64,000 bases of DNA from the NCBI GenBank assembly GCA_018651605.1, contig JABIDS010000013.1:64717-128716 (forward strand). Reading direction: 5' to 3'. The number at the start of each line of letters is the position of its first letter. Positions within the stretch are counted from its first letter, which is position 1. The notes below the pieces were generated by a model that worked only from the letters and a program-made list of their open reading frames with translations, was not told the DNA's origin and ran no database searches. This stretch comes from an archaeon. GTDB lineage: Archaea; Nanobdellota; Nanobdellia; Pacearchaeales; GW2011-AR1. The translations under genes and the position numbers were made by a program. Of the stretch, positions 1 through 64,000 are shown piece after piece.

Positions 1-7132: not shown

Positions 7133-7445
7133 TTGTCTTTAGTATTTTAATAAAATTAATTAGTAATATAAAACTTCCTATTACTGCGAGGATTCCGAAG
7201 ACATCAAACCATATTGTAGGTTTTAGCTGATTACTGAAGAACATTATTGGGAATAAAAGAAAAAATCCAAACCACATTATTTTTTCAGGTTTTATGTTTG
7301 CTTTTTTTTGAATGAATAATGCTATGAGAAGTCCTAGTCCTGAGCCAACTGCTATCCATATTCCTAATTCATCTTTCATGAGTCCTACTATTATTCCTAC
7401 TGCAGCTCCAATTAAAAAGTATGTCCAAAATTCTTTGTGTTTCAT
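7104..7445 (-). CDS. 113-aa membrane protein (array member 2)
   Basis: ORF track. Contains GAAVGIIVG and AVGSGLGLLIA glycine-zipper segments. Confidence 0.6.
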   Translation of the reverse strand: MKHKEFWTYFLIGAAVGIIVGLMKDELGIWIAVGSGLGLLIALFIQKKANIKPEKIMWFGFFLLFPIMFFSNQLKPTIWFDVFGILAVIGSFILLINFIKILKTNGKNKKTNK

Positions 7446-7454
7446 TTTAGGTAT

Positions 7455-7634
7455 TTAATCTTTCATAAATGTTTTGATTAGTCCGAAAAGGATGAAACCT
7501 ATTCCAAGTCCAATCATTGTTCCGACTGCAGTGTTGTTGTAGTAGATTCCAAGTCCTATTCCTATCATTAGTGAACCCACGAAAACTAGTCCGCCTGCAG
7601 TGTCTGACTTTGATTTATTTTTTTGTTTTGCCAT
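7455..7634 (-). CDS. 59-aa glycine-zipper membrane protein (array member 1)
   Basis: Hand translation: MAKQKNKSKSDTAGGLVFVGSLMIGIGLGIYYNNTAVGTMIGLGIGFILFGLIKTFMKD. It is below the ORF-track length cutoff. Confidence 0.5.
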   Translation of the reverse strand: MAKQKNKSKSDTAGGLVFVGSLMIGIGLGIYYNNTAVGTMIGLGIGFILFGLIKTFMKD

Positions 7635-7718
7635 TGTATATTCTGGGAAATATATTTTATAAATGTTGTGATGGTTTTTAAGAGGAAGGTTTAAATGTAT
7701 TAGGGTTTTTAATTAAAG

Positions 7719-8426
7719 ATGAAGATTGATTTAAATATATCACAAAAACAAGCTGTAAATCTTTTGAGATTTTTATATCCTCTTTGGGCTTTGGTTGGAT
7801 TGTTTAGTATTGCATATATTCCTAGTAAATTTATTGTATCTGGAGATGCTATTGTTACTGCGAATAATATTATTGCTAATGGATTATTATTCCGTTTAGG
7901 GATTGCTGGAAATCTTTTAACTCATTTAATTCATATAATTGTTGTTTTGATTTTATATCAATTATTTAAATCAGTTGATAAAAAACAGGCTATGCTTATA
8001 GTTATCCTTGGTTTGATTGGAGTTCCTATTGCAATGTTTAATGAAGTTTTCAAGGCTGCAGCATTATTATTGATAAATAATCCTGAACAAATGATGTTCT
8101 TTCTAGATTTACATGGTATGGGAATAATTATTGCATCTGTGTTTTGGGGGTTATGGTTAATACCTCAAGGAATGTTAATTTACAAATCTGGATATTTTCC
8201 AAAAATATTTGGGCATTTAATGATTATTGCAGGAGTTGCATATACTACTATGGCTTTTGTTCAGATTATTTTTCCGCATCTCACAACAGTTATTTCGATG
8301 TTAGAGATGATAACTATGGGTGAAGTCTTATTTATGATTTGGGTTTTGTTTAAGGGTGCAAAGTTATCTGGTGATGGTGTTGATGTGGAGAAGATGAGTG
8401 AAGGAGAAGTTGTTAGTTTTGATTGA
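7719..8426 (+). CDS. polytopic membrane protein (DUF4386-like by pattern)
   Basis: ORF track. Six or so TM segments. The N-terminal pattern (...IVTANNIIANGLLFRLGIAGNLL...) resembles DUF4386, but this is unverified. Confidence 0.6.
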   Translation: MKIDLNISQKQAVNLLRFLYPLWALVGLFSIAYIPSKFIVSGDAIVTANNIIANGLLFRLGIAGNLLTHLIHIIVVLILYQLFKSVDKKQAMLIVILGLIGVPIAMFNEVFKAAALLLINNPEQMMFFLDLHGMGIIIASVFWGLWLIPQGMLIYKSGYFPKIFGHLMIIAGVAYTTMAFVQIIFPHLTTVISMLEMITMGEVLFMIWVLFKGAKLSGDGVDVEKMSEGEVVSFD

Positions 8427-8463
8427 TGAATGATTTCGATAATCTTTTAAAGTATGTTTTGTA

Positions 8464-8682
8464 ATGTATATAATGGTAAAAGAAAAAAAGAAGTTAATTG
8501 AAAAAAGGAAATCAATCTTTGATTCATGGTGGTTTAATGTAATTATGGGTGTTGTGGCCGTGGTGGCGCTTGGTGATAATATTGTTGTAGGTTATCAATC
8601 TGGGAGTTATCAATATATTAGGATTGTTATTTGGGTGGTTCTTAGTTATCATTTTATTCGAGAGGTTGTGAAGAAGAGATAA
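8464..8682 (+). CDS. small membrane protein, hypothetical
   Basis: ORF track. Two hydrophobic segments after a K-rich N-terminus. Confidence 0.45.
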   Translation: MYIMVKEKKKLIEKRKSIFDSWWFNVIMGVVAVVALGDNIVVGYQSGSYQYIRIVIWVVLSYHFIREVVKKR

Positions 8683-8900
8683 TTCTTAAATTTCATAACG
8701 CAAAGCTTTAAATTATCTTAATTTCTATGTTTTTATAAGCCATACCCTTGGCATGACCTTTTCAAGGCCTCCATCGCACTCAGAAAATTTTTGAAATTTT
8801 CTGATTCTTCGATTCTAAAGAATCTTCAGATAATGTTATTGCATGACTATTCTATTATCGATGGATTTATAAAACAGATTTGCTATGCAAATCTGAATAA

Positions 8901-8981
8901 GCCACCATCGCATAATGGTATTGCACCGGCTTGCTAAGCCGGGCCCTTCGGGGCTCCCCGGTTCGATTCCGGGTGGTGGCG
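8901..8981 (+). tRNA. tRNA-Ser (GCT)
   Basis: Folds as GCCACCA TC GCA-TAATGGTAT-TGC A CCGGC TTGCTAA GCCGG, then a long variable arm GCCC-TTCG-GGGC TC, then CCCGG TTCGATT CCGGG TGGTGGC G. All stems are Watson-Crick, and the class II variable arm and G73 fit Ser. Confidence 0.9.
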
Positions 8982-9035
8982 TTGGAATCTCACTTTTGGT
9001 TTCCCTGTGGGGATGACTCAACTTCGGTTGAGCCG

Positions 9036-9051
9036 CGATTCCGGGTGGTGG
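9036..9051. repeat. 16-nt direct duplicate of the tRNA-Ser T-arm/acceptor 3' end
   Basis: CGATTCCGGGTGGTGG occurs at 8964-8979 (inside the tRNA) and again at 9036-9051. The spacer contains a CTCAAC-TTCG-GTTGAG hairpin. Confidence 0.8.
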
Positions 9052-9114
9052 TGTATTTTAATTTATTAACAACTTTTATAAATATACTTTGCCTCTTTTA
9101 TTTAGGTAAAAAAG

Positions 9115-9699
9115 ATGGTAGAGTTAGAAGTTGAAGTTAAGGTTCGTTTGAGTGATAAGGAGGCTGTTGAGCTTCGGAAAAAGATAAAGAAGATTGCGAA
9201 TTTTAAGAAAAAGGAATCTCGGACTGATGATTATTTTGCGATTAAGAGAAAGGGTTATCCTAAGAAGGCGTTTCGGATTCGGAAGGCTGGGGGCGAGTAT
9301 GTTGTTAATTTTAAAAAATGGTTGACGCAGTATTGGGATAGGCAAATTGTTGTTAAGGAAGAGTATGAGTTTAAGACGTTGCATCCTGATGAGTTTCTTG
9401 TTTTGATGGATGATTTGGGTTTTAAACAATGGTTAAAGAAATTTAAGACAACAGAGAAATATACTTATAAGAAAGATAAGAGGGTGATTATTGAGATTAA
9501 TTTTGTGAGGCATCTTGGTTATTTTATGGAGATGGAATATATTGCTAAGCCTAGTGAGATGATGAAAGCGAAGAAGAAATTGAGAGATGTTTTGGATGAG
9601 TTGGGGATTCGGCAGAAACAGGTTACGAATAAGGGTTATACTAAAATGCTTTGGGATAAGGGTAAGAGGGGAAGGAAGTATTTTGTGGATGTTGGTTAA
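9115..9699 (+). CDS. CYTH-domain protein (triphosphate tunnel metalloenzyme / class IV adenylate cyclase family)
   Basis: The N-terminal MVELEVEVKVRL carries the ExExK signature. Its size of about 190 aa and basic beta-strand pattern are typical of the family. Confidence 0.7.
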   Translation: MVELEVEVKVRLSDKEAVELRKKIKKIANFKKKESRTDDYFAIKRKGYPKKAFRIRKAGGEYVVNFKKWLTQYWDRQIVVKEEYEFKTLHPDEFLVLMDDLGFKQWLKKFKTTEKYTYKKDKRVIIEINFVRHLGYFMEMEYIAKPSEMMKAKKKLRDVLDELGIRQKQVTNKGYTKMLWDKGKRGRKYFVDVG

Positions 9700-11650
9700 A
9701 ATTGTGAAATACATTACAAAAAAAGGTGGGAAGTATTGGCCTTCGGCTGAGATGAAAAAGATCGCATGGGTTAGTGATAATAAGATTTATGCTAAGGCTT
9801 TGAAAAATCCTGTTAAGTTTTGGGAGGGTTTGGCTAAGGAAGGGATTAGTTGGGAGTCTAAATGGAAGAAGGGTTATGAGGAGAAGTTACCTTATTTTAA
9901 ATGGTTTGTTGGTGGAAAGTTGAATTTTTCTGTTAATTGTTTGGATAGACATTTGGAGAAGAAAGGAGATAAGATTGCTTTGACTTGGATTCCTGAACCT
10001 TTAGAGGAGAAGTCAGTAAAACTGACATATAGAAGTTTACATTCTAAAGTTTGTAAATTTGCAAATGTTCTTAGAGGGTTTGGAGTTAAGAAGGGTGATG
10101 TTGTTGCTGTTTATTTGCCAATGATTCCTGAGGCTTTGATTACAATGTTGGCATGTGCAAGGATTGGTGCGATTCATTCTGTTGTTTTTAGTGCTTTTGC
10201 TGCTGATGCTCTTAAGGCACGAATTGAAGATGGTTCTGCTAAAGTTTTGGTTACTGCTGATGGTTATTATCGTCGTGGTAAGAAGGTGAGTTTAATTGAA
10301 AAGGCGAAGAAGGGGAGTAAGGGGACTAGTGTTGAGAAAGTTGTAGTTGTTAATAGGCTTGGAGGTTCTGTGAAAGGTTCTAAATTTGTGGATTTTAATT
10401 CTGTTTTGGAGAGTGCTGATGAAGAGTGTAAGCCAGAGATTATGAAATCAGAGGATACGCTTTTTATTTTGTATACTTCTGGTACTACTGGAAAGCCGAA
10501 GGGCGTGATTCATGATACTGGAGGTTATGCTGTTCAGGCATATTGGACTACGAAGTGGGATTTTAATTTGCATGATGATGATGATGTAATGTGGTGTACT
10601 GCGGATGTGGGGTGGGTTACTGGACATACATATGCTTTTTATGGGCCGTTGTTGAATGGTGGGACAAGTTTGATTTATGAAGGGAGTCCTGATTTTCCTG
10701 ACTTTTCTCGTTGGTGGAAAATTATTAAGGAGAATAATGTTAGTGTTTTTTATACTGCACCTACTGCGATTAGAATGTTTATGAAGTCTGGTGAGAAATT
10801 TATTAAGTCTAAGGATTTGGAGAGTTTGCGTGTTTTGGGAACAGTTGGTGAGCCAATTGATAATGATGCATGGAATTGGTATTTGGAGAAGATAGGTGGT
10901 GGAAGGTGCCCGATTATTGATACTTGGTGGCAGACTGAAACTGGTGGGACTTTGATTACTGCTTTGCCTGGAATTGGACCTTTTGTTCCGACTGTTGCAG
11001 GTATGAGTTTTCCTGGTGTTCAGCATATTATTGTAGATGATAAAGGTGTTGAGAAAAAGAAAGGGGAATTAGGTTTTTTGGTTCAGAAAAGTCCGTTTGC
11101 TCCTGGAATGTTGCATGGTGTTTATAAGAATCATAAGAAATATGTTGAGACTTATTGGAGATTTTGGAAGAAATTTAAGAAGCCTTACTATGATAGTAGT
11201 GATGGAGCTTTTGTTAATAGGGATGGTTTGATTAGGATTACTGGGCGGACTGATGATGTTATGAAAGTTGCAGGGCACCGGATGTCTACTGCTGAGTTGG
11301 AAGATGCTATTAATGTGCATAAAAAAGTTAATGAGTGTGCGGTTGTTCCGATTCCTCATAAGATTAAGGGCGAGGTTCCTGTTGCGTTTGTTGTTTTGAA
11401 ATCTGGTGAGGGTAGTGAGGAATTGATTGCTGGGTTGAAGAAGCATGTTGATAATAAATTAGGGCCAACTGCTCGTCCTGCTGTTGTTTATTTTGTTAAA
11501 GATTTGCCTAAGACTCGAAGTGGAAAGATTATGAGAAGGATTTTAAAAAGTTTGTTAGCTAAAGAAGAGCCGAAAGGTTTGATGACTCTGGTTAATCCTG
11601 ATTCTGTGGAGGCTGTGAAGGGGGTGATTGGAGATGTTAAGGGAGAGTAG
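9689..11650 (+). CDS. acs: acetyl-CoA synthetase (AMP-forming)
   Basis: Contains YTSGTTGKPKG, WWQTETGG and KTRSGKIMRR, together with the Acs-specific N-terminus (YWPSAEMKK...FWEGLAKE). The ORF track start at 9587 lies inside the upstream gene; ATG 9689 or GTG 9704 is more likely. Confidence 0.9.
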   Translation: MLVKIVKYITKKGGKYWPSAEMKKIAWVSDNKIYAKALKNPVKFWEGLAKEGISWESKWKKGYEEKLPYFKWFVGGKLNFSVNCLDRHLEKKGDKIALTWIPEPLEEKSVKLTYRSLHSKVCKFANVLRGFGVKKGDVVAVYLPMIPEALITMLACARIGAIHSVVFSAFAADALKARIEDGSAKVLVTADGYYRRGKKVSLIEKAKKGSKGTSVEKVVVVNRLGGSVKGSKFVDFNSVLESADEECKPEIMKSEDTLFILYTSGTTGKPKGVIHDTGGYAVQAYWTTKWDFNLHDDDDVMWCTADVGWVTGHTYAFYGPLLNGGTSLIYEGSPDFPDFSRWWKIIKENNVSVFYTAPTAIRMFMKSGEKFIKSKDLESLRVLGTVGEPIDNDAWNWYLEKIGGGRCPIIDTWWQTETGGTLITALPGIGPFVPTVAGMSFPGVQHIIVDDKGVEKKKGELGFLVQKSPFAPGMLHGVYKNHKKYVETYWRFWKKFKKPYYDSSDGAFVNRDGLIRITGRTDDVMKVAGHRMSTAELEDAINVHKKVNECAVVPIPHKIKGEVPVAFVVLKSGEGSEELIAGLKKHVDNKLGPTARPAVVYFVKDLPKTRSGKIMRRILKSLLAKEEPKGLMTLVNPDSVEAVKGVIGDVKGE

Positions 11651-12062
11651 TTTTAAAAAAGCACAATCAGGGATTATTGTAACAATTTTAATTGTGTTAT
11701 TGGTTTTGGGAAGTTTTGTTGTTCTTTGGAATATTGTTTATATGGTTGTTAGAGATAGTAGTGATGAAATTGGAATTGAAGGTTTTGTAACTAGGTTTGA
11801 AATTGAAGGTGTTAGGTTGGATAGTGGAAATGTTTATGTTAATGTTCATCGTGTTAGTGGAGATGAAGTTGTTAAGGAATTGAAGTTTGTTTTTTATTTG
11901 GATGGTGATGTTGTTGGTGAAGGTTCTAAGAGTGCAGATATTCCTAGTGAGATGGAGAGTGAGGAGTATGAGTTTTTGGGTATGGTAGTAGATATGGTTG
12001 GAGTTATTCCTGTTTTTGAGGATGGGAGTTTTGGGTTGGAGGTTGAGGGTGTTGTTGGGTGA
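11628..12062 (+). CDS. pilin-like protein with class III signal peptide
   Basis: FKKA-QSGIIVTILIVLLVLG: a basic stretch, a small residue, Q at +1, then a hydrophobic helix. Confidence 0.5.
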   Translation: MEMLRESSFKKAQSGIIVTILIVLLVLGSFVVLWNIVYMVVRDSSDEIGIEGFVTRFEIEGVRLDSGNVYVNVHRVSGDEVVKELKFVFYLDGDVVGEGSKSADIPSEMESEEYEFLGMVVDMVGVIPVFEDGSFGLEVEGVVG

Positions 12063-12091
12063 GAGAGTTATTTTATAATATTTTCCACCTC

Positions 12092-12276
12092 CCTATAAAC
12101 ATCATTTTATTTCATTGCCCGCCCTACTCGTTCAAGCATTATCTCCATCTTCCTATAAACATCATTTTATTTCATTGCCCGCCCACCCTCCCTGAATGAA
12201 TGATGTTTAATTCCCCTTCCTTTTTAATTGATAATGCTTAAACTCGCCCTCCCTGAATGAATGATGTTTAATTCCC
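12092..12276. repeat. composite nested palindrome built from two 33-nt and two 30-nt direct repeats
   Basis: DR1 CCTATAAACATCATTTTATTTCATTGCCCGCCC lies at 12092-12124 and 12152-12184. DR2 CCCTCCCTGAATGAATGATGTTTAATTCCC lies at 12186-12215 and 12247-12276. AAACATCATT pairs with AATGATGTTT, and CAAGCATTATC pairs with GATAATGCTTA. The central loop carries CCCGCCCACCCTCCC (12178-12192). Confidence 0.85.
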
Positions 12277-12396
12277 ATTATTTATCTTATTATTAATTTT
12301 TAAATATGATTTGATAATTTTAATCTCCGCAATCTTTAAATAACCTTATTGTATTTTTCTTTTATTGCAGTTCTTTTTTTGAATTGTCTGATAAAA

Positions 12397-13968
12397 ATGA
12401 GAGTCAATATTTTAATTGGAGGAAAAGCTGGACAAGGAATTAATAAGGTATCTGAGATTGTGTCGAGAGTTTTGACTGGAAGTGGTTATTATACTTTTAA
12501 TTATCGGGATTATCCGTCTTTGATTCGGGGTGGACATAATTTTAATGTTTTGTCTGTTAGTGATGCACGGGTTGGGAGTGTAGAGAGTAAACTGGATATT
12601 GTTGTTGCGATGGATGATAAAACTGTTGAGTTGCATAAGGGTGAGTTGAAGAAGGATGGGATTGTTATCATGTTTGAAGAGTTTAAATCTTTGGGAAGGA
12701 ATTTGAATATTGCTTTGTCTGGAGCTTTGATTAAGATTTTAGGAATTGATTTGAGTGTTTTGATTGAAGAGATTAAAAGTCAGTTTAAGGAAAGTGATGA
12801 GGCTGTTGTTGCTGCTGAAAAGGGTTTTGAAAGTCAGGAAAAGAAATTTGATTTTAAAAAGTTGGGTGGAGAGATTGAGATAATGCATGGGAGTAAGGCT
12901 GTTGCTTTGGGTGCTGTTGAGAGTGATATTGATTTGTATTTGGCTTATCCTATGACTCCTGCGACAGGTGTTATGCATGAGTTGGCTGCTAGGCAATATG
13001 ATGGGAAGTTTATGGTTTTTCAACCTGAGAGTGAGGTTGCAACTGTTAATGCTGGATTGGGTGCTTCGTTTGCTGGTGCTAAGGTTATGATTGGTAGTAG
13101 TGGGGGTGGTTATGATTTAATGACAGAAGGTTTGTCTCTGCAAGGTATTTCTGAAATTCCTTTAGTTGTTTATTTGGCTAGTCGTCCTGGGCCTGGGACA
13201 GGTGTTCCAACTTATAGTTTACAAAATGATTTGGATGTTGCTTTACGAGGAGGGCATGGTGAGTTTCCTAGGGTTGTGATTGCTCCAGGAGATCCTATTG
13301 AATGTGTTGGTAGTGTGAATGAGTGTATGTATTTGAGTGAGAAGTTTGGTTGTCTAAGTATTTTGTTGAGTGATAAACATTTGGCTGAAAGTGAATTTAG
13401 TTTTGATAAGAAATGTTATGATAAGAAGGTTAGTAAATTGTTGAAGGTTGATGTTATTCGGAAGATTCCTGGAGAAGGAATTGTTAAAGCTTCTTCTTAT
13501 GAACATGATGCTGATGGGAATACTAGTGAAAGCGCTGAGTTGTGTCGGAAGAATGCTGATGCTCGTGTTGCTAAGTATGGAAAGATTAAGAAAGAGTGTG
13601 AAAAATTTGAGATGGTTAAGTTGTATGGTCCTAAGGATGCTAAGAATTTGGTGATTGGTTGGGGTTCTACTAAGAGTGTTATTTTGGATGCTTTGGATTC
13701 TATTGATGGTTCTATTAAAAATGGGAAAGGTGATTGGAAGTTTTTGCAGGTTTTGTATATGAAGCCTTTGTCTTCGAAGATTCGGGAAGAGATTGAGAAG
13801 GTTTCAGAGGGGGGAGGGAATGTTATTTTAGTTGAGCAAAATGTTACTGGGCAGTTGGGTAGATTGATTAGAGAGAAGACAGGATTGAAATTAAATAATA
13901 GGATTTTGAAATATGATAGTCGTCCTTTTTATTGTGATGAGTTGAAGGAGGAGTTATTGAAATTTTAA
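12397..13968 (+). CDS. 2-oxoacid:ferredoxin oxidoreductase, fused gamma-alpha subunit
   Basis: The N-terminal gamma module reads MRVNILIGGKAGQGINKVSEIV...YPSLIRGGHN. The alpha module reads GSKAVALGAVESDIDLYLAYPMTPATGVMHELA. This is the two-subunit OFOR architecture. The ORF track start at 12349 is probably too long. Confidence 0.85.
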   Translation: MRVNILIGGKAGQGINKVSEIVSRVLTGSGYYTFNYRDYPSLIRGGHNFNVLSVSDARVGSVESKLDIVVAMDDKTVELHKGELKKDGIVIMFEEFKSLGRNLNIALSGALIKILGIDLSVLIEEIKSQFKESDEAVVAAEKGFESQEKKFDFKKLGGEIEIMHGSKAVALGAVESDIDLYLAYPMTPATGVMHELAARQYDGKFMVFQPESEVATVNAGLGASFAGAKVMIGSSGGGYDLMTEGLSLQGISEIPLVVYLASRPGPGTGVPTYSLQNDLDVALRGGHGEFPRVVIAPGDPIECVGSVNECMYLSEKFGCLSILLSDKHLAESEFSFDKKCYDKKVSKLLKVDVIRKIPGEGIVKASSYEHDADGNTSESAELCRKNADARVAKYGKIKKECEKFEMVKLYGPKDAKNLVIGWGSTKSVILDALDSIDGSIKNGKGDWKFLQVLYMKPLSSKIREEIEKVSEGGGNVILVEQNVTGQLGRLIREKTGLKLNNRILKYDSRPFYCDELKEELLKF

Positions 13969-13969
13969 G

Positions 13970-14821
13970 ATGGATGCAAATGAAATAAAACAAAATATTG
14001 GAACAAAGGAAGTTAATACTTGGTGTCCTGGATGTCCGAATTTTTTGATATTAGAAAGTGTGAAGAAAGCTGTTGCTGAGATGATTTCTAAGGGTAAGGT
14101 TCGGCAGGAGGATTTTGCAATTACAACTGATATTGGATGTCATGCGAAGATTTTTGATTATTTGAATTTGAGTGGGATTTATGGGTTGCATGGGCGAGCT
14201 TTGCCTACGGGGCTTGGTTTATGTTTAGGTAATCCTAATTTGAAGGTTTTGAGTTTTATGGGTGATGGTGCGATTTATTCTGAAGGTGCTGGACATTTTT
14301 TTAATATTGGAAGATTTAATCCTAATATGGTTTTGATTGTTCATGATAATCAGAGTTTTTCTTTGACAACGGGACAGCCGACTCCGACTTCACAGCAAGG
14401 GTATAAAAGTAAGGCAGAGCCGATTGGAGAGGTTGATGTTCCTATTAATCCAATTAAAGTTGCTTTAGGTTTGGGAATTGGATTTATTGCAAGATGTAAT
14501 GCTCGTGATTTTAATCATACTGCTGAAATTTTGAAGAAAGCTATTAATTATAATGGTTTTGCGTTTGTTGAGATTATTCAGGATTGTTTGATTTTTAATA
14601 AAGATATTAATGGGAAAGATAAGATGATGTATAAGGTTGAGGATAATGCTGATATGAAGAAGGCGTATAAGATTGCTGATGAGTGGGATTATAATGGGAA
14701 GAAGGGAAAGATTGGGCTTGGTGTTTTGTATTCTGTTGAGAAAGAAAGTTTAGATGAAAAATGGCATGCTTTGGGAAAGTTGAAGTCTGAGGGTGTTGGT
14801 TGGAAGGGGTTTGATAATTAA
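13970..14821 (+). CDS. 2-oxoacid:ferredoxin oxidoreductase, beta (TPP-binding) subunit
   Basis: Contains WCPGCPNF, DIGCH and MGDGAIYSEG (the TPP GDG motif). It starts 2 nt after the alpha subunit stop. Confidence 0.85.
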   Translation: MDANEIKQNIGTKEVNTWCPGCPNFLILESVKKAVAEMISKGKVRQEDFAITTDIGCHAKIFDYLNLSGIYGLHGRALPTGLGLCLGNPNLKVLSFMGDGAIYSEGAGHFFNIGRFNPNMVLIVHDNQSFSLTTGQPTPTSQQGYKSKAEPIGEVDVPINPIKVALGLGIGFIARCNARDFNHTAEILKKAINYNGFAFVEIIQDCLIFNKDINGKDKMMYKVEDNADMKKAYKIADEWDYNGKKGKIGLGVLYSVEKESLDEKWHALGKLKSEGVGWKGFDN

Positions 14822-14879
14822 TTTTCCCCTTAAGTAATATTTATAAATCTTAATTTCTTTATACTAATAAGAGGTTAAG

Positions 14880-15608
14880 ATGGTAAATTATTTTTTAGAA
14901 GTGTATGATAATCTTTCGTATTTTATAGGCTTGACTTTTGACATTGAAGTTTTATGGAATGTTGTTCCTTTGGTTATTGCTACGTTTTTGATTTTACTTT
15001 ATTTTGAAAGGTATAAGGAGGAGCAGGGGGGGTGGAATAGTTATTTGACTAATTCCTTGGTTTTGTTGTTTGTTTCAATAGCTCTTTTTAGATATATTCA
15101 TGGGCTTAGTGATTTGGGTGTTCAGAATTTTGTTGATTATTATCCTAAGACTATTGCAGTTGTGTTTCTTCTTTTGATTAGTTTGCTTTTGTTGAGATTT
15201 AATTTTGAGCATTTATTGCCTAAACAATTTGCTAAGTATCTTAGTTCTACTCTTACTGTGAATTTAACTGCTTATGGTATTATTTTGTTTGTCTATTCTG
15301 ATTTGATTTTTGGTTGGATTGTTATTGTATCTTTGATTGTTTTAATTTTGTTATTATCTGTTTTATTAAATGCCTTAAAGAAACCTTTTGGAGTTTTTTT
15401 TAATTTTGTTGAAAGAGAAAAGTTTCGTGAACAATTGAGAAATATAAGAGAATCTATTTTTCAAATTAAAGAGTTGAAGCATGAAGTTGTTTTTAGAGAG
15501 AAGAAATTAAAGGAAGTTAAGAAGAAAGAAATTAAGGAAGAAAAACAGGCTAAGAAAGCTAAGGAAATTGCAGATAAAGGTTTGAAGGAAACTAAAGGGA
15601 AAATATAA
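14880..15608 (+). CDS. polytopic membrane protein with a K/E-rich coiled-coil tail, hypothetical
   Basis: ORF track. TATA-like ATTTATAAAT at about 14839 and GAGGT 5 nt before the ATG. Confidence 0.6.
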   Translation: MVNYFLEVYDNLSYFIGLTFDIEVLWNVVPLVIATFLILLYFERYKEEQGGWNSYLTNSLVLLFVSIALFRYIHGLSDLGVQNFVDYYPKTIAVVFLLLISLLLLRFNFEHLLPKQFAKYLSSTLTVNLTAYGIILFVYSDLIFGWIVIVSLIVLILLLSVLLNALKKPFGVFFNFVEREKFREQLRNIRESIFQIKELKHEVVFREKKLKEVKKKEIKEEKQAKKAKEIADKGLKETKGKI

Positions 15609-16474
15609 TGGGGTTTGCTAAGAATGATGTTGAAAAGATTTTAAGTGAGTTAGATGGTGGTGTGAAAATGGTTGCGCTTGTTGCTCCGAGTTTTATTGTT
15701 GATTTTGGTTATCCTTCTTTGTTGAATCGTTTGAGTGGTTTGGGTTTTGATAAGGCTGTTGAATTGACTTTTGGTGCTAAGATGATTAATAGAGAGTATC
15801 ATAAGAAATTGAAGAATTCTAAAGAATTGGTTATTGCTTCGCCTTGTCCTGGAATTGTTCAGACTATTTTGAATAAATATCCTCAATATAAAAAGAATTT
15901 GATTTTGGTTGATAGTCCTTTGGTTGCGACTGCAAAGATTTGTCGGAAATATTATCCTGAGCATAAGTTTGTTTTTATTTCTCCTTGTGATTTTAAGAAG
16001 ATGGAAGTTGAGGCATGCAAGTATATTGATTATGTTATTGATTATGATCAGTTGAGGGCGTTGTTTGTTAAGAGGCATGTTAAGGCAAAGTGTTCTAAGG
16101 GCTGTTTGTTGTTTGATAAATTTTATAATGATTATACTAAGATTTATCCTTTGTCTGGAGGGCTTGGGAAAACTGCGCATTTGAAGGGAGTTATTAAGGA
16201 AGAGGAGGTTTTGGTTGTTGATGGTATTAAGAATGTTATGAAGTTTTTGAATAAGCCTGACCCTAAGATTCGGTTTTTGGATGTTTTATTTTGCGAAGGT
16301 GGGTGTATTGGTGGGCCTCATGTTTCTAAGAAGTTGTCTTTGGAGAAAAGGCGTAAGAAAGTGTTTAAGTATTTGGAGAAGTCTAGGGATGAGGATATTC
16401 CTGAAGATAGAAAGGGGTTGATTGATAAGGCTAAGGGGTTGAAGTTTGGAGGGAAGGTTTGGTTTGATAAATAG
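15608..16474 (+). CDS. [FeFe]-hydrogenase H-cluster-domain-like protein, minimal form (288 aa, no accessory Fe-S domains)
   Basis: Variants of all three H-domain motifs are present: IASPCPG (L1; TSCCP with the first Cys replaced by Pro), ISPCDFKKME (L2; PCxxKxxE) and FCEGGCIGGP (L3; CxxGCxxGG). The start overlaps the stop of the upstream gene. Confidence 0.65.
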   Translation: MGFAKNDVEKILSELDGGVKMVALVAPSFIVDFGYPSLLNRLSGLGFDKAVELTFGAKMINREYHKKLKNSKELVIASPCPGIVQTILNKYPQYKKNLILVDSPLVATAKICRKYYPEHKFVFISPCDFKKMEVEACKYIDYVIDYDQLRALFVKRHVKAKCSKGCLLFDKFYNDYTKIYPLSGGLGKTAHLKGVIKEEEVLVVDGIKNVMKFLNKPDPKIRFLDVLFCEGGCIGGPHVSKKLSLEKRRKKVFKYLEKSRDEDIPEDRKGLIDKAKGLKFGGKVWFDK

Positions 16475-16600
16475 GTTCGCCTTTGGCTCACAGCTTATTT
16501 TATTAAAATTTTGGGAAGCTTCGCTAACCCAAAATTTTGAATTTCTTGATAGTGTGTAAAATTTAGAAGTTATGAAGATGAGTTTTCTTTTGATTTGTTG
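16475..16600 (+). repeat. intergenic GC-hairpin/tail repeat, copy A
   Basis: Contains GTTCGCCTTTGGCTCACAGCTTATTTTAT, a hairpin AAAATTTTGGG (16505-16515) / CCCAAAATTTT (16528-16538), then TTTCTTGATAGTGTGTAAAATTTAGAAGTTATGAAGATGAGTTTTCTTTTG. Confidence 0.8.
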
Positions 16601-16639
16601 TTTTAATTGTTGGTAGATTTGATTTCCGAAGAATTAATT

Positions 16640-17512
16640 TCAATACAAAATAACTAAAACCGCACCTACAATCATTATTGCTGTTGCAATTGTTCTTTTT
16701 AAGAGATTGTGTTCTTGGAAAAGTTTTCCGCCTATGATTACTGCGAAGAAGACGCTGATTCTTTTAATCGATAAGACAAGTGCGACTGGAGCGATTTTAA
16801 CTGCTTGGATTTGTGTATATCTGTAAATGATTGTTATTAGTGAAAGGAGGAGGATTATTTTGAATGAGTTTTTTATTGGAGATTTTATTTGTTTTGTTTT
16901 TCCTGAAAGGATTAGTATTGTAAGGAAGATTATGGCAAGGAAAAGATGTTGAAATCCCATGAAGGCGTTTATAGGTAGTTTGAAATTTTTTAGAAGGGCT
17001 TTGTCTAGGATTGATGTTATTGTAAATAGGAGGAGTGCTAGAATTATGTATTTGTTTCCTTTTGTTTTTGTTAGATTTTTGAAAGGATCTAAGAATTTTT
17101 GATTTTGTTTTAGTTGGAGAATGTATGTTCCTGATAAAAGTAGGAGCATTCCAAGGATTTCTAGATTTGTTAATGATTCGTTTAGAAAAATTAATGCTCC
17201 GATTGCTACAAGTCCTGGAGTGAGGACTAAGAGAGGGAGGGCTTTACTGAGTTCTAGATTTTTTATCCCTAGCATTACGCAAAGAAAAGCTAATGTCCCT
17301 AAGATTGATTTGATGAATAATGTTATTAGAGCAGCAGTTGTTATTGCTGAGAAGGTTATGAAGAAAAAGAAAGGGATTGCTATTATTAGGTTTAGGATTG
17401 CAAAGAGTGTTGAGAATGCTAATGCTTTTTCTTTGAATAGGATTTTTTTCTCTAAGATTGCTGCAGATGCTGAGAATAAAGCGGAAGTTAATGCTAGTAA
17501 GTACCAAGTCAT
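16640..17512 (-). CDS. EamA/DMT-family transporter
   Basis: 290 aa with about 10 TM segments in a two-fold repeat. The pattern is typical of EamA. Confidence 0.7.
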   Translation of the reverse strand: MTWYLLALTSALFSASAAILEKKILFKEKALAFSTLFAILNLIIAIPFFFFITFSAITTAALITLFIKSILGTLAFLCVMLGIKNLELSKALPLLVLTPGLVAIGALIFLNESLTNLEILGMLLLLSGTYILQLKQNQKFLDPFKNLTKTKGNKYIILALLLFTITSILDKALLKNFKLPINAFMGFQHLFLAIIFLTILILSGKTKQIKSPIKNSFKIILLLSLITIIYRYTQIQAVKIAPVALVLSIKRISVFFAVIIGGKLFQEHNLLKRTIATAIMIVGAVLVILY

Positions 17513-17513
17513 T

Positions 17514-17744
17514 TTAGTTAATTAAAGAAATGATTATATGGATTATGATTGCTATAATGCTTAGGAAGACTATTGGTTTGTGGTATGTGCATAGAGATAT
17601 TGCTTCGCATGATTTGTCTTTGCATTCTTCTTTGTTGTCGCAGTCGCTGAGTTTTTTTGTTGCCCAAGGCATTGCTAAGCAAGTTGCGAAGTTGAAGAAA
17701 AGTAAAATTGCAGCTATCCATCCAGTTATAATTGTAATGTTCAT
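17514..17744 (-). CDS. small membrane protein with a Cys-rich loop, hypothetical
   Basis: ORF track. Tightly packed with its neighbours: a 1-nt gap and a 4-nt overlap. Confidence 0.5.
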   Translation of the reverse strand: MNITIITGWIAAILLFFNFATCLAMPWATKKLSDCDNKEECKDKSCEAISLCTYHKPIVFLSIIAIIIHIIISLIN

Positions 17745-18106
17745 TTTTTTGGTTTTGGTGGTATTTGTTTAGGAAGAGTTTTGTTTTGAATTAGTGAGGA
17801 TTTGTTTTGAAACCATAAAACATAACCAATACTGAAATCAGGTATTGCGATTAAGACATCTGTCCATCCGCCTGCAACTGTTAAATGAGCTATGACTCCT
17901 ACTATAAAAAAAGTTGTGTTTAGTGCAAATCCATAGAAAATTGTTTTTTTGTTGAGGTAGAGAAGTGTTATGATTATTATGTCGAATAAGAGGATGTAAT
18001 TTAGGAAGGTGTATTGAGGGTGGATTTTTAGGTGGAGAAGTAAACCTGCGATAGGTAAGGCTACGAATGCTATTAGTAGTGAGATGTTTATGTGATTGAA
18101 TTTCAT
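17741..18106 (-). CDS. membrane protein, hypothetical
   Basis: ORF track. Four hydrophobic segments. Confidence 0.5.
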   Translation of the reverse strand: MKFNHINISLLIAFVALPIAGLLLHLKIHPQYTFLNYILLFDIIIITLLYLNKKTIFYGFALNTTFFIVGVIAHLTVAGGWTDVLIAIPDFSIGYVLWFQNKSSLIQNKTLPKQIPPKPKK

Positions 18107-18157
18107 TCTCTTTTTATTGTTAGGTTTGAGAAGTTTATAAGTTTTTTTGTTTTGAGT

Positions 18158-18967
18158 TTATTTCTTAATACTTTTTGTTTTTTTGTATTCTAGTCCTGAT
18201 TTTTCTAAAAGTTCTGTTATTTGTTGTCGTTGTTCTGATTTGCCGCAGCCTTTCCAATCTACTAATACTAGTTGAATTTGTTCTTTTGTTTTTTGTTCAG
18301 CTTGCTGTAACATTGGTTGTGTTAATGGGAGGGAGTATTGAGGTATTATGTGTGAGATGGCGTAGTTGCTGTTGAGTTGAATTTGATTGAAGACTGGAGC
18401 ATAGTGCGGACCTCCGATTCCTATTGCCGGGATATGATTTTTGTTTGGTTTATAATCTTGAAGTGAGAGAATTGTTTTTGCTATAATTTCTGCTGCTTTG
18501 GAGTCTAGCCATTCTGGTTCTTGGCTTCCGAGTTCTATGAAGATGCAAGGGATTTCTGTCAATGGACCGTGATGTGTTACTTCTAAAGTTATGTTGTATG
18601 ATTTGTTGAGGGTGTGTTTGTCTTGGTTGTAGATTTTGTTTAATTGTTGGAAAAGATATTTTAAGATTAGAGCTGAAGTTGGACATATTTTTCCGGGTTG
18701 TCCTCCTAAGTCGTTGCCTCTCCAATTTCCTGGGGCGTGGAGGCAAAGGGATGGTTCTCCTTTTTCTGATTTATGTGTTGATGCGAAAATTAGGATGTCT
18801 ATGTTTTTTAGTTGAGGATAATTTTTGGTGTTTATGTTTTCTGAGAATATTGTTTGTTTTTTTAATTCTATTATTGGAGTTTGAGGGCTGAATGCTAGTT
18901 TTTTGAATTGTTCTACTATATTGTTTCCTGCTTGATTTTTTTTGTGGTAAGCTATTGCGAATTGCAT
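18158..18967 (-). CDS. dtdA: D-aminoacyl-tRNA deacylase, archaeal type
   Basis: Contains FASTHKSEKGEPSLCLHAPGNW, EVTHHGP, FIELGS, IGIGGPHYAP and VDWKG, which matches the archaeal Dtd2/DtdA family along its whole length. Confidence 0.85.
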   Translation of the reverse strand: MQFAIAYHKKNQAGNNIVEQFKKLAFSPQTPIIELKKQTIFSENINTKNYPQLKNIDILIFASTHKSEKGEPSLCLHAPGNWRGNDLGGQPGKICPTSALILKYLFQQLNKIYNQDKHTLNKSYNITLEVTHHGPLTEIPCIFIELGSQEPEWLDSKAAEIIAKTILSLQDYKPNKNHIPAIGIGGPHYAPVFNQIQLNSNYAISHIIPQYSLPLTQPMLQQAEQKTKEQIQLVLVDWKGCGKSEQRQQITELLEKSGLEYKKTKSIKK

Positions 18968-19028
18968 TTTAAATCTTAGAAAGAGGATTATATAAATTCT
19001 TTTAAAGGAAGGGCTTGTTTTATTTTGT

Positions 19029-19322
19029 ATGGTAAAAATATTTGAGAATCGTGATGGTGTTGATAAAGGAAATAGAAGAAATAATTTAGTGAGAATTGCT
19101 AAGGAGAGTTTTTTGGAATGTACTGTTAATGAAGGTGTTTCTCCTCAATATTTTTCAGTGAGTGTTGAATCTGGTATGGATAAATCTGTTTTTTTTGTTT
19201 TTCCTGAACAGAATTTGATGAGGGTTTATGGTTTGTTGGGTTTTAAAAGTGCTGTCGAATTAGCAAAAAAATATGAACAGAATAGGGAGTCTGAGTTTAG
19301 TGTTCAGAAATGTTATAGTTGA
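19029..19322 (+). CDS. hypothetical protein
   Basis: ORF track only. Confidence 0.45.
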   Translation: MVKIFENRDGVDKGNRRNNLVRIAKESFLECTVNEGVSPQYFSVSVESGMDKSVFFVFPEQNLMRVYGLLGFKSAVELAKKYEQNRESEFSVQKCYS

Positions 19323-19324
19323 TT

Positions 19325-19849
19325 TTATCTTTTAATCTCTTTCCCATTTATAATTAATGTAGATGGTTTTCCTGATAAGGTTCCTTTATCTATGATAATG
19401 TCTACTTTGTTTTTTATTTGAAGGTTTAGGTTTTTTGGATTTGTTAATGGTGGTTGTGTTGAAATGTTTACTGAAGTTGTTATGAATGGTAGTTTGGATT
19501 TTTGGATTATTTTTGTGAAGGGGTTTTTTGGAATTCTTATTCCTAATGAATCTGTTGATGAGATGTGATTTAGGTAGTTTGGGTTTTTCTTTTTTAGAAT
19601 TAAGGTGTAAGGGCCTGGGAGATATTTGCTTATGGTTAATTCTTTTGGAATTATGCAATTTTGTTTTATCCAAGTTATTGATGGGACTATGATTGAGAGT
19701 GGTTTGTCTTTATCTCTTTTTTTTATTTGTTTTATTTTATTTGTTGATTTTATGTTTGTTGCTTCGCATCCTATTCCGTAGATTGTGTCTGTGGGGTAGA
19801 TAAATATTTTTCCTTGTTTGATATTTTGAATTATTTGTTTTGTTTCCAT
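19325..19849 (-). CDS. tsaC: L-threonylcarbamoyladenylate synthase (Sua5/YrdC/TsaC family)
   Basis: Contains GKIFIYPTDTIYGIGCEA, PLSIIV and LGIRIP. The ORF track start at TTG 19891 is probably too long; ATG 19849 (METKQII) sits 22-31 nt downstream of a TATATAAAT box. Confidence 0.8.
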   Translation of the reverse strand: METKQIIQNIKQGKIFIYPTDTIYGIGCEATNIKSTNKIKQIKKRDKDKPLSIIVPSITWIKQNCIIPKELTISKYLPGPYTLILKKKNPNYLNHISSTDSLGIRIPKNPFTKIIQKSKLPFITTSVNISTQPPLTNPKNLNLQIKNKVDIIIDKGTLSGKPSTLIINGKEIKR

Positions 19850-20186
19850 AGGTTTTAAAAATGGTTTATACTTATATAAATTACTATGCAAGCGATATTA
19901 TATGTTTTGTTGATTTTGTTTGGGATTCCTGTAGGAAAGATTTTGTCTAGTTTGTGTCGTGGGGAGGTTAGTTTATGGCGAAAGAGATTTAGAATTATTG
20001 CATTGGTTTGTTTTCTGTTGATTGGTTTGTTTTTGTTTTTAGATTTTGAAAATAAAATTCCTGTTTTTGTTAGTTTGTTGTTTGTTGTTTTTGTTTCTTT
20101 GAATATTAAATAGAAATGTTTATATATTAAAGTTATTTATTATAGATAATTAAAAATAGAAAATATTTAATGAAAGGAGGTTGAAA

Positions 20187-20627
20187 ATGAGTGATAAAAA
20201 AGGACAAGCAGCTATGGAGTTTTTGATGACCTATGGTTGGGCTATTTTAGCGGCAGTTATTGCTATTGGTGTTCTATCTTATTTTGGGGTTTTCTCTCCG
20301 GGAAATTATGTATCTAATGTAGTTACAGTTAATCAACCTTTTGGAACTACGCAAGAAATGGCTATTAAGACTGATTCTATTGCATTTCTTTTAAGGAATG
20401 GTGGTGGAAGTAGTGCAGATATTGCAAGTGTTGCTGTTGCTGGATGTGGTAATTATTCTACTGCTTTTACATTAGCTGATGGATCCTCACAATTAGTAAC
20501 TGTTCCATGTTCTCCTGTATTAACATCGGATTCTAAGTTTAAAGGAGATATAACTATAACTTATCGTGCTGGAGAAAAAGTTCTTGATTTAACTGGAACA
20601 GGTTCTGTATCAGGTAGAGTAGAATAA
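20187..20627 (+). CDS. major pilin candidate, Flp/Epd-like class III signal peptide
   Basis: MSDKKG-QAAMEFLMTYGWAILAAVIAIGVL: G at -1, Q at +1, and E at +5 followed by F (GxxxxEF/Y). GGAGG at 20176-20180 lies 6 nt before the ATG. Confidence 0.75.
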   Translation: MSDKKGQAAMEFLMTYGWAILAAVIAIGVLSYFGVFSPGNYVSNVVTVNQPFGTTQEMAIKTDSIAFLLRNGGGSSADIASVAVAGCGNYSTAFTLADGSSQLVTVPCSPVLTSDSKFKGDITITYRAGEKVLDLTGTGSVSGRVE

Positions 20628-20699
20628 TTTTATTTTTATTTTTTTTATTTTTTTGTGTTTATGTTGGTGGTGTGAGGTGGATTTATGTTATTTTATTTT

Positions 20700-20800
20700 T
20701 ATATTGCGTCGCTTTCGTTGGCGACTTCGTCAGAGTTCTTCACTGTTGATTCTTGAAATTATGTAATTCTATCTTTTTTTGAAGATGAGTTTTTCTTTGG
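20700..20800 (+). repeat. intergenic GC-hairpin/tail repeat, copy B
   Basis: Sequence: ATATTGCGTCGCTTTCGTTGGCGACTTCGTCAGAG...CACTGTTGATTCTTGAAATT...GAAGATGAGTTTTTCTTTGG. Confidence 0.75.
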
Positions 20801-20898
20801 TTGTTGAGAGGGATTTGGGTTGAAGGTTTGGGTTGAAGGTTTTTGAATTGTTTAGGATAAATCCATAGCTTTTTAAGGTTGGACATCTTTAGTATTTT

Positions 20899-21822
20899 AT
20901 GAGAAGAAAAAAGAGTGTTAAGGTTTCTGAGAAGAAGGTTGTGAAGAAAAAGAAAGTTATGAAAACTAAAACATCTAAGGTGAAAAAATCTAAAGCTAAA
21001 ATTAAGAAAACGAAAAAAACTAAAATTCAGTTATCTAAAACCGATGAGAGTTTATCTGCCGGGTCTGGGAATATTCTTTCTAAGCCTAAAAAGAAAAAAT
21101 TTAGTAATGAGAAGGTTTCTTCTGGGATTAAAGTTTTTGATGGGATGGTTGGAAAGGGTTTTCAGAAAAATTCTACTAATCTGGCTTTAGGAGGGGTTGG
21201 TTCTGGAAAAACTATTTTTGCTATGCAGTTTTTGATTGCAGGAATGAAGAAGAATGAGAAATGTTTGTATCTGTCTTTTGATGAAGAAAAAGAATCATTT
21301 TATGCGAATATGAAGGGGTTGGGATGGGATTTGGAAAGTTATGAAAAAAAAGGAAAATTCTTTTTTCTTAAATATACTCCTCAGAAAATTAAAACTATGT
21401 TGGAGGAGGGGGGCGGAATAATTGAGAACTTAGTTTTAGGTAAAAAAATAAGTAGAATTGTAATGGATAGTATTACTTCGTTTTTGTTTTTATTTAAGGA
21501 TGAAATTGATGAGAGAGAGGCTATTTTGTCTTTGATTAGCTTGTTGAAGAAATGGGATAGTACTACTATTTTGACCTATGAAGGAGATCCTTTGAAGGAG
21601 AATGAAAGTATTCTGAAGACTAGTTCTAGGATTTTGGAATTGGAATCTGATTCTATAGTTCTTTTTTATTTCTTGAGGAATAAGGGGGAGAGGGAGAGAT
21701 ATTTAGAGATTTTGAAGGTTAAGGGTTTTAAACATCCTACAAAAGTTTATCCTTTTTCAATTGAGAAAAATGGAATTAAGATTAGTAAGAATGCGTTTAA
21801 GGGTGAGTTAAAGGCTGAGTGA
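20899..21822 (+). CDS. KaiC/RecA-superfamily ATPase (FlaH/ArlH-like) with a Lys-rich N-terminal extension
   Basis: Contains GIKVFDGMVGKGF...LALGGVGSGKTIFAMQFL (Walker A) and a hydrophobic strand + D (RIVMDSITS, Walker B-like). The first ~65 residues are strongly K-rich. Confidence 0.75.
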   Translation: MRRKKSVKVSEKKVVKKKKVMKTKTSKVKKSKAKIKKTKKTKIQLSKTDESLSAGSGNILSKPKKKKFSNEKVSSGIKVFDGMVGKGFQKNSTNLALGGVGSGKTIFAMQFLIAGMKKNEKCLYLSFDEEKESFYANMKGLGWDLESYEKKGKFFFLKYTPQKIKTMLEEGGGIIENLVLGKKISRIVMDSITSFLFLFKDEIDEREAILSLISLLKKWDSTTILTYEGDPLKENESILKTSSRILELESDSIVLFYFLRNKGERERYLEILKVKGFKHPTKVYPFSIEKNGIKISKNAFKGELKAE

Positions 21823-21827
21823 ATTTC

Positions 21828-22730
21828 TTATAACAATCCATCTAAGAATCCTGCAAGGAATACTCTTGCAAGAAAATAAACTGATATGCTCATGACTAGG
21901 ATTATTGGAAGGTGTTTTAGTCCTTGTTTTTCATCGCCTTTTCCGACTAATCCTAATACCATTGATGCGAAGATATCTATTGTAATCATGAATATTATTG
22001 AGAAATATTTTATGAAAGATATTGAGACATTGATTTTTGAAAGTGTGAAGGGCATGTTGACACTTGCGTCTACTGCCGGGAGTCCAGCTAAGATGTTTGT
22101 TAGAACTTCTACTAAGACTGTTGATAGTGAGAATAGTATTGGTGAGAAGATTGATACTGCGAGGAAAATGAAGATTACATACATTAGAACGCTTGAGGCT
22201 GCTTTTTTTTCAACGAATTTTCTTTCCCTCATACTTACTGCTGTTTGTTCTAGTAATATTGCAAGGTCTCCTCCTGCCCTTATTCCTGAATTAATTAAAA
22301 GGATTGTTTTATGGATTCTTTCAGAGTTTAATCTTTTTGACATATCTAATAGAGATGTTTCAACGTTTTTTCCTGTTGTGAGGTCTTTTCCAGTTTGCAA
22401 GATTTCAGTATCTAGTGGTGCAAATTCTGGCCTTGAACTTAAAAGTATTGCTCTATCTATTGTCATACCTGCTCTTAAGTTGCTTGACATTAATTGTAAA
22501 AAATCTGGAAAAACTTCTTCTACTTTTTTAATTCTTGTGGTTTTTTTCAAATTTTTTCTAACAATGTAAAATATTATTGTTACTATGATTGTTATAAGTG
22601 TGCTGATTGTAGATAGTAGGAGGGTTTTATAAAAATAAAGTGTTATTATTCCTACTATTATTCCTAATAAAATTGCTATGAAGACTACTTTTTTAATTGC
22701 TGAATTATTTTTTCTTATCTTTTTTTTCAT
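21828..22730 (-). CDS. type II secretion system F-domain platform protein (TadC-like)
   Basis: Contains FPDFLQLMSSNLRAGMTIDRAIL...GKNVETSLLDMSKR...SGIRAGGDLAILLEQTA plus C-terminal TM segments. Confidence 0.8.
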   Translation of the reverse strand: MKKKIRKNNSAIKKVVFIAILLGIIVGIITLYFYKTLLLSTISTLITIIVTIIFYIVRKNLKKTTRIKKVEEVFPDFLQLMSSNLRAGMTIDRAILLSSRPEFAPLDTEILQTGKDLTTGKNVETSLLDMSKRLNSERIHKTILLINSGIRAGGDLAILLEQTAVSMRERKFVEKKAASSVLMYVIFIFLAVSIFSPILFSLSTVLVEVLTNILAGLPAVDASVNMPFTLSKINVSISFIKYFSIIFMITIDIFASMVLGLVGKGDEKQGLKHLPIILVMSISVYFLARVFLAGFLDGLL

Positions 22731-22731
22731 T

Positions 22732-23613
22732 TTACAATAGGCTTGGCCTTTTTGATTTAATTAATCCTAAAAACATTATTTGAGCTAAAATTACAAAGAG
22801 GAATAATGTTATAAATAAGAGTGGAGTCATTGTTTTTGAAATGTTTACCATTGATGAGATAATTGTGAGAAATGCTACAGAGAGTGTTGGGATTATTACT
22901 GTGATTAGCATATACATTACTATTAGGGGATTTAGTTTGCTTCCGTAATCTTGTATTTGTATAAGTTGTTCTTCGTTTAGTGTTTTGATACTGTCTTTTA
23001 TTACTACTGCCATGTCGCTTCCTGCTACTATTCCGTTGCTCATCTGCCATAATGTTCTTCTAAAAAAGAGTGATGAGTTTTTTTCTCCTAATTCATCGAG
23101 GACAATGGAATCTGGTTCTCCTGAATTTATTCTTCTTACTGCTATTTTAAATTCATCACTTAAGACTCCATAATCTGATGAAGAGATATTTGCCATTATA
23201 TTAAATAAAGTAATCCCAGAATTAAGTTGAACTAGAATATCTTCTAATGCTGGGAGAAGATTTTTTTCTATGTTTTTTTGTTTTCTTGAAACATAAATTC
23301 TTGGATAGTTTATTTGACTGAAAAATAAAAATCCTGAGAATATGAATGCTATTAGGATGCCAAACAAGAAGAATTTTTTTATATTGAACATAAATAATAT
23401 TGTTGTAGATATTAAGTAAAGAAATATGATATTTATTACAAAGTTTCTTCTGCATATTCCTATATATTCTTCTCTTGTTAGATTATTGTCTGCGTTTTTT
23501 AGGTATATGTTTAATTTTGATTTTTTTTTTGGCCTTATTTTTGAGATGAAAAGTTTAGACCTTTTTTTTAATTTGTATGCTTGAGTAAATGTGAATGGTA
23601 TTCTAAATTTCAT
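22732..23613 (-). CDS. type II secretion system F-domain platform protein (TadB-like)
   Basis: Contains LPALEDILVQLNSGITLFNIM...RRINSGEPDSIVLDELG...SNGIVAGSDMAVVIKD plus TM segments. Lies 1 nt from the downstream gene. Confidence 0.8.
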   Translation of the reverse strand: MKFRIPFTFTQAYKLKKRSKLFISKIRPKKKSKLNIYLKNADNNLTREEYIGICRRNFVINIIFLYLISTTILFMFNIKKFFLFGILIAFIFSGFLFFSQINYPRIYVSRKQKNIEKNLLPALEDILVQLNSGITLFNIMANISSSDYGVLSDEFKIAVRRINSGEPDSIVLDELGEKNSSLFFRRTLWQMSNGIVAGSDMAVVIKDSIKTLNEEQLIQIQDYGSKLNPLIVMYMLITVIIPTLSVAFLTIISSMVNISKTMTPLLFITLFLFVILAQIMFLGLIKSKRPSLL

Positions 23614-23622
23614 ATTAGTTGA

Positions 23623-25257
23623 TTAGTTTTGTTTAGGATGAGTTGAAATCTTTTGTTCTTTTGAATCTTCTTCTGTTTTTAAAATCCTTTTAATATTATT
23701 ATTTGAAACATCTTTTAATAACTCCTCCTTGTTAGAATAATAGAGATTCATTGTTTTTCCAAAACTTTCTAGGGCTCTTATTTTATTTTTAATTAACCAT
23801 AGTAAGACGTCTTTTTTTTCTTTTAAGTTTTTTTCTATTTCGTTGTTTGACATTCCTGTATTTCTTGAAATGTCTTCAAAGAATCTTGAGCTTTCGCTGT
23901 GTTTTATCATTTGGTCTCCTTCAGGTATCCATCTGTAGAGAATATTTGGAGTTATTTTCTCTCCTGTAAATTCAAATTCTGATATGTGTAAAATTCTTCT
24001 TACTCCTTTTCTTCTGTCTCTAAAAACAACGATATTTAGATTAACTGCATTTAGTAAATTTTGTGGGACGTTTAATGGAGGGTTTGTTAGCCTTGAAATT
24101 GTTTCTGCTGAAGAATTTGCATGAAGAGTTGCATAGACACTGTGTCCTGTGTGCATTGCTTCGAACATTACTCTTGCTTCTTCTTCTCTTCTCATTTCTC
24201 CTAAGACTATTCTGTCTGGCCTCATTCTTAGACTATTAACTAATAAATCTAACATTGAAACTTCTCCTTTTCCTTCTGGGTTTGGTGATCTTGTTACTAA
24301 TGGGCACCAATATAGAAATTCTGGAAGTGTTAATTCTCTTGTATCTTCAACACTTATGATTCTATGGTTTGGAGGGATGAAAGGCATACATGCATTTAAT
24401 AATACTGTTTTTCCTGAAGCTGTTCCTCCAGAAATGAGAATGTTCATTTCATATTCAATAGCGAGCCATACTAATACTGCCATGTCTAAACTAATTGTCT
24501 TATTATTTATTAAATCAATAATTGTGAAAGGGTCTCTTGCGAATTTTCTGATTGTTATTGTATTTCCCTTTGTGCTTATTGGATATAAGATGGAATTAAC
24601 CCTATCTCCTGAAATTAGATGAGCATCTAATAGGGGTGCTAATACATTTATTTGTCTTCCAACTCTTCTTGCTATGATGTTTGAGTAGTTGATTATATCT
24701 TCTTCTTTTTCTATAGTTATATTTGTTTTTAACCATCCATATTTTTTATGATAAACCCTTATTGGTTCTTTGGATGAAGGTAAAACTATTTCTTCTAAAT
24801 TAGGGTCATTTACTAAGAATTCTATTTCTCCTAATCCTAACATGTCTTGCATTAATTTTCCTACTAAGAATTTCATCATTCCTAAATCTAGTGTAGGTAA
24901 TTTTTCTTTTAATAAGTCTTCTGCATCTTTCATAAATATTGTTTTTATTTTTTTGAATGCATTGGGGTCTATGATTTCTTTCATTCCTATTGTTGTTGCA
25001 GAAACTAAATTTGTTCTAACTTCATCTAATAAACTTGCTGTTGCAATATTTATTTGTGGAACATTTAATTGATAGAGGTGTCCGTAAGTTTGTTTTTCGA
25101 TATGCACCTTAACTATTGCTCTATCTACTTCTATTTCATAAGTTTCAACTATTCCTAAGGGGGTTTTATTGTTGGTTTTTTTTGATTCTTGATTTTCTGA
25201 TGCCCTATCTAATTTTTCTTTTTTTAAATTTGGTTTAGTTTCTTTTTTCTTTTTCAT
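23623..25257 (-). CDS. type IV pilus/archaellum-type secretion ATPase (FlaI/TadA/VirB11 family)
   Basis: Contains NILISGGTASGKTVLLNACMPFIP (Walker A), IISVEDTRELTL, RPDRIVLGEMRREE (Walker B) and TGHSVYATLHA. Confidence 0.9.
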   Translation of the reverse strand: MKKKKETKPNLKKEKLDRASENQESKKTNNKTPLGIVETYEIEVDRAIVKVHIEKQTYGHLYQLNVPQINIATASLLDEVRTNLVSATTIGMKEIIDPNAFKKIKTIFMKDAEDLLKEKLPTLDLGMMKFLVGKLMQDMLGLGEIEFLVNDPNLEEIVLPSSKEPIRVYHKKYGWLKTNITIEKEEDIINYSNIIARRVGRQINVLAPLLDAHLISGDRVNSILYPISTKGNTITIRKFARDPFTIIDLINNKTISLDMAVLVWLAIEYEMNILISGGTASGKTVLLNACMPFIPPNHRIISVEDTRELTLPEFLYWCPLVTRSPNPEGKGEVSMLDLLVNSLRMRPDRIVLGEMRREEEARVMFEAMHTGHSVYATLHANSSAETISRLTNPPLNVPQNLLNAVNLNIVVFRDRRKGVRRILHISEFEFTGEKITPNILYRWIPEGDQMIKHSESSRFFEDISRNTGMSNNEIEKNLKEKKDVLLWLIKNKIRALESFGKTMNLYYSNKEELLKDVSNNNIKRILKTEEDSKEQKISTHPKQN

Positions 25258-25268
25258 TTATCCTTCCT

Positions 25269-26225
25269 TTATTTTTTCTTTTTTGGTTTTCTTTTAGATG
25301 GTTTTTTGTTTTTTTGTTTTAAGGTTTTCTTTTTTTTAGAAGTTTTTAATTGTTTCTCTTCTTTTGGAATTTGTTTAGTTTTAATATTTTCTTTTTTAGG
25401 TATTTGTTTAGTTTTAATATTTTTCTTAGGCGTGGATTTAATTTCTTTTTTCTTTCTTGTAAAGATTCTTTTTATTAAAGTAATTAAAAATATGAATAAA
25501 AAGAATAAGAAAATTATTGAGAGTGTTAATATTAATTTGTCTTCTGGTATTGCTCTGTAGGCCCAATTGTTTTGAGATAGCCAATAAATTGGGTAGGCTG
25601 CAAATCCTAAGGCTGTTATGAATAAAATTAATGGCGCTTTACTTTTTTTTGGTTTGATTTGTTTTTTGTCAGTTTTTAATTGTTCTTTATTTAGGTTTTG
25701 TTTTTTATCTGTTTGTGTGTCTTTAACTTCTTTTATTTTTAAATTTAGAATTGGCCCGCCTAGCATTGGATAGTCTATATCTGCAAGGTTTCCTGATTCT
25801 AATATTTTGGCCCATTCAAGAGCTACACTATATTCTACTTTGAATAATCTTGCAACATTTTTAACTTTCATTTGTTTTCTTTCTTTGAGGATGTTATATA
25901 TTTTATCTAGGTCTGTCTGCTCTTTGCTTGGATTTATTTTTATACTTTTTAATTCAATTTTTTGTTTTCTGAGTTTTACATCTTTTACTGAGGCAAAAAC
26001 TAAAATAAGTCCTAAGAAAGACCATTGAATTAGGATAAATATTTTTGAGAGAGGGTTTATTTTTTCGCTGTTGTCGAAGATTACTTCATTTACTAAAAAG
26101 CCTGTTAAACTTTTATTGAAGTCTATTGATTCTTTACTGTTGTAGGTAAATACTCCTATATTTATTAAAAGAATTAAAATTACAATTGTAAATGCTTTTA
26201 GGAATATCGGTTTCTCCTCTTTCAT
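25269..26225 (-). CDS. membrane protein of the pilus operon with a Lys-rich tail
   Basis: ORF track. Has N-terminal and central TM segments. The tail contains the duplicated NIKTKQIPK(K/E)E, encoded by a direct DNA repeat at about 25360-25430. Confidence 0.6.
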   Translation of the reverse strand: MKEEKPIFLKAFTIVILILLINIGVFTYNSKESIDFNKSLTGFLVNEVIFDNSEKINPLSKIFILIQWSFLGLILVFASVKDVKLRKQKIELKSIKINPSKEQTDLDKIYNILKERKQMKVKNVARLFKVEYSVALEWAKILESGNLADIDYPMLGGPILNLKIKEVKDTQTDKKQNLNKEQLKTDKKQIKPKKSKAPLILFITALGFAAYPIYWLSQNNWAYRAIPEDKLILTLSIIFLFFLFIFLITLIKRIFTRKKKEIKSTPKKNIKTKQIPKKENIKTKQIPKEEKQLKTSKKKKTLKQKNKKPSKRKPKKKK

Positions 26226-26288
26226 AATGGATAGTGTGTTTGTAATTTTATAAAGGTATTGATTGAATATTGTTTGAGAATTAACCCC

Positions 26289-26303
26289 AACCTTTTTAAT
26301 ATA
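26289..26303 (+). promoter_or_regulatory. conserved promoter module AACCTTTTTAATATA (copy 1)
   Basis: The ~30-nt block AACCTTTTTAATATAcTcTTTCTTATtT is repeated at 27682. The TATA-like core lies 19-28 nt upstream of ATG 26322. Confidence 0.55.
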
Positions 26304-26321
26304 CTCTTTCTTATTTCTGAT

Positions 26322-26753
26322 ATGGAAAAAAGAGTTGGTATTGTATCTAAGAAATCTCAGGTAAGTTTTGAGTATATTGTTATTATGGGATTTGTGACAG
26401 GGATTATTATTGTGATTCTTGGAGTTTCGTTTGTTTATAGTAGTGGTATAAATGATAGGATTAAGATGATACAGGTGAATAATTTTGGGAATAAGATTAT
26501 TTCATCTTCTGAGTCTGTTTTTTATTCTGGTGAGCCGTCTAAGGTGACTATTAAGACTTATTTGCCAGAGGGTGTTGAGAGTGTTGAGATTATTGATGAT
26601 AGTGTTGTTGTTTCTTTGTCATTGAATTCAGGATTTACTAAAGTTGCTTTCATAAGTGAGGTTTCGATTGAAGGAAGTTTGTCTAATTCTTATGGGTTGA
26701 AAAATATTCAACTTGTTTCAGATGACAATAAAATTAATATTATTGAGGGTTAA
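26322..26753 (+). CDS. pilin-like protein (class III signal, Q+1 / E+5-Y)
   Basis: MEKRVGIVSKKS-QVSFEYIVIMGFVTGIIIVILG. The ORF track start at 26259 reads through the promoter. Confidence 0.65.
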   Translation: MEKRVGIVSKKSQVSFEYIVIMGFVTGIIIVILGVSFVYSSGINDRIKMIQVNNFGNKIISSSESVFYSGEPSKVTIKTYLPEGVESVEIIDDSVVVSLSLNSGFTKVAFISEVSIEGSLSNSYGLKNIQLVSDDNKINIIEG

Positions 26754-27146
26754 ATGATTAAACGTTCTCAGACTGCGATAGAGTTTCTTGTTTTGGTTAG
26801 TGCTGTTTTGTTTTTTTTTGTAGTGTTTTTTTTAACTATTGGAGAAAATATTCAGGATAAGACTCGGGAGAATATAAATAAAATTGTGAATGAAATTGCT
26901 TTTTTAGTGCAGGAAGAGATTAGTTTTGCAAGTGAATCTGTTGATGGTTATTATAGGGTGTTTAAAATTCCTGAATCTTTAAATGGATTGGAATATGATA
27001 TTGATGTTAGTGATGGGAGAGTTTATTTGAAAACTTATAATAATAAGTATGCTGTTGCATTACCTGTTCAGGATGTTAGTGGTGAGATTATTAAAGGAGA
27101 GAATGTTTTGAGAAAGGAGGGAGGAGTTATTTATTTGAATAGTTAA
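26754..27146 (+). CDS. pilin-like protein (class III signal, Q+1 / E+5-F)
   Basis: MIKRS-QTAIEFLVLVSAVLFFFVVFF. Directly abuts the previous stop. Confidence 0.65.
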   Translation: MIKRSQTAIEFLVLVSAVLFFFVVFFLTIGENIQDKTRENINKIVNEIAFLVQEEISFASESVDGYYRVFKIPESLNGLEYDIDVSDGRVYLKTYNNKYAVALPVQDVSGEIIKGENVLRKEGGVIYLNS

Positions 27147-27147
27147 G

Positions 27148-27654
27148 ATGGTAAGTCAAAAAGCGCAAGCATGGGGTATTGATTTAATGGCTGCGATGAC
27201 AATTTTTATTGTGGCTATAACTGTTTTTTTTGTTTATTCTTTGAATCAGTCTGGAGAGGCGAGAAGTATTATAGAAGATTTGAATTATGATGGAAAAATA
27301 TTTTCAAATGATTTGACATCTGAAGGATATCCTGATGATTGGGTTGAAGCGAATGTTGTTAAAATTGGTTTGACTAATGGGGGCAAAATTAATCAGATAA
27401 AGTTAGAAAAGTTTTATAATTTTTCTCAGGAGGATTATGCAAGGACTAAACTTGTTTTTAATTTGAAGTATGATTATTTTTTCTTTTTTGAAGAGAATAT
27501 GACTGTTGGAGGATTGAGTGTTGAAGGAATTGGTAGGCCTGGAGTTACAAGAGATTTTATAGAAAATGAGGTTAGTAATTTTATTAAGGTGACTCGATTG
27601 ATGGTTTATGAGGATAAGCCGATTACTGCGAATGTTTATATTTGGGAGGAGTGA
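27148..27654 (+). CDS. pilin-like protein (class III signal, Q+1)
   Basis: MVSQKA-QAWGIDLMAAMTIFIVAITVFFV. Confidence 0.6.
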   Translation: MVSQKAQAWGIDLMAAMTIFIVAITVFFVYSLNQSGEARSIIEDLNYDGKIFSNDLTSEGYPDDWVEANVVKIGLTNGGKINQIKLEKFYNFSQEDYARTKLVFNLKYDYFFFFEENMTVGGLSVEGIGRPGVTRDFIENEVSNFIKVTRLMVYEDKPITANVYIWEE

Positions 27655-27681
27655 AGGGTTTATTCATTAATTTTGAACACT

Positions 27682-27696
27682 AACCTTTTTAATATA
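27682..27696 (+). promoter_or_regulatory. conserved promoter module AACCTTTTTAATATA (copy 2)
   Basis: Same block as at 26289. Lies upstream of ATG 27724. Confidence 0.55.
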
Positions 27697-27723
27697 TTGT
27701 TTCTTATATTTGAAGTGATTAAT

Positions 27724-30282
27724 ATGAAAAAAAGAGGAGTATTTTTTAGCACTGATGCATTGATTGCTTTGATGATTATATTTGTTAGTGTGTTGATTAT
27801 TTATCCTGTTGTAAAATATGCTCCTGAGAAGAATTATATTCAGGAGGATATACTTAATGTGCTTTCTTCTTTGAAGATAGATGAGATTGAGGAGGTTTAT
27901 GTTGAAGGGAATATTACTAATTTGAATAATTCTGTGATGGAACAGATTGGAGAGTTTTATGTGACTGATTTAAGTGCTGCGCGGGTTCTTGCTAGTTTTG
28001 TTCTTGAGAATATTGATGCTAGAGAGAATGTTGGGATTTGGTATGGGAATAAATTATTGGCAAGTAGAAATGTTAGTAGTTATGAGGAATCAGAGGATGT
28101 TACTGTGGCTAGGAGAGTTATAAGTGGAATTCGTGAGGGAGAAAGTGTAACTGGTTTTTCTTCGAGGGCTTTTCTTAAAAGTAATGTTAGAACAAAGTAT
28201 TTTTATTTTGGTGGATATGTTGGAGAAGGAAATATTTCTATTAAGGTTGATTATGAAGGGGATTTAAATAATGTGGATTTAGAGGTTGCTGCGAATACTA
28301 ATTTTTCTATTTGTGTAAATGGTGGAGCTTGCTATGGGTATCTTGAGCCTGCTGATTCTTATTTTGAACCTAAGAAATTTAGTTCGCTTGACCTTCCTTT
28401 AGTGAGTGGTTCTAATGTTGTTAAATTTGTTCCTGCAAATCCTGATGAGGAATTATTTATTGCAGGAGGTTATTTGAAAATTAATTATGATGATGGAGAT
28501 TATTTTGAGATTTATTCGGATAGATATTATTTTCCAGGAATTGAGGGGCTTATTAATCTTTATGATGGGTTTTATGTTCCTGAGGTTTTGACTGGGATGA
28601 ATATTTTTTTGCATTATAAAAGTCCTTATGTGATGTTTCTTAATATTGGTAATGTGACTGTTTTTAATGATAGTTCTGAAGATGAAACAACTTTTGAGAT
28701 AAGTAATGCGGAGTTAGAGAATTTAGAGGGATTTGATTATGATTTTTTGAGCCAAAAAACTATTCCTTTGAGATTAGGTTTGGAGAGTGCTTCTTATGTT
28801 TCTGATGGTAGGGATGCAGATGTTTTTTCAGTAACTGATTTAAGTGGAAGTATGGATGATGATTTAAGTTGTTCTGGAGGGGATTCTGAATGTTGTGAGA
28901 GGTGTTTTCTGTGGTTTTGTTGGGACTCTTGTGAGGGTGATATGGATTTATGTGAGTCATGTGGAGGGACTCTTTCTGGTAAAATTATTTCTGCTATTGA
29001 GGCTAATAATTTATTTATTGATGCTGTTTTGAATAATTCTAATAATCTTGTTGGTTTGTCAAGTTATGCCGGAGATGTTCTAAGTGGTCATTCTCATAAT
29101 CTTTCAAATGATGATGTTTCTTTGAAAAATAAGGTTTCTGGATGGGAGGCTGGAGGTAGTACTTGTATTTGTTGCGGTATTAATGATGCTGTTCAGAATC
29201 TTCTTGATGATTCAAGTGAAGATAAATTTCGTTCAATGGTTGTAATGAGTGACGGTGAGGCGAATGTAGAATGTGATGAGCAAGGATGGACTGAGGATTT
29301 AAATCTTAATGGGGATACAGATGATGCTGGTGATGATGCAATTCAGGCTGCTTGTGATGCTTATGAAAATTATGGTATTACTGTTTATTCAATTGGTTTT
29401 GGATCTGGAGTAGATGAAGATACTCTTGAGGGAATTGCTTCTTGCGGTAATGGGACTTATAATTATTCTAGTACAACTCAATTGGAAGAGGTTTATCAAC
29501 AAATTGCTGAAGAAATAATTGAAGCTTCTTATAGTGAGCAAACTATTGAAGTAACTGGAGATTTTGAGAATACCTATCTTTATCCTGATTCTTATATTGA
29601 GTTTGATTATGTTGGTTCTTCTCTTCCTTATGGTTTGATTATTTCTGGGGAGGAACAGTTTTCAGATAATTATTTTGGTAATTTTAATATTCCTGAAGAT
29701 TCAGAGAAACTTAGTGCGAATGTTGTTTCTTATTCTGGTTCTCGGTGGACTGATGAGGTTTCTATAAATAATATTTCAGTATATAATCTTGATGTTTATA
29801 ATTCAGATTATGTTGAGCTTGGAGATCCTTATCATGTTGATATTCCCATGGGCTTGATTAATGATACAAATTCTATTAAACTTACTACTGGTTATTCTTT
29901 TGATAATTCTACTGAAGGTTCTGTTTATAATAAAATTATTTATCAAGTTGTTAAGAATGTTACTTCTTATTCTCCGATTTCTAGTTCTGCAGAAGGTTGT
30001 AAATGGTTTTTAGATTTTGAAGAGGTTAGTAATTTGACTTTTTATGTTCCTTCAGATTATGATGAAGAAAATTTTTGTAATTATCAAGAAGGGAATATTC
30101 AGTATGATGAAAATGATGCTATTCAAAGGGCTGTTTTTTATCTTTTGGAGGAATTAGATTTTGATGGGGATGGTAAGTTGGATGTTCAATTTTCTGAACA
30201 GGATTTGGATATAAGCTCTTCAGAGATTGTGGGTATTCCTTTTGGTTGGTCAACAGAGGTGCAAGTTAGAAAATGGCATTAG
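27724..30282 (+). CDS. 852-aa pilin-like protein with a von Willebrand factor A domain (putative tip adhesin)
   Basis: N-terminus MKKRG-VFFSTDALIALMIIFVSVLIIY. The vWA MIDAS motif DVFSVTDLSGSM lies at about nt 28819-28854, with VVMSDGEAN further on. An eight-Cys insert LSCSGGDSECCERCFLWFCWDSCEGDMDLCESC directly follows the MIDAS motif. Confidence 0.75.
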   Translation: MKKRGVFFSTDALIALMIIFVSVLIIYPVVKYAPEKNYIQEDILNVLSSLKIDEIEEVYVEGNITNLNNSVMEQIGEFYVTDLSAARVLASFVLENIDARENVGIWYGNKLLASRNVSSYEESEDVTVARRVISGIREGESVTGFSSRAFLKSNVRTKYFYFGGYVGEGNISIKVDYEGDLNNVDLEVAANTNFSICVNGGACYGYLEPADSYFEPKKFSSLDLPLVSGSNVVKFVPANPDEELFIAGGYLKINYDDGDYFEIYSDRYYFPGIEGLINLYDGFYVPEVLTGMNIFLHYKSPYVMFLNIGNVTVFNDSSEDETTFEISNAELENLEGFDYDFLSQKTIPLRLGLESASYVSDGRDADVFSVTDLSGSMDDDLSCSGGDSECCERCFLWFCWDSCEGDMDLCESCGGTLSGKIISAIEANNLFIDAVLNNSNNLVGLSSYAGDVLSGHSHNLSNDDVSLKNKVSGWEAGGSTCICCGINDAVQNLLDDSSEDKFRSMVVMSDGEANVECDEQGWTEDLNLNGDTDDAGDDAIQAACDAYENYGITVYSIGFGSGVDEDTLEGIASCGNGTYNYSSTTQLEEVYQQIAEEIIEASYSEQTIEVTGDFENTYLYPDSYIEFDYVGSSLPYGLIISGEEQFSDNYFGNFNIPEDSEKLSANVVSYSGSRWTDEVSINNISVYNLDVYNSDYVELGDPYHVDIPMGLINDTNSIKLTTGYSFDNSTEGSVYNKIIYQVVKNVTSYSPISSSAEGCKWFLDFEEVSNLTFYVPSDYDEENFCNYQEGNIQYDENDAIQRAVFYLLEELDFDGDGKLDVQFSEQDLDISSSEIVGIPFGWSTEVQVRKWH

Positions 30283-31205
30283 TAAAATTAAATAAAAAAG
30301 GAATTTTTTTTACGATGATGGCTATTGCCTTATTGTCTTTGTTTATAATTTCATATAGTACTTATTCTGTTTTTCAGGGAAGAGAAGCGATTAGTAAAAG
30401 AATTAAAACAATGAATGATTTTATTTTTTTAGTTGAAGAAGATTTGTCTAGGCAATTATATATTTCAGGTTTTAGAATTATTTTTCTATTTGAGAATCGG
30501 ATTATTGAAACTGGTGAGTATATTGATGATGTGAATTTTAGTTTTCAGGAATCGTTATATAATGGGACTCTCTATGGTGTAGAGAAAGAGATTATGCAAG
30601 GAGTTACTATGGATGGGATTGCTGATTCTCTTAATGAAAAGGCATTGAAGATTAATGCAAATGTTAGTTTGATTGATACTTCTGTTGAGATAATGCAGGA
30701 AGATGCTTGGAATGTTTTGTTGAAGTTTGAAGGAACATTGCTTGTTCAAGATAAAGGGGGGCTTGTTTTGTGGAATAAGACTCATCAGGATTTTTTGTAT
30801 ATTCCTGTTGAAAATTTTAAGGATCCTCTTTACCTTGTGAATACATATGGGCATATGTCTCATGATATTAATAAAACTCCTTATGAGGTTTTTGTTTCAG
30901 GAAATAATGTTTCTAATTTAAGTGCTCATTTGATGAACTTTTATTATAGGGAATCTAGTTCTGCGCCTAGTTTTTTGAAAAGGTTGGAAGGAGATATTAG
31001 TGCGGATGTTAATGGAATTGAATCTTTTGTTTATGTTCCTAATTTACCTAGCGGAGTTTCTGTTTTGCAAAAATCTGATTTGGATTATATTTATTTTTCA
31101 GCTAATAATCCTAGTTCTTATAAAATTCAAGGAATGCCTTCTTGGTTTGAGTTAGATGATGATGCTTTGGTTAGGTATGGGGCTGAAGGGTTGAAGATTG
31201 TGTGA
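30273..31205 (+). CDS. pilin-like protein (class III signal, G-IFF type)
   Basis: MALVKLNKKG-IFFTMMAIALLSLFIISY. Overlaps the upstream gene by 10 nt. Confidence 0.6.
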   Translation: MALVKLNKKGIFFTMMAIALLSLFIISYSTYSVFQGREAISKRIKTMNDFIFLVEEDLSRQLYISGFRIIFLFENRIIETGEYIDDVNFSFQESLYNGTLYGVEKEIMQGVTMDGIADSLNEKALKINANVSLIDTSVEIMQEDAWNVLLKFEGTLLVQDKGGLVLWNKTHQDFLYIPVENFKDPLYLVNTYGHMSHDINKTPYEVFVSGNNVSNLSAHLMNFYYRESSSAPSFLKRLEGDISADVNGIESFVYVPNLPSGVSVLQKSDLDYIYFSANNPSSYKIQGMPSWFELDDDALVRYGAEGLKIV

Positions 31206-31213
31206 TTGTTGAA

Positions 31214-31334
31214 GCTTTGTTGAAAATCTTTTCTCCCTCCTTTTTAAAATTTATTTTATTATGGTTGCACCCGCCCAGCCCACCCTTAAATGAATAAATT
31301 TTAGCCACACCCTTTTAGACTTTTTCAACAAAGC
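31214..31334. repeat. long two-tier hairpin with a C-rich four-tract loop
   Basis: The outer stem pairs GCTTTGTTGAAAA (31214-31226) with TTTTCAACAAAGC (31322-31334). The inner stem pairs AAAATTTATT (31246-31255) with AATAAATTTT (31293-31302). The loop carries CCCGCCCAGCCCACCC (31270-31285). Confidence 0.8.
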
Positions 31335-31379
31335 CGATTTCTAAGATACCTTTTTATAGTTTGATTATTTATTTGTTTT

Positions 31380-31739
31380 ATGGAAGAGAGGATGTTACTT
31401 TGGATAATTGTAGGAGTTTTGGTTTTAGGTTTAATTGGTTTTTTATATTATTTTCAGTATGAAAGTGAAGTTCCTATTTTTGAGAAAATTAAAAATAGTT
31501 GGTTTAATGAGGAGGTTGGAGATGAAGAAGATAGTGTTGAGGATTTGAATGATGAGGTTGGAGAAAGAGTTGGTGGGAGTGGAAGTGGTGAGAGTGGTGA
31601 AGAGGGTTTTGAGTTACCTGATGATTTAGAAAGTGTCCCTTGTGGATTTTATTTTGCAGATTATAATATTTGTGCAGGAGTTTGTCCTGGAGGGGTTTGT
31701 GAATTAGAAGGGAGGAGTTGTTATTGTAAATCAGGTTAA
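31380..31739 (+). CDS. membrane-anchored acidic protein with a Cys-rich C-terminal knot, hypothetical
   Basis: ORF track. Has an N-terminal TM segment, a D/E/G-rich linker, and CGFYFADYNICAGVCPGGVCELEGRSCYC. Confidence 0.55.
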   Translation: MEERMLLWIIVGVLVLGLIGFLYYFQYESEVPIFEKIKNSWFNEEVGDEEDSVEDLNDEVGERVGGSGSGESGEEGFELPDDLESVPCGFYFADYNICAGVCPGGVCELEGRSCYCKSG

Positions 31740-31740
31740 G

Positions 31741-32067
31741 ATGGCTAGTGGATTGCATCATTATTATAAGAGAAAGAAAAAAGGGAAAGATTATCCTCAT
31801 AAAAATAAATGGTTTAGTTTAATGGATAAAATTATTTATCTTGTTGCGGTTTCTGGGCCTTTGGTGACTTTGCCTCAGGTTTTGAAAATTTGGATTGAGC
31901 AGAGTGCTTCAGGAGTTTCTTTGATTTCATGGGGCGGTTATTTGATAGGAAGTTTTTTTTGGATTGTTTATGGATTTATGCATGACGAGAAACCTATAAT
32001 TCTTGCTAATCTTTTGTGGGTTGTTTTTACTGCGTTGATTGTTATTGGTGTTGTGGTTTATGGGTGA
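31741..32067 (+). CDS. PQ-loop / SemiSWEET-like three-TM protein
   Basis: About 85 aa of three TM helices with the LPQ motif (VTLPQVLKIW) after a K-rich N-terminus. Confidence 0.5.
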   Translation: MASGLHHYYKRKKKGKDYPHKNKWFSLMDKIIYLVAVSGPLVTLPQVLKIWIEQSASGVSLISWGGYLIGSFFWIVYGFMHDEKPIILANLLWVVFTALIVIGVVVYG

Positions 32068-32167
32068 GCAGGGTGGATTAAGGGTGAGGGGTTTAGGAGG
32101 GTTGGTTTATAGGTAGGTGAAGGGGTGGTTTCGAAACCCTTAAAAGTCTTATAATTCTTGTTAATTT

Positions 32168-32956
32168 ATGTTATACTTAATAGGATTAGGATTGAATTTG
32201 AAAGGAATATCTTTGGAAGGTATTGAAGCTATTCGTAAATGTAAGAAGGTTTATTTGGAGAGTTATACTGTTGAGTTTCCTTATTCAACTGCTGAATTGG
32301 AGAAGGTTTTAGGTGTGAAGGTTTGTGTTTTAGGTCGCGAGGATGTAGAGGGTGATAGATTGGTTGAGGAGTCTCGAAAGAGTGATGTTGGGCTTTTGGT
32401 TTATGGTTGTCCTTTGTTTGCTACGACTCATATGAGTTTGATTGAGGGTTGTGGTAAGGTGGAGATTATTTATGCTGCGAGTGTTTTTGATGGAATTGCG
32501 TCTTCAGGTTTGCAGTTGTATAAGTTTGGTAAAGTTTCGTCTATGCCTAAATGGGCTAAGGGTTTTGAGCCTGTTAGTTTTTTGGATTATGTTAAAGAGA
32601 ATTTAAGTATTGGGGCGCATAGTTTGATTTTGGTTGATATTGGATTGAAGTTTAGTGATGCTGTTTCTCAGTTGGTTGATGGTTGTTCTAAGTCTGGGGT
32701 TGATTTAAAGAATGTGGTGGTTTGTTCAAGGGTGGGGAGTGAGGAAGGGAAGATTTTTTATGTTGATGAGTTGAAGGATAAAGGGTTGAAGGGTTTAGGA
32801 GGGAAGAGGGTGAAGGGGTTGAAGGGTTTAGAGGGGAAGAAGGTTAAGGGGTTGAAGGGTTTAGAGGGGAAGAAGGTTAAGGCTCCGTTTTGTTTTGTGA
32901 TTCCTGGTAAGATGCATTTTATGGAGGAAGAGGTTTTGAAGTCTTGGAGGGTGTGA
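32168..32956 (+). CDS. dph5: diphthine synthase
   Basis: Contains MLYLIGLGL..., GCPLFATTH, LYKFG, SLILVDIGL and FVIPGKMHFMEEE, matching archaeal Dph5 end to end except for the repeat insertion. Confidence 0.85.
   Translation: MLYLIGLGLNLKGISLEGIEAIRKCKKVYLESYTVEFPYSTAELEKVLGVKVCVLGREDVEGDRLVEESRKSDVGLLVYGCPLFATTHMSLIEGCGKVEIIYAASVFDGIASSGLQLYKFGKVSSMPKWAKGFEPVSFLDYVKENLSIGAHSLILVDIGLKFSDAVSQLVDGCSKSGVDLKNVVVCSRVGSEEGKIFYVDELKDKGLKGLGGKRVKGLKGLEGKKVKGLKGLEGKKVKAPFCFVIPGKMHFMEEEVLKSWRV
32783..32881 (+). repeat. 3 x 33-nt in-frame tandem repeat inside dph5
   Basis: Units lie at 32783-32815, 32816-32848 and 32849-32881; the last two are identical. They encode GLKGLGGKRVK, GLKGLEGKKVK and GLKGLEGKKVK. 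Confidence 0.9.
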
Positions 32957-32965
32957 GGAGGTTTA

Positions 32966-33060
32966 ATATTGCGTCGCTCTCGCGGACGGCTTTCGCCAGT
33001 CCGCTCCGCTGTTGAATCTTGAAATCTATTTTATTTTTTTAGATGAGTTTTTTTTTGGTT
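32966..33060 (+). repeat. intergenic GC-hairpin/tail repeat, copy C
   Basis: ATATTGCGTCGCTCTCGCGGACGGCTTTCGCCAGTCCGCTCCGCTGTTGAATCTTGAAATC...AGATGAGTTTTTTTTTGG, with a GCGGAC/GTCCGC stem. Confidence 0.8.
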
Positions 33061-33127
33061 TGTTAGTGATTTTTTATTTAGATGAATGTTTCTTAGAGAT
33101 TAAAATTTTGAGAATTACTAAGACTTT

Positions 33128-33170
33128 GGGCAGAAAGGGAAAGGTGACAACCGGCTTTCTGCGGAGGTGG
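33128..33170 (-). repeat. CCACC-box hairpin, inverted copy
   Basis: The reverse complement reads CCACCTCCGCAGAAAGCCGGTTGTCACCTTTCCCTTTCTGCCC. The stem pairs GCAGAAAG (33130-33137) with CTTTCTGC (33155-33162). Confidence 0.7.
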
Positions 33171-33259
33171 AAATGTTTGAATTTATGTTTTAAATTACTA
33201 CCTATCTTTGGTGAAATTTTTTGATATAAATTTATAAATGATTGAGGAGTTTTTATTTT

Positions 33260-33964
33260 ATGGATTATGGAAGAGAAATCGCTAGGGCGGGATTGGAAAT
33301 TGGAGCTATTAAGTTAAATCCTGATAAACCTTTTACATGGGCTTCTGGTTTTAAGATGCCTATTTATAATGATAATAGGATGTTTCTTTTTCATCCAGAG
33401 CATAGGGAGTTGATAGTTGAAGGATTTGATAATCTTCTGTATTCTGAAAAAATGGTCTATGATTTTATTGCGGGGACTTCAACTTCTGGAATTCCTCCTG
33501 CAACTAGTTTGGCAGATGCTCTTGCTATGCCTTTGATTTATGTTCGAGATAAGCCCAAAGGTCATGGGTTGCAGAATCAAATAGAAGGGATTGATGCTGA
33601 ATCTGATTTGAGGGGAATGCATGTTGTTTTGATAGAAGATTTAATTTCTATGGGCGGAAGTTCTGCAAGAGCTGTTCAAGGGATAAGGGATGCTAAGGGT
33701 GTGTGTAATAATTGTATTTCGATTTTTAATTATGGCTTGAAAGAGGCTCGAGATGTGTTTAATGGAGAAAGGTCTTATGATGAAAAAGGAAATAAATTGA
33801 GTTCTCCTTGTAATGTAAATTCGCTTTTAACTTATGATGTTTTATTGGATGTTGCTAAAGAAAAGGGACGTATTAATGTTGGGGAGAGGGAAATGTTGGA
33901 GGAGTGGAGAGAGGATTATTTGGGGTGGGGAGAGAAACATGGGTTTCCTAGGGTTGAGAAATAG
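33260..33964 (+). CDS. pyrE: orotate phosphoribosyltransferase
   Basis: Contains LEIGAIKLNPDKPFTWASGFKMPIYNDNR, IAGTSTSGIP, YVRDKPKGHGLQNQIEG and VVLIEDLISMGGS, matching the Bacillus-type PyrE pattern. Confidence 0.9.
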   Translation: MDYGREIARAGLEIGAIKLNPDKPFTWASGFKMPIYNDNRMFLFHPEHRELIVEGFDNLLYSEKMVYDFIAGTSTSGIPPATSLADALAMPLIYVRDKPKGHGLQNQIEGIDAESDLRGMHVVLIEDLISMGGSSARAVQGIRDAKGVCNNCISIFNYGLKEARDVFNGERSYDEKGNKLSSPCNVNSLLTYDVLLDVAKEKGRINVGEREMLEEWREDYLGWGEKHGFPRVEK

Positions 33965-33965
33965 T

Positions 33966-34910
33966 CTAAACTAAATGATTATTAGAAGAGAAAATTCTTT
34001 GTTTTAATTCTTCGAGATTTACTGAATGTGTTCGATGTTTTTCTACGGCAATTCCGGCTGCGTAGTTTGAGATGATTGCTGATTCGTGTAATGTGGCTTT
34101 TGATGAGAGTGCTAAGGCTAGGGCTGCTATGACGCTGTCTCCTGCTCCTGAGACATCGTAGACTTCTTTTGCATATGTTGGGATTTCAATTATTTCATCT
34201 GAGAAAAGTTTCATTCCTTTGCTTCCTCTTGTTATGAGGATGTTTGAGTTGAATTCTTGTTTTAATTTTATTCCTGCTTGGTGTATGTCTTCGTGGTTTG
34301 CCATTTCTAATGCTTCTTTTTCATTTGGTTTGATTAGGTAGAGGTTTTTGTAAAGATGTTTGTTTTTGGGTTTAAGATCTGCAATTATTTTGTGTTTGTG
34401 ATTGTGAAGGGAGTTTATTAGGTCTTGAGTTATTGTACCTTTTGAATAATCTGAAATAATTATTTTGTCTGCTTGTTCTGCTTTTTCAATAAGGATGTTT
34501 TTTGTTTCTTGGTTGAATGTTTTGTTTTGTGTTTCTTCTTTGTCAAGTCTTAGTCCGATTTGTTGTTGGTTTGCGATTATTCTTGATTTGCATGTTGTTA
34601 TTTTAGCAGGATTGAGAAAATGATTTATATTTTTTTCTTGAAGAAGTTTTTTAAGTGTTAGTGCTTCTTGGTCTTGTCCTGCGAATGCAAATATTGTTGC
34701 TTCGCCTCCTAGTAATGTGATGTTTGATGCAACGTTTCCTGCGCCTCCTATTTCGTGTTTTTCTTTAATGAGGTTTACGACAGGAATGGGGGCTTCTGGA
34801 CTTATTCTTGAAACTTCTCCGTAGAAATATCTATCGAGCATTATGTCTCCGATAACTAGAATTTTTTTGTTTTGAAAGTTAGTTAGTATCTCTTTTAATC
34901 TTTGATTCAT
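33966..34910 (-). CDS. pfkB-family sugar kinase, RfaE/HldE domain I-like (heptose-7-phosphate kinase-like)
   Basis: Contains KILVIGDIMLDRYFYGEVSRISPEAPIPVV, GGAGNVA and GAGDSVIAAL. Confidence 0.7.
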   Translation of the reverse strand: MNQRLKEILTNFQNKKILVIGDIMLDRYFYGEVSRISPEAPIPVVNLIKEKHEIGGAGNVASNITLLGGEATIFAFAGQDQEALTLKKLLQEKNINHFLNPAKITTCKSRIIANQQQIGLRLDKEETQNKTFNQETKNILIEKAEQADKIIISDYSKGTITQDLINSLHNHKHKIIADLKPKNKHLYKNLYLIKPNEKEALEMANHEDIHQAGIKLKQEFNSNILITRGSKGMKLFSDEIIEIPTYAKEVYDVSGAGDSVIAALALALSSKATLHESAIISNYAAGIAVEKHRTHSVNLEELKQRIFSSNNHLV

Positions 34911-34990
34911 TGTTGTAAGTGTTTTGGGTTGTATAAAAGGGTTATGGAGGTTGGGGAGTGGTGGGGTGTTGAAAGGGTTATGGAGTTGGG

Positions 34991-35130
34991 ATTTACGTGA
35001 GCTTTGCTCACGCTTATTTTATATCGCTTTCGCGCCCGACTTTGTCATGAAAGGTTCGTCAGATTCTCTGACGAAAGCGCCGCCGCTTCGCTATTAATAT
35101 TGAAATCTTGTAAATTTTAGAAGTTATGTT
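34991..35130 (+). repeat. intergenic GC-hairpin/tail repeat, copy D (composite)
   Basis: The 5' module is ATTTACGTGAGCTTTGCTCACGCTTATTTTAT, with a perfect CGTGAGC-TTT-GCTCACG hairpin. A GC-rich core follows, then ATTGAAATCTTGTAAATTTTAGAAGTTATGTTTGAGGG. It lies between two minus-strand genes. Confidence 0.8.
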
Positions 35131-35184
35131 TGAGGGATTGGTTTGTTATGAGAATTTTATTTTTTCAAATGGGTTTTCTTTTCT

Positions 35185-35466
35185 CTAAAATTTTCCTTGA
35201 TATCCCATTACAAGTTCCCTATTTGTAACAAAATCAAAAAATGAAGGATCTGTTTTAGGATTATAGGGTTTTCCTATTTTTCTATATGCTGTTTCTCCTT
35301 CTTCTTGAGTAATTGTACCATCTCTATTTAAATCTATAACTGTTTTTGTAGAAATATATTGTCCACCTTCTATGATTAATGGAGATACACCTAATGTTAC
35401 TAATGAAGAAATAAATAGGTTTTTAAGTAATCCTGATTTTTTATGTGAAGAATCTTTAGTTTCCAT
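35185..35466 (-). CDS. small membrane-anchored protein with an EF-hand-like loop
   Basis: DLNRDGTITQEE fits the DxNxDGxIxxxE calcium-loop pattern. Has an N-terminal TM segment. Confidence 0.5.
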   Translation of the reverse strand: METKDSSHKKSGLLKNLFISSLVTLGVSPLIIEGGQYISTKTVIDLNRDGTITQEEGETAYRKIGKPYNPKTDPSFFDFVTNRELVMGYQGKF

Positions 35467-35524
35467 TTGATTAGTGAAGCGATTAAAGTTTATATAATTT
35501 ATGGTTTTTTATTTGTATGTTTAG

Positions 35525-35902
35525 TTATTTCTTTTTTCTATTAATGTAGAGATAGATTGCAGGGAGAATTCCTGCGGTGTTTAGGATTAGGATTATTATG
35601 AACCATGTTTTGTGGTTTTTGTGTGTTGCTTTCCATAATGCGAATCCTTTTAGAATTGTGTCTATTATGAGTATTAGTAAAAGTATTGGTAGTGTTCCTG
35701 AGAATAGGTTGTTGATGTTGGATAGTCTATTGTCATAACATGTTGGGCTGATATCTAGTTTTTTTGTTGTAGGTTCTTGATCGGGAGGGGTTGTTGAAGG
35801 TATTGCTAGAATTGTTGGGAGGATTAGTAGGAGTAGAATTGTTAGGAGGATTGTTTTTTTCATTTTTATTATTATGTAGAAAGAGTTTATAAAATTATTC
35901 AA
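35525..35902 (-). CDS. membrane protein, hypothetical
   Basis: ORF track. Has a signal/TM segment plus two C-terminal TM segments (GFALWKATHKNHKTWFIIILILNTAGILPAIYLY). Confidence 0.55.
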   Translation of the reverse strand: MNNFINSFYIIIKMKKTILLTILLLLILPTILAIPSTTPPDQEPTTKKLDISPTCYDNRLSNINNLFSGTLPILLLILIIDTILKGFALWKATHKNHKTWFIIILILNTAGILPAIYLYINRKKK

Positions 35903-36182
35903 ATAACGTTCTCCACCATGGCTTTTTTTTAAGAGGCATTGTTGTAATGGTTTCAGTGTTATCTTCTGTGATTACTTTATAGGTTATTTGTGGTTTTTCT
36001 TTTATTGGAGGGATTTTTTCTGCTATACTTTTGTTTGCTAATTCTATTGCTTTTTCTACAGAAATTCTTGAATATCCTTGACTCATTAATGAGAATTTTA
36101 ATGAATCTGAAGTGTATCCTTTATCTAGGTTTTTTTCTATGTAATCTGCTAGTTGTTGTGTTGGGCTTTGTGGTTTATACAT
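35895..36182 (-). CDS. hypothetical protein
   Basis: ORF track. Overlaps the downstream gene by 8 nt. Confidence 0.5.
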   Translation of the reverse strand: MYKPQSPTQQLADYIEKNLDKGYTSDSLKFSLMSQGYSRISVEKAIELANKSIAEKIPPIKEKPQITYKVITEDNTETITTMPLKKKPWWRTLFE

Positions 36183-36325
36183 GTATGTAGGAGTGAGAGA
36201 GTGTTTAAAAAATATATGGGAGTGTTATATATATTTTTTAAATCTTCAAAATCCTTGATGGATTTTTAACATCCAATATCTTTTTATACTTTTATTTCCT
36301 AGTTTTATTGAAAAAGGTGAATCAA

Positions 36326-38065
36326 ATGTTAATGTTTAATTTTATTCAGAACTTTGTGACGACTGCGCCGCCGCATCTTGTTACATTGATAGAGATTGGT
36401 TTGATAATTATTATTGCGTCGTTTTTTGCTTTTTTGATTCGAATGTTTCGGCAACCTTTGATTCCAGCGTATATTTTTACAGGTATTTTGATTGGGCCTT
36501 TGTTTTTTAATTTAATTGGAGATGCTCATTTGATTGGTTCGCTTTCTGAAATTGGTGTTGCGTTTTTGATATTTACTGCAGGGTTGGAGATTAAGTTTAG
36601 GAAGTTGAAAGAGGTTGGAAAAGTTGCGACGGTTACAGGGGTTTTGCAAATGATTCTTTTGTTTGGATTGGGGTTTTTTGTTGCTAAGTTGTTAGGTTTT
36701 AGTGGGATTGCTTTGGCATATATTGGAATTGTTGTTGCGTTTAGTAGTACGATGATTGTTTTGACTTTGTTGGCTGAGAAGAAGGAAATTAATAGTTTAC
36801 ATGGTAGAATTGTTATTGGTATTTTGTTGATTCAGGATATTGCTGCGATAATTGTTTTGGCTGTTTTGTCTAGTGATTTGTCTTTTAATAGTATTTTAAT
36901 TGTTTTGGCTAAAGCTCTTGCTTTTGCGGTTTTTGCTTTTGTTTTGTCTAAGCTTATTAATCCTGTTTTTAAAAATGCTGCAAAGAGTTCTGAGATGTTG
37001 CTTTTGGTTTCTGTATCGTTGTTATTTTTGTTTATCTTTGGTTCTTTTGTTAGTGGGTTATCTTTGATTATTGGTGCTTTTTTTGCTGGTGTTACTTTGG
37101 CTAATTCAGATTATAAGACAGAGATTCAGTGGAAGATTACGCCTTTGAGAGAATTTTTTGCGATTATATTTTTTGTTGCTTTGGGTATGCAATTAATGGT
37201 TATACCTAAGGAGTTTTTGATTTTGTTATTGGTTTTATTGGTTCTTGTTGTGGCTGTTAAACCTTTGGTGATTATGTTTATTGTTAGGTTGATGGGTTAT
37301 AAAAAGCGTACTTCATTTTTGACTGGGAATTCTTTAGCTCAGACTAGTGAGTTTTCTTTAGTGATTTTGGCAATAGGTTTTGGTTTGGGACATATTAATC
37401 AAGGATTATTTAGTAGTTTGGTTTTGCTTACAATTTTGACAATGTCTTTGACAACTTATTTTATATCTTATGAAAAGAAATTAACTAATTGGTTTGATTG
37501 GCCTTTGAATTTTTTGAATAAGGTTCATTCAAGAAAAGAAGAGTTGGAATATGATGATAATGAGGAGAATCGAATTATTATTTTTGGGTGTCATAGGGCT
37601 GGAAGTTTGTTATTAAAGGATTTTGAAAAACAGAAAGAGAATTTGTTTGTTGTGGATTATAATCCAGAGATTATTAGATCTTTAATTGAAAAAAAGATTC
37701 CTTGTATTTATGGAGATTTTATGAATGCGGAGATTTTTAAGAAAGCAGGTGTTAGTGGTGCTGAGATTGTTATTAGTACTATTCCAGATTATGAAGATAA
37801 TATTTTGCTTTTGAAAAAGATAAGGCGGGTTAATAAGAATGCTTTGATAGTGATTGTTGCTAATCGGATTCGTGAGGCGATTAGTTTGTATAAGGCTGGT
37901 GCTGATTATGTTATTATTCCTCAGATTGAGGGAGGGAAGAAAGCGTTTGAGATGGTGAGGAAGTTTAAGAAAGGTGGTGGGGTTAGTGAGGGTTCAAAGA
38001 TTATGAAGGATTTTAAGAGAGAGCAGATTAAGTATTTGAATTCTATTCATCATATATTGTATTAG
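36326..38065 (+). CDS. cation:proton antiporter (CPA2/Kef-type) with a C-terminal RCK/TrkA-N domain
   Basis: About 12 TM segments (FRQPLIPAYIFTGILIGP...) followed by IIIFGCHRAGSLL, a Rossmann-like GxxxxG. The ORF track start is TTG 36308; ATG 36326 is an alternative. Confidence 0.8.
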   Translation: MLMFNFIQNFVTTAPPHLVTLIEIGLIIIIASFFAFLIRMFRQPLIPAYIFTGILIGPLFFNLIGDAHLIGSLSEIGVAFLIFTAGLEIKFRKLKEVGKVATVTGVLQMILLFGLGFFVAKLLGFSGIALAYIGIVVAFSSTMIVLTLLAEKKEINSLHGRIVIGILLIQDIAAIIVLAVLSSDLSFNSILIVLAKALAFAVFAFVLSKLINPVFKNAAKSSEMLLLVSVSLLFLFIFGSFVSGLSLIIGAFFAGVTLANSDYKTEIQWKITPLREFFAIIFFVALGMQLMVIPKEFLILLLVLLVLVVAVKPLVIMFIVRLMGYKKRTSFLTGNSLAQTSEFSLVILAIGFGLGHINQGLFSSLVLLTILTMSLTTYFISYEKKLTNWFDWPLNFLNKVHSRKEELEYDDNEENRIIIFGCHRAGSLLLKDFEKQKENLFVVDYNPEIIRSLIEKKIPCIYGDFMNAEIFKKAGVSGAEIVISTIPDYEDNILLLKKIRRVNKNALIVIVANRIREAISLYKAGADYVIIPQIEGGKKAFEMVRKFKKGGGVSEGSKIMKDFKREQIKYLNSIHHILY

Positions 38066-38074
38066 AATGTGAGA

Positions 38075-38278
38075 TTATTTTTCTTCACTTTTAATAAATT
38101 CTGTATAGTGGCATTTTCCGCAGTAAAGTCTATTTTTAGTTTTCATTAAGAAAACTCCTGGACCGCATCTTGGACATGATTTTTCTCTTGTTATTGTGTC
38201 TCCATCAATTTTGTACTTTGTATACTTCTTTGAAGTAGGTTTGTTTTTCTTTTGTTTTTTTCCTTTTGCGTCTGCCAT
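38075..38278 (-). CDS. rps27ae: ribosomal protein eS31 (S27ae)
   Basis: Contains CPRCGPGVFLMKTKNRLYCGKCHYTEF, a zinc ribbon, after a K-rich N-terminus. Confidence 0.9.
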   Translation of the reverse strand: MADAKGKKQKKNKPTSKKYTKYKIDGDTITREKSCPRCGPGVFLMKTKNRLYCGKCHYTEFIKSEEK

Positions 38279-38332
38279 TTTTGTATAGAATTAATTGATT
38301 TGAAAGGTATTTAAAGCTGTTGTTTTGTAGAA

Positions 38333-38482
38333 TTATGTTTGGACTGTTAGATAGATGTTTGAGAGAATTACTAGGGCTGCTGTGATGCCGAATATCCATG
38401 CTAGTTTGATTAGGAATTTTTTTCTTTGGATGATGTATTGTTCTATTTGTTGGATTTCTGATTTTGGTTTGGATTGTTTCAT
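38333..38482 (-). CDS. 49-aa single-TM protein, hypothetical
   Basis: Hand translation: MKQSKPKSEIQQIEQYIIQRKKFLIKLAWIFGITAALVILSNIYLTVQT. A CTTATAAAC box lies 21-30 nt upstream on the minus strand. It is below the ORF-track cutoff. Confidence 0.35.
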   Translation of the reverse strand: MKQSKPKSEIQQIEQYIIQRKKFLIKLAWIFGITAALVILSNIYLTVQT

Positions 38483-38525
38483 GTATTTATTAGGTGATTG
38501 GAGTTTATAAGTTTTTTTGAATTTT

Positions 38526-38625
38526 CACCACCTGCGAAAAGCCGTCTGTCGACTTTCCCTTTTCGCCCCGTGCAGTTTTGAAAAGTTGTTAGAGAATTAT
38601 TTTATGAAGATGAGTAGATTGGTTG
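38526..38625 (+). repeat. CCACC-box hairpin plus tail repeat, copy H
   Basis: CCACCACCT, then stem GCGAAAAG (38534-38541) / CTTTTCGC (38559-38566), then GCAGTTTTGAAAAGTTG...ATGAAGATGAGTAG. It lies between two minus-strand genes. Confidence 0.75.
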
Positions 38626-38645
38626 TTATGAGTAATTAGAATTAA

Positions 38646-39167
38646 TTAATTTTCTTTAGCTTCTTCGGCTTTTTGAATTTCTTCTTTTGCTTCTTTCTTT
38701 TCTTCTTCTGGTTTGTCTTCTACAGGAGTTTCATCTTTAGTTGGTTCTTCTGCAGGTTTTGGTTCGTCTTTTGTTTCTTCAGCTTGAGGTTGTTCTTCTG
38801 TTTTTTCATCTGTTGGTTTGTCTTCAGTTTTCTCTTCAGCAGGTGCATCTTCCTTAGGTTTATCAGCTTCTGCTTTAGCTTCTTTTTCTGCATTGACTTC
38901 TTCTGTTCTTTGTTTTTTTGTTTTAGATAAATTCTTTATTGATTCTAAATCTTCTTTTGTTTCGTAGATGTTGGCGTCTATGTGGAAAACATCTTTTCCG
39001 AATCCGCCTTTGATGTTTTTTATTTGGATTGTTTCTTCTGGTTTGTTTAATTCTGCTGCGATTAATTTTTTAACATCTTCAAAGCTTGGGTTTTTTTCAC
39101 TTTCTAGTTCTCCAGATATTTCTTGTCTTTTGAATAGGTTGTTTTGAAAGTCTTTTTTAATTTCCAT
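38646..39167 (-). CDS. rps24e: ribosomal protein eS24 (S24e) with a ~75-aa acidic/Lys-rich C-terminal extension
   Basis: The first ~95 aa (MEIKKDFQNNLFKRQEISGELESEKNPSFEDVKKLIAAELNKPEETIQIKNIKGGFGKDVFHIDANIYETKEDL) match S24e. The remainder is an E/K/P/T-rich low-complexity tail. Confidence 0.85.
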   Translation of the reverse strand: MEIKKDFQNNLFKRQEISGELESEKNPSFEDVKKLIAAELNKPEETIQIKNIKGGFGKDVFHIDANIYETKEDLESIKNLSKTKKQRTEEVNAEKEAKAEADKPKEDAPAEEKTEDKPTDEKTEEQPQAEETKDEPKPAEEPTKDETPVEDKPEEEKKEAKEEIQKAEEAKEN

Positions 39168-39178
39168 TTTATTTAGAA

Positions 39179-39364
39179 TTATATTTTTATGGCGTAGATG
39201 CCTTTTTTGTTTATTTTTAGTTCTTTAGCTAATGTTGATTTTTCAGGATTAACTATTTCAACTTTTCCTTTAAATGTTTCTGATGTTTCTTTTTTTGCGC
39301 AGATTGGACATTCGTTTCCTTCATATATTCTCTTGCAATTTTTACATGCTTTTTCTTTTGGCAT
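39179..39364 (-). CDS. spt4: transcription elongation factor Spt4 (RpoE'')
   Basis: 61 aa with CKNC...CPIC (zinc ribbon), in the conserved position between rpo7 and S24e. Confidence 0.85.
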   Translation of the reverse strand: MPKEKACKNCKRIYEGNECPICAKKETSETFKGKVEIVNPEKSTLAKELKINKKGIYAIKI

Positions 39365-39365
39365 T

Positions 39366-39953
39366 TTATTTTTTAGCCTCCTTAATTTCTTTTTCTAATT
39401 TTTTAGCTGAGACTTTTGATTTCTTTTTTTCTTCTGCAATCCAATCTAATTTTCCTAAACCTGGTTGTCTCATTGTTAGTCCGATTTTAAGTGAATCTCC
39501 TTTGTAAGATAATGCTACTATTCTTGCAATGCATGGGTCTTTCTTTTTTAGTATTTTCTTTGAATCTTTACCTAATAATGTGTTTGTTGTTGAGAAGCTT
39601 ACATAGTCGTCCATTGTTTGGCTGATGTGTATCATTCCTTTCATTACTCCTAGGTTCATGAATGCTCCGAAGTTTGTTATTTCTTCTACAAGTCCGAATA
39701 CTAGTTCTTGTAGTTCTGGTTTCCAGACAAGTAATTTGAATTTAGAATTGTAGTATGCTGCTCCGTCTCCTGGGATGATTACACCGTCGCCAACTTCTAG
39801 GACTGAGATAATTCCTATGACTTCTCCGATTTCCTTATCATGGTAGCTTTTGTAGATTTCTTGAAGTTGTTTTGCAACAGCATCGCTAGTTTCAAGTCCG
39901 AATAACTTGGGTTCTACTCTTACATAATCTTCGACTTTAACTATATAGAACAT
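39366..39953 (-). CDS. rpo7: DNA-directed RNA polymerase subunit Rpo7 (E')
   Basis: MFYIVKVEDYVRVEPKLFG...GAFMNLGVMKGMIHISQTMDDYVSF...GLTMRQPGLGKLDWI matches archaeal RpoE' including its S1 domain. Confidence 0.9.
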   Translation of the reverse strand: MFYIVKVEDYVRVEPKLFGLETSDAVAKQLQEIYKSYHDKEIGEVIGIISVLEVGDGVIIPGDGAAYYNSKFKLLVWKPELQELVFGLVEEITNFGAFMNLGVMKGMIHISQTMDDYVSFSTTNTLLGKDSKKILKKKDPCIARIVALSYKGDSLKIGLTMRQPGLGKLDWIAEEKKKSKVSAKKLEKEIKEAKK

Positions 39954-40111
39954 GTTAAAATTAATAAAAATTGAAGGTTTTTAAGGCTTTCTATTGAAAA
40001 GCCTTAAACTCATTCAAGATTTTTTTTGTAAATCTTTTAGATTTAAAGGCTTTCGGATTTTTGTGATTTGATTTTTAGGGTTTTTTTTGTAAATCTTTTA
40101 GATTTAAAGGC

Positions 40112-40498
40112 TTATTTAGTTAACATCAACTTTTTCCCTCTGTTGATTAGAATAACTCTTCCTAAAATTTGTCTCATTTCTCTGTCAAGTGTTGCTGTGA
40201 TGTTTTTTTTGTTTTCTTGTGAGAGATTGATGATTGATTTGTCAACTGTTTCTCCCCCTGGGTTTACTTTTTTTATTTTATTTGTTTTTAGGATTTGAAT
40301 TGCTAAATCTGAGGCGGTTTTGTCTTTCTCTTTTTTAGTTTTTATTTTTAGTCTTTCTAATTCTTCTATGACTTTTTCTGGGACTACTAGTTCATAGTCT
40401 TCATTTATTAGTTTGCTTATTTCTTCTACATAGTCTAGTTTTTCTTTTGCACAGTAGATTAGGAAATTTGTGTCTAGTATTATTTTTGTATCTTTCAT
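40112..40498 (-). CDS. PIN-domain protein, Fcf1/Utp24-like
   Basis: Contains KIILDTNFLIYCAK and ITATLDREMRQIL. It is in the conserved position upstream of rpo7. Confidence 0.7.
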   Translation of the reverse strand: MKDTKIILDTNFLIYCAKEKLDYVEEISKLINEDYELVVPEKVIEELERLKIKTKKEKDKTASDLAIQILKTNKIKKVNPGGETVDKSIINLSQENKKNITATLDREMRQILGRVILINRGKKLMLTK

Positions 40499-40542
40499 AT
40501 TTTATTTAATGAAGGAAGATTTATATAAGTATCTTTCTTTTT

Positions 40543-41121
40543 GTGGTTGGTGAGATGATGCAAGAAAAAGAGCATGTTTTGAAAGTTTTGGAAGAAGTTA
40601 AGAAGGCTTTGAATGAGAAGGATTATTTGGAGATTAAGATTTTGAGTGATAAGATTATTCATATTTCTTCTGTTCATCAGGATTCGGATATTATTTCTTT
40701 GTCTGTTATTATTTATGCGCTTAGTAAGATTCTTGAGAGAAGGAATTATAAGGAAGAGAAAAATTGGGCGAAGTTTTTTAAGAGGTTTGTGAATAATATT
40801 GATGATATGATTTTGGCCTTGAAGAAGAATGATTTTGGAGTGTTTCATGATGAGATTGAGGAGAATAGGAAATTGATTCAGGGGCTTTCTGGAAATTTGA
40901 AGGGTTTTATTAAGGATGTTTTTAGGAGGGCGAGGGTGAATAAGGCTTCTAGGATTTATGAACATGGAATTTCTATGGAAAAGACTGCGAAGATTTTAGG
41001 GATTAGTTTGTGGGAGTTGAGTGAGTATGCTGGGAAAACTGGAATTGGAAATGTTAATTTGGCTGTCACTGTGCCTATTCGTCAGAGAATTAAATTTGCA
41101 GAGGAGATTTTTGAAAGATGA
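40543..41121 (+). CDS. hypothetical protein with a C-terminal helix-turn-helix
   Basis: ISMEKTAKILGISLWELSEYAGKTG is an HTH-like segment. Its stop overlaps the start of the GNAT gene (ATGA). Confidence 0.55.
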   Translation: MVGEMMQEKEHVLKVLEEVKKALNEKDYLEIKILSDKIIHISSVHQDSDIISLSVIIYALSKILERRNYKEEKNWAKFFKRFVNNIDDMILALKKNDFGVFHDEIEENRKLIQGLSGNLKGFIKDVFRRARVNKASRIYEHGISMEKTAKILGISLWELSEYAGKTGIGNVNLAVTVPIRQRIKFAEEIFER

Positions 41122-41552
41122 AAGGAAAAATAAGAAGTGCAATGAGAAAGGATGTTGAAATAATAACTGAGTTGTTTAATAGTGAGCCTGATGTCCTTTT
41201 AGGGGATGGTGAAACTAAATATTCTGAAGATGATATTGAAAGTTATCTTAATAATCGGTTGAATAAAAGTTTTGTTTGTGAAGTGGATGAGGATGTTGTA
41301 GGAGTTTTGCTTGCACAGTTTTGGAAGAATTATGTTTATCTTCATACAATTGTTGTTGATGCAGAGTTTAGGGAGAAAGGTGTTGGAAGCATACTTATGA
41401 ATGCTATGGAAAAATTAGCAAAGGAAGAAAAGAAGTATGTGATAGAGTTATTTAGCGAGATTGGAAATAAGTCTATGCAGAGTTTTGTTAAAAAAAGAAA
41501 TTATGAAAAAGGAGGGAAGTTTGTTTTTTATTCTAAGAAAATAAGATTTTAA
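41118..41552 (+). CDS. GNAT-family N-acetyltransferase
   Basis: Contains VVDAEFREKGVGSILMNAM (the acetyl-CoA-binding R/Q-x-x-G-x-G/A motif). 144 aa. Confidence 0.75.
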   Translation: MKGKIRSAMRKDVEIITELFNSEPDVLLGDGETKYSEDDIESYLNNRLNKSFVCEVDEDVVGVLLAQFWKNYVYLHTIVVDAEFREKGVGSILMNAMEKLAKEEKKYVIELFSEIGNKSMQSFVKKRNYEKGGKFVFYSKKIRF

Positions 41553-41553
41553 T

Positions 41554-42231
41554 ATGACCAAGAGTTTGATTTTTGATGCGGGACCGATAATAAATTTTGC
41601 AATGAATGGAATGTTGTATGTTCTTGAGGATTTGCATAAGGAGTTTAAGGGGGATTTTTTGATAACTAAGGAGGTGAAGAAAGAAATTATTGATAGGCCT
41701 TTGGAGATTAGTAGATTTGAGTTGCAGGCTTTTCAGATAAAGGAACTTTTTAATAAGGGTGTGATTAAATATGCAGATATTAGTCCTGGGCAGGTTGAGG
41801 AATTGAAAAAAGTTCGGGACGAGTTTACCCGGATTGCTAATAGTACTTTTAAGACTAAGAAGAAATATGTTCATTTGATTGATAAAGGAGAGGCTGCTGC
41901 TTTGGCTTTGTCTTCGATACTTCCTGATAATCCTCCGTTGGTTGTTGATGAAAGGACGACTAGGATGCTTTGTGAAAATCCTATTAATTTAAAGAAGTTG
42001 CTTGAGAAAAAAATGCATACTTCTGTTAAGGCTCATGCTGAGAATTATTCAAGGTTTGATAAGTTTAAGATTATTCGTTCTACTGAGTTGGTTTATCTTG
42101 CGTATAAAAAAGGATTGTTTAAAATTAAGGATCCTAGGATTTTAGAGGCTGCGTTGTATGGAGTTAAGTTTAAAGGTTGTTCTGTTAGTGAGAAGGAAGT
42201 TAGGGATGTGATTGGGTGGGAGAAGAAGTAA
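41554..42231 (+). CDS. PIN-like nucleic-acid-binding protein
   Basis: Contains LIFDAGPIINF, DKGEAAALAL and VVDERTTR, the acidic residues spaced as in PIN/DUF3368-type proteins. It starts 2 nt after the GNAT stop. Confidence 0.5.
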   Translation: MTKSLIFDAGPIINFAMNGMLYVLEDLHKEFKGDFLITKEVKKEIIDRPLEISRFELQAFQIKELFNKGVIKYADISPGQVEELKKVRDEFTRIANSTFKTKKKYVHLIDKGEAAALALSSILPDNPPLVVDERTTRMLCENPINLKKLLEKKMHTSVKAHAENYSRFDKFKIIRSTELVYLAYKKGLFKIKDPRILEAALYGVKFKGCSVSEKEVRDVIGWEKK

Positions 42232-42300
42232 TTTTCTTAGAAATTCTAAAAACTAAATGTTTTTAAAATAGGTTTTTGTGATAGTTATAGGATTATCCAT

Positions 42301-42372
42301 GGGGATATCATATAATGTTTAATATGCAAGCCTCCAGAGCTTGTCATAGGGGTTAGATTCCCCTTATCCCCA
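42301..42372 (+). tRNA. tRNA-Trp (CCA)
   Basis: Folds as GGGGATA TC ATAT AATGTTTA ATAT G CAAGC CTCCAGA GCTTG TCAT AGGGG TTAGATT CCCCT TATCCCC A. All four stems are Watson-Crick, U33 is present, the anticodon is CCA and position 73 is A. A TTTTTAAAATA box lies about 30 nt upstream, and a T-run follows. Confidence 0.7.
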
Positions 42373-42400
42373 TTTTAAATTATAATTTTCAAACCCCAAT

Positions 42401-42410
42401 ATTTATAAAT
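42401..42410 (+). promoter_or_regulatory. TATA-box-like ATTTATAAAT upstream of ATG 42431
   Basis: Ends 21 nt before the ATG. Confidence 0.4.
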
Positions 42411-42430
42411 TGGTTTTTCTTTTAGTTAGT

Positions 42431-42811
42431 ATGGTTAAAAAAGATGTGAGTGCTAAAAAGAAGAAGATGACTCGTGCAGATATGGATATGATGATGATTG
42501 ATAATTTTATTAATTTGCAAAAGGTTTTGACTAATTTATCTGTGAAGTTTGATGAGCTTTCAGGGAATATGTCTAAGATGCTTCAGCTTTTTGAGATTTC
42601 TGCTAAGAGTTTTGCAGAGAAATATTCTGAAAGTGATTTGGGGAATCTGCCTAGTTCAGAGAGAGAGTTTTTGAAGAAGTTGGATTCTTTGTTGGATCAG
42701 AATAAGACGATTTCTAAAGGAATTATGATGATGGAAGAGAGGATAAGAAATCGAGCTCGTTCACCTTATCCTGAACCTGGGAAATTTAATTCTTCGAGAG
42801 TGAGGAGGTAA
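42431..42811 (+). CDS. hypothetical protein (coiled-coil)
   Basis: ORF track frame 42410-42811. ATG 42431 fits the TATA spacing. Confidence 0.5.
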   Translation: MVKKDVSAKKKKMTRADMDMMMIDNFINLQKVLTNLSVKFDELSGNMSKMLQLFEISAKSFAEKYSESDLGNLPSSEREFLKKLDSLLDQNKTISKGIMMMEERIRNRARSPYPEPGKFNSSRVRR

Positions 42812-42816
42812 TTTTT

Positions 42817-43551
42817 TTGATGGGATTGAAAGAAATTGATAAGATGGGTAGAGTAGTTTTTCTTAGTATGTTTGCAGAGGAGATGTTTAGGGTTTATGTT
42901 AAGAAATTTGAATCTAAAAAAAATGTGGAAGTTGAGAAAGTTAAAAGTAAAATTCTTGAGCCTATTCCTGAGAATGTTTCTGTTTTGAATAAGTTGGATT
43001 TTGAAGAAGGTTCTGATGAGGGTGGTTCTGATGAAGAGGTTTCTGATGGGGAGATTGTTAAAAAGATTGAGTCTGTGAAATTTGCATATCAAAAAGAGGG
43101 AGAGATGAAGAAAAAGAGAAAGGTTCCTGTTCATTTTACTAAAAGTCTTATGAGTCCTGTTTCTGTAAGAAAGGTTGCTTTTGGTAGGCGTGGGAAAAAG
43201 GTTAAACCTGTGAATGTTCAATCTGGGATGGTTGGGATTAATAATTTGTTAAGGGATGGTTCTATTCAATCGATTGAATGTTCTGGACCTGGTAAGAATT
43301 TAGTTGTTAAAAGAAATAATAAAATAAATGTTACAAAACTTGTTTTTGGTCCTATTCAAATTAAAGAAGTTATTGATTATTTCTCTGGGCAGGCGAGGAT
43401 TCCTGTTGCGAATGGGATTTTAAAAGCGGCTGTTGGCGATTTAATTATTTCTTCAGTTAGTTCTAATTTTGTTGGTTCGAGATTTATAATTACTAGAAAT
43501 ACTCCTTATAGTTTGATTGATAGTCCTAAGAATCGTTTGATGGGGGCTTAA
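42817..43551 (+). CDS. protein resembling the N-terminal (non-ATPase) domain of FlaI/GspE-type secretion ATPases
   Basis: LLRDGSIQSIECSGPGKNLVVKRNNKINVTKLVFGPIQIKEVIDYFSGQARIPVANGILKAAVGDLIISSVSSNFVGSRFIITRN aligns by eye with DPNLEEIVLPSSKEPIRVYHKKYGWLKTNITIEKEEDIINYSNIIARRVGRQINVLAPLLDAHLISGDRVNSIL of the 23623-25257 ATPase. There is no Walker A motif. Confidence 0.4.
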   Translation: MMGLKEIDKMGRVVFLSMFAEEMFRVYVKKFESKKNVEVEKVKSKILEPIPENVSVLNKLDFEEGSDEGGSDEEVSDGEIVKKIESVKFAYQKEGEMKKKRKVPVHFTKSLMSPVSVRKVAFGRRGKKVKPVNVQSGMVGINNLLRDGSIQSIECSGPGKNLVVKRNNKINVTKLVFGPIQIKEVIDYFSGQARIPVANGILKAAVGDLIISSVSSNFVGSRFIITRNTPYSLIDSPKNRLMGA

Positions 43552-43819
43552 ATTAATATGAGGAGGGAGAATAAATTCTCCCTTGTTCCCCTTTTTGTAA
43601 TTTTATTAGTATTTTCCTTTTTTAAATGATTTAGGTAGTTGGATGTTTATTTTTTAATTCTGCTTTTTGTATTTGTGTTTTTGCAATCTTTGTTTTGGTA
43701 TTTAGGGTTTTGTAATCTTTGTTTTGGTAAATGGGGTTTTGTAAAGAAGGGGTTTGGAAGTGGGGGTTTGGAAAAGTGGTTTGGAAAATATATTTAAAGT
43801 GTGTTTTGTTGTGATTCTT

Positions 43820-44107
43820 ATGGTAGTTAAGAAAGATAAAATAACTAATGCGAAGATTGAGAAATATTATGATTTGAGTAGTCGGGCTTTGAAGATTGCT
43901 CGTGGGGCAGTGGTTAAGAAGCGTAAGAAAGAGGCTGATGAGATTTTTTTAATGGTGGAGTGTTATTTGTCTGATTCCTTGTATTTTAAGGAGAAAGGTG
44001 ATTTTGTTAATGCTTATGGTGCTTTGAATTATGCTCATGGTTGGTTGGATTGTGGGGCTAGGTTGAAGATTTTTGATGTTAAGGATGATAAGTTGTTTAC
44101 TGTTTGA
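43820..44107 (+). CDS. DUF357-like archaeal protein
   Basis: ALNYAHGWLDCGARLKIFDV matches the conserved end of DUF357. ATG 43820 lies 20-30 nt after TATATTTAAAG. The ORF track start at 43754 reads through the repeat region. Confidence 0.55.
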   Translation: MVVKKDKITNAKIEKYYDLSSRALKIARGAVVKKRKKEADEIFLMVECYLSDSLYFKEKGDFVNAYGALNYAHGWLDCGARLKIFDVKDDKLFTV

Positions 44108-44144
44108 ACTTATGTTTTTGTTTTAACTTAATTTTTAATTGTAT

Positions 44145-44567
44145 TTAATGTTCCCTTGCCTTAAGAAATTCTTGAACATTAACTAGAGATAGAGTGGCTC
44201 CTCCAGTTAAACAAGGATGTTCTAAGTAATTAATATGAATCATATTGTTAGTATCAACCTTCTTTGAACAATCTCCTCCAATCCCATTTTTTTCAGGACA
44301 AGCATAATGAATCTTTGAGGGATTAGTTTTTAAAAAAAATCGATCTTTTTGTGGACCACTCATTCTTTTATTTGATTCATCACCATAAACTGAGACTATT
44401 ACTTTATGAGTTAAATTTTTACCACAAGCTTCACAAGCAATAGAATATTCTTCTACCCCTTGTTCAATAGGTGTTTTTGGTAAAATACTTCCTGCTAAAA
44501 GAACAGAGCCCGCAATACTTCCAGTTCTTTTTAAAAATTCTCTTCTTGCAATTTTTTCATTTTTCAT
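44145..44567 (-). CDS. small secreted Cys-containing protein with a twin-arginine signal
   Basis: The N-terminus MKNEKIARREFLKRTGSIAGSVLLAGS carries an RREFLK Tat motif. Confidence 0.55.
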   Translation of the reverse strand: MKNEKIARREFLKRTGSIAGSVLLAGSILPKTPIEQGVEEYSIACEACGKNLTHKVIVSVYGDESNKRMSGPQKDRFFLKTNPSKIHYACPEKNGIGGDCSKKVDTNNMIHINYLEHPCLTGGATLSLVNVQEFLKAREH

Positions 44568-44680
44568 TTTAATTTTGCTCAGAACTATCTGAGGTTTTTC
44601 ACCCTTTATAAAACTATAGAAATTCCCTTTTTAAATCTTTTGGAATATTCTTTTTTAATTTTAAATAATTTAATTTACTT

Positions 44681-45046
44681 TTATTTAGAACCTTTCCTAT
44701 AAAAATCCTTAAGAGATTGTAATGATTTTTTTGCTAATTTATCCATATTATCTTTTGATAATCTTCTTGCTTTGCTTCTTTTGAGTTTTAATTTTTCTTT
44801 GGTTTTATGTTCTAGTGATTTGTGTTTATTTGTCTGAGTTAAGTAAAATCCTTCTTCTTCTTTTTGAATTGTTAATTCTGCTTGTAGTTGAAATAAGTTG
44901 TAGGAGATTGTGCTTTCTTCGGTTTTTGGATTATATGTGTGAGTTATTGTTATTTCTCCTCCCGAAGTTTCTTTTATTGTTCTTTCTAGAGAAATTCTTA
45001 ATTCTTGTGCGACGTATTGAACAGAATCATATTTCTTTTGCTTCAT
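44681..45046 (-). CDS. hypothetical protein
   Basis: ORF track only. Confidence 0.45.
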   Translation of the reverse strand: MKQKKYDSVQYVAQELRISLERTIKETSGGEITITHTYNPKTEESTISYNLFQLQAELTIQKEEEGFYLTQTNKHKSLEHKTKEKLKLKRSKARRLSKDNMDKLAKKSLQSLKDFYRKGSK

Positions 45047-45138
45047 GTTTTTAGAGGGTTTTTTCTATTAAAAACCATTGTTATTGTCTGGAATATATAT
45101 TGGATAAGGTTTAAATAAATGTTTTTGTTGTTGATAAT

Positions 45139-45825
45139 ATGAAAAAGGTGATTGTGATTAGTCTTGGTGGAAGTTTGATTGTTCAGGATAAAGTTAATTA
45201 TGGTTTTTTGAAGGATTTTCGGGATGTTCTTTTGAAGTATTCTCGGAAGTATAAGTTTGTGGTGGTTTGTGGTGGTGGGAAGCCTGCGAGAGTTTATATG
45301 AATGGGCTTGAGAGGGGAAATGTTAAGAATAAATTTTATTCTCAGTCTATGTTAGGGATTTCTATTACTCGTTTGAATGCTCGTTTTATGACTTATTTTT
45401 TTGGGAAGGATGCTAATGAGGGAATTCCTCATGATATGAAAAGGGTGAAGAATTTGTTGAGATATAATAAAGTTGTTTTTTGTGGGGCTTTGAGATATGC
45501 TGTTAATCAGACATCTGATAGTACTGGGGTTAAGCTTGCTCGTTATTTTGGTTGTGATTTTGTTAATTTGACTAATGTCAAGGGTTTATATGAGAAGGAT
45601 CCTAAAAGGTTTTCTAGTGCGAAGTTTATTTCTGAAATTTCTTATAATGATTTTTTTAAGATGGCTAATGCTGTGAAGTTTAAACCTGGGCAACATTTTG
45701 TTTTGGATCAGAGGGCTGCGAAGATTGCTAAGGATTATTCTGTTCCAGTGTTTATTATGGGTTCTTGTAAGGAGTTGGATAAGTTTTTAAGTGGGAAGCA
45801 TTTTGTTGGGACTAGTATAAGATGA
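45139..45825 (+). CDS. pyrH: UMP kinase, archaeal type
   Basis: Contains VISLGGSLIV, VVVCGGGKPAR, GISITRLNA, NLTNVKGLYEKDPK and VLDQRAAKIA, matching archaeal PyrH. Confidence 0.8.
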   Translation: MKKVIVISLGGSLIVQDKVNYGFLKDFRDVLLKYSRKYKFVVVCGGGKPARVYMNGLERGNVKNKFYSQSMLGISITRLNARFMTYFFGKDANEGIPHDMKRVKNLLRYNKVVFCGALRYAVNQTSDSTGVKLARYFGCDFVNLTNVKGLYEKDPKRFSSAKFISEISYNDFFKMANAVKFKPGQHFVLDQRAAKIAKDYSVPVFIMGSCKELDKFLSGKHFVGTSIR

Positions 45826-46241
45826 TAACTAGTAAAAATTTAAATGAAGTTCGGAAGGAAATTGTTAAGTTGAAAGCAGATGGTGAGGATGTGGTAGTTA
45901 GGGCTCAGGGTGATGATTTTAATCGGAAGATTTTTGAGAATAAAGATGTTGATGTTGTTTTTGGATTGGAGATGCATTCTCGTAGAGATTATATGAAACA
46001 GAGAGATAGTGGGTTGAATGAGGTTTTGTGCAAGTTGGCTAAGAAGAATGGGATTAAAATTGAGATTGATTTGAAAGAGATTGTTGGATTGGGTGTTGTT
46101 GAGAAGGCAAAGGCTTTGGCTAGAGTTCGGCAGAATATTCGTTTGTGTCGGAGGGTTGGTGTTGGGATTGTTGTTGAGGGTGTTGGGAAGGCAGAGAGGA
46201 GGGGTTTTATGGGTGTGTTGGGTGCGAGTAGTGAACAGTGA
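45822..46241 (+). CDS. RNase P protein component 3 (Rpp30)-like, short form
   Basis: The segments DVVFGLEMH, VLCKLAKKNGIKIEIDLKEI, RQNIRLCRRVGVGIVV and GASS resemble the C-terminal two-thirds of Rpp30. At 139 aa it is shorter than the usual ~210 aa. Confidence 0.4.
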   Translation: MITSKNLNEVRKEIVKLKADGEDVVVRAQGDDFNRKIFENKDVDVVFGLEMHSRRDYMKQRDSGLNEVLCKLAKKNGIKIEIDLKEIVGLGVVEKAKALARVRQNIRLCRRVGVGIVVEGVGKAERRGFMGVLGASSEQ

Positions 46242-46286
46242 ATGGAGTGTAATAATCTTTAAAAATGATTAATTGTTTTTATTTTA

Positions 46287-46889
46287 ATGGAATATGATAT
46301 AAGTAAACGATTTCAAAAAATATCTTCTGCTTTGAAGGATGTAAGTGATGTATTGCAATCTAATGATTTGGTGGCTAGGGTGCAAGATGGAATGCCTGCT
46401 GCAGAGTTGCATTCATTTTATAATCAAGTTGGTTTAAAGGAAGGATGGTTAAAGCCAGAATATGCAACTCCTCTTTCTGAACAAGATAAAACAAATCAAG
46501 TGAAGAATGTTGATGCTGCATTAGATGTTGTTGATTATTGGATTTCTAGATTTGAGGGTAATAAGTTTTCTGAGATGGGGAGAGAAGGACTTATTGGTGC
46601 AATGGAATCTTGTGTGGATTATGAGGGAAATAGGGGTTTGTTTGAATTAGAAAACGCTGCAGAATCTCAACATAATCAATGGAGGAGTTTTATTGGAACT
46701 TATCAAAAAGAAAGAATTACTCCTGGTCATGAAAAATTTAGAGAAGATAATTATAACCAATTTAATATGGATTATCCTGCTCTTGAAGAAAGTGTAAAAG
46801 ATCAAGATAGGTTAATTGTTGCTGTAATTAGTGATGTTGTTCTTGGTCTTGCGGATATTGGTTATGAACGGGTAATTGATACTAATTAG
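46287..46889 (+). CDS. hypothetical protein
   Basis: ORF track only. Confidence 0.5.
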   Translation: MEYDISKRFQKISSALKDVSDVLQSNDLVARVQDGMPAAELHSFYNQVGLKEGWLKPEYATPLSEQDKTNQVKNVDAALDVVDYWISRFEGNKFSEMGREGLIGAMESCVDYEGNRGLFELENAAESQHNQWRSFIGTYQKERITPGHEKFREDNYNQFNMDYPALEESVKDQDRLIVAVISDVVLGLADIGYERVIDTN

Positions 46890-46930
46890 ACTTTGAATAT
46901 TTTCTTTCAATATCTTTAATATACCAAAAA

Positions 46931-46938
46931 TTTAAATA
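46931..46938 (+). promoter_or_regulatory. TATA box TTTAAATA
   Basis: Matches the archaeal TTTAWATA consensus. It lies 22-29 nt upstream of the ATG at 46960. Confidence 0.5.
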
Positions 46939-46950
46939 ATGTTTTTTCTT

Positions 46951-47028
46951 ATGTTTCTTATGGAAGATAAAATTAGTCTGGATTTGAATGAATCAACTAG
47001 TTTTAACTTTGATTTTTACTTTTGGTAA
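46951..47028 (+). promoter_or_regulatory. candidate aromatic-rich leader ORF upstream of DAHP synthase
   Basis: ATG at 46951, or at 46960 if leaderless. Encodes M F L M E D K I S L D L N E S T S F N F D F Y F W stop. Six of the last eight codons are Phe, Tyr or Trp. A GTAAATC (47029-47035) / GATTTAC (47047-47053) hairpin and a T-rich stretch follow. Confidence 0.4.
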
Positions 47029-47117
47029 GTAAATCTGTGTTAGCCGGATTTACTGTATTATATTTTGATTATTAATAATCTATTTCTGGTTTGCATGCAA
47101 TAACATAAACTATAAAA

Positions 47118-48152
47118 ATGGCAATAGCAACATTAGAGAATATGGTTGGAGAAGAAGAAATAGTTGAAAGTCTTTTGAATAAAGGAATTGAGAAAGAGAT
47201 TTTTCTTAGTCCTGAGAAGATTCGTGGTGAGGTTTGTGTTTCTGTTGATGTTGCTAAGAAAATTATTGGGTTTCGTGGAGAGATTGAGAATATTTTGGAT
47301 GGTAAGGATTCTAGGATGATGTTGATAATGGGTCCGTGTTCTATTGATGATTATGATGCTGCGATTGAATATGCTTTTAAATTGAAAAAATTGTCTGATG
47401 AAGTTAGTGATAAATTTTTGATAGTTATGAGAACTTATTTTGAAAAGCCTAGAACAAGTGTTGGATGGGAAGGATTGATTATTGATCCTGATAGGGATGG
47501 GAGTAATGATGTTGAGAAAGGGTATTTGATGGCTAGGAAATTGTTGAGAGAGATTAATGAAATTGGTTTGCCTTGTGCTAGTGAACTTTTGGATATTACA
47601 AGTAATGAGTATATTGGTGATTTGATTTCTTATGCTGCGATAGGTGCGAGAACTTCAGAATCTGCGCCTCATAGGAAAATGGGTTCTAGTTTAGCTGTTC
47701 CTGTTGGTTTTAAGAATGCTACTAGTGGAAATTTGAAAATTGCTGTGAATGCTGTTAAATCTGCTAATGCTGAGCATATTGTTGAGACGAGTTATGGTAG
47801 GGCTTTGAGTAAAGGGAATGATTATGCTCATGTTATTTTAAGAGGAGGGTCTAATGGTGTAAATTATGATAAGGTTAGTGTTGAGGAGGTTGTTGGATTG
47901 TTGAAGGAGGAGGGTTTGAGAACTTCAGTGATTGTTGATTGTAGTCATGCAAATTCTGGAAAGGATTATAGGAAACAAGGAGAGGTTTTTAGAGAGGTTT
48001 TGGGGATGAATAAGAAGGAAGTGGTTGGAGTTATGTTGGAGTCGTATTTGGTTGAGGGTGTAGGGGATGAATATGGGCAGTCGAAGACTGATGAGTGTGT
48101 GGGGTGGGAGGAGAGTGAGGGATTAGTAAAGGGAGGATTTGAAGTGTTGTGA
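47118..48152 (+). CDS. aroG: 3-deoxy-7-phosphoheptulonate (DAHP) synthase, type I-alpha (AroF/G/H-like)
   Basis: Contains LIMGPCSIDD, MRTYFEKPRTSVGWEGLIIDPD, IGARTSESAPHR, VGFKN and DCSHANS. Confidence 0.9.
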   Translation: MAIATLENMVGEEEIVESLLNKGIEKEIFLSPEKIRGEVCVSVDVAKKIIGFRGEIENILDGKDSRMMLIMGPCSIDDYDAAIEYAFKLKKLSDEVSDKFLIVMRTYFEKPRTSVGWEGLIIDPDRDGSNDVEKGYLMARKLLREINEIGLPCASELLDITSNEYIGDLISYAAIGARTSESAPHRKMGSSLAVPVGFKNATSGNLKIAVNAVKSANAEHIVETSYGRALSKGNDYAHVILRGGSNGVNYDKVSVEEVVGLLKEEGLRTSVIVDCSHANSGKDYRKQGEVFREVLGMNKKEVVGVMLESYLVEGVGDEYGQSKTDECVGWEESEGLVKGGFEVL

Positions 48153-48186
48153 GTAATCTTATAAACTTAGCAATCTATGAATTAAA

Positions 48187-49728
48187 ATGCCAGAAAAACA
48201 AAAAGATAAACCGGATATGCAGAAACTTGTGGAATCTCTTTCGCCTAATGAGAGAAGAATTGTTGGTTTTTTGGAAGTTGGGGATTTGGATAAACTGCGA
48301 GATGAGAGTGGTTTGGATAAGACATCTCTTTTGCGGGCTTTGGAGTTTTTATCTAATAAAGGAATTTTAACTTTGAGAAGTAAGGAGGAGAAGGTTGTTG
48401 TTTTGAGTATTAATGGGTTGAATTATAAAAGAGATGGTTTGCCTGAGAGAAGGCTTGGAGGAGTTGTTGTTGAGAAAAATTCTTTATCTTTAATGGATGC
48501 TAAGAAAGAGTCTGGATTGAGTGATAATGAGTTTAAGGTTGCTCTTGGAGCTTTGAAGAAAAGGGCGTTGATTAATATTGTTAATGGAAATATTGTTTTG
48601 GTTGGTGGGAAAGATGTTTTTGTTGAGAAGACTTTGGATGAGAAGTTTTTGGAGTTGTTGCCTAAAAAGTTTAGTGAGTTGGAGCCTGAGGAGAAGTTTT
48701 CTTTTGATAATTTGAAGTCTCGGAAGAATATTGTTGAGATTGAGAATAAGAAGATTGTTGAGTTTGATTTGACTGATTTGGGTAAGGAATTGGTTAAAGT
48801 TGATTTGACTTCTTTAAAAAATATGATTGAGAGTGTTACTCCTGGATTGATTAAGAGTGGGAGTTGGAAAGGTAAGAAGTTTCGGAGGTATGATATTACT
48901 TCAGATGTTCCGAAGATTTCTGGGGGTAAGAGGCATTTTGTGAATCAGGCGACTGATTATGCAAAGAGGGTTTGGTTGGATATGGGTTTTAAGGAGATGA
49001 GTGGTTCTTTGATTCAGTCTGGGTTTTGGAATTTTGATGCTTTGTTTACTGCACAGGATCATCCGGTTCGTGAGATGCAGGATACTTTTTTTATAAATGG
49101 TGAGGCTGAGTTGCCTGCTTCTGGAGTTGTTGAAAAGGTTAAGAAGGCGCATGAGGGGGGGATTGATGGTTCAAAAGGTTGGCAGTCTTCTTGGTCTGAG
49201 GATGATGCTAAGAAGGTTTTATTGAGGACACATACAACTTGTTTGTCTGTTCAGACTTTGAAAAAGATTGCTGAGAAAAAGGAGTTTCCTGCTAAGTATT
49301 TTGCTTTGGGTAAATGTTTTAGAAATGAGACTGTTGATTGGAGTCATGGGTTTGAGTTTAATCAGACCGAGGGAATTGTTGTTGATGAGAATGCGAATTT
49401 TCGGCAGTTGCTTGGTTATTTGAAAGAGTTTTTTAAGAAAATGGGTTATGAAGAGATTCGGATTCGTCCTGCGTATTTTCCATACACAGAGCCGTCGCTT
49501 GAGATAGATGTTTTTCATCCTGTTCGTAAGGAATGGGTGGAGTTGGGTGGTGCTGGGATGTTTAGGCCAGAAGTTACGATTCCAATGTTTGGGAGGCATA
49601 TTCCTGTTTTAGCTTGGGGTCCTGGTTTTGATAGAATTATTATGGAGTTTTTTAAGGTAGAGGATTTGAGGGATATGTATAAAAATGATTTGAATGCTCT
49701 TCGTGAGAAGAAGGTGTGGAGAAAATGA
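48187..49728 (+). CDS. pheS: phenylalanine--tRNA ligase alpha subunit (archaeal type)
   Basis: Has N-terminal winged-helix repeats and a class II core: HPVREMQDTFF, LLRTHTT, GKCFRNE, FNQTEG and GAGMFRPEV. Confidence 0.9.
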   Translation: MPEKQKDKPDMQKLVESLSPNERRIVGFLEVGDLDKLRDESGLDKTSLLRALEFLSNKGILTLRSKEEKVVVLSINGLNYKRDGLPERRLGGVVVEKNSLSLMDAKKESGLSDNEFKVALGALKKRALINIVNGNIVLVGGKDVFVEKTLDEKFLELLPKKFSELEPEEKFSFDNLKSRKNIVEIENKKIVEFDLTDLGKELVKVDLTSLKNMIESVTPGLIKSGSWKGKKFRRYDITSDVPKISGGKRHFVNQATDYAKRVWLDMGFKEMSGSLIQSGFWNFDALFTAQDHPVREMQDTFFINGEAELPASGVVEKVKKAHEGGIDGSKGWQSSWSEDDAKKVLLRTHTTCLSVQTLKKIAEKKEFPAKYFALGKCFRNETVDWSHGFEFNQTEGIVVDENANFRQLLGYLKEFFKKMGYEEIRIRPAYFPYTEPSLEIDVFHPVRKEWVELGGAGMFRPEVTIPMFGRHIPVLAWGPGFDRIIMEFFKVEDLRDMYKNDLNALREKKVWRK

Positions 49729-51488
49729 CAATAATAACATTTGATAGAAAAGAATTGGAAAAGAAAATTGGAAAGATAGATGAGAAGATGGAGGAAAGGA
49801 TAAGTATGTTTGGGACTGTAGTTGAGGATTTGACTGAGGATGAAGTTAGTGTTGAGGTTTTTCCGAATCGTCCTGATTTGCTTTCGTTTGGTGGTTTTGT
49901 TCGTGGTTTGCTTGGGTTTTTTGGGAAGGGTAAGGGTTTGAAAAATTATAATGTGAATAAACCTTTGGAGAATTATAATGTTGTTATTGATAAATCTGTT
50001 AAATCTGTTCGTCCATTTACAGCATGTGCTATTGTTAAGAATTTGAAGTTGGATGATGCTCGGATTAAGGAGATGATTGATATTCAGGAAAAGTTGCATG
50101 GTTCTTATGGGCGGAATCGTAAGAAGTTGGCGATTGGGATTTATCCTTTGGAAGAGATTAAGTTGCCGATTAAGTTTTTGGCTCGTAAACCTGAGGAGAT
50201 TAAGTTTCAGCCGTTGGAGTTTCCTCGTGCGATTAATGGTAGGCAGATTTTAAGTCAACATCCTGCAGGAAGGGAGTATGGAGATTTGTTGAAAGGTGCT
50301 GAGGTTTTTCCAATTTTTGAAGATGCGAATGGAGAGATTTTAAGTATGCCGCCTATTATTAATTCTGAGAAAACTGGGAAGGTTGGTTTTGAGACAAAGG
50401 ATGTTTTTATTGAGTGTTCTGGTTTTAATTTAGATTATTTGAAAAAGACTTTGAATATGATTGTTTGTGCTTTGGCTGATATGGGTGGAGAGATTTATGA
50501 GATGGAGATTGTAGATAAGAGGAAGTGGGTTTCTCCTGATTTGTCTAGTGATAAGATGGAGTTTTCTTTAGATGATTTGAATAAGACTTTGGGTTTGGAG
50601 TTGAGTGTTAAAGAGGTTAAGGGTTATTTGGGTAAAATGGGGATTGGATATGGGGAGGGGGTTGCTTTGGTTCCTTGTTATAGGACTGATATTTTGCATG
50701 AGATTGATTTGAGTGAAGAGGTTGCTATTGCTTATGGTTATGAGAATTTTGAGGCAGAGATTCCTGAGATTTCAACTATTGGTTGTGAGGATAAGGTTGC
50801 TGTTTTGAAAAGGAGAGTTGATGAGATTTTGGCTGGATTGGGTTTGTTAGAGGTTTCTAGTTATCATTTGTCTACTAAAGATGTTCAGTTTAAGAAGATT
50901 TGTAAAAAGGGTTTTTTGGATGAGGTAATCGAAGTTTTGGATTCTAAGACTGAGAATAATATTTTGAGGACTTCGTTGTTTGCTAATAGTATGAAAATTT
51001 TGAGTGAGAATTCTGATGCTTCGTATCCGCAGAAGATTTTTGAATTGGGGAAGGTTTTTGGGAAATGTGAAGGTGGTTCTGGGGGTGAGAGTGGTGATGG
51101 TTCGCAATTACAACGCCCAATACCCCACCCACCCACCCGTATTGGGGGCGTTGAAATTGCTACTAGTGGTGTTGGAGGTATTGTTGAGAAAGAGAGATTG
51201 TGTATTTCGTTGTGTGGTGAGGGAATGAATTTTACAGAGTTGAAACAGGGTTTGGATTATTTGATGAGGATGTTGGGGGTGGAGTATTCTTTGGAAGAGG
51301 TGGAGAATGAGTCGTTTATTGTGGGGCGGTGTGGGAGTGTTGTGGTTGGTTCTAAAGGTGAAGAAGGCGTTGGTGAGAAGAGGGTTGTGGGTGTTATGGG
51401 GGAGGTGGGGTTGAGTGTGTTGAAAAATAATAAGATTAAGATGCCGGTGGTTAGTTTGGAGTTGGATTTGAGTTGTTTTGTAGAATAA
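49716..51488 (+). CDS. pheT: phenylalanine--tRNA ligase beta subunit (archaeal type) with a Gly/Pro-rich insertion
   Basis: Contains VEVFPNRPDLLS, the B3/4 and B5 domain patterns, and IFELGKVF. It overlaps pheS by 13 nt. The insertion lies at about 51063-51190. Confidence 0.9.
   Translation: MEKMTIITFDRKELEKKIGKIDEKMEERISMFGTVVEDLTEDEVSVEVFPNRPDLLSFGGFVRGLLGFFGKGKGLKNYNVNKPLENYNVVIDKSVKSVRPFTACAIVKNLKLDDARIKEMIDIQEKLHGSYGRNRKKLAIGIYPLEEIKLPIKFLARKPEEIKFQPLEFPRAINGRQILSQHPAGREYGDLLKGAEVFPIFEDANGEILSMPPIINSEKTGKVGFETKDVFIECSGFNLDYLKKTLNMIVCALADMGGEIYEMEIVDKRKWVSPDLSSDKMEFSLDDLNKTLGLELSVKEVKGYLGKMGIGYGEGVALVPCYRTDILHEIDLSEEVAIAYGYENFEAEIPEISTIGCEDKVAVLKRRVDEILAGLGLLEVSSYHLSTKDVQFKKICKKGFLDEVIEVLDSKTENNILRTSLFANSMKILSENSDASYPQKIFELGKVFGKCEGGSGGESGDGSQLQRPIPHPPTRIGGVEIATSGVGGIVEKERLCISLCGEGMNFTELKQGLDYLMRMLGVEYSLEEVENESFIVGRCGSVVVGSKGEEGVGEKRVVGVMGEVGLSVLKNNKIKMPVVSLELDLSCFVE
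51116..51146. repeat. hairpin with a (CCCA)3CCC loop inside the pheT coding sequence
   Basis: The stem pairs CCCAATAC (51116-51123) with GTATTGGG (51139-51146). The loop is CCCACCCACCCACCC (51124-51138). In frame it is translated as ...RPIPHPPTRIGG... Confidence 0.8.
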
Positions 51489-51522
51489 TAATCTTTATTA
51501 ATTGAATTTATATTTAAGTTGT

Positions 51523-51738
51523 ATGACTGGAAAATTTCGTTATGAAGAGATGAAAAATGCACCCGAGGCCTTAAGGGAATTAGGTATTAAACCAGTATTT
51601 GTTCCTAGGCAAGATGGTTATAGGGAGCATTATGCTTTCTTAGGTATTGAGAGTGATTCTGAAGTGTATAGTTGTGGAGATTTAATGCAATTAGTTGGAG
51701 AAGGTGAAAGAAGAATTTCTGAATCTCTTAGGAATTAG
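51523..51738 (+). CDS. hypothetical protein
   Basis: ORF track frame 51502-51738. ATG at 51523. Confidence 0.45.
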   Translation: MTGKFRYEEMKNAPEALRELGIKPVFVPRQDGYREHYAFLGIESDSEVYSCGDLMQLVGEGERRISESLRN

Positions 51739-51822
51739 TATTGTTGCGTCGCTCTCGCGCCCGGACAAGTCCAGGGTGCTCCGCTGTGGATTCTTGAAAT
51801 TGTGTAAAATTAGAAGTTATGT
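51739..51822 (+). repeat. intergenic GC-hairpin/tail repeat, copy E
   Basis: Sequence: TATTGTTGCGTCGCTCTCGCGCCCGGACAAGTCCAGGGTGCTCCGCTGTGGATTCTTGAAATTGTGTAAAATTAGAAGTTATG. Confidence 0.8.
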
Positions 51823-51888
51823 TTTATAGTAATGATTAATCAAAAGATTTATAAATAGATAATTAATATTTATTTTGTAAGGATTAAA

Positions 51889-52158
51889 ATGGGATTTATA
51901 AGTATAGAAAATTATGATGGGGAAAAAGGTTATGTTCCTGGGAATCCAATTAGTTTTGATGTTGTAGAAATGCGTGGAATCAAATATTTAGCACATTTTT
52001 CTGAATTATTAAATCCTGAAAGGAAGACATATAGGATTATTAATGAAGGAGAAGATACTGCTGTTGTAGTTGGGATTAAAGATAATGAAGTTCTTGATGA
52101 GTTAGGAGAAAGGCATAAGAAGATGTTAGAGGAAATAAGTGATGATGCAATATTTTGA
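51889..52158 (+). CDS. hypothetical protein
   Basis: ORF track only. Confidence 0.45.
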   Translation: MGFISIENYDGEKGYVPGNPISFDVVEMRGIKYLAHFSELLNPERKTYRIINEGEDTAVVVGIKDNEVLDELGERHKKMLEEISDDAIF

Positions 52159-52168
52159 TTTTTTATAA

Positions 52169-52930
52169 TCACTCATACTTATTCAAAAATTCAAAGATAT
52201 ATGGCTCAGATGAAGTTTTGTTTTCAGAAATAATTATTAATGTTGTTTGTTCGTCAAACTCGAGCATGTCAGTGTAAACATCTCGTTCTTCTGACATTTG
52301 GGCGACGCAGTTGATGCAAATTAGGTCTGGGTTTTCATTGTGGGATGTTGTTATGAAGTCTGCGATTTCTAGGATTTCGTAGAGTTTAGAGTTTATTGTT
52401 GTTGGGTGTTCTTTTGTTTCGAATTTTATTTTGTTGTTTTCTTTTTCAATTGTTATTGATGTATCTATTGTGAATTTGACTTGTTGTTTTTGGATTTGTG
52501 TTGTTGTTTGGAGGTTTTTGTATTCTAATGTGAAATCTCCTAGGTTTATTTTGTTTAGACATAGGCCTGTTTTTTCGTTTGTGTATTGTTGTAGTTGATT
52601 TGTTATCATTGTTTTTGTGGGCATTAGTTGTTGCCCTTGGTTATAATAGTAGGGTATGAATGCCCAGCTCATGTCAAATGCTTGAGGAGGTTTTTCGTAG
52701 TATCCTCCTTGGATTCCGATTAGTATTAGGGCTTGTTTAGATGTTTCATCTATGCAATTTATTATTGAATCTTGGATATTGTTTAGTTCTGGTTTTATGT
52801 TTGATTGAGCAAAGAATTGTTTTGAGTTTTCTGAGTCTATTTTTGATTTTCCTAAGTAGATTACTGTGCCTACTATTGCGATTATTATTATTGTGACTAT
52901 TATGAATATTGTTATTTGCCCCTTTTTCAT
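52169..52930 (-). CDS. pilin-like protein (class III signal, Q+1)
   Basis: MKKG-QITIFIIVTIIIIAIVGTVIYL. Confidence 0.5.
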   Translation of the reverse strand: MKKGQITIFIIVTIIIIAIVGTVIYLGKSKIDSENSKQFFAQSNIKPELNNIQDSIINCIDETSKQALILIGIQGGYYEKPPQAFDMSWAFIPYYYNQGQQLMPTKTMITNQLQQYTNEKTGLCLNKINLGDFTLEYKNLQTTTQIQKQQVKFTIDTSITIEKENNKIKFETKEHPTTINSKLYEILEIADFITTSHNENPDLICINCVAQMSEERDVYTDMLEFDEQTTLIIISENKTSSEPYIFEFLNKYE

Positions 52931-53028
52931 AAGATTGTTAAGTTAGGGAGGTATTTAAATTTGGTGATTGGTGATGAACAAACTTTAAATAATCTTGATT
53001 GTTTATTATTGTATTCTTAGGTGTTGAG

Positions 53029-53931
53029 ATGGTTAATGGAAAAAGAGTTAAGGTTAAAAGAAATATAAAGTCTGAAAGTAAATTTAGTTCTATGAATGTT
53101 TTGATAGGTTTAATTATTGTTATGTTTGTTGTGCAGATTGTTTCTGTTGTTTTTATTATTGGGGAGATTAATGAGTTTCGGGAGAGTGTTAATGAGTTAT
53201 CTGAAAGTTTGGATAGTACTAAGATTCAGTTGAATCAGAAGATTGATATTGTTGATAGTGATTTGCAGAATAAGGTTAATGGATTGTCGGCGAGTTTGTT
53301 GAATGTTGAGACTGATTTGAGTAAGGAGATAAGTTCTATTAAGGCTAAGACAAGTTCTGATTTTTCAGGGGTTATTGATGATGTTGTTAGTTCTGTTGTG
53401 AGTATTAGGACTGATGTTGCGCAAGGGACTGGGTTTATTATTTCTGAAGATGGTTTTGTTGTTACAAATGCGCATGTTTTGACTGGGGCGAGGTTTGCGA
53501 ATGCGATAACATCTGAGCAAACTTCTGAGAGTCTTTCATTGATTGGTTATAATGAGAATTTGGATTTAGCTTTGTTGAAGATTGATGGTAGTTATGATTA
53601 TTTGAGGTTTGATGATTCTGATGATATTAGGGTTGGTGAGAAGGTTATTGCGATTGGGAATCCTCTTGGTTTGAGTTTTTCTGTTTCAGAAGGGATTGTT
53701 TCTGCTGTTAATCGGGCTGGAGAAAATGGTATTAGGGCTTATATTCAGACTGATGCTGCTTTGAATCCTGGGAATTCTGGAGGGCCTTTGATAAATACTG
53801 ATGGGCGAGTTATTGGGATTAATAATTTTAAAATTGCAGGAGATAATATTGGGTTTGCTTTGGAGAGTAATTTTATTGTTGATGCTGTGAATGAGATTGG
53901 GATAGTGGAGATTAACAAAACAGTGGTTTAA
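53029..53931 (+). CDS. membrane-anchored trypsin-like serine protease (HtrA/DegP S1C family, no PDZ domain seen)
   Basis: Contains GTGFIISEDGFVVTNAHV (His), DLALLKI (Asp) and GNSGGPLIN (Ser). Has an N-terminal TM segment and a coiled coil. Confidence 0.8.
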   Translation: MVNGKRVKVKRNIKSESKFSSMNVLIGLIIVMFVVQIVSVVFIIGEINEFRESVNELSESLDSTKIQLNQKIDIVDSDLQNKVNGLSASLLNVETDLSKEISSIKAKTSSDFSGVIDDVVSSVVSIRTDVAQGTGFIISEDGFVVTNAHVLTGARFANAITSEQTSESLSLIGYNENLDLALLKIDGSYDYLRFDDSDDIRVGEKVIAIGNPLGLSFSVSEGIVSAVNRAGENGIRAYIQTDAALNPGNSGGPLINTDGRVIGINNFKIAGDNIGFALESNFIVDAVNEIGIVEINKTVV

Positions 53932-54103
53932 ATGAGGGTGAAAATAAAGGGGTTTGGTTAAGTTGAGATTAATCGGACGGTTGTTGGGTAGTGTTAATAA
54001 TTTCTAATAAAAATAAAACATCACACTCTCTTTTTTATAAAAAGAATTCATCATCAAAAAAGTTAAAAAAAGGATAAAAAAAATAAAAAAAATAAAATTA
54101 CAA

Positions 54104-55363
54104 TTAATAGTAACTTGTTTCTCCGAATTCTTCAGTTTCTGTAGGTCTCTTTGTTAATAGCACGATAAGGATTATCAAAAGGACTACGAATACAATTACT
54201 AGAACTACTGTCCATATTACTACGGGGTCAGCTGTTCCTGAAACTCTTGAATCTTTGTCTTCCACAATAAGTGTGAAAGGAACTGATTTAACAGAACCAG
54301 ATTCTGAGTTAACATTAACTGTAAAAGCGTGTGTACCTTCTTCTAAACTATCTGTTGCTCTAACTTTTACTTTAACTATCTTGCTAGATTCTGCACCAAC
54401 CGTAACGATTGATTCAGCTGCGTTAACAATTATTCCGTCCGTAGACTCTGGAGTAATTGTGTAAACAACCATTCTATTGTTTGGATTAACCAAAACAACA
54501 TTGAAAGTTGCTTCTTCGCCTGCTGAAATTGTTTGAGATGTAGTTCCTGGTAAGATACCAGATTCAACATCATTTACAACAATTGCTTTCTTAGCAGTAG
54601 TAGTTGTGTCATAGTTGTATGCTTGAACTTCTAATTCGTATGTACCAGGCATTACGTTTCTAGGAAGAGTTAAGTAAACTTTCCTATTTAGAGTATCTCT
54701 TATGTTGTCGTAGTCATCATCATTATCAGATGCCATATCTCCAACATAGATTCTCTTTGTAATTCCTAATTCTGGAATTGAAGCTTTCACATATACGTCG
54801 TCCATTCTCTCTCTTCCGTTGTTTTCTATAACAACATCAACAGCGATTGAACTACCAGCAGTTATTGATTGTGGTGTTTCGACAGAAAGAATTTGTAAAC
54901 TTTCAAGGCTTTTTGAAACCCTAAGAGTATATTCTTCTTCTGCTTCATCGTATCCACGTGCGTCAATTTCTACATGAAGTGTTAGATCATCAAAATCTAA
55001 TTCATCCAAGTCTAAACTTGAAGGGTATTTCATAGAGAACTTTGCTCTATATCCACTAGTACCTTCGTCAACAACATCTTGGTCAACTACGGTTCTAGTT
55101 TCTTCTTTGTAACCTTCAAGGTAAACAGTAATAGAAACATCTTCAACTTCTTCATTTGCAGAAAGAGTTGAGCTTGCAGAATATTCAACTAAAATTGGAA
55201 CAGTATTAGATACTTGTCCAATATAGTTTTTACCAGTGTCTAATTCTACACCATTAACCTTTACAAGGTCAATTGTTGCAAAATCAGCTGCCGCAACTAT
55301 GTTCAAAGCAAAAGCTAAAACGAATAATGCTATAAAAGAAACGATTATTGTCTTACTTTTCAT
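54104..55363 (-). CDS. cell-surface (S-layer-like) protein with a signal peptide and C-terminal TM anchor
   Basis: The signal peptide is MKSKTIIVSFIALFVLAFALNIVAA. T/V/E/D-rich beta-strand repeats follow, then the C-terminal anchor VVIWTVVLVIVFVVLLIILIVLL with a basic stop-transfer sequence. Codon composition is visibly less skewed than in neighbouring genes. The function is inferred. Confidence 0.5.
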   Translation of the reverse strand: MKSKTIIVSFIALFVLAFALNIVAAADFATIDLVKVNGVELDTGKNYIGQVSNTVPILVEYSASSTLSANEEVEDVSITVYLEGYKEETRTVVDQDVVDEGTSGYRAKFSMKYPSSLDLDELDFDDLTLHVEIDARGYDEAEEEYTLRVSKSLESLQILSVETPQSITAGSSIAVDVVIENNGRERMDDVYVKASIPELGITKRIYVGDMASDNDDDYDNIRDTLNRKVYLTLPRNVMPGTYELEVQAYNYDTTTTAKKAIVVNDVESGILPGTTSQTISAGEEATFNVVLVNPNNRMVVYTITPESTDGIIVNAAESIVTVGAESSKIVKVKVRATDSLEEGTHAFTVNVNSESGSVKSVPFTLIVEDKDSRVSGTADPVVIWTVVLVIVFVVLLIILIVLLTKRPTETEEFGETSYY

Positions 55364-55493
55364 TTGTTAAGCTATTTAAATTTAATTACTTTAGGCAAAT
55401 GAAAATGGTTTATAAGGTTTTCTGTTGTGTAGTAACTAGATAATAATTACAGATATGGGAAGTTTTAAATAGTGGACTTTGGTATACTTCGGT

Positions 55494-55781
55494 ATGGTAA
55501 ATGTGACTACGATTAAACTTCGACGGGAAACTAAAAGGCGTCTTGATAGATTAAAGGAGCATCCTCGGGAAAGTTATGAGGAAGTTTTGCAGAAGATTTT
55601 GTTTATTTTGAATTTGTCGCGGAAAAGTCCTGAGAGGGCTGCTCGGAGATTTCGTAGATTGGATGCTGTTGTTAAAAGAAAAGGAAAGAAGTATAGTGAG
55701 GTATACTCTGGTGGAGATGATGAGGTTGTGAAGGGAGATGGTGTTGAGAAAGAAGTGAAGGAAGAGAATGATAAAGAATAG
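55494..55781 (+). CDS. ribbon-helix-helix-like small protein
   Basis: MVNVTTIKLRRETKRRLDRLKEHPRESYEEVLQKIL has the pattern of RHH/antitoxin-like archaeal proteins. Confidence 0.5.
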   Translation: MVNVTTIKLRRETKRRLDRLKEHPRESYEEVLQKILFILNLSRKSPERAARRFRRLDAVVKRKGKKYSEVYSGGDDEVVKGDGVEKEVKEENDKE

Positions 55782-56535
55782 TTATGAAGAATTTGATAGG
55801 GATTTTGTTGGGAAATATACTAAGCCAAGAAGTTTTTCTGTTGGAGGAATTGAAGGAGTTGTTGTAGACCCTCATAATGAGGTTTTTGAATTTTGGTATA
55901 ATGCAATTAAGTCAAATGGAGAGGATAGTCCTGCTGTGCTTTTGCATATTGATAATCATTCTGATTTGTCTGGAGGGAAAAGAATTAGAGAGGATTGTAG
56001 GAGTGTTAGGGATTATTCTAGAAGGGATTTGGATATTGCTAGTTTTATTGCTCCTGCAGTTTATTATGGTTTGGTTGATAAAATTTATTGGTTTGATCCT
56101 AGGAATATAAATATGAAAGTTTATGGTAGAAATGGGAAAGATAATATGTTTGTAGATGTTGATTCTAATGGGGAAATTATTTGGCAAAAATGGGGTAGAA
56201 ATATTTATGCTCCAATGGATGAAGATGTCTTGAATCATAATGTTTTGAAAAAAGATTTGAAAAATTTTCAGGGCCGAATTATTTTGGATGTTGACTTAGA
56301 TGCTTTTGAATGTATTGATGATGCTGAATATAATTGGAAATTTGGTAATTATAGGTTATTAGATGGAAAAGGTAATGAAAGGTTAAATAAAACTTTGAAT
56401 TTGTTGAGAAGGTTGCCTAGACCTAGTTTGATAAGTGTTGCGCGTTCTCAAACTCCTTTTGCTTATACTCCTACTGATAGGGTTGATGGGATTGAGAAGA
56501 AGTTAATGAAAGTCTTGAAGAAAGTTTATAGTTAG
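55768..56535 (+). CDS. hypothetical protein with an HxDxHxD motif (HIDNHSD)
   Basis: ORF track. Overlaps the RHH gene by 14 nt. The resemblance to the UPF0489/arginase-deacetylase fold is only a guess. Confidence 0.5.
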   Translation: MIKNSYEEFDRDFVGKYTKPRSFSVGGIEGVVVDPHNEVFEFWYNAIKSNGEDSPAVLLHIDNHSDLSGGKRIREDCRSVRDYSRRDLDIASFIAPAVYYGLVDKIYWFDPRNINMKVYGRNGKDNMFVDVDSNGEIIWQKWGRNIYAPMDEDVLNHNVLKKDLKNFQGRIILDVDLDAFECIDDAEYNWKFGNYRLLDGKGNERLNKTLNLLRRLPRPSLISVARSQTPFAYTPTDRVDGIEKKLMKVLKKVYS

Positions 56536-56606
56536 TGGAAGTGTTGTTTTTACTTACTTATTTTTCTATCCATCAAATTTATAAACCTTTAATTCTTATT
56601 TTGGTT

Positions 56607-57170
56607 ATGGTATTAATGATTTTAACATGGGTAATAATTGCATTAGTGGCTTTGTTTATCTTAATGGCTATATATTATTTTAATAGGTTTGTGACTCTTG
56701 ATAATCGGATAAAGAATAGTTTGGCGCAGATTGATGTTCAACTTAAGAAAAGGGCTGATTTGGTTCCGGCTCTTGTTAAGATTGTTAAGGGTTTTGCTAA
56801 GCATGAGAAATCTATAATGGAAGATGTTACAAAGGCTCGGGCAGAGATGTTGAAGGCGGGGAATAATATGGGGGAGAAGGTTAAGGCTGGGGATCAACTT
56901 CAGAATGCTTTGAAATCTATTTTTGCAATAGCTGAGAATTATCCTGATTTAAAATCTAATCAAAATTATTTACAGTTGCAAACAGAATTATCTGCAATTG
57001 AAGATAAGGTTGCATATGCTAGACAGTATTATAATGATTCTGTTCTTTTCTTGGATAATGCATCTCAACAACTTCCAGGTGTTATTTTCTTTAAGATGTA
57101 TGGAAGAAAAGGGAAAGATTATTTGAAGATACCTGAGGCGAATAGAGAGATGCCTAAGATTGATTTGTGA
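56607..57170 (+). CDS. lemA: LemA-family protein
   Basis: Has an N-terminal TM segment, then YYFNRFVTLDNRIKNSLAQIDVQLKKRADLVP, YPDLKSNQNYLQLQ and ARQYYND. ATG 56607 lies about 20 nt after an AAATTTATAAAC box. Confidence 0.85.
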   Translation: MVLMILTWVIIALVALFILMAIYYFNRFVTLDNRIKNSLAQIDVQLKKRADLVPALVKIVKGFAKHEKSIMEDVTKARAEMLKAGNNMGEKVKAGDQLQNALKSIFAIAENYPDLKSNQNYLQLQTELSAIEDKVAYARQYYNDSVLFLDNASQQLPGVIFFKMYGRKGKDYLKIPEANREMPKIDL

Positions 57171-57192
57171 GATTAGATAAGTTCTATATAAA

Positions 57193-57966
57193 ATGTCAAA
57201 GATAAAATTCGGGCCAGCTGGAATAGGACCAACAAAAAGTGCTGTGCAAGTTCTTGAGGAGTATTGTGGATTGGGTTTTAAGGCAGCTGAGATAGCTTTT
57301 ACTTATAATGTTTATATTAAGGATAAGGAAGATATTCGTTTGATAAGGGAGAGTGCTAAGAAATTGGATATTGATTTGTCGATTCATGCTCCGTATTTTA
57401 TTAATTTGAATTCAAAGGAAAAGGTTAAGGTGGAGATGAGCAAGAAGAGGATTCTTAAGTGTTGTGAGATTGGGGAGGAGTTGGGTGCTACGAAAGTTGT
57501 TTTTCATCCTGGTTTTTATTCAGGTATGGAACCTGAGGAAACTTTTCAAAATGTTAAGGCGCAGGTTATTGATATGCAAGAGATTTTGAAGCTCAAAGGT
57601 TATAAGATAAAACTTGCTCCAGAAATAATGGGGAAAGTGAATGTTTTTGGTTCTCCTGAACAGATTTCAAGATTGGTTAAGGAAACTGGTTGTGGATTTA
57701 CAATTGATTTTGCTCATATTTTGGCTAGAGAAAAGTCTGTTGATTATGAAAAGTTGAAGAAGTTGTTTCCTCAGAAGAATTGGCATTGTCATTTTTCAGG
57801 AATTGAGTATGGTGAGAAAGGTGAGAAGAAACATTTGAAGACTTCTGTTAGTGGGTGGAGAGAGTTGTTTAGGGGTTTGCCTGGTGGGAAGAATATTACA
57901 ATTATTAATGAAAGTCCTGATATGATTAATGATTGTGCTGAGGGGTTGAGGTTGTTTGGGGGGTGA
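57193..57966 (+). CDS. AP endonuclease family 2 / xylose-isomerase-like TIM-barrel protein (endonuclease IV-like)
   Basis: Contains IHAPYFINL, VVFHPG, IDFAHI and HCHFSGIEYGEKGEKKH, a pattern of metal-binding His residues. Confidence 0.6.
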   Translation: MSKIKFGPAGIGPTKSAVQVLEEYCGLGFKAAEIAFTYNVYIKDKEDIRLIRESAKKLDIDLSIHAPYFINLNSKEKVKVEMSKKRILKCCEIGEELGATKVVFHPGFYSGMEPEETFQNVKAQVIDMQEILKLKGYKIKLAPEIMGKVNVFGSPEQISRLVKETGCGFTIDFAHILAREKSVDYEKLKKLFPQKNWHCHFSGIEYGEKGEKKHLKTSVSGWRELFRGLPGGKNITIINESPDMINDCAEGLRLFGG

Positions 57967-58063
57967 TGGAGGGTCGGGGTTGTTTGGTGGGTGATTGAGG
58001 GTTGGGGTTGTGGAGGGAGTGAAGATATTGTGGGTTGTTTAGGGAGTTGTTGAAGGGTGGGTG

Positions 58064-58190
58064 AATTTACGTTCGCTTTGCTCACGCTTATTTTATGGAA
58101 AGTCGAATGGCTTCACCAATCCGACTTTCTAATTTTTCTTGAAATCTTTTAAATTTTAAACTTTATGGGAAGTTTTCTTTTTTTATGATT
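58064..58190 (+). repeat. intergenic GC-hairpin/tail repeat, copy F
   Basis: AATTTACGTTCGCTTTGCTCACGCTTATTTTATG, then hairpin GAAAGTCG (58098-58105) / CGACTTTC (58122-58129) with loop AATGGCTTCACCAATC, then TAATTTTTCTTGAAATCTTTTAAATTTTAAACTTTATGGGAAGTTTTCTTT. Confidence 0.8.
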
Positions 58191-58252
58191 TATTGTAATT
58201 TAAGAGTAGTAAATGTAGAAAGATTTATAAACCCTTAATTTGTTTAAATTGT

Positions 58253-58744
58253 ATGGAAATTAAACCTAAAATTCAGAAATTAGTAGCAAATACAATCGGT
58301 CCAGTATTTATACTTGGTTCTATGTCTCTTGTATCGGCATTTTATGCTTCACCTAGTACTGCAGGATTAGAAAAAGAAAGTGAAAGTTTAGACTATCAAA
58401 TTAGGAATAGGCCAATTGTTGGAACAGTATTGGAAGAATCTTATGAAAATACTTTGGTGCCTAATGAAGAATTTGATGGATTGGTGAGTTATTCAAATGA
58501 GACCGTAAAATTAGATTCTAAATATACTTTAAAGATTGAAACTAGTTCTGGAAAAATTCTTGGAGTTTCTATAATCGATGGCGGTAATGTTGCAAAAGAA
58601 TCTTTGGATATTCTTGTTGAGGAGGGAAGTAAAATACGTTTTCCAAGAGAAGGTTCGCAGGATAGAAAAGAGACTTACTTTAACGAAAATACTCAGATGG
58701 GGACAAAAAGAGCAAGTAGAATTGAAATTTTAAATTTAAAGTAA
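58253..58744 (+). CDS. membrane-anchored hypothetical protein
   Basis: ORF track. Has an N-terminal TM segment. Confidence 0.5.
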   Translation: MEIKPKIQKLVANTIGPVFILGSMSLVSAFYASPSTAGLEKESESLDYQIRNRPIVGTVLEESYENTLVPNEEFDGLVSYSNETVKLDSKYTLKIETSSGKILGVSIIDGGNVAKESLDILVEEGSKIRFPREGSQDRKETYFNENTQMGTKRASRIEILNLK

Positions 58745-58814
58745 TTTTCGAATTTTTGTTTTTGTATTCTTATTTATCCACAAACCTTAAAAACATCTCC
58801 TTGTTTAATTAGTT

Positions 58815-59198
58815 ATGAAAAGAAGTAGGATGTTTTTTGCGACACTTGGAACTTTTATAGTTCTGCTTGTGATTTTTTATACTGTTACTGGGGCGATTAC
58901 TAAATATACTGGATATTCTGTGAGTCCTGTTGAGGAGGATAATTTTGAGAAATGTTTGAAGGAGCAGTATATTGTTTTGTATATTAATAGTGTTGATTCT
59001 TCAGAGACTTTGAAGGGTGTTGAGCTTTTTGATTATTTGCAGTATTTTGATATTGTTAATTGTTATGGGGATAATGAGCGATGTGTTGAAGAGGGTGTTG
59101 AGAGTTTTCCGACATGGATTGTTAATGAGTTTAGTGTTGAAGAGGATATTTCTTTTTCAGATTTAGTAAAATATTCTGGATGTAGATTTTTAAATTAA
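58815..59198 (+). CDS. membrane-anchored thioredoxin-fold-like protein (no CxxC)
   Basis: Has an N-terminal TM segment. The C-terminal ...CYGDNERCVEEGVESFPTWIV resembles VKOR-associated Trx-like domains, but the redox CxxC is absent. Confidence 0.4.
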   Translation: MKRSRMFFATLGTFIVLLVIFYTVTGAITKYTGYSVSPVEEDNFEKCLKEQYIVLYINSVDSSETLKGVELFDYLQYFDIVNCYGDNERCVEEGVESFPTWIVNEFSVEEDISFSDLVKYSGCRFLN

Positions 59199-59210
59199 AA
59201 TGGAGGAAAA

Positions 59211-59384
59211 ATGGTAACAGTTAATCATGAAACATGTATTGGATGTGGGGCTTGTGAGGCGATTTGTGGAGATGTTTTTGAAATGAAAGATGCTAAGGCT
59301 TATGTTAAGGCAGGGAAGGAAAGTTCTGATGATGCGTGTGTTAAAGAAGCTATTGAAGGATGTCCTGTTGATGCGATTAGTTAG
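59211..59384 (+). CDS. 57-aa ferredoxin (single Fe-S cluster type)
   Basis: Hand translation: MVTVNHETCIGCGACEAICGDVFEMKDAKAYVKAGKESSDDACVKEAIEGCPVDAIS. It has CxxCxxC followed by a distal CP. GGAGG lies 5 nt before the ATG. It is below the ORF-track cutoff. Confidence 0.75.
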   Translation: MVTVNHETCIGCGACEAICGDVFEMKDAKAYVKAGKESSDDACVKEAIEGCPVDAIS

Positions 59385-60063
59385 ATTTTGATAAGAGGTA
59401 AGTTAATATAAAAATCAAGATAGCTGTGATTAATAGTGCTAGTATAATTGCCCAGTTGTTTGGATTTGTTTTATCTGTTGTCTCTTTATTTTGGATTGTT
59501 ATTTTTTTTATTGATTCTTCTATGAATGTGTAATCTATTGATTGGTTTATGTTTTCTTGGATTTGTGGTTCTTGTTCTTGGTTATAGGGGTAGTCTCTCC
59601 ATTTTCCTGTTTCTTTTGATTTGCATTTTCCTTTTTTGCAACCATATTCACATTCTTTGACTAATTCTTCTTGAGTTACTTTTTCTGAAAAGCAATCTTT
59701 GTCTGCACATCCTTTGTTGTAACAGATTTTGTTTTTGTAGATATTGTTCTGATGGCAGTAATTTTCTGAGTATTCTTCACAATAACTTTCTCCACAATCA
59801 AAGATTAAGAAGGGATCTGTGTAAGTGGAACAATACGAGGTGGTTTGTCCTGGGTTGTTGCAAGTGTGGAATAAAAATATTTGGAAGACATTGTTGTTTT
59901 CACAATAGTTGTCGTCTCCTGCGCATGCGTCTATTCCACAATCTGTGTTCATGTAACATTCTATTTCTTCTTCTGTTGAGCTAATGGTTAGAATTAGTAT
60001 TAGGATTGTAAATATTGCTAAGAGAATTAATGTTTGTTTTTTGTAAGTTTTGTTGGGGCTCAT
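59377..60063 (-). CDS. Cys-rich surface protein with N- and C-terminal TM segments, hypothetical
   Basis: ORF track. About 26 Cys in the ~130-aa ectodomain. Confidence 0.55.
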   Translation of the reverse strand: MSPNKTYKKQTLILLAIFTILILILTISSTEEEIECYMNTDCGIDACAGDDNYCENNNVFQIFLFHTCNNPGQTTSYCSTYTDPFLIFDCGESYCEEYSENYCHQNNIYKNKICYNKGCADKDCFSEKVTQEELVKECEYGCKKGKCKSKETGKWRDYPYNQEQEPQIQENINQSIDYTFIEESIKKITIQNKETTDKTNPNNWAIILALLITAILIFILTYLLSKSN

Positions 60064-60145
60064 TTTTTGTTACCCCTTATTGTTGATAGTATGTTGAGAT
60101 TGGTTTATAAGTAATGTTGTTTTTTGATGATTGTTTTTGGAAAGA

Positions 60146-60312
60146 TACGTTCGTTTTGCTCACTGCTTATTTTATGAAAAGTTGAATGGCTTCGCCAATC
60201 CAACTTTTAAATTTTTCTTGATAGTGTGAATATTTTAGTAGTTATGTTTGAGGTTTTGGTTTTGAAATCTTTTTAGGAATTAGGTTTTTGGAGATGAGTT
60301 TTCTTTGGTGGT
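60146..60312 (+). repeat. intergenic GC-hairpin/tail repeat, copy G
   Basis: ACGTTCGTTTTGCTCACTGCTTATTTTATG, then hairpin AAAAGTTG (60177-60184) / CAACTTTT (60201-60208) with loop AATGGCTTCGCCAATC, then AAATTTTTCTTGATAGTGTGAATATTTTAGTAGTTATGTTTGAGG...GAGATGAGTTTTCTTTGG. Confidence 0.8.
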
Positions 60313-60333
60313 TATTAGGGGATTAGTTTGTTG

Positions 60334-60930
60334 TTATTTATCTTTTTCTTTATTTCTTAAAAATTTTAGTGTTACAAAAGTCAAGCTTCCAAGGAATCCA
60401 AGCATTAAATCTGTCATTGTGTCAGTGATTCTTGATTGGACTATTCTTAGTTGTTCTTTGTCTGCTATTTTTAATAGGCCTTGCATTTCTCCTTCATATC
60501 TTCCTTGGAGTTTTAAATTGAAAAGCCAGTCTAAAGAGAATTCAACTATTTCTTCTATTGCTATTAAGGTTATCATTATTGTGAATGTGAAGAAAACTTT
60601 TGTTTTGAAATCTATTTTTAGTTTGTTTACAATATAGAATACTAAAAAGCAACCTATGAATGGGAATGAGTAGTGGAGGATTTTGTCATAGTAAGGTACT
60701 AATAGATAAAGTTGACTTAGTAGAACTCCGAATGTTGCCATGAATAATAGAATTGCGTAGTGGTGTTTTTTGAATTGTATTTTGAATATTCTGTCAGCTA
60801 AATGGAAGAATGAAACAGTGAGAACAAAAGCTATTGCTCCTGCGAAATGGTCTGAGTTTCTGAAATAATATAGTATGTATAGGAACATTGTTGCGATAAT
60901 TCCATAACTCCATGCTATCCTCTTTTTCAT
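60334..60930 (-). CDS. polytopic membrane protein, hypothetical
   Basis: ORF track. About five TM segments. Confidence 0.6.
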   Translation of the reverse strand: MKKRIAWSYGIIATMFLYILYYFRNSDHFAGAIAFVLTVSFFHLADRIFKIQFKKHHYAILLFMATFGVLLSQLYLLVPYYDKILHYSFPFIGCFLVFYIVNKLKIDFKTKVFFTFTIMITLIAIEEIVEFSLDWLFNLKLQGRYEGEMQGLLKIADKEQLRIVQSRITDTMTDLMLGFLGSLTFVTLKFLRNKEKDK

Positions 60931-61028
60931 TTTTGTATTAAGGAATTATATATTATAAATCTTGTGTTAAGATACCTAAACATTTATAAATATGAATTTG
61001 TATTCATATGTAATTGGAGTCATATGAG

Positions 61029-61331
61029 ATGAATAAATATTATCTTTTTTTTGGGAATCTTGCAAATCCGTTGAGGGTTGAAATAATTAGTGCTTTGAAG
61101 GAGAAAGAAATGTCTGTTTTGGAGTTGGTTGAGAAGTTGGGCGAGGAGCAGTCTAAGATTAGTCATGCTTTGAAAGCTATGAAGAATTGTTCTATTGTTA
61201 GTGTTAAGCAGGAAGGTAAGAAGAGGATTTATAGTTTGAATAAGGAGACGATTCTTCCGATGTTGAAGATTATTGATAAACATGAATCTAAGTTTTGTGA
61301 GGAATGTAGGGCGATGAAGGAGGGGAGATGA
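61029..61331 (+). CDS. ArsR/SmtB-family winged-helix regulator
   Basis: LANPLRVEIISALKEKEMSVLELVEKLGEEQSKISHALKAMKNCSIVSVKQEGKKRIYSL. Confidence 0.7.
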   Translation: MNKYYLFFGNLANPLRVEIISALKEKEMSVLELVEKLGEEQSKISHALKAMKNCSIVSVKQEGKKRIYSLNKETILPMLKIIDKHESKFCEECRAMKEGR

Positions 61332-61774
61332 AAAATTTAAAATTGTTTAAACAGTCAAGAGGATATTGTGGACCTGCTTCTTTGAAAATGGTTTTATCTG
61401 TTTATGGTGTTAATAAATCTGAAAAAGAATTTGCTAAATTGACTAAATCTTCGCGAGATAAGGGATGCGATGAAATTGAAATCGTCAATGTTGCAAAAAA
61501 ATTGGGTTTTAAGAGTTATGTAAAACAAAATTCAAATATTGATGAATTGAAAAGATTAGTTAAGGAAGGTATTCCTGTTATTGTTGATTGGTTTTCGCCA
61601 GAAGAGGCAGGACATTATTCAGTAGTTGTTGGTTTTGATAAGGCTAGCATTTTAATTGCAGACCCTCATTTTGGAAAAGTGAAAAGACACGATATTGATT
61701 GGTTTGAAGAAAGATGGTTTGATATGCCCTTTAAAAATATTATAAAAAAGGAAATAATTGTTATTAAAAAATGA
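61328..61774 (+). CDS. papain-fold cysteine peptidase, C39-like
   Basis: Contains GYCGPASLKMVLSVYG (the nucleophile Cys context) and GHYSVVVGFD (His). Overlaps both neighbours by 4 nt. Confidence 0.5.
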   Translation: MKNLKLFKQSRGYCGPASLKMVLSVYGVNKSEKEFAKLTKSSRDKGCDEIEIVNVAKKLGFKSYVKQNSNIDELKRLVKEGIPVIVDWFSPEEAGHYSVVVGFDKASILIADPHFGKVKRHDIDWFEERWFDMPFKNIIKKEIIVIKK

Positions 61775-62997
61775 AAAAAATATATTTAGACAATGCTGCA
61801 ACAACTCAAGTTGATCCTAAAGTTTTAGATGCGATGGTTCCTTATTTTTCTGAGAAGTTTGGGAATCCTAGTTCTCAGCATTCTATTGGGCAAGAGATTG
61901 ATGATGTTTTGGTAGAATGTCGTGGAGTGATTGGTGATAAGATTGGTGCGAAGGGTGAAGAGATTATTTTTACTGGAAGTGGAACTGAGGCGAATAATTT
62001 TGTTTTGAAGGGTTTGTTTTTTGCAAATTTTAAAAATGGTTCTGGGAAGAATCATATTATTACTACAAAGATTGAACACGATTGTATTTTGAATACATGT
62101 AAGTGGCTGGAGAAACAAGGGGCTCGTGTGAGTTATTTGAATGTTGATAGCGAGGGGTTTGTGGATTTGGAGGAGTTGAACTCTTTGATTGATGATGAGA
62201 CTTTGGTTGTTTCTGTTATTCATGGAAATAATGAGGTTGGTGTGATTCAGGATTTGGAGGCGATTGGTAAAATTTGTAAAGAGAAGGGGGTTTATTTTCA
62301 TAGTGATGCATGTCAGAGTTTTACAAAAGTTGATTTGAATGTTGGTAAGATGAATTTGGATTTTTTGACTTTGAATGCTCATAAAATTCATGGGCCTAAG
62401 GGTGTTGGGGTTTTGTATGTTTCTTCTAAGTTGAAGGGAAAGATTGAGCCGTTGTTGCATGGTGGGGGGCAAGAGTTTGGTTTAAGGAGTTCTACTGAAA
62501 ATGTTTCTGGAATTGTTGGTTTTGCAAAAGCTGTTGAAGTTGTGAAGGTAGAGGATTCAAAGAATCGAAAACTCAATTCTTTGACTCAAAAAAACAAGGG
62601 CAGTGTCCATTGTTTTTCTGATGTTGATAAGATGACTAAATTGAGGGATAGGTTGATTAAGGGTTTATTGGAGATTGAGAATGTTAGATTGAATGGGGCT
62701 GTTGGTGATGATAGGTTGTGTAATAATGTTAATATTAGTTTTAATAATATTGAGGGAGAGGCTATTTCTGGGTTTTTGGATTTGAAGGGTGTGGCTTGTT
62801 CTACTGGTTCAGCATGTTCTTCAAATACCTTGGAACCAAGCCATGTTTTGAAAGCGATGGGTTTAAAAAGTGGAATTATTAACACGACAATAAGAATGAG
62901 CATAAGTAAATACAATACTCCTCGTGAAATTGATTATGTTTTGAAGGTTTTGCCTGGAATTGTAAATAAATTAAGGGAGATGAGTCCGTTAAAGTAA
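61771..62997 (+). CDS. iscS: cysteine desulfurase (IscS/NifS class)
   Basis: Contains IYLDNAATTQVDPKV, TSGGTEANN-like GSGTEANN, the HKIHGPKGVG PLP-Lys context, and the active-site loop STGSACSS. Confidence 0.9.
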   Translation: MKKIYLDNAATTQVDPKVLDAMVPYFSEKFGNPSSQHSIGQEIDDVLVECRGVIGDKIGAKGEEIIFTGSGTEANNFVLKGLFFANFKNGSGKNHIITTKIEHDCILNTCKWLEKQGARVSYLNVDSEGFVDLEELNSLIDDETLVVSVIHGNNEVGVIQDLEAIGKICKEKGVYFHSDACQSFTKVDLNVGKMNLDFLTLNAHKIHGPKGVGVLYVSSKLKGKIEPLLHGGGQEFGLRSSTENVSGIVGFAKAVEVVKVEDSKNRKLNSLTQKNKGSVHCFSDVDKMTKLRDRLIKGLLEIENVRLNGAVGDDRLCNNVNISFNNIEGEAISGFLDLKGVACSTGSACSSNTLEPSHVLKAMGLKSGIINTTIRMSISKYNTPREIDYVLKVLPGIVNKLREMSPLK

Positions 62998-62998
62998 A

Positions 62999-63313
62999 AT
63001 GGAAAAAAATATTTTAGAACTTATTGAATATCCTGAAAAAGGAGTTTTAAGTAAAAGATTATCTGAGATAGATAAATTGGATGTGAGTTTGTTTTGTATG
63101 TCTAAGGGAACAGATATTTCTGATCATACTTCTACAAAGCAAGGATTTGTTTATGTTATTGAAGGAGAAGGGATTTTTAATTTGGAAGGAAAGGATATTG
63201 AAATGAAACCAGGGGTTATGATTTTTATGAAAGAAAACGCAGTGCATTCTCTTGAGGCAAAAGAGAATACTTCGTTTATTCTTTCTCTTGTAAATCCGGA
63301 GAAATTAAAATGA
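62999..63313 (+). CDS. cupin-domain protein
   Basis: HTSTKQGFVYVIEGEG...MKPGVMIFMKENAVHSLEA is a two-motif cupin pattern. Confidence 0.5.
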   Translation: MEKNILELIEYPEKGVLSKRLSEIDKLDVSLFCMSKGTDISDHTSTKQGFVYVIEGEGIFNLEGKDIEMKPGVMIFMKENAVHSLEAKENTSFILSLVNPEKLK

Positions 63314-63495
63314 AAGATACTTTATGTCTTTTAAGAGATTGTTATTGTCTTGAAAGAGAAGATAAAAGTAAAGTTCAACTTGAATATTTAGATACTTTTT
63401 ATTGTTTAATGGACCCTGATTCGTGTGATTATTATGTTAATTCTTTGGATAAAATTAATGAAAAGTTAAGATTTGATAGGGTGAATAGGAATTAA
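63310..63495 (+). CDS. small Cys-rich hypothetical protein
   Basis: ORF track. Overlaps its neighbour by 4 nt. Confidence 0.4.
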   Translation: MKDTLCLLRDCYCLEREDKSKVQLEYLDTFYCLMDPDSCDYYVNSLDKINEKLRFDRVNRN

Positions 63496-63496
63496 A

Positions 63497-63616
63497 ATGA
63501 AAGATAAATTTGAAGAGCATGCATGTAGTTTCAAGAATGAAACTGAATGTGAAGAAGAGTTTGATGATGATGGTTTAGACATCGACGATGCTGAACGATT
63601 GCATTATGACGATTGA
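63497..63616 (+). CDS. 39-aa acidic hypothetical protein
   Basis: Hand translation: MKDKFEEHACSFKNETECEEEFDDDGLDIDDAERLHYDD. It is packed between neighbours, starting 1 nt after the previous stop and overlapping the next ATG. Weak evidence. Confidence 0.3.
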   Translation: MKDKFEEHACSFKNETECEEEFDDDGLDIDDAERLHYDD

Positions 63617-63821
63617 TAAGAAGGTTACTAAAGAAAGTGTTTTCACTGATGTCTTAGATGAGCCTGAAGTGATTGAGACTCTTTTAGAAAGTGGAATGCA
63701 TTGTGTTGGTTGTCCAATGTCTGCTGGAGAGACGATTGAAGAAGGAGCAGTTGCTCATGGGATTGATCCTGATGAATTGGTTGATAAAATAAATAAAAAA
63801 TTGGAGAAAAATGGTAAATAA
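63606..63821 (+). CDS. DUF1858-like small redox-disulfide protein
   Basis: ETLLESGMHCVGCPMSAGETIEEGAVAHGIDPDELV follows the pattern of the hybrid-cluster-protein-associated DUF1858. Confidence 0.5.
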   Translation: MTIDKKVTKESVFTDVLDEPEVIETLLESGMHCVGCPMSAGETIEEGAVAHGIDPDELVDKINKKLEKNGK

Positions 63822-64000
63822 ATATGGAAAAGAAGTAATGAAGCATTTTACTAGTCCTGAGTTTATGGGAGAGATGAAAAATCCTTCTGCTGTTGGAGAA
63901 CTTGGGAATATGAAGTGCGGAGATATTATGAAGATTTATTTGAAGATTTTTGAGGGAAAGATTGAGGATATAAGTTTTCAAACTTTTGGTTGTGTTGCGG
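63811..64000 (+). CDS. iscU: Fe-S cluster scaffold IscU/NifU N-terminal domain (partial, runs off the right edge)
   Basis: Hand translation: MVNKYGKEVMKHFTSPEFMGEMKNPSAVGELGNMKCGDIMKIYLKIFEGKIEDISFQTFGCVA. Contains the GNxxCGD and FxTFGC motifs. Confidence 0.8.
   Translation, partial: MVNKYGKEVMKHFTSPEFMGEMKNPSAVGELGNMKCGDIMKIYLKIFEGKIEDISFQTFGCVA

What the first reader, a model, noticed from the sequence alone, without database searches (positions are those of the whole stretch)
51063..51190. C-loop hairpin element sits in-frame inside pheT, within a Gly/Pro-rich insertion
Immediately after the conserved IFELGKVF motif, PheRS-beta carries about 40 extra residues (GKCEGGSGGESGDGSQLQRPIPHPPTRIGGVEIATSGVGGIVEKER). 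I do not expect these from archaeal PheT sequences. The DNA encoding RPIPHPPTRIG is the CCCAATAC-(CCCA)3CCC-GTATTGGG hairpin, a member of the intergenic hairpin family above. This resembles Rickettsia palindromic elements, which insert in-frame into essential genes and are tolerated as surface loops. It suggests the hairpin family is, or was, mobile. On the template strand it also places a very strong G4 motif inside an essential gene.
Basis: partly seen in the sequence, partly recalled or inferred. Interest (0 to 1): 0.72.

Follow-up and report, generated by a model that had tools for sequence, protein, structure and literature searches.

The report
Hairpin repeat translated inside archaeal pheT
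A 57-base hairpin whose loop is four runs of C belongs to a small repeat family in a tiny DPANN archaeon; one copy sits in-frame in an essential tRNA-synthetase gene and is read through as a floppy protein loop, an archaeal parallel to the palindromic elements of Rickettsia.

Summary
pheT (49725..51488, +) carries a 57-nt imperfect hairpin (51104..51160) whose loop is (CCCA)3CCC. It is in frame and encodes SQLQRPIPHPPTRIGGVEIA. It lies in a loop that is 28 aa long in about 50 of 80 Pacearchaeota orthologs and 59 aa here. AlphaFold2 predicts the segment as unstructured (pLDDT <50) between two beta-strands.

Two independent assemblies carry the insert, so it is not an artefact. It is compositionally foreign: 6 of 20 hairpin codons end in C, against 2 of 568 in the rest of the gene.

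The window holds exactly four four-tract C motifs (none in 300 shuffles). All four are hairpin loops on the + strand; three are intergenic. A fifth copy lies in a distant Pacearchaeote.

Orthologous sites in close relatives are empty, for pheT and for two intergenic sites. One copy is nested with 100% identical arms. A relative at 80% PheT identity keeps a transition-decayed remnant at the same pheT site.

My best reading is a REP/RPE-like palindromic repeat, gained and lost, tolerated as a surface loop. Its C-tract loop seems constrained. The mechanism of spread is unknown and no transposase was found. This is a new variant of a known kind, of moderate interest.

The parts
49725..51488 (+). 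pheT (PheRS beta subunit), 587 aa from the ATG. It overlaps the end of pheS (48187..49728).
   Evidence: ORF list. 100% match to the cluster named phenylalanyl-tRNA synthetase beta chain, with Pfam B5 and tRNA_synthFbeta. The window protein is identical to NCBI MBT4166099.1 (P0121).
51063..51182 (+). Expanded variable loop of PheT (residues 450-489 of the 590-aa ORF): a Gly/Ser-rich part plus the translated hairpin.
   Evidence: Alignment with 22 orthologs. Segment length is 59 aa against a usual 28 aa. AlphaFold2 gives pLDDT <50 and no secondary structure, between strands 440-450 and 489-500. In PDB 8s8b_C, phmmer leaves only about 10 residues unaligned between the two matched stretches, against about 41 here.
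51104..51160 (+). C-loop hairpin copy E4. Left arm 51104..51123, loop (CCCA)3CCC 51124..51138, right arm 51139..51160. One A.A mismatch (51110/51154) and a GG bulge within 51144..51148. Translated as (S)QLQRPIPHPPTRIGGVEI(A).
   Evidence: 6 of 20 codons end in C against 2 of 568 in the rest of pheT, Fisher p = 2e-8. The insert peptide is identical in an independent JGI assembly.
51124..51138 (-). G4-type motif GGGTGGGTGGGTGGG(G) on the template strand of pheT.
   Evidence: Reverse complement of the loop. With ViennaRNA's G-quadruplex model (RNA parameters) the minus strand folds as a stem capped by a 3-layer quadruplex, -60.0 against -24.8 kcal/mol without it. This is a prediction only.
3047..3100 (+). 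C-loop hairpin copy E1, intergenic. It lies between the start of the RNase HII gene (minus strand) and a tRNA gene (minus strand). Loop CCCACCCGTCCCACCC. It has the same CCC/GGGGG bulge and proximal stem as E4.
   Evidence: Identical in the independent ENA contig L155. Absent from the orthologous site in L197/L198 (RNase HII 92% identical) and L199/L200 (86%).
12093..12275 (+). Compound nested palindrome containing copy E2 (complete hairpin 12156..12209, loop CCCGCCCACCCTCCC). A second, 100% identical left half (about 12093..12125) and right half (about 12246..12275) flank it. Spacers carrying AAGCATTATC/GATAATGCTT separate the halves.
   Evidence: DNA fold z = -5.2. It starts 31 nt after the stop of a pilin-like ORF. 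The ACS-POR spacer is 107 nt with no hairpin in a relative with 81% identical POR.
31245..31303 (+). C-loop hairpin copy E3, intergenic. Loop CCCGCCCAGCCCACCC. Its sequence is related to E2 (arms TAAAnnTnATT / AATnAnnTTTA).
   Evidence: Present in the independent ENA contig L162, which ends inside the right arm. It starts 40 nt after the stop of the last pilin-like gene of a type IV pilus locus.

Best explanation
The pheT segment is one copy of a small, lineage-restricted family of structured palindromic repeats. Each copy is 54-59 nt: an AT-rich imperfect stem capped by a 15-16 nt loop of four C3 tracts, always C-rich on the G-rich + strand.

Shown:
- The family exists; the copies share the loop, and pairs of copies also share the proximal stem.
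- Copies are present or absent at orthologous sites in relatives.
- One copy is nested in a duplicate of itself.
- The pheT copy is in frame, free of stop codons, compositionally foreign to the gene, and lies in a hypervariable loop that is predicted to be disordered.

Inferred:
- The element, or an ancestor of it, was inserted into the loop-coding DNA of pheT in the ancestor of the (window, P0002, P0003) clade.
- It survives because 57 nt is 19 codons without a stop, and because the beta-hairpin loop of the catalytically inactive PheRS-beta module tolerates extra disordered residues.
- It has since decayed in the P0003 lineage, was deleted in P0002, and has been kept intact only in the genome that still holds other copies. 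This points to constraint on the C-tract loop and stem, either by the agent that propagates or homogenises the repeats or by a host use.
- Spread probably goes through the folded single strand. The + strand is the one that carries the C-to-T deamination signature, and all copies share one orientation. This would resemble REP/RAYT or IS200/IS605-type hairpin elements, but no such enzyme was found.
For: - Family and non-randomness: four four-tract C motifs against 0 in 300 shuffles, all in hairpin loops. Hairpin z-scores are -3.4 to -5.8 for E1, E2, E4 and L036.
- E1 and E4 share CCCAWTAM-loop-KTAWTGGGGG, including the 2-nt GG bulge. E2 and E3 share arm and flank sequence.
- A fifth copy, with a loop identical to E2's, lies in L036, whose PheT is 62% identical.
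- Gain and loss: E1 is absent at the orthologous RNase HII upstream site in 92%- and 86%-identical relatives. The ACS-POR spacer has no element in an 81% relative. The L036 copy is absent from the homologous window spacer upstream of DAHP synthase. The P0002 pheT has no hairpin and 3% C at the site.
- Recent copying: the nested structure has 30-33 nt arms that are 100% identical.
- Foreign composition: C-ending codons are 6 of 20 in the hairpin against 2 of 568 in the rest of the gene. Genome-wide, C at third positions is 1.4% in + strand genes.
- Tolerated loop.
- Real sequence: two independent assemblies carry the insert peptide. E1 and E3 are also present in independent ENA contigs.
- Shared ancestry with the P0003 insert: 24 of 38 positions identical, 12 of 14 mismatches are transitions, and 0 of 2000 shuffles reach the transition-aware score. 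The most C-rich 20-mer of that gene is at the same site. That remnant no longer folds better than shuffles (z = +0.75). The tree is ((window, P0002), P0003).
Against: - Only four copies in 64 kb, and one in about 1.8 Mb of other Pacearchaeota loci.
- There is no target-site duplication and there are no conserved termini. At the one good empty site (E1) the element replaces 9 nt rather than being cleanly inserted.
- Outer stems are unrelated between copies, so this is not simple copy-and-paste. Two independent palindromes will always look 'compensatory', so the apparent covariation does not show common descent.
- No transposase, integrase or HUH gene was found. This rests on Pfam scans of 40 window ORFs across 0-45 kb and on the JGI gene calls for about 27.5-73 kb.
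- If the pheT copy predates the split from P0003, its perfect state under extreme C-to-T pressure argues for function rather than a passive passenger.
- Translation of the insert and enzyme activity have not been tested.
Confidence: 0.6

Rival explanations
1. The C-loop hairpin is mainly a host-selected cis-acting nucleic-acid signal. As RNA it would be a stem presenting four C3 tracts, for example a protein-binding or G-rich/Shine-Dalgarno-pairing loop, or a 3'-UTR stabiliser or terminator. As DNA it would be a stem capped by a G-quadruplex or i-motif that marks one strand. The pheT copy would then be kept because it acts on pheT mRNA or on local DNA metabolism. This partly overlaps with the best explanation, as REPs are both repeats and functional.
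For: - The loop (four intact C3 tracts) is invariant in all five copies while the stems differ, although C is at 1.4% of synonymous sites.
- The window pheT copy is intact whereas the homologous P0003 copy lost 4 of 12 loop Cs to T. If rates were equal, keeping 12 of 12 has a probability of about 0.01; this is my rough estimate.
- E2 and E3 lie 31 and 40 nt after the stops of pilin-like genes, as 3'-end hairpins would.
- With the ViennaRNA quadruplex model, all five minus strands fold as a stem plus quadruplex.
- A distant genome has an identical 15-nt loop.
Against: - The hairpins are not conserved at orthologous sites in the closest relatives.
- There is no common position relative to genes. 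E1 is upstream of a minus-strand gene, E4 is inside a coding sequence, and L036 is upstream of a plus-strand gene.
- No Rfam family matches, even at E <= 5.
- No T-tract follows E4.
- The family is nearly absent from about 1.8 Mb of related loci.
Confidence: 0.2
2. The pheT hairpin arose locally and has no link to the intergenic hairpins. It would come from replication slippage or template switching in a low-complexity Gly-rich loop that is prone to indels.
For: - The loop is an indel hot spot. P0008 has a G-rich tandem duplication there.
- L013, L012 and L018 have unrelated inserts at the same site.
- L013 carries a further 51-nt insert with two hairpins (z = -2.9).
Against: - Local G/T-rich sequence cannot supply a run of 13 Cs.
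- The core and the GG bulge match E1.
- Zero four-tract C motifs are expected by chance.
- The codon composition is foreign to the gene.
Confidence: 0.05
3. The insert is kept for a protein-level reason, with the Pro-rich peptide RPIPHPPTR acting as a binding or linker motif. The hairpin would then be incidental.
For: The segment is in frame and lies in a loop that is probably exposed.
Against: - Neither P0002 nor P0003 conserves the peptide.
- The DNA palindrome, not the peptide, is what the non-coding copies share.
- The region is predicted to be disordered, with low confidence.
Confidence: 0.05
4. Assembly or chimeric artefact.
For: Hairpins and repeats can break or mis-join assemblies; contig L162 ends inside E3.
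Against: - The same insert peptide is in two independent assemblies, the NCBI MAG contig (129.6 kb) and a JGI contig (92.8 kb). The two PheT proteins differ at 1 of 587 residues, outside the insert.
- The reading frame is preserved.
- A homologous remnant is present at the same site in six loci from at least five separate contig records carrying the P0003 gene.
Confidence: 0.02

Closest known systems
Rickettsia palindromic elements (RPE)
   Same: A family of palindromic repeats found both between genes and in frame inside essential protein-coding genes. They are translated as extra peptide segments compatible with the fold (review PMC10969869, read). Here there is one in-frame copy in PheRS-beta within a loop predicted to be disordered, and three intergenic copies.
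   Different: RPEs are about 150 bp as first reported, number tens of copies, and fall into sequence-conserved families that each encode a conserved peptide, in an obligate intracellular bacterium. Here the element is 57 nt with 4 copies per 64 kb. Only the C-tract loop and the proximal stem are conserved, only one copy is coding, and the host is a DPANN archaeon. There is no sequence relationship.
REP/BIME elements and their RAYT (TnpA-REP) transposases
   Same: Short imperfect palindromes that are mostly extragenic. Structure is better conserved than sequence, orientation is strand-specific, and they are thought to act or spread as folded single strands. They can also serve as mRNA-stabilising or termination hairpins (PMC3733652 abstract; the rest from my own knowledge).
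   Different: There is no conserved GTAG or CGTC tag; by reading the sequence, only the minus strand of E4 happens to start with GTAG. No RAYT gene is in the window. Copy number is low. The long conserved C-tract loop has no REP counterpart.
Prokaryotic MITEs, including archaeal ones (Sulfolobus, Haloquadratum)
   Same: Small, non-autonomous, AT-rich elements able to fold, with presence/absence polymorphism and occasional in-frame insertion in ORFs (PMC10969869).
   Different: No target-site duplication, no terminal inverted repeats distinct from the hairpin itself, no parent IS found, and a much shorter length.
IS elements that insert into loops of REP hairpins (IS1397, ISKpn1), as an analogy for the nested copy
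   Same: At 12093..12275 a hairpin's C-tract loop is interrupted by a 122-nt palindromic segment. E1 replaces the loop region of a small pre-existing hairpin (CTTTAACC-AAA-GGTTAAAG in L197). Both look like insertion into hairpin loops. My knowledge of IS1397 comes from memory and was not checked here.
   Different: The inserted material here has no transposase and contains another copy of the same hairpin. A palindromic duplication is an equally good reading.
G4-forming recombination or regulatory motifs such as the Neisseria pilE G4 (GGGTGGGTTGGGTGGGG)
   Same: The minus strand carries an almost identical G3N1 motif. Two copies lie next to pilin-like genes. The pilE motif is recalled from memory; the Cahoon and Seifert work appears in the reference list of PMC7565180.
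   Different: Here the motif is always the cap of a long inverted repeat, and it lies on the strand that is not expected to be single-stranded. There is no evidence for silent pilin copies or gene conversion. Adjacency to pilin genes holds for 2 of 5 copies only.

Membership tests
Rickettsia palindromic elements (RPE-like behaviour) | Repeated palindromic element with several copies in one genome | tested here: met
   Four copies in 64 kb share the C-tract loop; E1/E4 and E2/E3 also share stem sequence.
Rickettsia palindromic elements (RPE-like behaviour) | In-frame insertion in a protein-coding gene at a position compatible with the fold | tested here: met
   57 nt is 19 codons with no stop, in a loop of variable length between two strands, pLDDT <50. 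Solvent exposure was not computed and translation was not shown.
Rickettsia palindromic elements (RPE-like behaviour) | About 100-150 bp consensus encoding a conserved peptide, with many coding copies | tested here: not met
   The element is 57 nt. Only one coding copy is in the window, and the outer stems are not conserved.
REP / RAYT system | Short (20-60 nt) imperfect palindrome, mostly extragenic | tested here: met
   Three of the four window copies are intergenic.
REP / RAYT system | Conserved GTAG or CGTC tetranucleotide at one end | tested here: not met
   I read the flanks of all five copies. Only the minus strand of E4 begins with GTAG. The others have TAAG, AATT, GGCT and CCTA.
REP / RAYT system | Cognate RAYT (Y1 HUH transposase) gene in the genome | tested here: inconclusive
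   None among 40 window ORFs scanned with Pfam across 0-45 kb or in the JGI gene calls for about 27.5-73 kb. The rest of the genome could not be read.
MITE | Target-site duplication and terminal inverted repeats derived from a parent IS | tested here: not met
   Comparing the filled and empty E1 sites shows 9 nt replaced and no duplication. For E4 there is only an offset 7-nt direct repeat, AGTGGTG, in G/T-rich sequence. No IS is in the window.
Archaeal bulge-helix-bulge intron | Two 3-nt bulges separated by a 4-bp helix at the exon-intron junctions | tested here: not met
   The predicted structure has a 1x1 internal loop and a single 2-nt bulge.
Canonical G-quadruplex motif (G3+ N1-7, four tracts) | Four G3 tracts with short loops on one strand | tested here: met
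   Present on the minus strand of all four window copies and of L036. The ViennaRNA quadruplex model predicts a stem plus quadruplex.
Canonical G-quadruplex motif (G3+ N1-7, four tracts) | Actual quadruplex or i-motif formation in vivo or in vitro | not testable with these tools
   Needs CD or NMR spectroscopy, polymerase-stop assays or G4 mapping.
Any described RNA family (Rfam 15) | Covariance-model match | tested here: not met
   No match overlaps any of the four copies at the gathering threshold or at E <= 5.

The most novel reading that the evidence does not exclude
The C-tract-loop hairpin is a new kind of strand-specific structured element in DPANN archaea. It would be a stem capped by an i-motif or G-quadruplex-forming loop that a lineage-specific factor recognises as folded single-stranded nucleic acid. 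It would home into hairpin loops, including its own, and would be actively maintained, which is why a perfect copy persists inside an essential gene against one of the strongest C-to-T mutation pressures seen. If so, it is neither a REP, nor a MITE, nor an RPE.
Probability: 0.15. Interest if true: 0.8.

Novelty: new variant of a known kind. Interest (0 to 1): 0.55.

Why it matters
Small palindromic repeats translated inside essential genes are a textbook curiosity of Rickettsia. Finding the same behaviour in a DPANN archaeon with a reduced genome suggests it is a general outcome when hairpin repeats meet tolerant protein loops. It also gives a concrete way for aminoacyl-tRNA synthetase loops to grow.

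The family is unusual in two ways. Its conserved part is the loop, four C3 tracts that give a (GGGT)n quadruplex motif on the other strand. And it persists in a genome whose + strand has almost eliminated C at synonymous sites (1.4%). That contrast makes constraint on a non-B-DNA or RNA motif testable by comparing the intact copy, the decayed copy and the deleted copy in three sister lineages.

Tried and rejected
- Covariance model of the family. MAFFT aligned only the loop, not the stems, and regex plus stem scans of all fetched sequence gave only five members. I built no model.
- Exact-loop scans of IMG/VR viral contigs. There were 33 hits, all in contigs of higher GC content (38-71%) and none with a flanking inverted repeat longer than 5 bp. 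I treat them as chance, so there is no virus link.
- Rfam at the gathering threshold and at E <= 5. Nothing matched at the hairpins.
- The idea that the 'EDTSKKPLGV' insert of another clade (L012, L018) is also a hairpin element. Its folds are no better than shuffles (z = -1.4 and -0.9), so I dropped it. Only the extra 51 nt in L013 is significantly structured.
- 'Compensatory changes' between copies as proof of selection. I rejected this for the outer stems, because two unrelated palindromes always look compensated. I kept it only for the shared 5-bp proximal stem and for the E2/E3 arms.
- Bulge-helix-bulge intron. The structure does not fit.
- More of the source genome. The JGI contigs have no DNA on hand, and the NCBI proteins P0121 and P0122 are not in the position index. 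A genome-wide copy count and a strain-level presence/absence check for pheT were therefore not possible.
- P0008 insert. It is a G-rich tandem duplication with no C-rich hairpin.
- attC-like reading. Only E4 has AAC...GTT near its ends and E1 does not. I did not pursue it.
Full report
**1. What is there**

The ORF at 49716..51488 (+) is pheT, with the annotated start at the ATG at 49725 (587 aa). It follows pheS (48187..49728). Its best database matches are named phenylalanyl-tRNA synthetase beta chain, from Pacearchaeota/Nanoarchaeota-type MAGs.

CCCAATAC-CCCACCCACCCACCC-GTATTGGG lies at 51116..51146, with 0 matches in 100 shuffles. The inverted repeat extends to 51104..51160, with one A.A mismatch and a two-base GG bulge where CCC faces GGGGG. 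As RNA it folds at -23.8 kcal/mol (z = -3.6). It spans 20 in-frame codons, SQLQRPIPHPPTRIGGVEIA.

**2. Why it stands out**

The + strand of the whole window is extraordinarily poor in C: 10% overall and 1.4% at third codon positions of + strand genes. Minus-strand genes show the mirror image, with G3 at 5.3%. The asymmetry therefore belongs to the DNA strand, not to the gene orientation.

In pheT, 2 of 568 codons outside the hairpin end in C, against 6 of 20 inside it (Fisher p = 2e-8). The window has 106 CCC runs against 719 GGG runs. It still has four motifs of four C3 tracts, where 300 shuffles gave none.

All four motifs are loops of inverted repeats: E1 3047..3100, E2 12156..12209, E3 31245..31303 and E4 51104..51160.

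**3. Not an artefact**

The window's PheT is identical to NCBI MBT4166099.1, from a 129.6-kb contig. An independent JGI assembly (92.8-kb contig) differs at one residue elsewhere and has the identical insert peptide. E1 and E3 were also recovered in separate ENA assemblies.

**4. Delimiting the insertion**

I could delimit the segment between YPQKIFExG and NFTE in 80 loci. It is 28 aa in about 50 of them and 59 aa in the window. The hairpin accounts for 19-20 of the extra residues. The rest is Gly/Ser-rich sequence that close relatives partly share: P0002 has +8 aa and P0003 +10 aa, and P0008 is also longer through a G-rich tandem duplication.

The site is a general indel hot spot. An unrelated clade carries 'EDTSKKPLGV', and one member (L013) has a further 51 nt with two small hairpins.

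AlphaFold2, run with 23 sequences, gives pLDDT <50 and no secondary structure for residues 450-489, between strands 440-450 and 489-500. In the solved eukaryotic-type PheRS-beta 8s8b_C, phmmer leaves only about 10 residues unaligned between the two matched stretches, against about 41 here. This fits a tolerated, exposed loop in the catalytically inactive module of the beta subunit. I could not compute solvent exposure.

**5. The family**

E1 and E4 share CCCAWTAM-[C tracts]-KTAWTGGGGG, including the same GG bulge. E2 and E3 share arm and flank sequence.

The loop pattern CCC-N-CCC-N(1-2)-CCC-N-CCC is invariant, while the outer stems are unrelated. I do not count the outer-stem differences as covariation, because any two palindromes look compensated.

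In about 1.8 Mb of fetched Pacearchaeota loci only one further member turned up. It is L036:197..249, upstream of a DAHP synthase-pheS-pheT cluster, and its loop is identical to E2's.

No Rfam family matches, even at E <= 5. Exact-loop scans of viral contigs gave only chance hits. No transposase, integrase or HUH gene appears in the window.

**6. Gain and loss**

- *E1.* Upstream of RNase HII, relatives with 92% and 86% identical protein have conserved flanks but no C-loop hairpin. The 92% relative has a small hairpin, CTTTAACC-AAA-GGTTAAAG, whose centre is replaced in the window by the 54-nt element.
- *E2.* The ACS-POR spacer is 107 nt in a relative with 81% identical POR and 745 nt in the window. 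The extra sequence is a pilin-like ORF plus the hairpins.
- *L036.* Its copy is missing from the homologous window spacer at about 47060..47117, although the leader just upstream is conserved.
- *pheT.* The sister lineage P0002 has no hairpin and 3% C at the site.
- *Nesting.* At 12093..12275 the complete E2 hairpin lies inside a second copy whose left and right halves are 100% identical to it. The whole region forms a long nested palindrome, which shows recent copying.

**7. Age of the pheT copy**

The tree is ((window, P0002), P0003). In P0003's gene the most C-rich 20-mer lies at the same site (10 Cs; the next best window has 6).

That segment aligns without gaps to the window's loop plus right arm. 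24 of 38 positions are identical and 12 of 14 mismatches are transitions, including four loop C-to-T changes. No shuffle out of 2000 reaches the transition-aware score. The alignment includes the copy-specific outer arm GTTGA[A/G]ATTG. That remnant no longer folds better than shuffles.

The simplest reading has four steps:
- one insertion in the clade's ancestor;
- decay along the mutational bias in P0003;
- deletion in P0002;
- an intact copy only in the genome that still holds other copies.

If the rates were equal, keeping 12 of 12 loop Cs has a probability of about 0.01 by my rough estimate. I therefore infer constraint, homogenisation or re-insertion in the window lineage. Independent insertion at a hot spot cannot be excluded.

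**8. Mechanism**

- *Shown:* a structured repeat family, gained and lost, with one copy in frame in a tolerant loop.
- *Inferred:* spread or maintenance through the folded single strand. All copies have the C loop on the G/T-rich strand. By the standard deamination model (established knowledge), that strand is the one exposed as single-stranded DNA.
- *Predicted only:* the complementary strand carries (GGGT)3GGG-type motifs, and ViennaRNA's quadruplex model folds them as stem-capped quadruplexes in all five copies.
- *Rival host-function readings:* a 3'-end hairpin after pilin-like genes for E2 and E3, or a protein-binding C-rich loop. These remain possible and are not exclusive. The lack of positional conservation argues against a purely host-encoded regulatory element.

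**9. Comparison with known systems**

In behaviour this is closest to Rickettsia palindromic elements, which are also found in frame and translated (PMC10969869). In form it is closest to REP-like hairpins. It fails the defining tests of each. It is too short and has no conserved coding consensus for an RPE. It has no GTAG or CGTC tag and no RAYT found for a REP. It has no target-site duplication or IS parent for a MITE.

I file it as a new variant of the known kind 'small palindromic repeats that can be translated inside genes'. It is the first I am aware of in DPANN archaea, and its conserved C-tract loop is distinctive. Interest is moderate at 0.55. The more radical reading, a maintained loop-homing structured element, is not excluded (probability about 0.15).

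Noticed in passing
whole window 1..64000: Extreme, monotonic strand asymmetry. GC skew is about +0.45 across most of the window. C is 1.4% at third codon positions of + strand genes and G is 5.3% in minus-strand genes. The + strand is therefore depleted of C (and enriched in T and G) whatever the gene orientation, and there is no skew switch in 64 kb. Related loci (L001-L003, L158) show the same.
   Followed up: partly
window 12093..12275: Nested palindrome X-s1-X-A-Y-s2-Y. A complete C-loop hairpin lies inside a second copy with 100% identical 30-33 nt halves. The spacers carry AAGCATTATC/GATAATGCTT, and ACTCG occurs at both junctions. It looks like insertion into the element's own loop or a palindromic duplication.
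   Followed up: partly
window 3161..3175 and tRNA gene 3262..3337 (-); also L199/L200: A 12-nt copy of the tRNA gene's terminal segment (TAGCGGGGGCGG) lies about 100 nt from the tRNA, next to E1. Relatives have the same duplicated CCCGCCCCCGCTA. In the 92% relative, the JGI contig has a block of small ORFs with faint integrase and HNH hits on that side of RNase HII. This may be an att-site remnant of an integrated element.
   Followed up: no
window 46975..47060 and L036:40..150: A conserved leader lies upstream of DAHP synthase (ACTAGTTTT...TTTTTACTTTT...AGTAAATCT-loop-AGATTTACT), with a hairpin kept in a genome whose PheT is only 62% identical. It may be a regulatory element of the aromatic amino acid / pheST cluster. 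No Rfam match.
   Followed up: no
L013:11327..11500 compared with L012:2894..3016 and L018:1385..1501: Another Pacearchaeota clade has an unrelated insert (EDTSKKPLGV) at the same PheT loop. L013 has a further in-frame 51 nt made of two 8-bp hairpins (TCAAAATC-GAAA-GATTTTGA and CAGAAATC-TTC-GATTTCTG), z = -2.9. Small hairpin insertions in this loop may be recurrent.
   Followed up: partly
window 51336..51377: A second variable loop of PheT (SKGEEGVGEKR). It is absent in most orthologs and much longer in P0003 (SRGEDGKIVDGVEGGSQGETDVGGEKGGGR). It is Gly/Glu-rich and has no hairpin.
   Followed up: no
window 11628..12062 and 21828..31205: E2 and E3 start 31 and 40 nt after the stops of pilin-like ORFs with class III signal-peptide-like N-termini. 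E3 closes a type IV pilus locus: PilB-like ATPase, two T2SSF genes, about five pilin-like genes and a VWA protein. The relative with 81% identical POR lacks the isolated pilin-like ORF before E2.
   Followed up: partly
window 48187..51488 compared with L003 and the P0002 contig: pheS and pheT overlap by 13 nt in the ORF list here. The two closest lineages have four to five small genes (UMPH-1, MazG-like and unknowns) between them.
   Followed up: no
L162:1051..1148: An independent ENA contig ends inside the right arm of E3, so the hairpin or repeat appears to break short-read assembly.
   Followed up: no

What the first reader, a model, noticed from the sequence alone, without database searches (positions are those of the whole stretch)
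58064..58190. Dispersed intergenic repeat family (at least 9 copies in 64 kb): GC-rich hairpin plus conserved tail, all in one orientation
Copies lie at 1377-1470, 16475-16600, 20700-20800, 32966-33060, 34991-35130, 38526-38625, 51739-51822, 58064-58190 and 60146-60312.

They share a modular layout:
- An optional 5' module, ACGT(G/T)(A/C)GCTTTGCTCACGCTTATTTTAT.
- A GC-rich hairpin whose stem differs between copies but stays complementary. Examples: GAAAGTCG/CGACTTTC versus AAAAGTTG/CAACTTTT, with nearly the same loop AATGGCTTC(A/G)CCAATC; also AAAATTTTGGG/CCCAAAATTTT and GCGGAC/GTCCGC.
- A (T)TCTTGAAAT box.
- A TAAAATTTAGAAGTTATG box.
- A GATGAGTTTTYTTTGG or TTTGAGGNTTGGTTT tail.

Every copy is on the + strand, including the two that lie between minus-strand genes (34991 and 38526). 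So the orientation follows something other than the neighbouring genes, such as independent transcription, the direction of replication, or directional insertion. In a genome this AT-rich, GC-rich islands with compensatory stem changes are the classic signature of structured RNAs. The modular, partly truncated copies also fit a MITE/REP-like element.
Basis: seen in the sequence. Interest (0 to 1): 0.75.

Follow-up and report, generated by a model that had tools for sequence, protein, structure and literature searches.

The report
Hairpin repeat elements parked behind genes
A tiny DPANN (Pacearchaeota/Woesearchaeota-like) archaeon and its two closest relatives carry a lineage-specific family of about 100-300-base modular hairpin repeats, most likely small non-autonomous mobile elements, that usually sit just after gene ends; this is a new example of a familiar kind of genomic repeat, not a new RNA gene.

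Summary
All nine listed copies are real and far beyond chance, and the modular layout is correct. The stems covary: most variable pairs change on both sides.

The claim that every copy is on the + strand is only partly true.
- One hairpin module, which I call C-type, also occurs on the minus strand at 33112-33170.
- Across the window and two related species, A/B-type copies lie 13:2 on the G/T-rich strand.
- C-type copies lie 4:4.
- One intact A-type copy sits on the C-rich strand, directly behind a gene encoded on that strand.

Evidence bearing on what the elements are:
- No Rfam family matches any copy.
- No promoter lies at the genome's usual distance from any copy.
- Stems contain almost no G-T pairs.
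- Seven of 15 A/B copies start 0-9 nt after a co-oriented stop codon. The four that abut the stop directly all use the rare TAG.
- One copy in a relative has perfect 14-nt terminal inverted repeats.
- Copies are present or absent at syntenic sites, and they mark an inversion, a segmental duplication and gene replacements.

Best reading: a clade-specific MITE/REP-like family, possibly also serving as 3'-end modules. No transposase was found and no target-site duplication is visible. Interest is moderate.

The parts
1377..1487 (+). C-type copy. Hairpin core 1377-1438 (CCACC..., outer stem TTCGGAAAG/CTTTCCGAA, inner GTGC-TTT-GCAC), then TCTTGAAAT and a degenerate tail (GAGAAGGAGGTTTTCTTAATGGTTATAGG).
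   Evidence: CM R1 78.8 bits; nhmmer C profile E = 1.3e-33; hairpin z = -4.1.
16475..16615 (+). A-type copy that starts immediately after the TAG stop of the Fe_hyd_lg_C-like gene (15608-16474). It lies between convergent genes; the EamA gene 16640-17512 is on the minus strand. Layout: 5' module GTTCGCCTTTGGCTCACAGCTTATTTTAT, an 11-bp hairpin AAAATTTTGGG/CCCAAAATTTT, then boxes T1, T2 and T4.
   Evidence: CM R2 98.5 bits; nhmmer E = 2e-26; hairpin z = -5.2; gene context.
20686..20814 (+). B-type copy, that is, an A-type whose 5' module is largely deleted. It keeps a TTATTTTAT relic and TATATTGCGTCGCTTTCG, followed by a hairpin region, TCTTGAAAT and GAAGATGAGTTTTTCTTTGG. A 13-nt x2.2 G/T repeat follows at 20814-20842.
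   Evidence: nhmmer B profile E = 3.6e-26; repeat pair D12; TRF.
32962..33071 (+). B-type copy starting 9 nt after the TGA stop of the TP_methylase gene. Hairpin GCGGAC-GGC-TTTC-GCC-A-GTCCGC, then T1 and T4-T5; the tail is tandemly duplicated with a 23-nt period.
   Evidence: nhmmer E = 7e-28; hairpin z = -3.8; TRF.
33112..33170 (-). Together with 32962-33071 it forms the same tail-to-tail A/B(+)...C(-) composite seen twice in L001 and once in L221. A decayed right end runs to about 33255.
   Evidence: CM R1 68 bits, E = 2e-14; first seen with nhmmer; composite alignment.
34995..35183 (+). A 5' module in its self-complementary form (CGTGAGC-TTT-GCTCACG), plus a long B-like hairpin region that includes the 9-bp stem TTCGTCAGA/TCTGACGAA, then ATTGAAAT, T2, an inserted TTTGAGG module and a T4-like box. 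It lies between two minus-strand genes: the PfkB start at 34910 and the end of a 93-aa gene at 35185.
   Evidence: nhmmer E = 2e-24; CM R2 22.5 and 15.2 bits; context.
38523..38644 (+). C-type copy with a full tail (GAAGATGAGTAGATTGGTTGTTATGAG). It lies between the minus-strand ribosomal protein genes S27e (start 38278) and S24e (end 38646).
   Evidence: CM R1 81.3 bits; nhmmer E = 4e-31. The tail box GAAGATGAGTAGATTGGTTGTTA(T/G)GAGTA differs at 1 of 33 positions from a non-orthologous copy in species B.
51739..51830 (+). B-type copy starting immediately after the TAG stop of a 71-aa ORF. It is orthologous to L209 2141-2257 in species B. That copy keeps the full 5' module; relative to it the window copy has a 25-nt deletion between TCGCT repeats.
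   Evidence: nhmmer E = 5e-23; alignment to species B; sequences.
58064..58214 (+). The flagged A-type copy. Layout: 5' module (AATT)TACGTTCGCTTTGCTCACGCTTATTTTAT, hairpin GGAAAGTCG...CGACTTTC, TCTTGAAAT, and degenerate T2 and T4 boxes. The real promoter of the next gene (AAAGATTTATAAA) follows at about 58225.
   Evidence: CM R2 99.9 bits; hairpin z = -4.6. Orthologue in species B is L221 9235-9335, about 88% identical over about 100 nt with unalignable flanks.
60147..60319 (+). A-type copy between two minus-strand genes (228-aa gene start at 60063, DUF2238 gene end at 60334). It carries an inserted TTTGAGG module between T2 and T4-T5. At the orthologous site species B has a C-type hairpin, with the flank and T4-T5 tail conserved.
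   Evidence: CM R2 110.5 bits; context; orthologous site.

Best explanation
The copies belong to a clade-specific family of modular, hairpin-bearing, non-coding repeat elements of the MITE/REP kind.

**Anatomy (shown).**
- A unit has a roughly 28-nt 5' module (TTTAS|GTTCGC-TTY-GCTCAC-N-TTATTTTAT).
- Next comes one of several interchangeable GC-rich hairpins, which I call A, B and C types.
- Then come the T1-T2 boxes (TTGAWA..GTAAAWTTTAGAAGTTATG).
- T4-T5 boxes often follow.
- Units occur alone, or tail-to-tail as A/B(+)...C(-) doublets with their 5' modules facing outward as inverted terminal repeats.

**How it works (inferred).**
- The elements spread and recombine within the genomes of this small clade without leaving target-site duplications.
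- The hairpins act as single- or double-stranded DNA structures recognised by an enzyme encoded elsewhere. That enzyme was not found.
- Copies persist mainly where the 5' end lands at the extreme 3' end of a gene in the gene's own orientation. In the abutting cases the element's own TTTAG supplies the stop codon.
- In that position the hairpin plus the following T-runs probably serve as, or are tolerated as, a 3'-end or terminator module. This step is unproven.
- Because about two thirds of genes lie on the G/T-rich strand, this placement, plus relics left by rearrangements, yields the strong but not absolute strand bias.
- As dispersed repeats the elements also act as breakpoints for inversion, duplication and gene replacement.
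For: **Organism and distribution.**
- The organism is a DPANN archaeon.
- The family is found only in the window, species B (PheRS-beta 81% identical; loci L209 and L221) and L001 (73%). It is absent from 79 other related loci.

**Mobile-like features.**
- L001 15547-15813 has perfect 14-nt inverted termini GTTCGCTTCGCTCA/TGAGCGAAGCGAAC.
- L001b carries a nested 51-nt hairpin insertion.
- A roughly 640-nt unit, [C(+)-small gene-A(-)], is present in species B at a site that is empty in the window.
- A 1.36-kb block with two A copies follows the trypsin-like gene in species B only.
- Orthologous sites carry different hairpin modules.
- Density is about 10 copies per 64 kb. A published census reports a Woesearchaeal genome among the most MITE-dense archaea (PMC11602168).

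**Hairpins are under constraint.**
- Covariation with only double changes.
- 233 Watson-Crick pairs against 9 G-T pairs.
- In the L001 duplicate, the flanking pseudo-gene lost 3 of 3 C and 5 of 20 A. The two element cores kept 66 of 67 and 72 of 74 positions.

**Placement at gene ends.**
- Seven of 15 A/B copies start 0-9 nt after a co-oriented stop codon.
- All four directly abutting copies use TAG, which accounts for 9 of 51 stops of + strand genes.

**Orientation.**
- A/B copies lie 13:2 and C copies 4:4 relative to the G/T-rich strand.
- The intact exception, L221 10780-10876, follows a gene encoded on the C-rich strand.
Against: - No transposase or recombinase was found in the window, or among the L001 and L209 ORFs tested and the gene calls listed for L221.
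- No related autonomous element is known.
- The one filled-versus-empty comparison shows no target-site duplication.
- Clean inverted termini exist in only one copy.
- L001b arose by segmental duplication that included 93 nt of the PheRS-beta gene, not by transposition.
- Window copies are only 76-79% alike. Yet orthologous copies are about 88% conserved between species whose flanking intergenic DNA is unalignable. That looks like purifying selection for a host function rather than selfish turnover.
- Three window copies sit on the + strand between minus-strand genes, and one of those sites is conserved between species.
- The terminator role is untested, and archaeal termination needs no hairpin.
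Confidence: 0.6

Rival explanations
1. Host cis-acting 3'-end modules. The elements are not mobile now. They are conserved transcription-termination or mRNA-stabilising cassettes (hairpin plus oligo-T tracts) attached to gene ends, and recombination moves them together with genes.
For: - The left end sits 0-9 nt after a co-oriented stop in 7 of 15 copies.
- T-runs follow the hairpins: AATTTTTCTTG, GAGTTTTTTTTTGG.
- Orthologous copies are about 88% conserved while flanks are unalignable.
- Element cores stayed unchanged while the adjacent pseudo-gene decayed.
- The only intact reverse copy follows a gene on that strand.
- The reverse copy that does not follow a gene's orientation (L209 4071-4166) has lost its hairpin.
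Against: - Three window copies are antisense to both neighbouring genes, and one of those sites is conserved in species B.
- C-type hairpins are kept in both orientations.
- T5+ runs are common inside genes (5 per kb), so oligo-T is not a specific signal here.
- Most genes lack the element.
- The family is absent from slightly more distant relatives that have the same genes.
Confidence: 0.2
2. Recombination sites of a cassette-type gene-exchange system, analogous to an integron. A site-specific recombinase would recognise the folded hairpin and 5' module, and small genes would be swapped in and out next to the elements.
For: - Non-homologous 71-aa and 75-aa ORFs occupy the same slot, between a conserved promoter plus ATG and the orthologous element.
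- Species B has an element-ORF-element-ORF array that is absent from the window.
- A MazEF toxin-antitoxin pair lies between two direct copies in L001.
- The LemA/AP-endonuclease block is inverted between species and flanked by inverted copies whose 5' modules face the block.
- Hairpin structure is conserved while sequence varies, and stems are Watson-Crick only, as expected for folded DNA.
- 5'-module variants look like arm exchange: X-TTT-Y, X-TTT-X', Y'-TTT-Y.
Against: - No integrase or recombinase gene was seen in about 105 kb of sequence from the clade.
- The termini (GTTCGC...GCGAAC) do not fit the attC R''/R' consensus RYYYAAC/GTTRRRY.
- Copies are dispersed among housekeeping genes rather than arrayed.
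- The L001 duplicate includes gene sequence, which suggests homologous rather than site-specific recombination.
Confidence: 0.1
3. A family of independently transcribed small structured RNAs, co-oriented with replication or with the majority of genes.
For: - GC-rich islands in an AT-rich, C-depleted strand.
- Significant hairpin stability and covariation.
- Strong strand bias of A/B copies, 13:2.
Against: - No Rfam hit, even with lax filters.
- No TATA box at the genome's standard distance of about 23 nt. The only TATA-like tract (TTATTTTAT) would start transcription inside the hairpin (and sequence inspection).
- No one-sided (G-U) stem variants among 127 pair cells.
- C-type copies are split 4:4 between strands.
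- Hairpin modules are interchangeable at one site.
- Element ends coincide with stop codons.
Confidence: 0.07

Closest known systems
MITEs of prokaryotes, including archaeal MITEs. A census (PMC11602168) reports a Woesearchaeal genome among the most MITE-dense archaea.
   Same: - Short (about 100-300 nt), non-coding and multi-copy.
- Intergenic and taxon-restricted.
- Inverted termini in the best-preserved copy.
- Filled and empty syntenic sites.
- Density of about 150 copies per Mb.
   Different: - No target-site duplication is visible.
- Inverted termini are intact in only one copy.
- No partner transposase or parent IS is known.
- Copies are mosaics of exchangeable hairpin modules.
- There is a strong orientation bias and a preference for abutting stop codons.
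REP/BIME elements and REPIN doublets of bacteria (mobilised by RAYT), and IS200/IS605-derived palindrome-associated elements
   Same: - GC-rich imperfect palindromes just 3' of genes.
- Stems kept by compensatory change.
- Singlets, and inverted doublets that form the larger unit.
- No target-site duplication.
- Possible action as DNA hairpins.
- Known side roles as terminators or mRNA stabilisers.
   Different: - The organism is an archaeon.
- The two arms of a doublet carry different hairpins.
- Long conserved non-palindromic modules are present (5' module, T1-T5).
- No RAYT/TnpA gene was seen.
- No conserved GTAG-type tetranucleotide is present.
Rickettsia palindromic elements (RPE) and Neisseria Correia elements
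   Same: - Palindromic repeats in a reduced genome.
- They can lie at or inside gene ends and supply coding sequence or a stop codon.
- They are modular and lineage-specific.
- A second palindrome family in this window is inserted in frame inside the PheRS-beta gene.
   Different: - There is no sequence relationship.
- Correia elements have a TA duplication and defined inverted repeats.
- RPEs are mostly found inside ORFs.
Integron attC sites, for example Vibrio cholerae repeats
   Same: - Units of about 60-130 nt with imperfect dyad symmetry at the 3' ends of ORFs.
- Mostly one orientation.
- Structure conserved more than sequence.
- Association with small accessory genes and toxin-antitoxin genes.
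   Different: - No IntI gene.
- No R''/R' consensus.
- No contiguous cassette array.
- Neighbouring genes are largely housekeeping.

Membership tests
MITE (classical, DDE-transposase dependent) | Terminal inverted repeats | tested here: inconclusive
   Perfect 14-nt TIR in L001 15547-15813. Decayed traces occur in L001b and at window ~33237-33255. No right-hand repeat lies within 3 mismatches near any window A-type copy.
MITE (classical, DDE-transposase dependent) | Target-site duplication flanking the insertion | tested here: not met
   Comparison of the filled site (L209 ~3620-4190) with the empty site (window 52931-52998) shows no direct repeat at the junctions. L001a flanks (TTTAG / TATTTT) are not a clean duplication.
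MITE (classical, DDE-transposase dependent) | Small, non-coding, multi-copy, with insertion polymorphism | tested here: met
   Ten copies in 64 kb, with 4 more in L001, 5 in L209 and 4 in L221. Copies are present or absent at syntenic sites. No conserved ORF lies within the elements (sequence inspection).
MITE (classical, DDE-transposase dependent) | Related autonomous element with the same termini | not testable with these tools
   No transposase was found in the window, L001, L209 or L221. The viral-contig scan gave 0 hits.
REP/REPIN or IS200/IS605-derived palindromic element | Hairpins conserved in structure; no TIR or TSD needed; singlets and inverted doublets | tested here: met
   Covariation. 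Tail-to-tail A/B(+)...C(-) doublets occur in four places. No TSD.
REP/REPIN or IS200/IS605-derived palindromic element | Cognate HUH (RAYT/TnpA) gene in the genome; conserved cleavage tetranucleotide | not testable with these tools
   Only about 105 kb of the clade's genomes could be read, and none was seen there. The left end is preceded by TTTAC, TTTAG or TTTGC, which is suggestive only.
REP/REPIN or IS200/IS605-derived palindromic element | Orientation tied to the replication strand | tested here: inconclusive
   A/B copies lie 13:2 on the G/T-rich strand. One intact copy is on the C-rich strand and C-type copies are 4:4. No origin or terminus lies in the data, so replication direction itself is unknown.
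Integron attC site | R''/R' boxes RYYYAAC...GTTRRRY, an IntI integrase and a cassette array | tested here: not met
   The termini are GTTCGC...GCGAAC, which do not fit the consensus. No integrase appears in the annotated ORFs. Copies are 2-18 kb apart among housekeeping genes.
Known structured RNA family (Rfam) | Match to a curated covariance model | tested here: not met
   Gathering and E-value scans of the whole window hit only 3 tRNAs plus chance matches elsewhere. Lax scans of two copies found nothing meaningful.
Independent archaeal small-RNA gene | BRE/TATA promoter about 23 nt upstream of the RNA 5' end, as at this genome's genes and tRNAs | tested here: not met
   The genome's promoters are TTTATAAA-like with the motif starting about 29 nt before the ATG (roughly 22-24 nt between box and ATG). 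No such box lies upstream of the elements, and several begin at a stop codon.

The most novel reading that the evidence does not exclude
The elements are folded-DNA recombination sites of a previously unrecognised cassette-type gene-exchange system in DPANN archaea.

- It would be functionally like an integron or ssDNA-hairpin transposon, but with its own site (X-TTT-Y core plus hairpin) and an unknown recombinase.
- It would swap small genes in behind resident genes and drive local inversions.
- The evidence does not exclude this. Gene replacements, an inverted block and toxin-antitoxin insertions are all bounded by the elements. Stems are strictly Watson-Crick. The 5' module shows variants that look like arm exchange.
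Probability: 0.12. Interest if true: 0.8.

Novelty: new variant of a known kind. Interest (0 to 1): 0.45.

Why it matters
**If the main reading holds.** This would document an abundant, structurally unusual repeat family in very small DPANN genomes (about 150 copies per Mb).
- The repeats mark the breakpoints of inversions, duplications and gene swaps between close species.
- In at least four cases they supply the stop codon of a resident gene.
- This is useful for annotating such MAGs: several 'ORFs' called across the elements are spurious.
- It is also useful for reading their micro-evolution.
- It gives a starting point for finding the enzyme that moves the elements.

**A practical marker of constraint.** The host genomes have an extreme strand-wide mutation bias. 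The + strand is 10% C, and C>T and A>G decay is seen directly in a pseudo-gene flank. Retained cytosines therefore flag constraint, and the elements show it.

**What it is not.** It is not a new class of RNA gene. Hairpin repeats behind genes are well known in bacteria.

Tried and rejected
1. **Metagenome DNA scan.** The degenerate AT-rich tail pattern TTGAWAN{4,8}AAWWTTN{0,2}AGWAGTTATG returned 120 loci. Those whose rows were visible in the truncated listing showed none of the other family motifs and look like chance matches. A pattern from the 5' module would have been better.

2. **Exact-motif counts in the 80 related loci.** These wrongly suggested the family was absent from L001. Reading L001's intergenic DNA and profile searches showed it is present.

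3. **Tail as a promoter.** Rejected. The genome's promoters are TTTATAAA-like and lie about 23 nt before the ATG. The T2 box sits at no such distance from any conserved ORF.

4. **Small ORF starting at ATGAGTTTT.** Rejected. A 1-nt length difference in the T-run shifts the frame between copies, and the peptides are 7-12 aa and unrelated (sequence inspection).

5. **Other RNA or repeat classes**, considered from memory of their consensus features: C/D box, H/ACA, CRISPR-like solitary repeat (hairpin plus ATTGAAAT) and split-tRNA signals. None fits. There are no C/D boxes or ACA, no arrays or cas genes, and there is no Rfam support.

6. **DGR target hairpins.** Rejected. No template or variable repeat pair is present.

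7. **Whole-copy folding.** This gave no signal. Only the hairpins themselves stand out.

8. **Viral-contig scan for the 5' module.** 0 hits.

9. **Population contigs of the same strain** (L081, L082, L203, L212-L220). They are 99.8-100% identical to the window and show no polymorphism in the elements.
Full report
**Organism and background composition**

The window encodes archaeal housekeeping genes:
- PheRS alpha and beta, ribosomal proteins S24e and S27e, Spt4, RpoE and RNase P p30;
- an archaeal-type initiator tRNA.

The closest genomes are Pacearchaeota/Woesearchaeota MAGs, so this is a DPANN archaeon.

The window overlaps a 92.8-kb JGI contig. The S24e protein is also on record on a 129.6-kb contig and under an NCBI locus tag HOE04_.

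The + strand has a very unusual composition: T 39%, A 28%, G 23%, C 10%.
- GC skew is +0.4 to +0.55 where genes are on the + strand.
- It is still about 0 to +0.1 where genes are on the minus strand.
- There is therefore a strand-wide bias on top of a coding-strand bias.
- The closest relatives share it: L001 has skew +0.42 and L209 has G 21%, C 11%.

**The observation**

- Exact boxes occur only on the + strand.
- A box pattern matches 3 times against 0.00 expected.
- Repeat finding links the copies pairwise at 72-79% identity.
- Profile and covariance-model searches recover them at E = 1e-23 to 1e-35 and 68-110 bits.

I sort the copies by hairpin type.

| Type | Copies | Features |
|---|---|---|
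| A | 16475, 58064, 60146 | Full 5' module and a simple two-tier hairpin |
| B | 20700, 32966, 51739 | Hairpin region framed by TCGCTYTCG...CTYCGCT; 5' module lost |
| A 5' module + B-like hairpin | 34991 | Combines both |
| C | 1377, 38526 | CCACC..., outer stem, AGCCG, mini-hairpin, CTTTCCC, outer stem, CCCC |

The B type is an A type that lost 25 nt of the 5' module. The orthologue of 51739 in a sister species still has the module.

All types are followed by T1 (TCTTGAAAT or TTGATAG). They are usually followed by T2 (GTAAAATTTAGAAGTTATG), T4 (GAAGATGAGTTTTCTTTGG) and T5 (GGTTGTTATGAG).

**Hairpins**

- Whole copies fold no better than shuffles.
- The hairpins alone do, with z = -2.1 to -5.2.
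- On six distinct A hairpins from three species, 86% of cells pair against 67% in shuffles. Eight of 14 pairs change on both sides. None of 500 shuffles reaches this.
- On six C hairpins, 98% pair and 5 of 8 outer-stem pairs change on both sides.
- In both sets no pair varies on one side only.
- Across 20 folded hairpins there are 233 Watson-Crick pairs and 9 G-T pairs, mostly at helix ends.
- C>T is the dominant mutation on this strand, so G-T would be the commonest intermediate. Its absence suggests selection on a DNA hairpin or a very strict helix rather than on a typical RNA stem. This is an inference from a small sample.

**Orientation**

A filters-off scan of both strands finds A/B copies only on the + strand of the window. 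The C-type model, however, finds a tenth copy on the minus strand at 33112-33170 (68 bits). It lies just downstream of copy 32966.

The same tail-to-tail arrangement, A/B(+) then C(-), recurs twice in L001 and once in L221.

**Relatives**

My first motif counts missed the family in relatives. Reading L001 (PheRS-alpha 79%, PheRS-beta 73% identical) showed two copies.

A closer species, which I call species B (PheRS-beta 81%; loci L209 and L221), has:
- five A/B copies;
- three C copies.

Nothing was found in 79 other related loci or in L207. The family is therefore confined to a narrow clade.

Tally relative to the G/T-rich strand:

| Type | Same strand | Opposite strand |
|---|---|---|
| A/B | 13 | 2 |
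| C | 4 | 4 |

The two A/B exceptions are informative.
- L209 4071-4166 does not follow a gene's orientation, and its hairpin has decayed.
- L221 10780-10876 has an intact hairpin. It starts 5 nt after the stop of the AP-endonuclease gene. In that species the gene lies on the C-rich strand: the L221 + strand has C 23% and G 10%, and every gene there has negative skew.

**Placement at gene ends**

Seven of 15 A/B copies begin 0-9 nt after a co-oriented stop codon.

| Copy | Distance after stop | Stop codon |
|---|---|---|
| window 16475 | 0 nt | TAG |
| window 51739 | 0 nt | TAG |
| L001 15547 | 0 nt | TAG |
| L209 5156 | 0 nt | TAG |
| L221 10780 | 5 nt | TAA |
| L209 2141 | about 5-8 nt | TGA |
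| window 32966 | 9 nt | TGA |

- All four directly abutting copies use TAG, although TAG ends only 9 of 51 + strand genes.
- The element's left end reads TTTAG, TTTAC or TTTGC before GTTCGC. The TAG therefore appears to belong to the element.
- L001's PheRS-beta ends one codon earlier (...GFI*) than the window's (...CFVE*), as expected if the element replaced the last codon.

**Evidence for turnover and recombination**

1. L001 15547-15813 has perfect 14-nt inverted termini, 239 nt apart. They are the 5' modules of the two tail-to-tail units.
2. L001b carries a nested 51-nt insertion with the hairpin TCAGAGAATTAAAAATTCTCTGA. This hairpin also stands alone at window ~6365-6390.
3. Species B has a roughly 640-nt insert, C(+)...86-aa gene...A(-), between two genes that are 68 nt apart in the window. 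No target-site duplication is visible.
4. Species B has a 1.36-kb block, A-ORF80-A-ORF154-ORF85, after the trypsin-like gene. The window lacks it.
5. At the site orthologous to 60146, species B has a C hairpin in place of the A unit, with the flank and T4-T5 conserved.
6. The LemA/AP-endonuclease block is inverted between the window and species B. In species B it is flanked by inverted A copies whose 5' modules face the block.
7. Between a conserved promoter plus ATG and the orthologous element, the window has a 71-aa ORF and species B an unrelated 75-aa ORF.
8. The two L001 copies flank a MazEF pair.

**Constraint**

L001b is a segmental duplicate that includes the last 93 nt of the PheRS-beta gene (87% identity).
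- In the 65 aligned flank positions all 3 C became T, 5 of 20 A became G and 2 T became G.
- The adjacent 5' module plus hairpin kept 66 of 67 positions, including 15 C and 17 A.
- The T5 plus C-hairpin block kept 72 of 74 positions.
- The cores are therefore either constrained or homogenised.

Between species:
- Copy 58064 and its orthologue are about 88% identical over about 100 nt, while the flanks cannot be aligned.
- The tail box GAAGATGAGTAGATTGGTTGTTA(T/G)GAGTA of copy 38526 differs at 1 of 33 positions from a non-orthologous copy in species B, although the stems differ by compensated changes.

**What the elements are not**

- No Rfam family matches.
- The genome's promoters are TTTATAAA-like boxes about 23 nt before the ATG, which implies leaderless mRNAs. 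The same spacing holds at tRNA-Ser. No such box precedes the elements.
- The internal TTATTTTAT tract would place a transcription start inside the hairpin.
- The apparent ORF at ATGAGTTTT is not conserved in frame.
- No transposase or integrase is present in the ORFs examined.

**Interpretation**

The best-supported reading is a clade-specific, modular, hairpin-bearing repeat of the MITE/REP kind.
- It spreads and recombines without target duplications.
- It survives mainly when lodged at the 3' end of a co-oriented gene.
- It may double there as a terminator or 3'-end module.

The strand bias then follows largely from the excess of genes on the G/T-rich strand: 58 of 90 ORFs and 39.6 of 57.2 kb coding. 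Relics left by rearrangements add to it.

Status of each step:
- **Shown:** family membership, hairpin covariation, placement at stop codons, restriction to the clade, filled and empty sites, and association with rearrangements.
- **Inferred:** the mobility mechanism, the DNA-level role of the hairpins and any terminator function.

Rival readings that remain open are a pure host 3'-end module, an integron-like recombination site and small-RNA genes.

A published census already lists a Woesearchaeal genome among the most MITE-dense archaea (PMC11602168). The general phenomenon is therefore not new, although this family and its architecture appear undescribed: literature searches found nothing specific.

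Noticed in passing
window 1-64000; also L001, L209, L221: Extreme strand-wide compositional asymmetry. The + strand has C 10%, G 23% and T 39%. GC skew is +0.4 to +0.55 in + gene regions and still at least 0 in minus-gene regions. Intergenic DNA is almost free of C. The closest relatives share the bias but most other Pacearchaeota loci do not. C>T and A>G decay is seen directly in a pseudo-gene flank.
   Followed up: partly
window 51076-51178 (inside PheRS-beta ORF 49725-51488): An in-frame insertion of roughly 63-75 nt relative to L001 and species B. It contains a palindrome with a C-rich loop (CGCCCAATAC-CCCACCCACCCACCC-GTATTGGGGGCG) and encodes ...QRPIPHPPTRIGG... This resembles an RPE-like palindromic insertion in an essential gene.
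   Followed up: partly
window 3038-3101, 12084-12290, 31261-31316, 51100-51160: A second repeat family, built on CCCACCC(N)CCCACCC tracts on the otherwise C-poor strand. This reads as G-quadruplex-like GGGTGGG runs on the minus strand. The tracts often form hairpin loops. At 12084-12184 there is a 60-nt tandem duplication.
   Followed up: no
window 53932-53995: Directly after the stop of the trypsin-like gene lies a decayed duplicate of that gene's last ~70 nt. Its final 20 nt (GAGATTAATCGGACGGTTGT) are identical to species B's real 3' end. The window's functional 3' end differs (GAGATTAACAAAACAGTGGT). The gene end appears to have been replaced.
   Followed up: partly
window 57943-58011, 32773-32882, 20814-20842: G/T-rich tandem repeats at or just after gene 3' ends, next to the elements. 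A 28-nt x2.5 repeat spans the AP-endonuclease stop. A 33-nt x3.3 repeat lies inside the TP_methylase 3' end. A 13-nt x2.2 repeat follows copy 20700.
   Followed up: no
window 8760-8781 and 9036-9053, flanking tRNA-Ser 8901-8981: Partial duplicates of the tRNA-Ser 5' part (GGCCTCCATCGCAC) lie upstream, and of its 3' end (CGATTCCGGGTGGTGGTG) 55 nt downstream. This resembles att-site remnants of an integration at the tRNA gene.
   Followed up: no
window 6365-6390; L001 17866-17891: The same perfect hairpin, CAGAGAATT-AAAAA-ATTCTCTG, stands alone in a window intergenic region and is nested inside element copy L001b. It is a further small mobile-looking hairpin shared between the species.
   Followed up: partly
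window 17121-17525 (+); L001 15712-15933; L209 3714-4082: ORFs that run across or opposite real features. The 134-aa + ORF, which was called as a gene on the same-strain ENA contig L203, lies opposite a genuine EamA transporter gene (16640-17512, minus strand). Two other ORFs start inside element tails: a 73-aa ORF from the mechanical ORF listing of L001, and a called 122-aa gene in L209.
   Followed up: yes
window 51523-51738 versus L209 1905-2132: Unrelated small ORFs of 71 aa and 75 aa, with no Pfam match, occupy the same slot downstream of PheRS-beta in two species. Both sit behind a conserved leaderless promoter plus ATG and ahead of an orthologous repeat element.
   Followed up: partly
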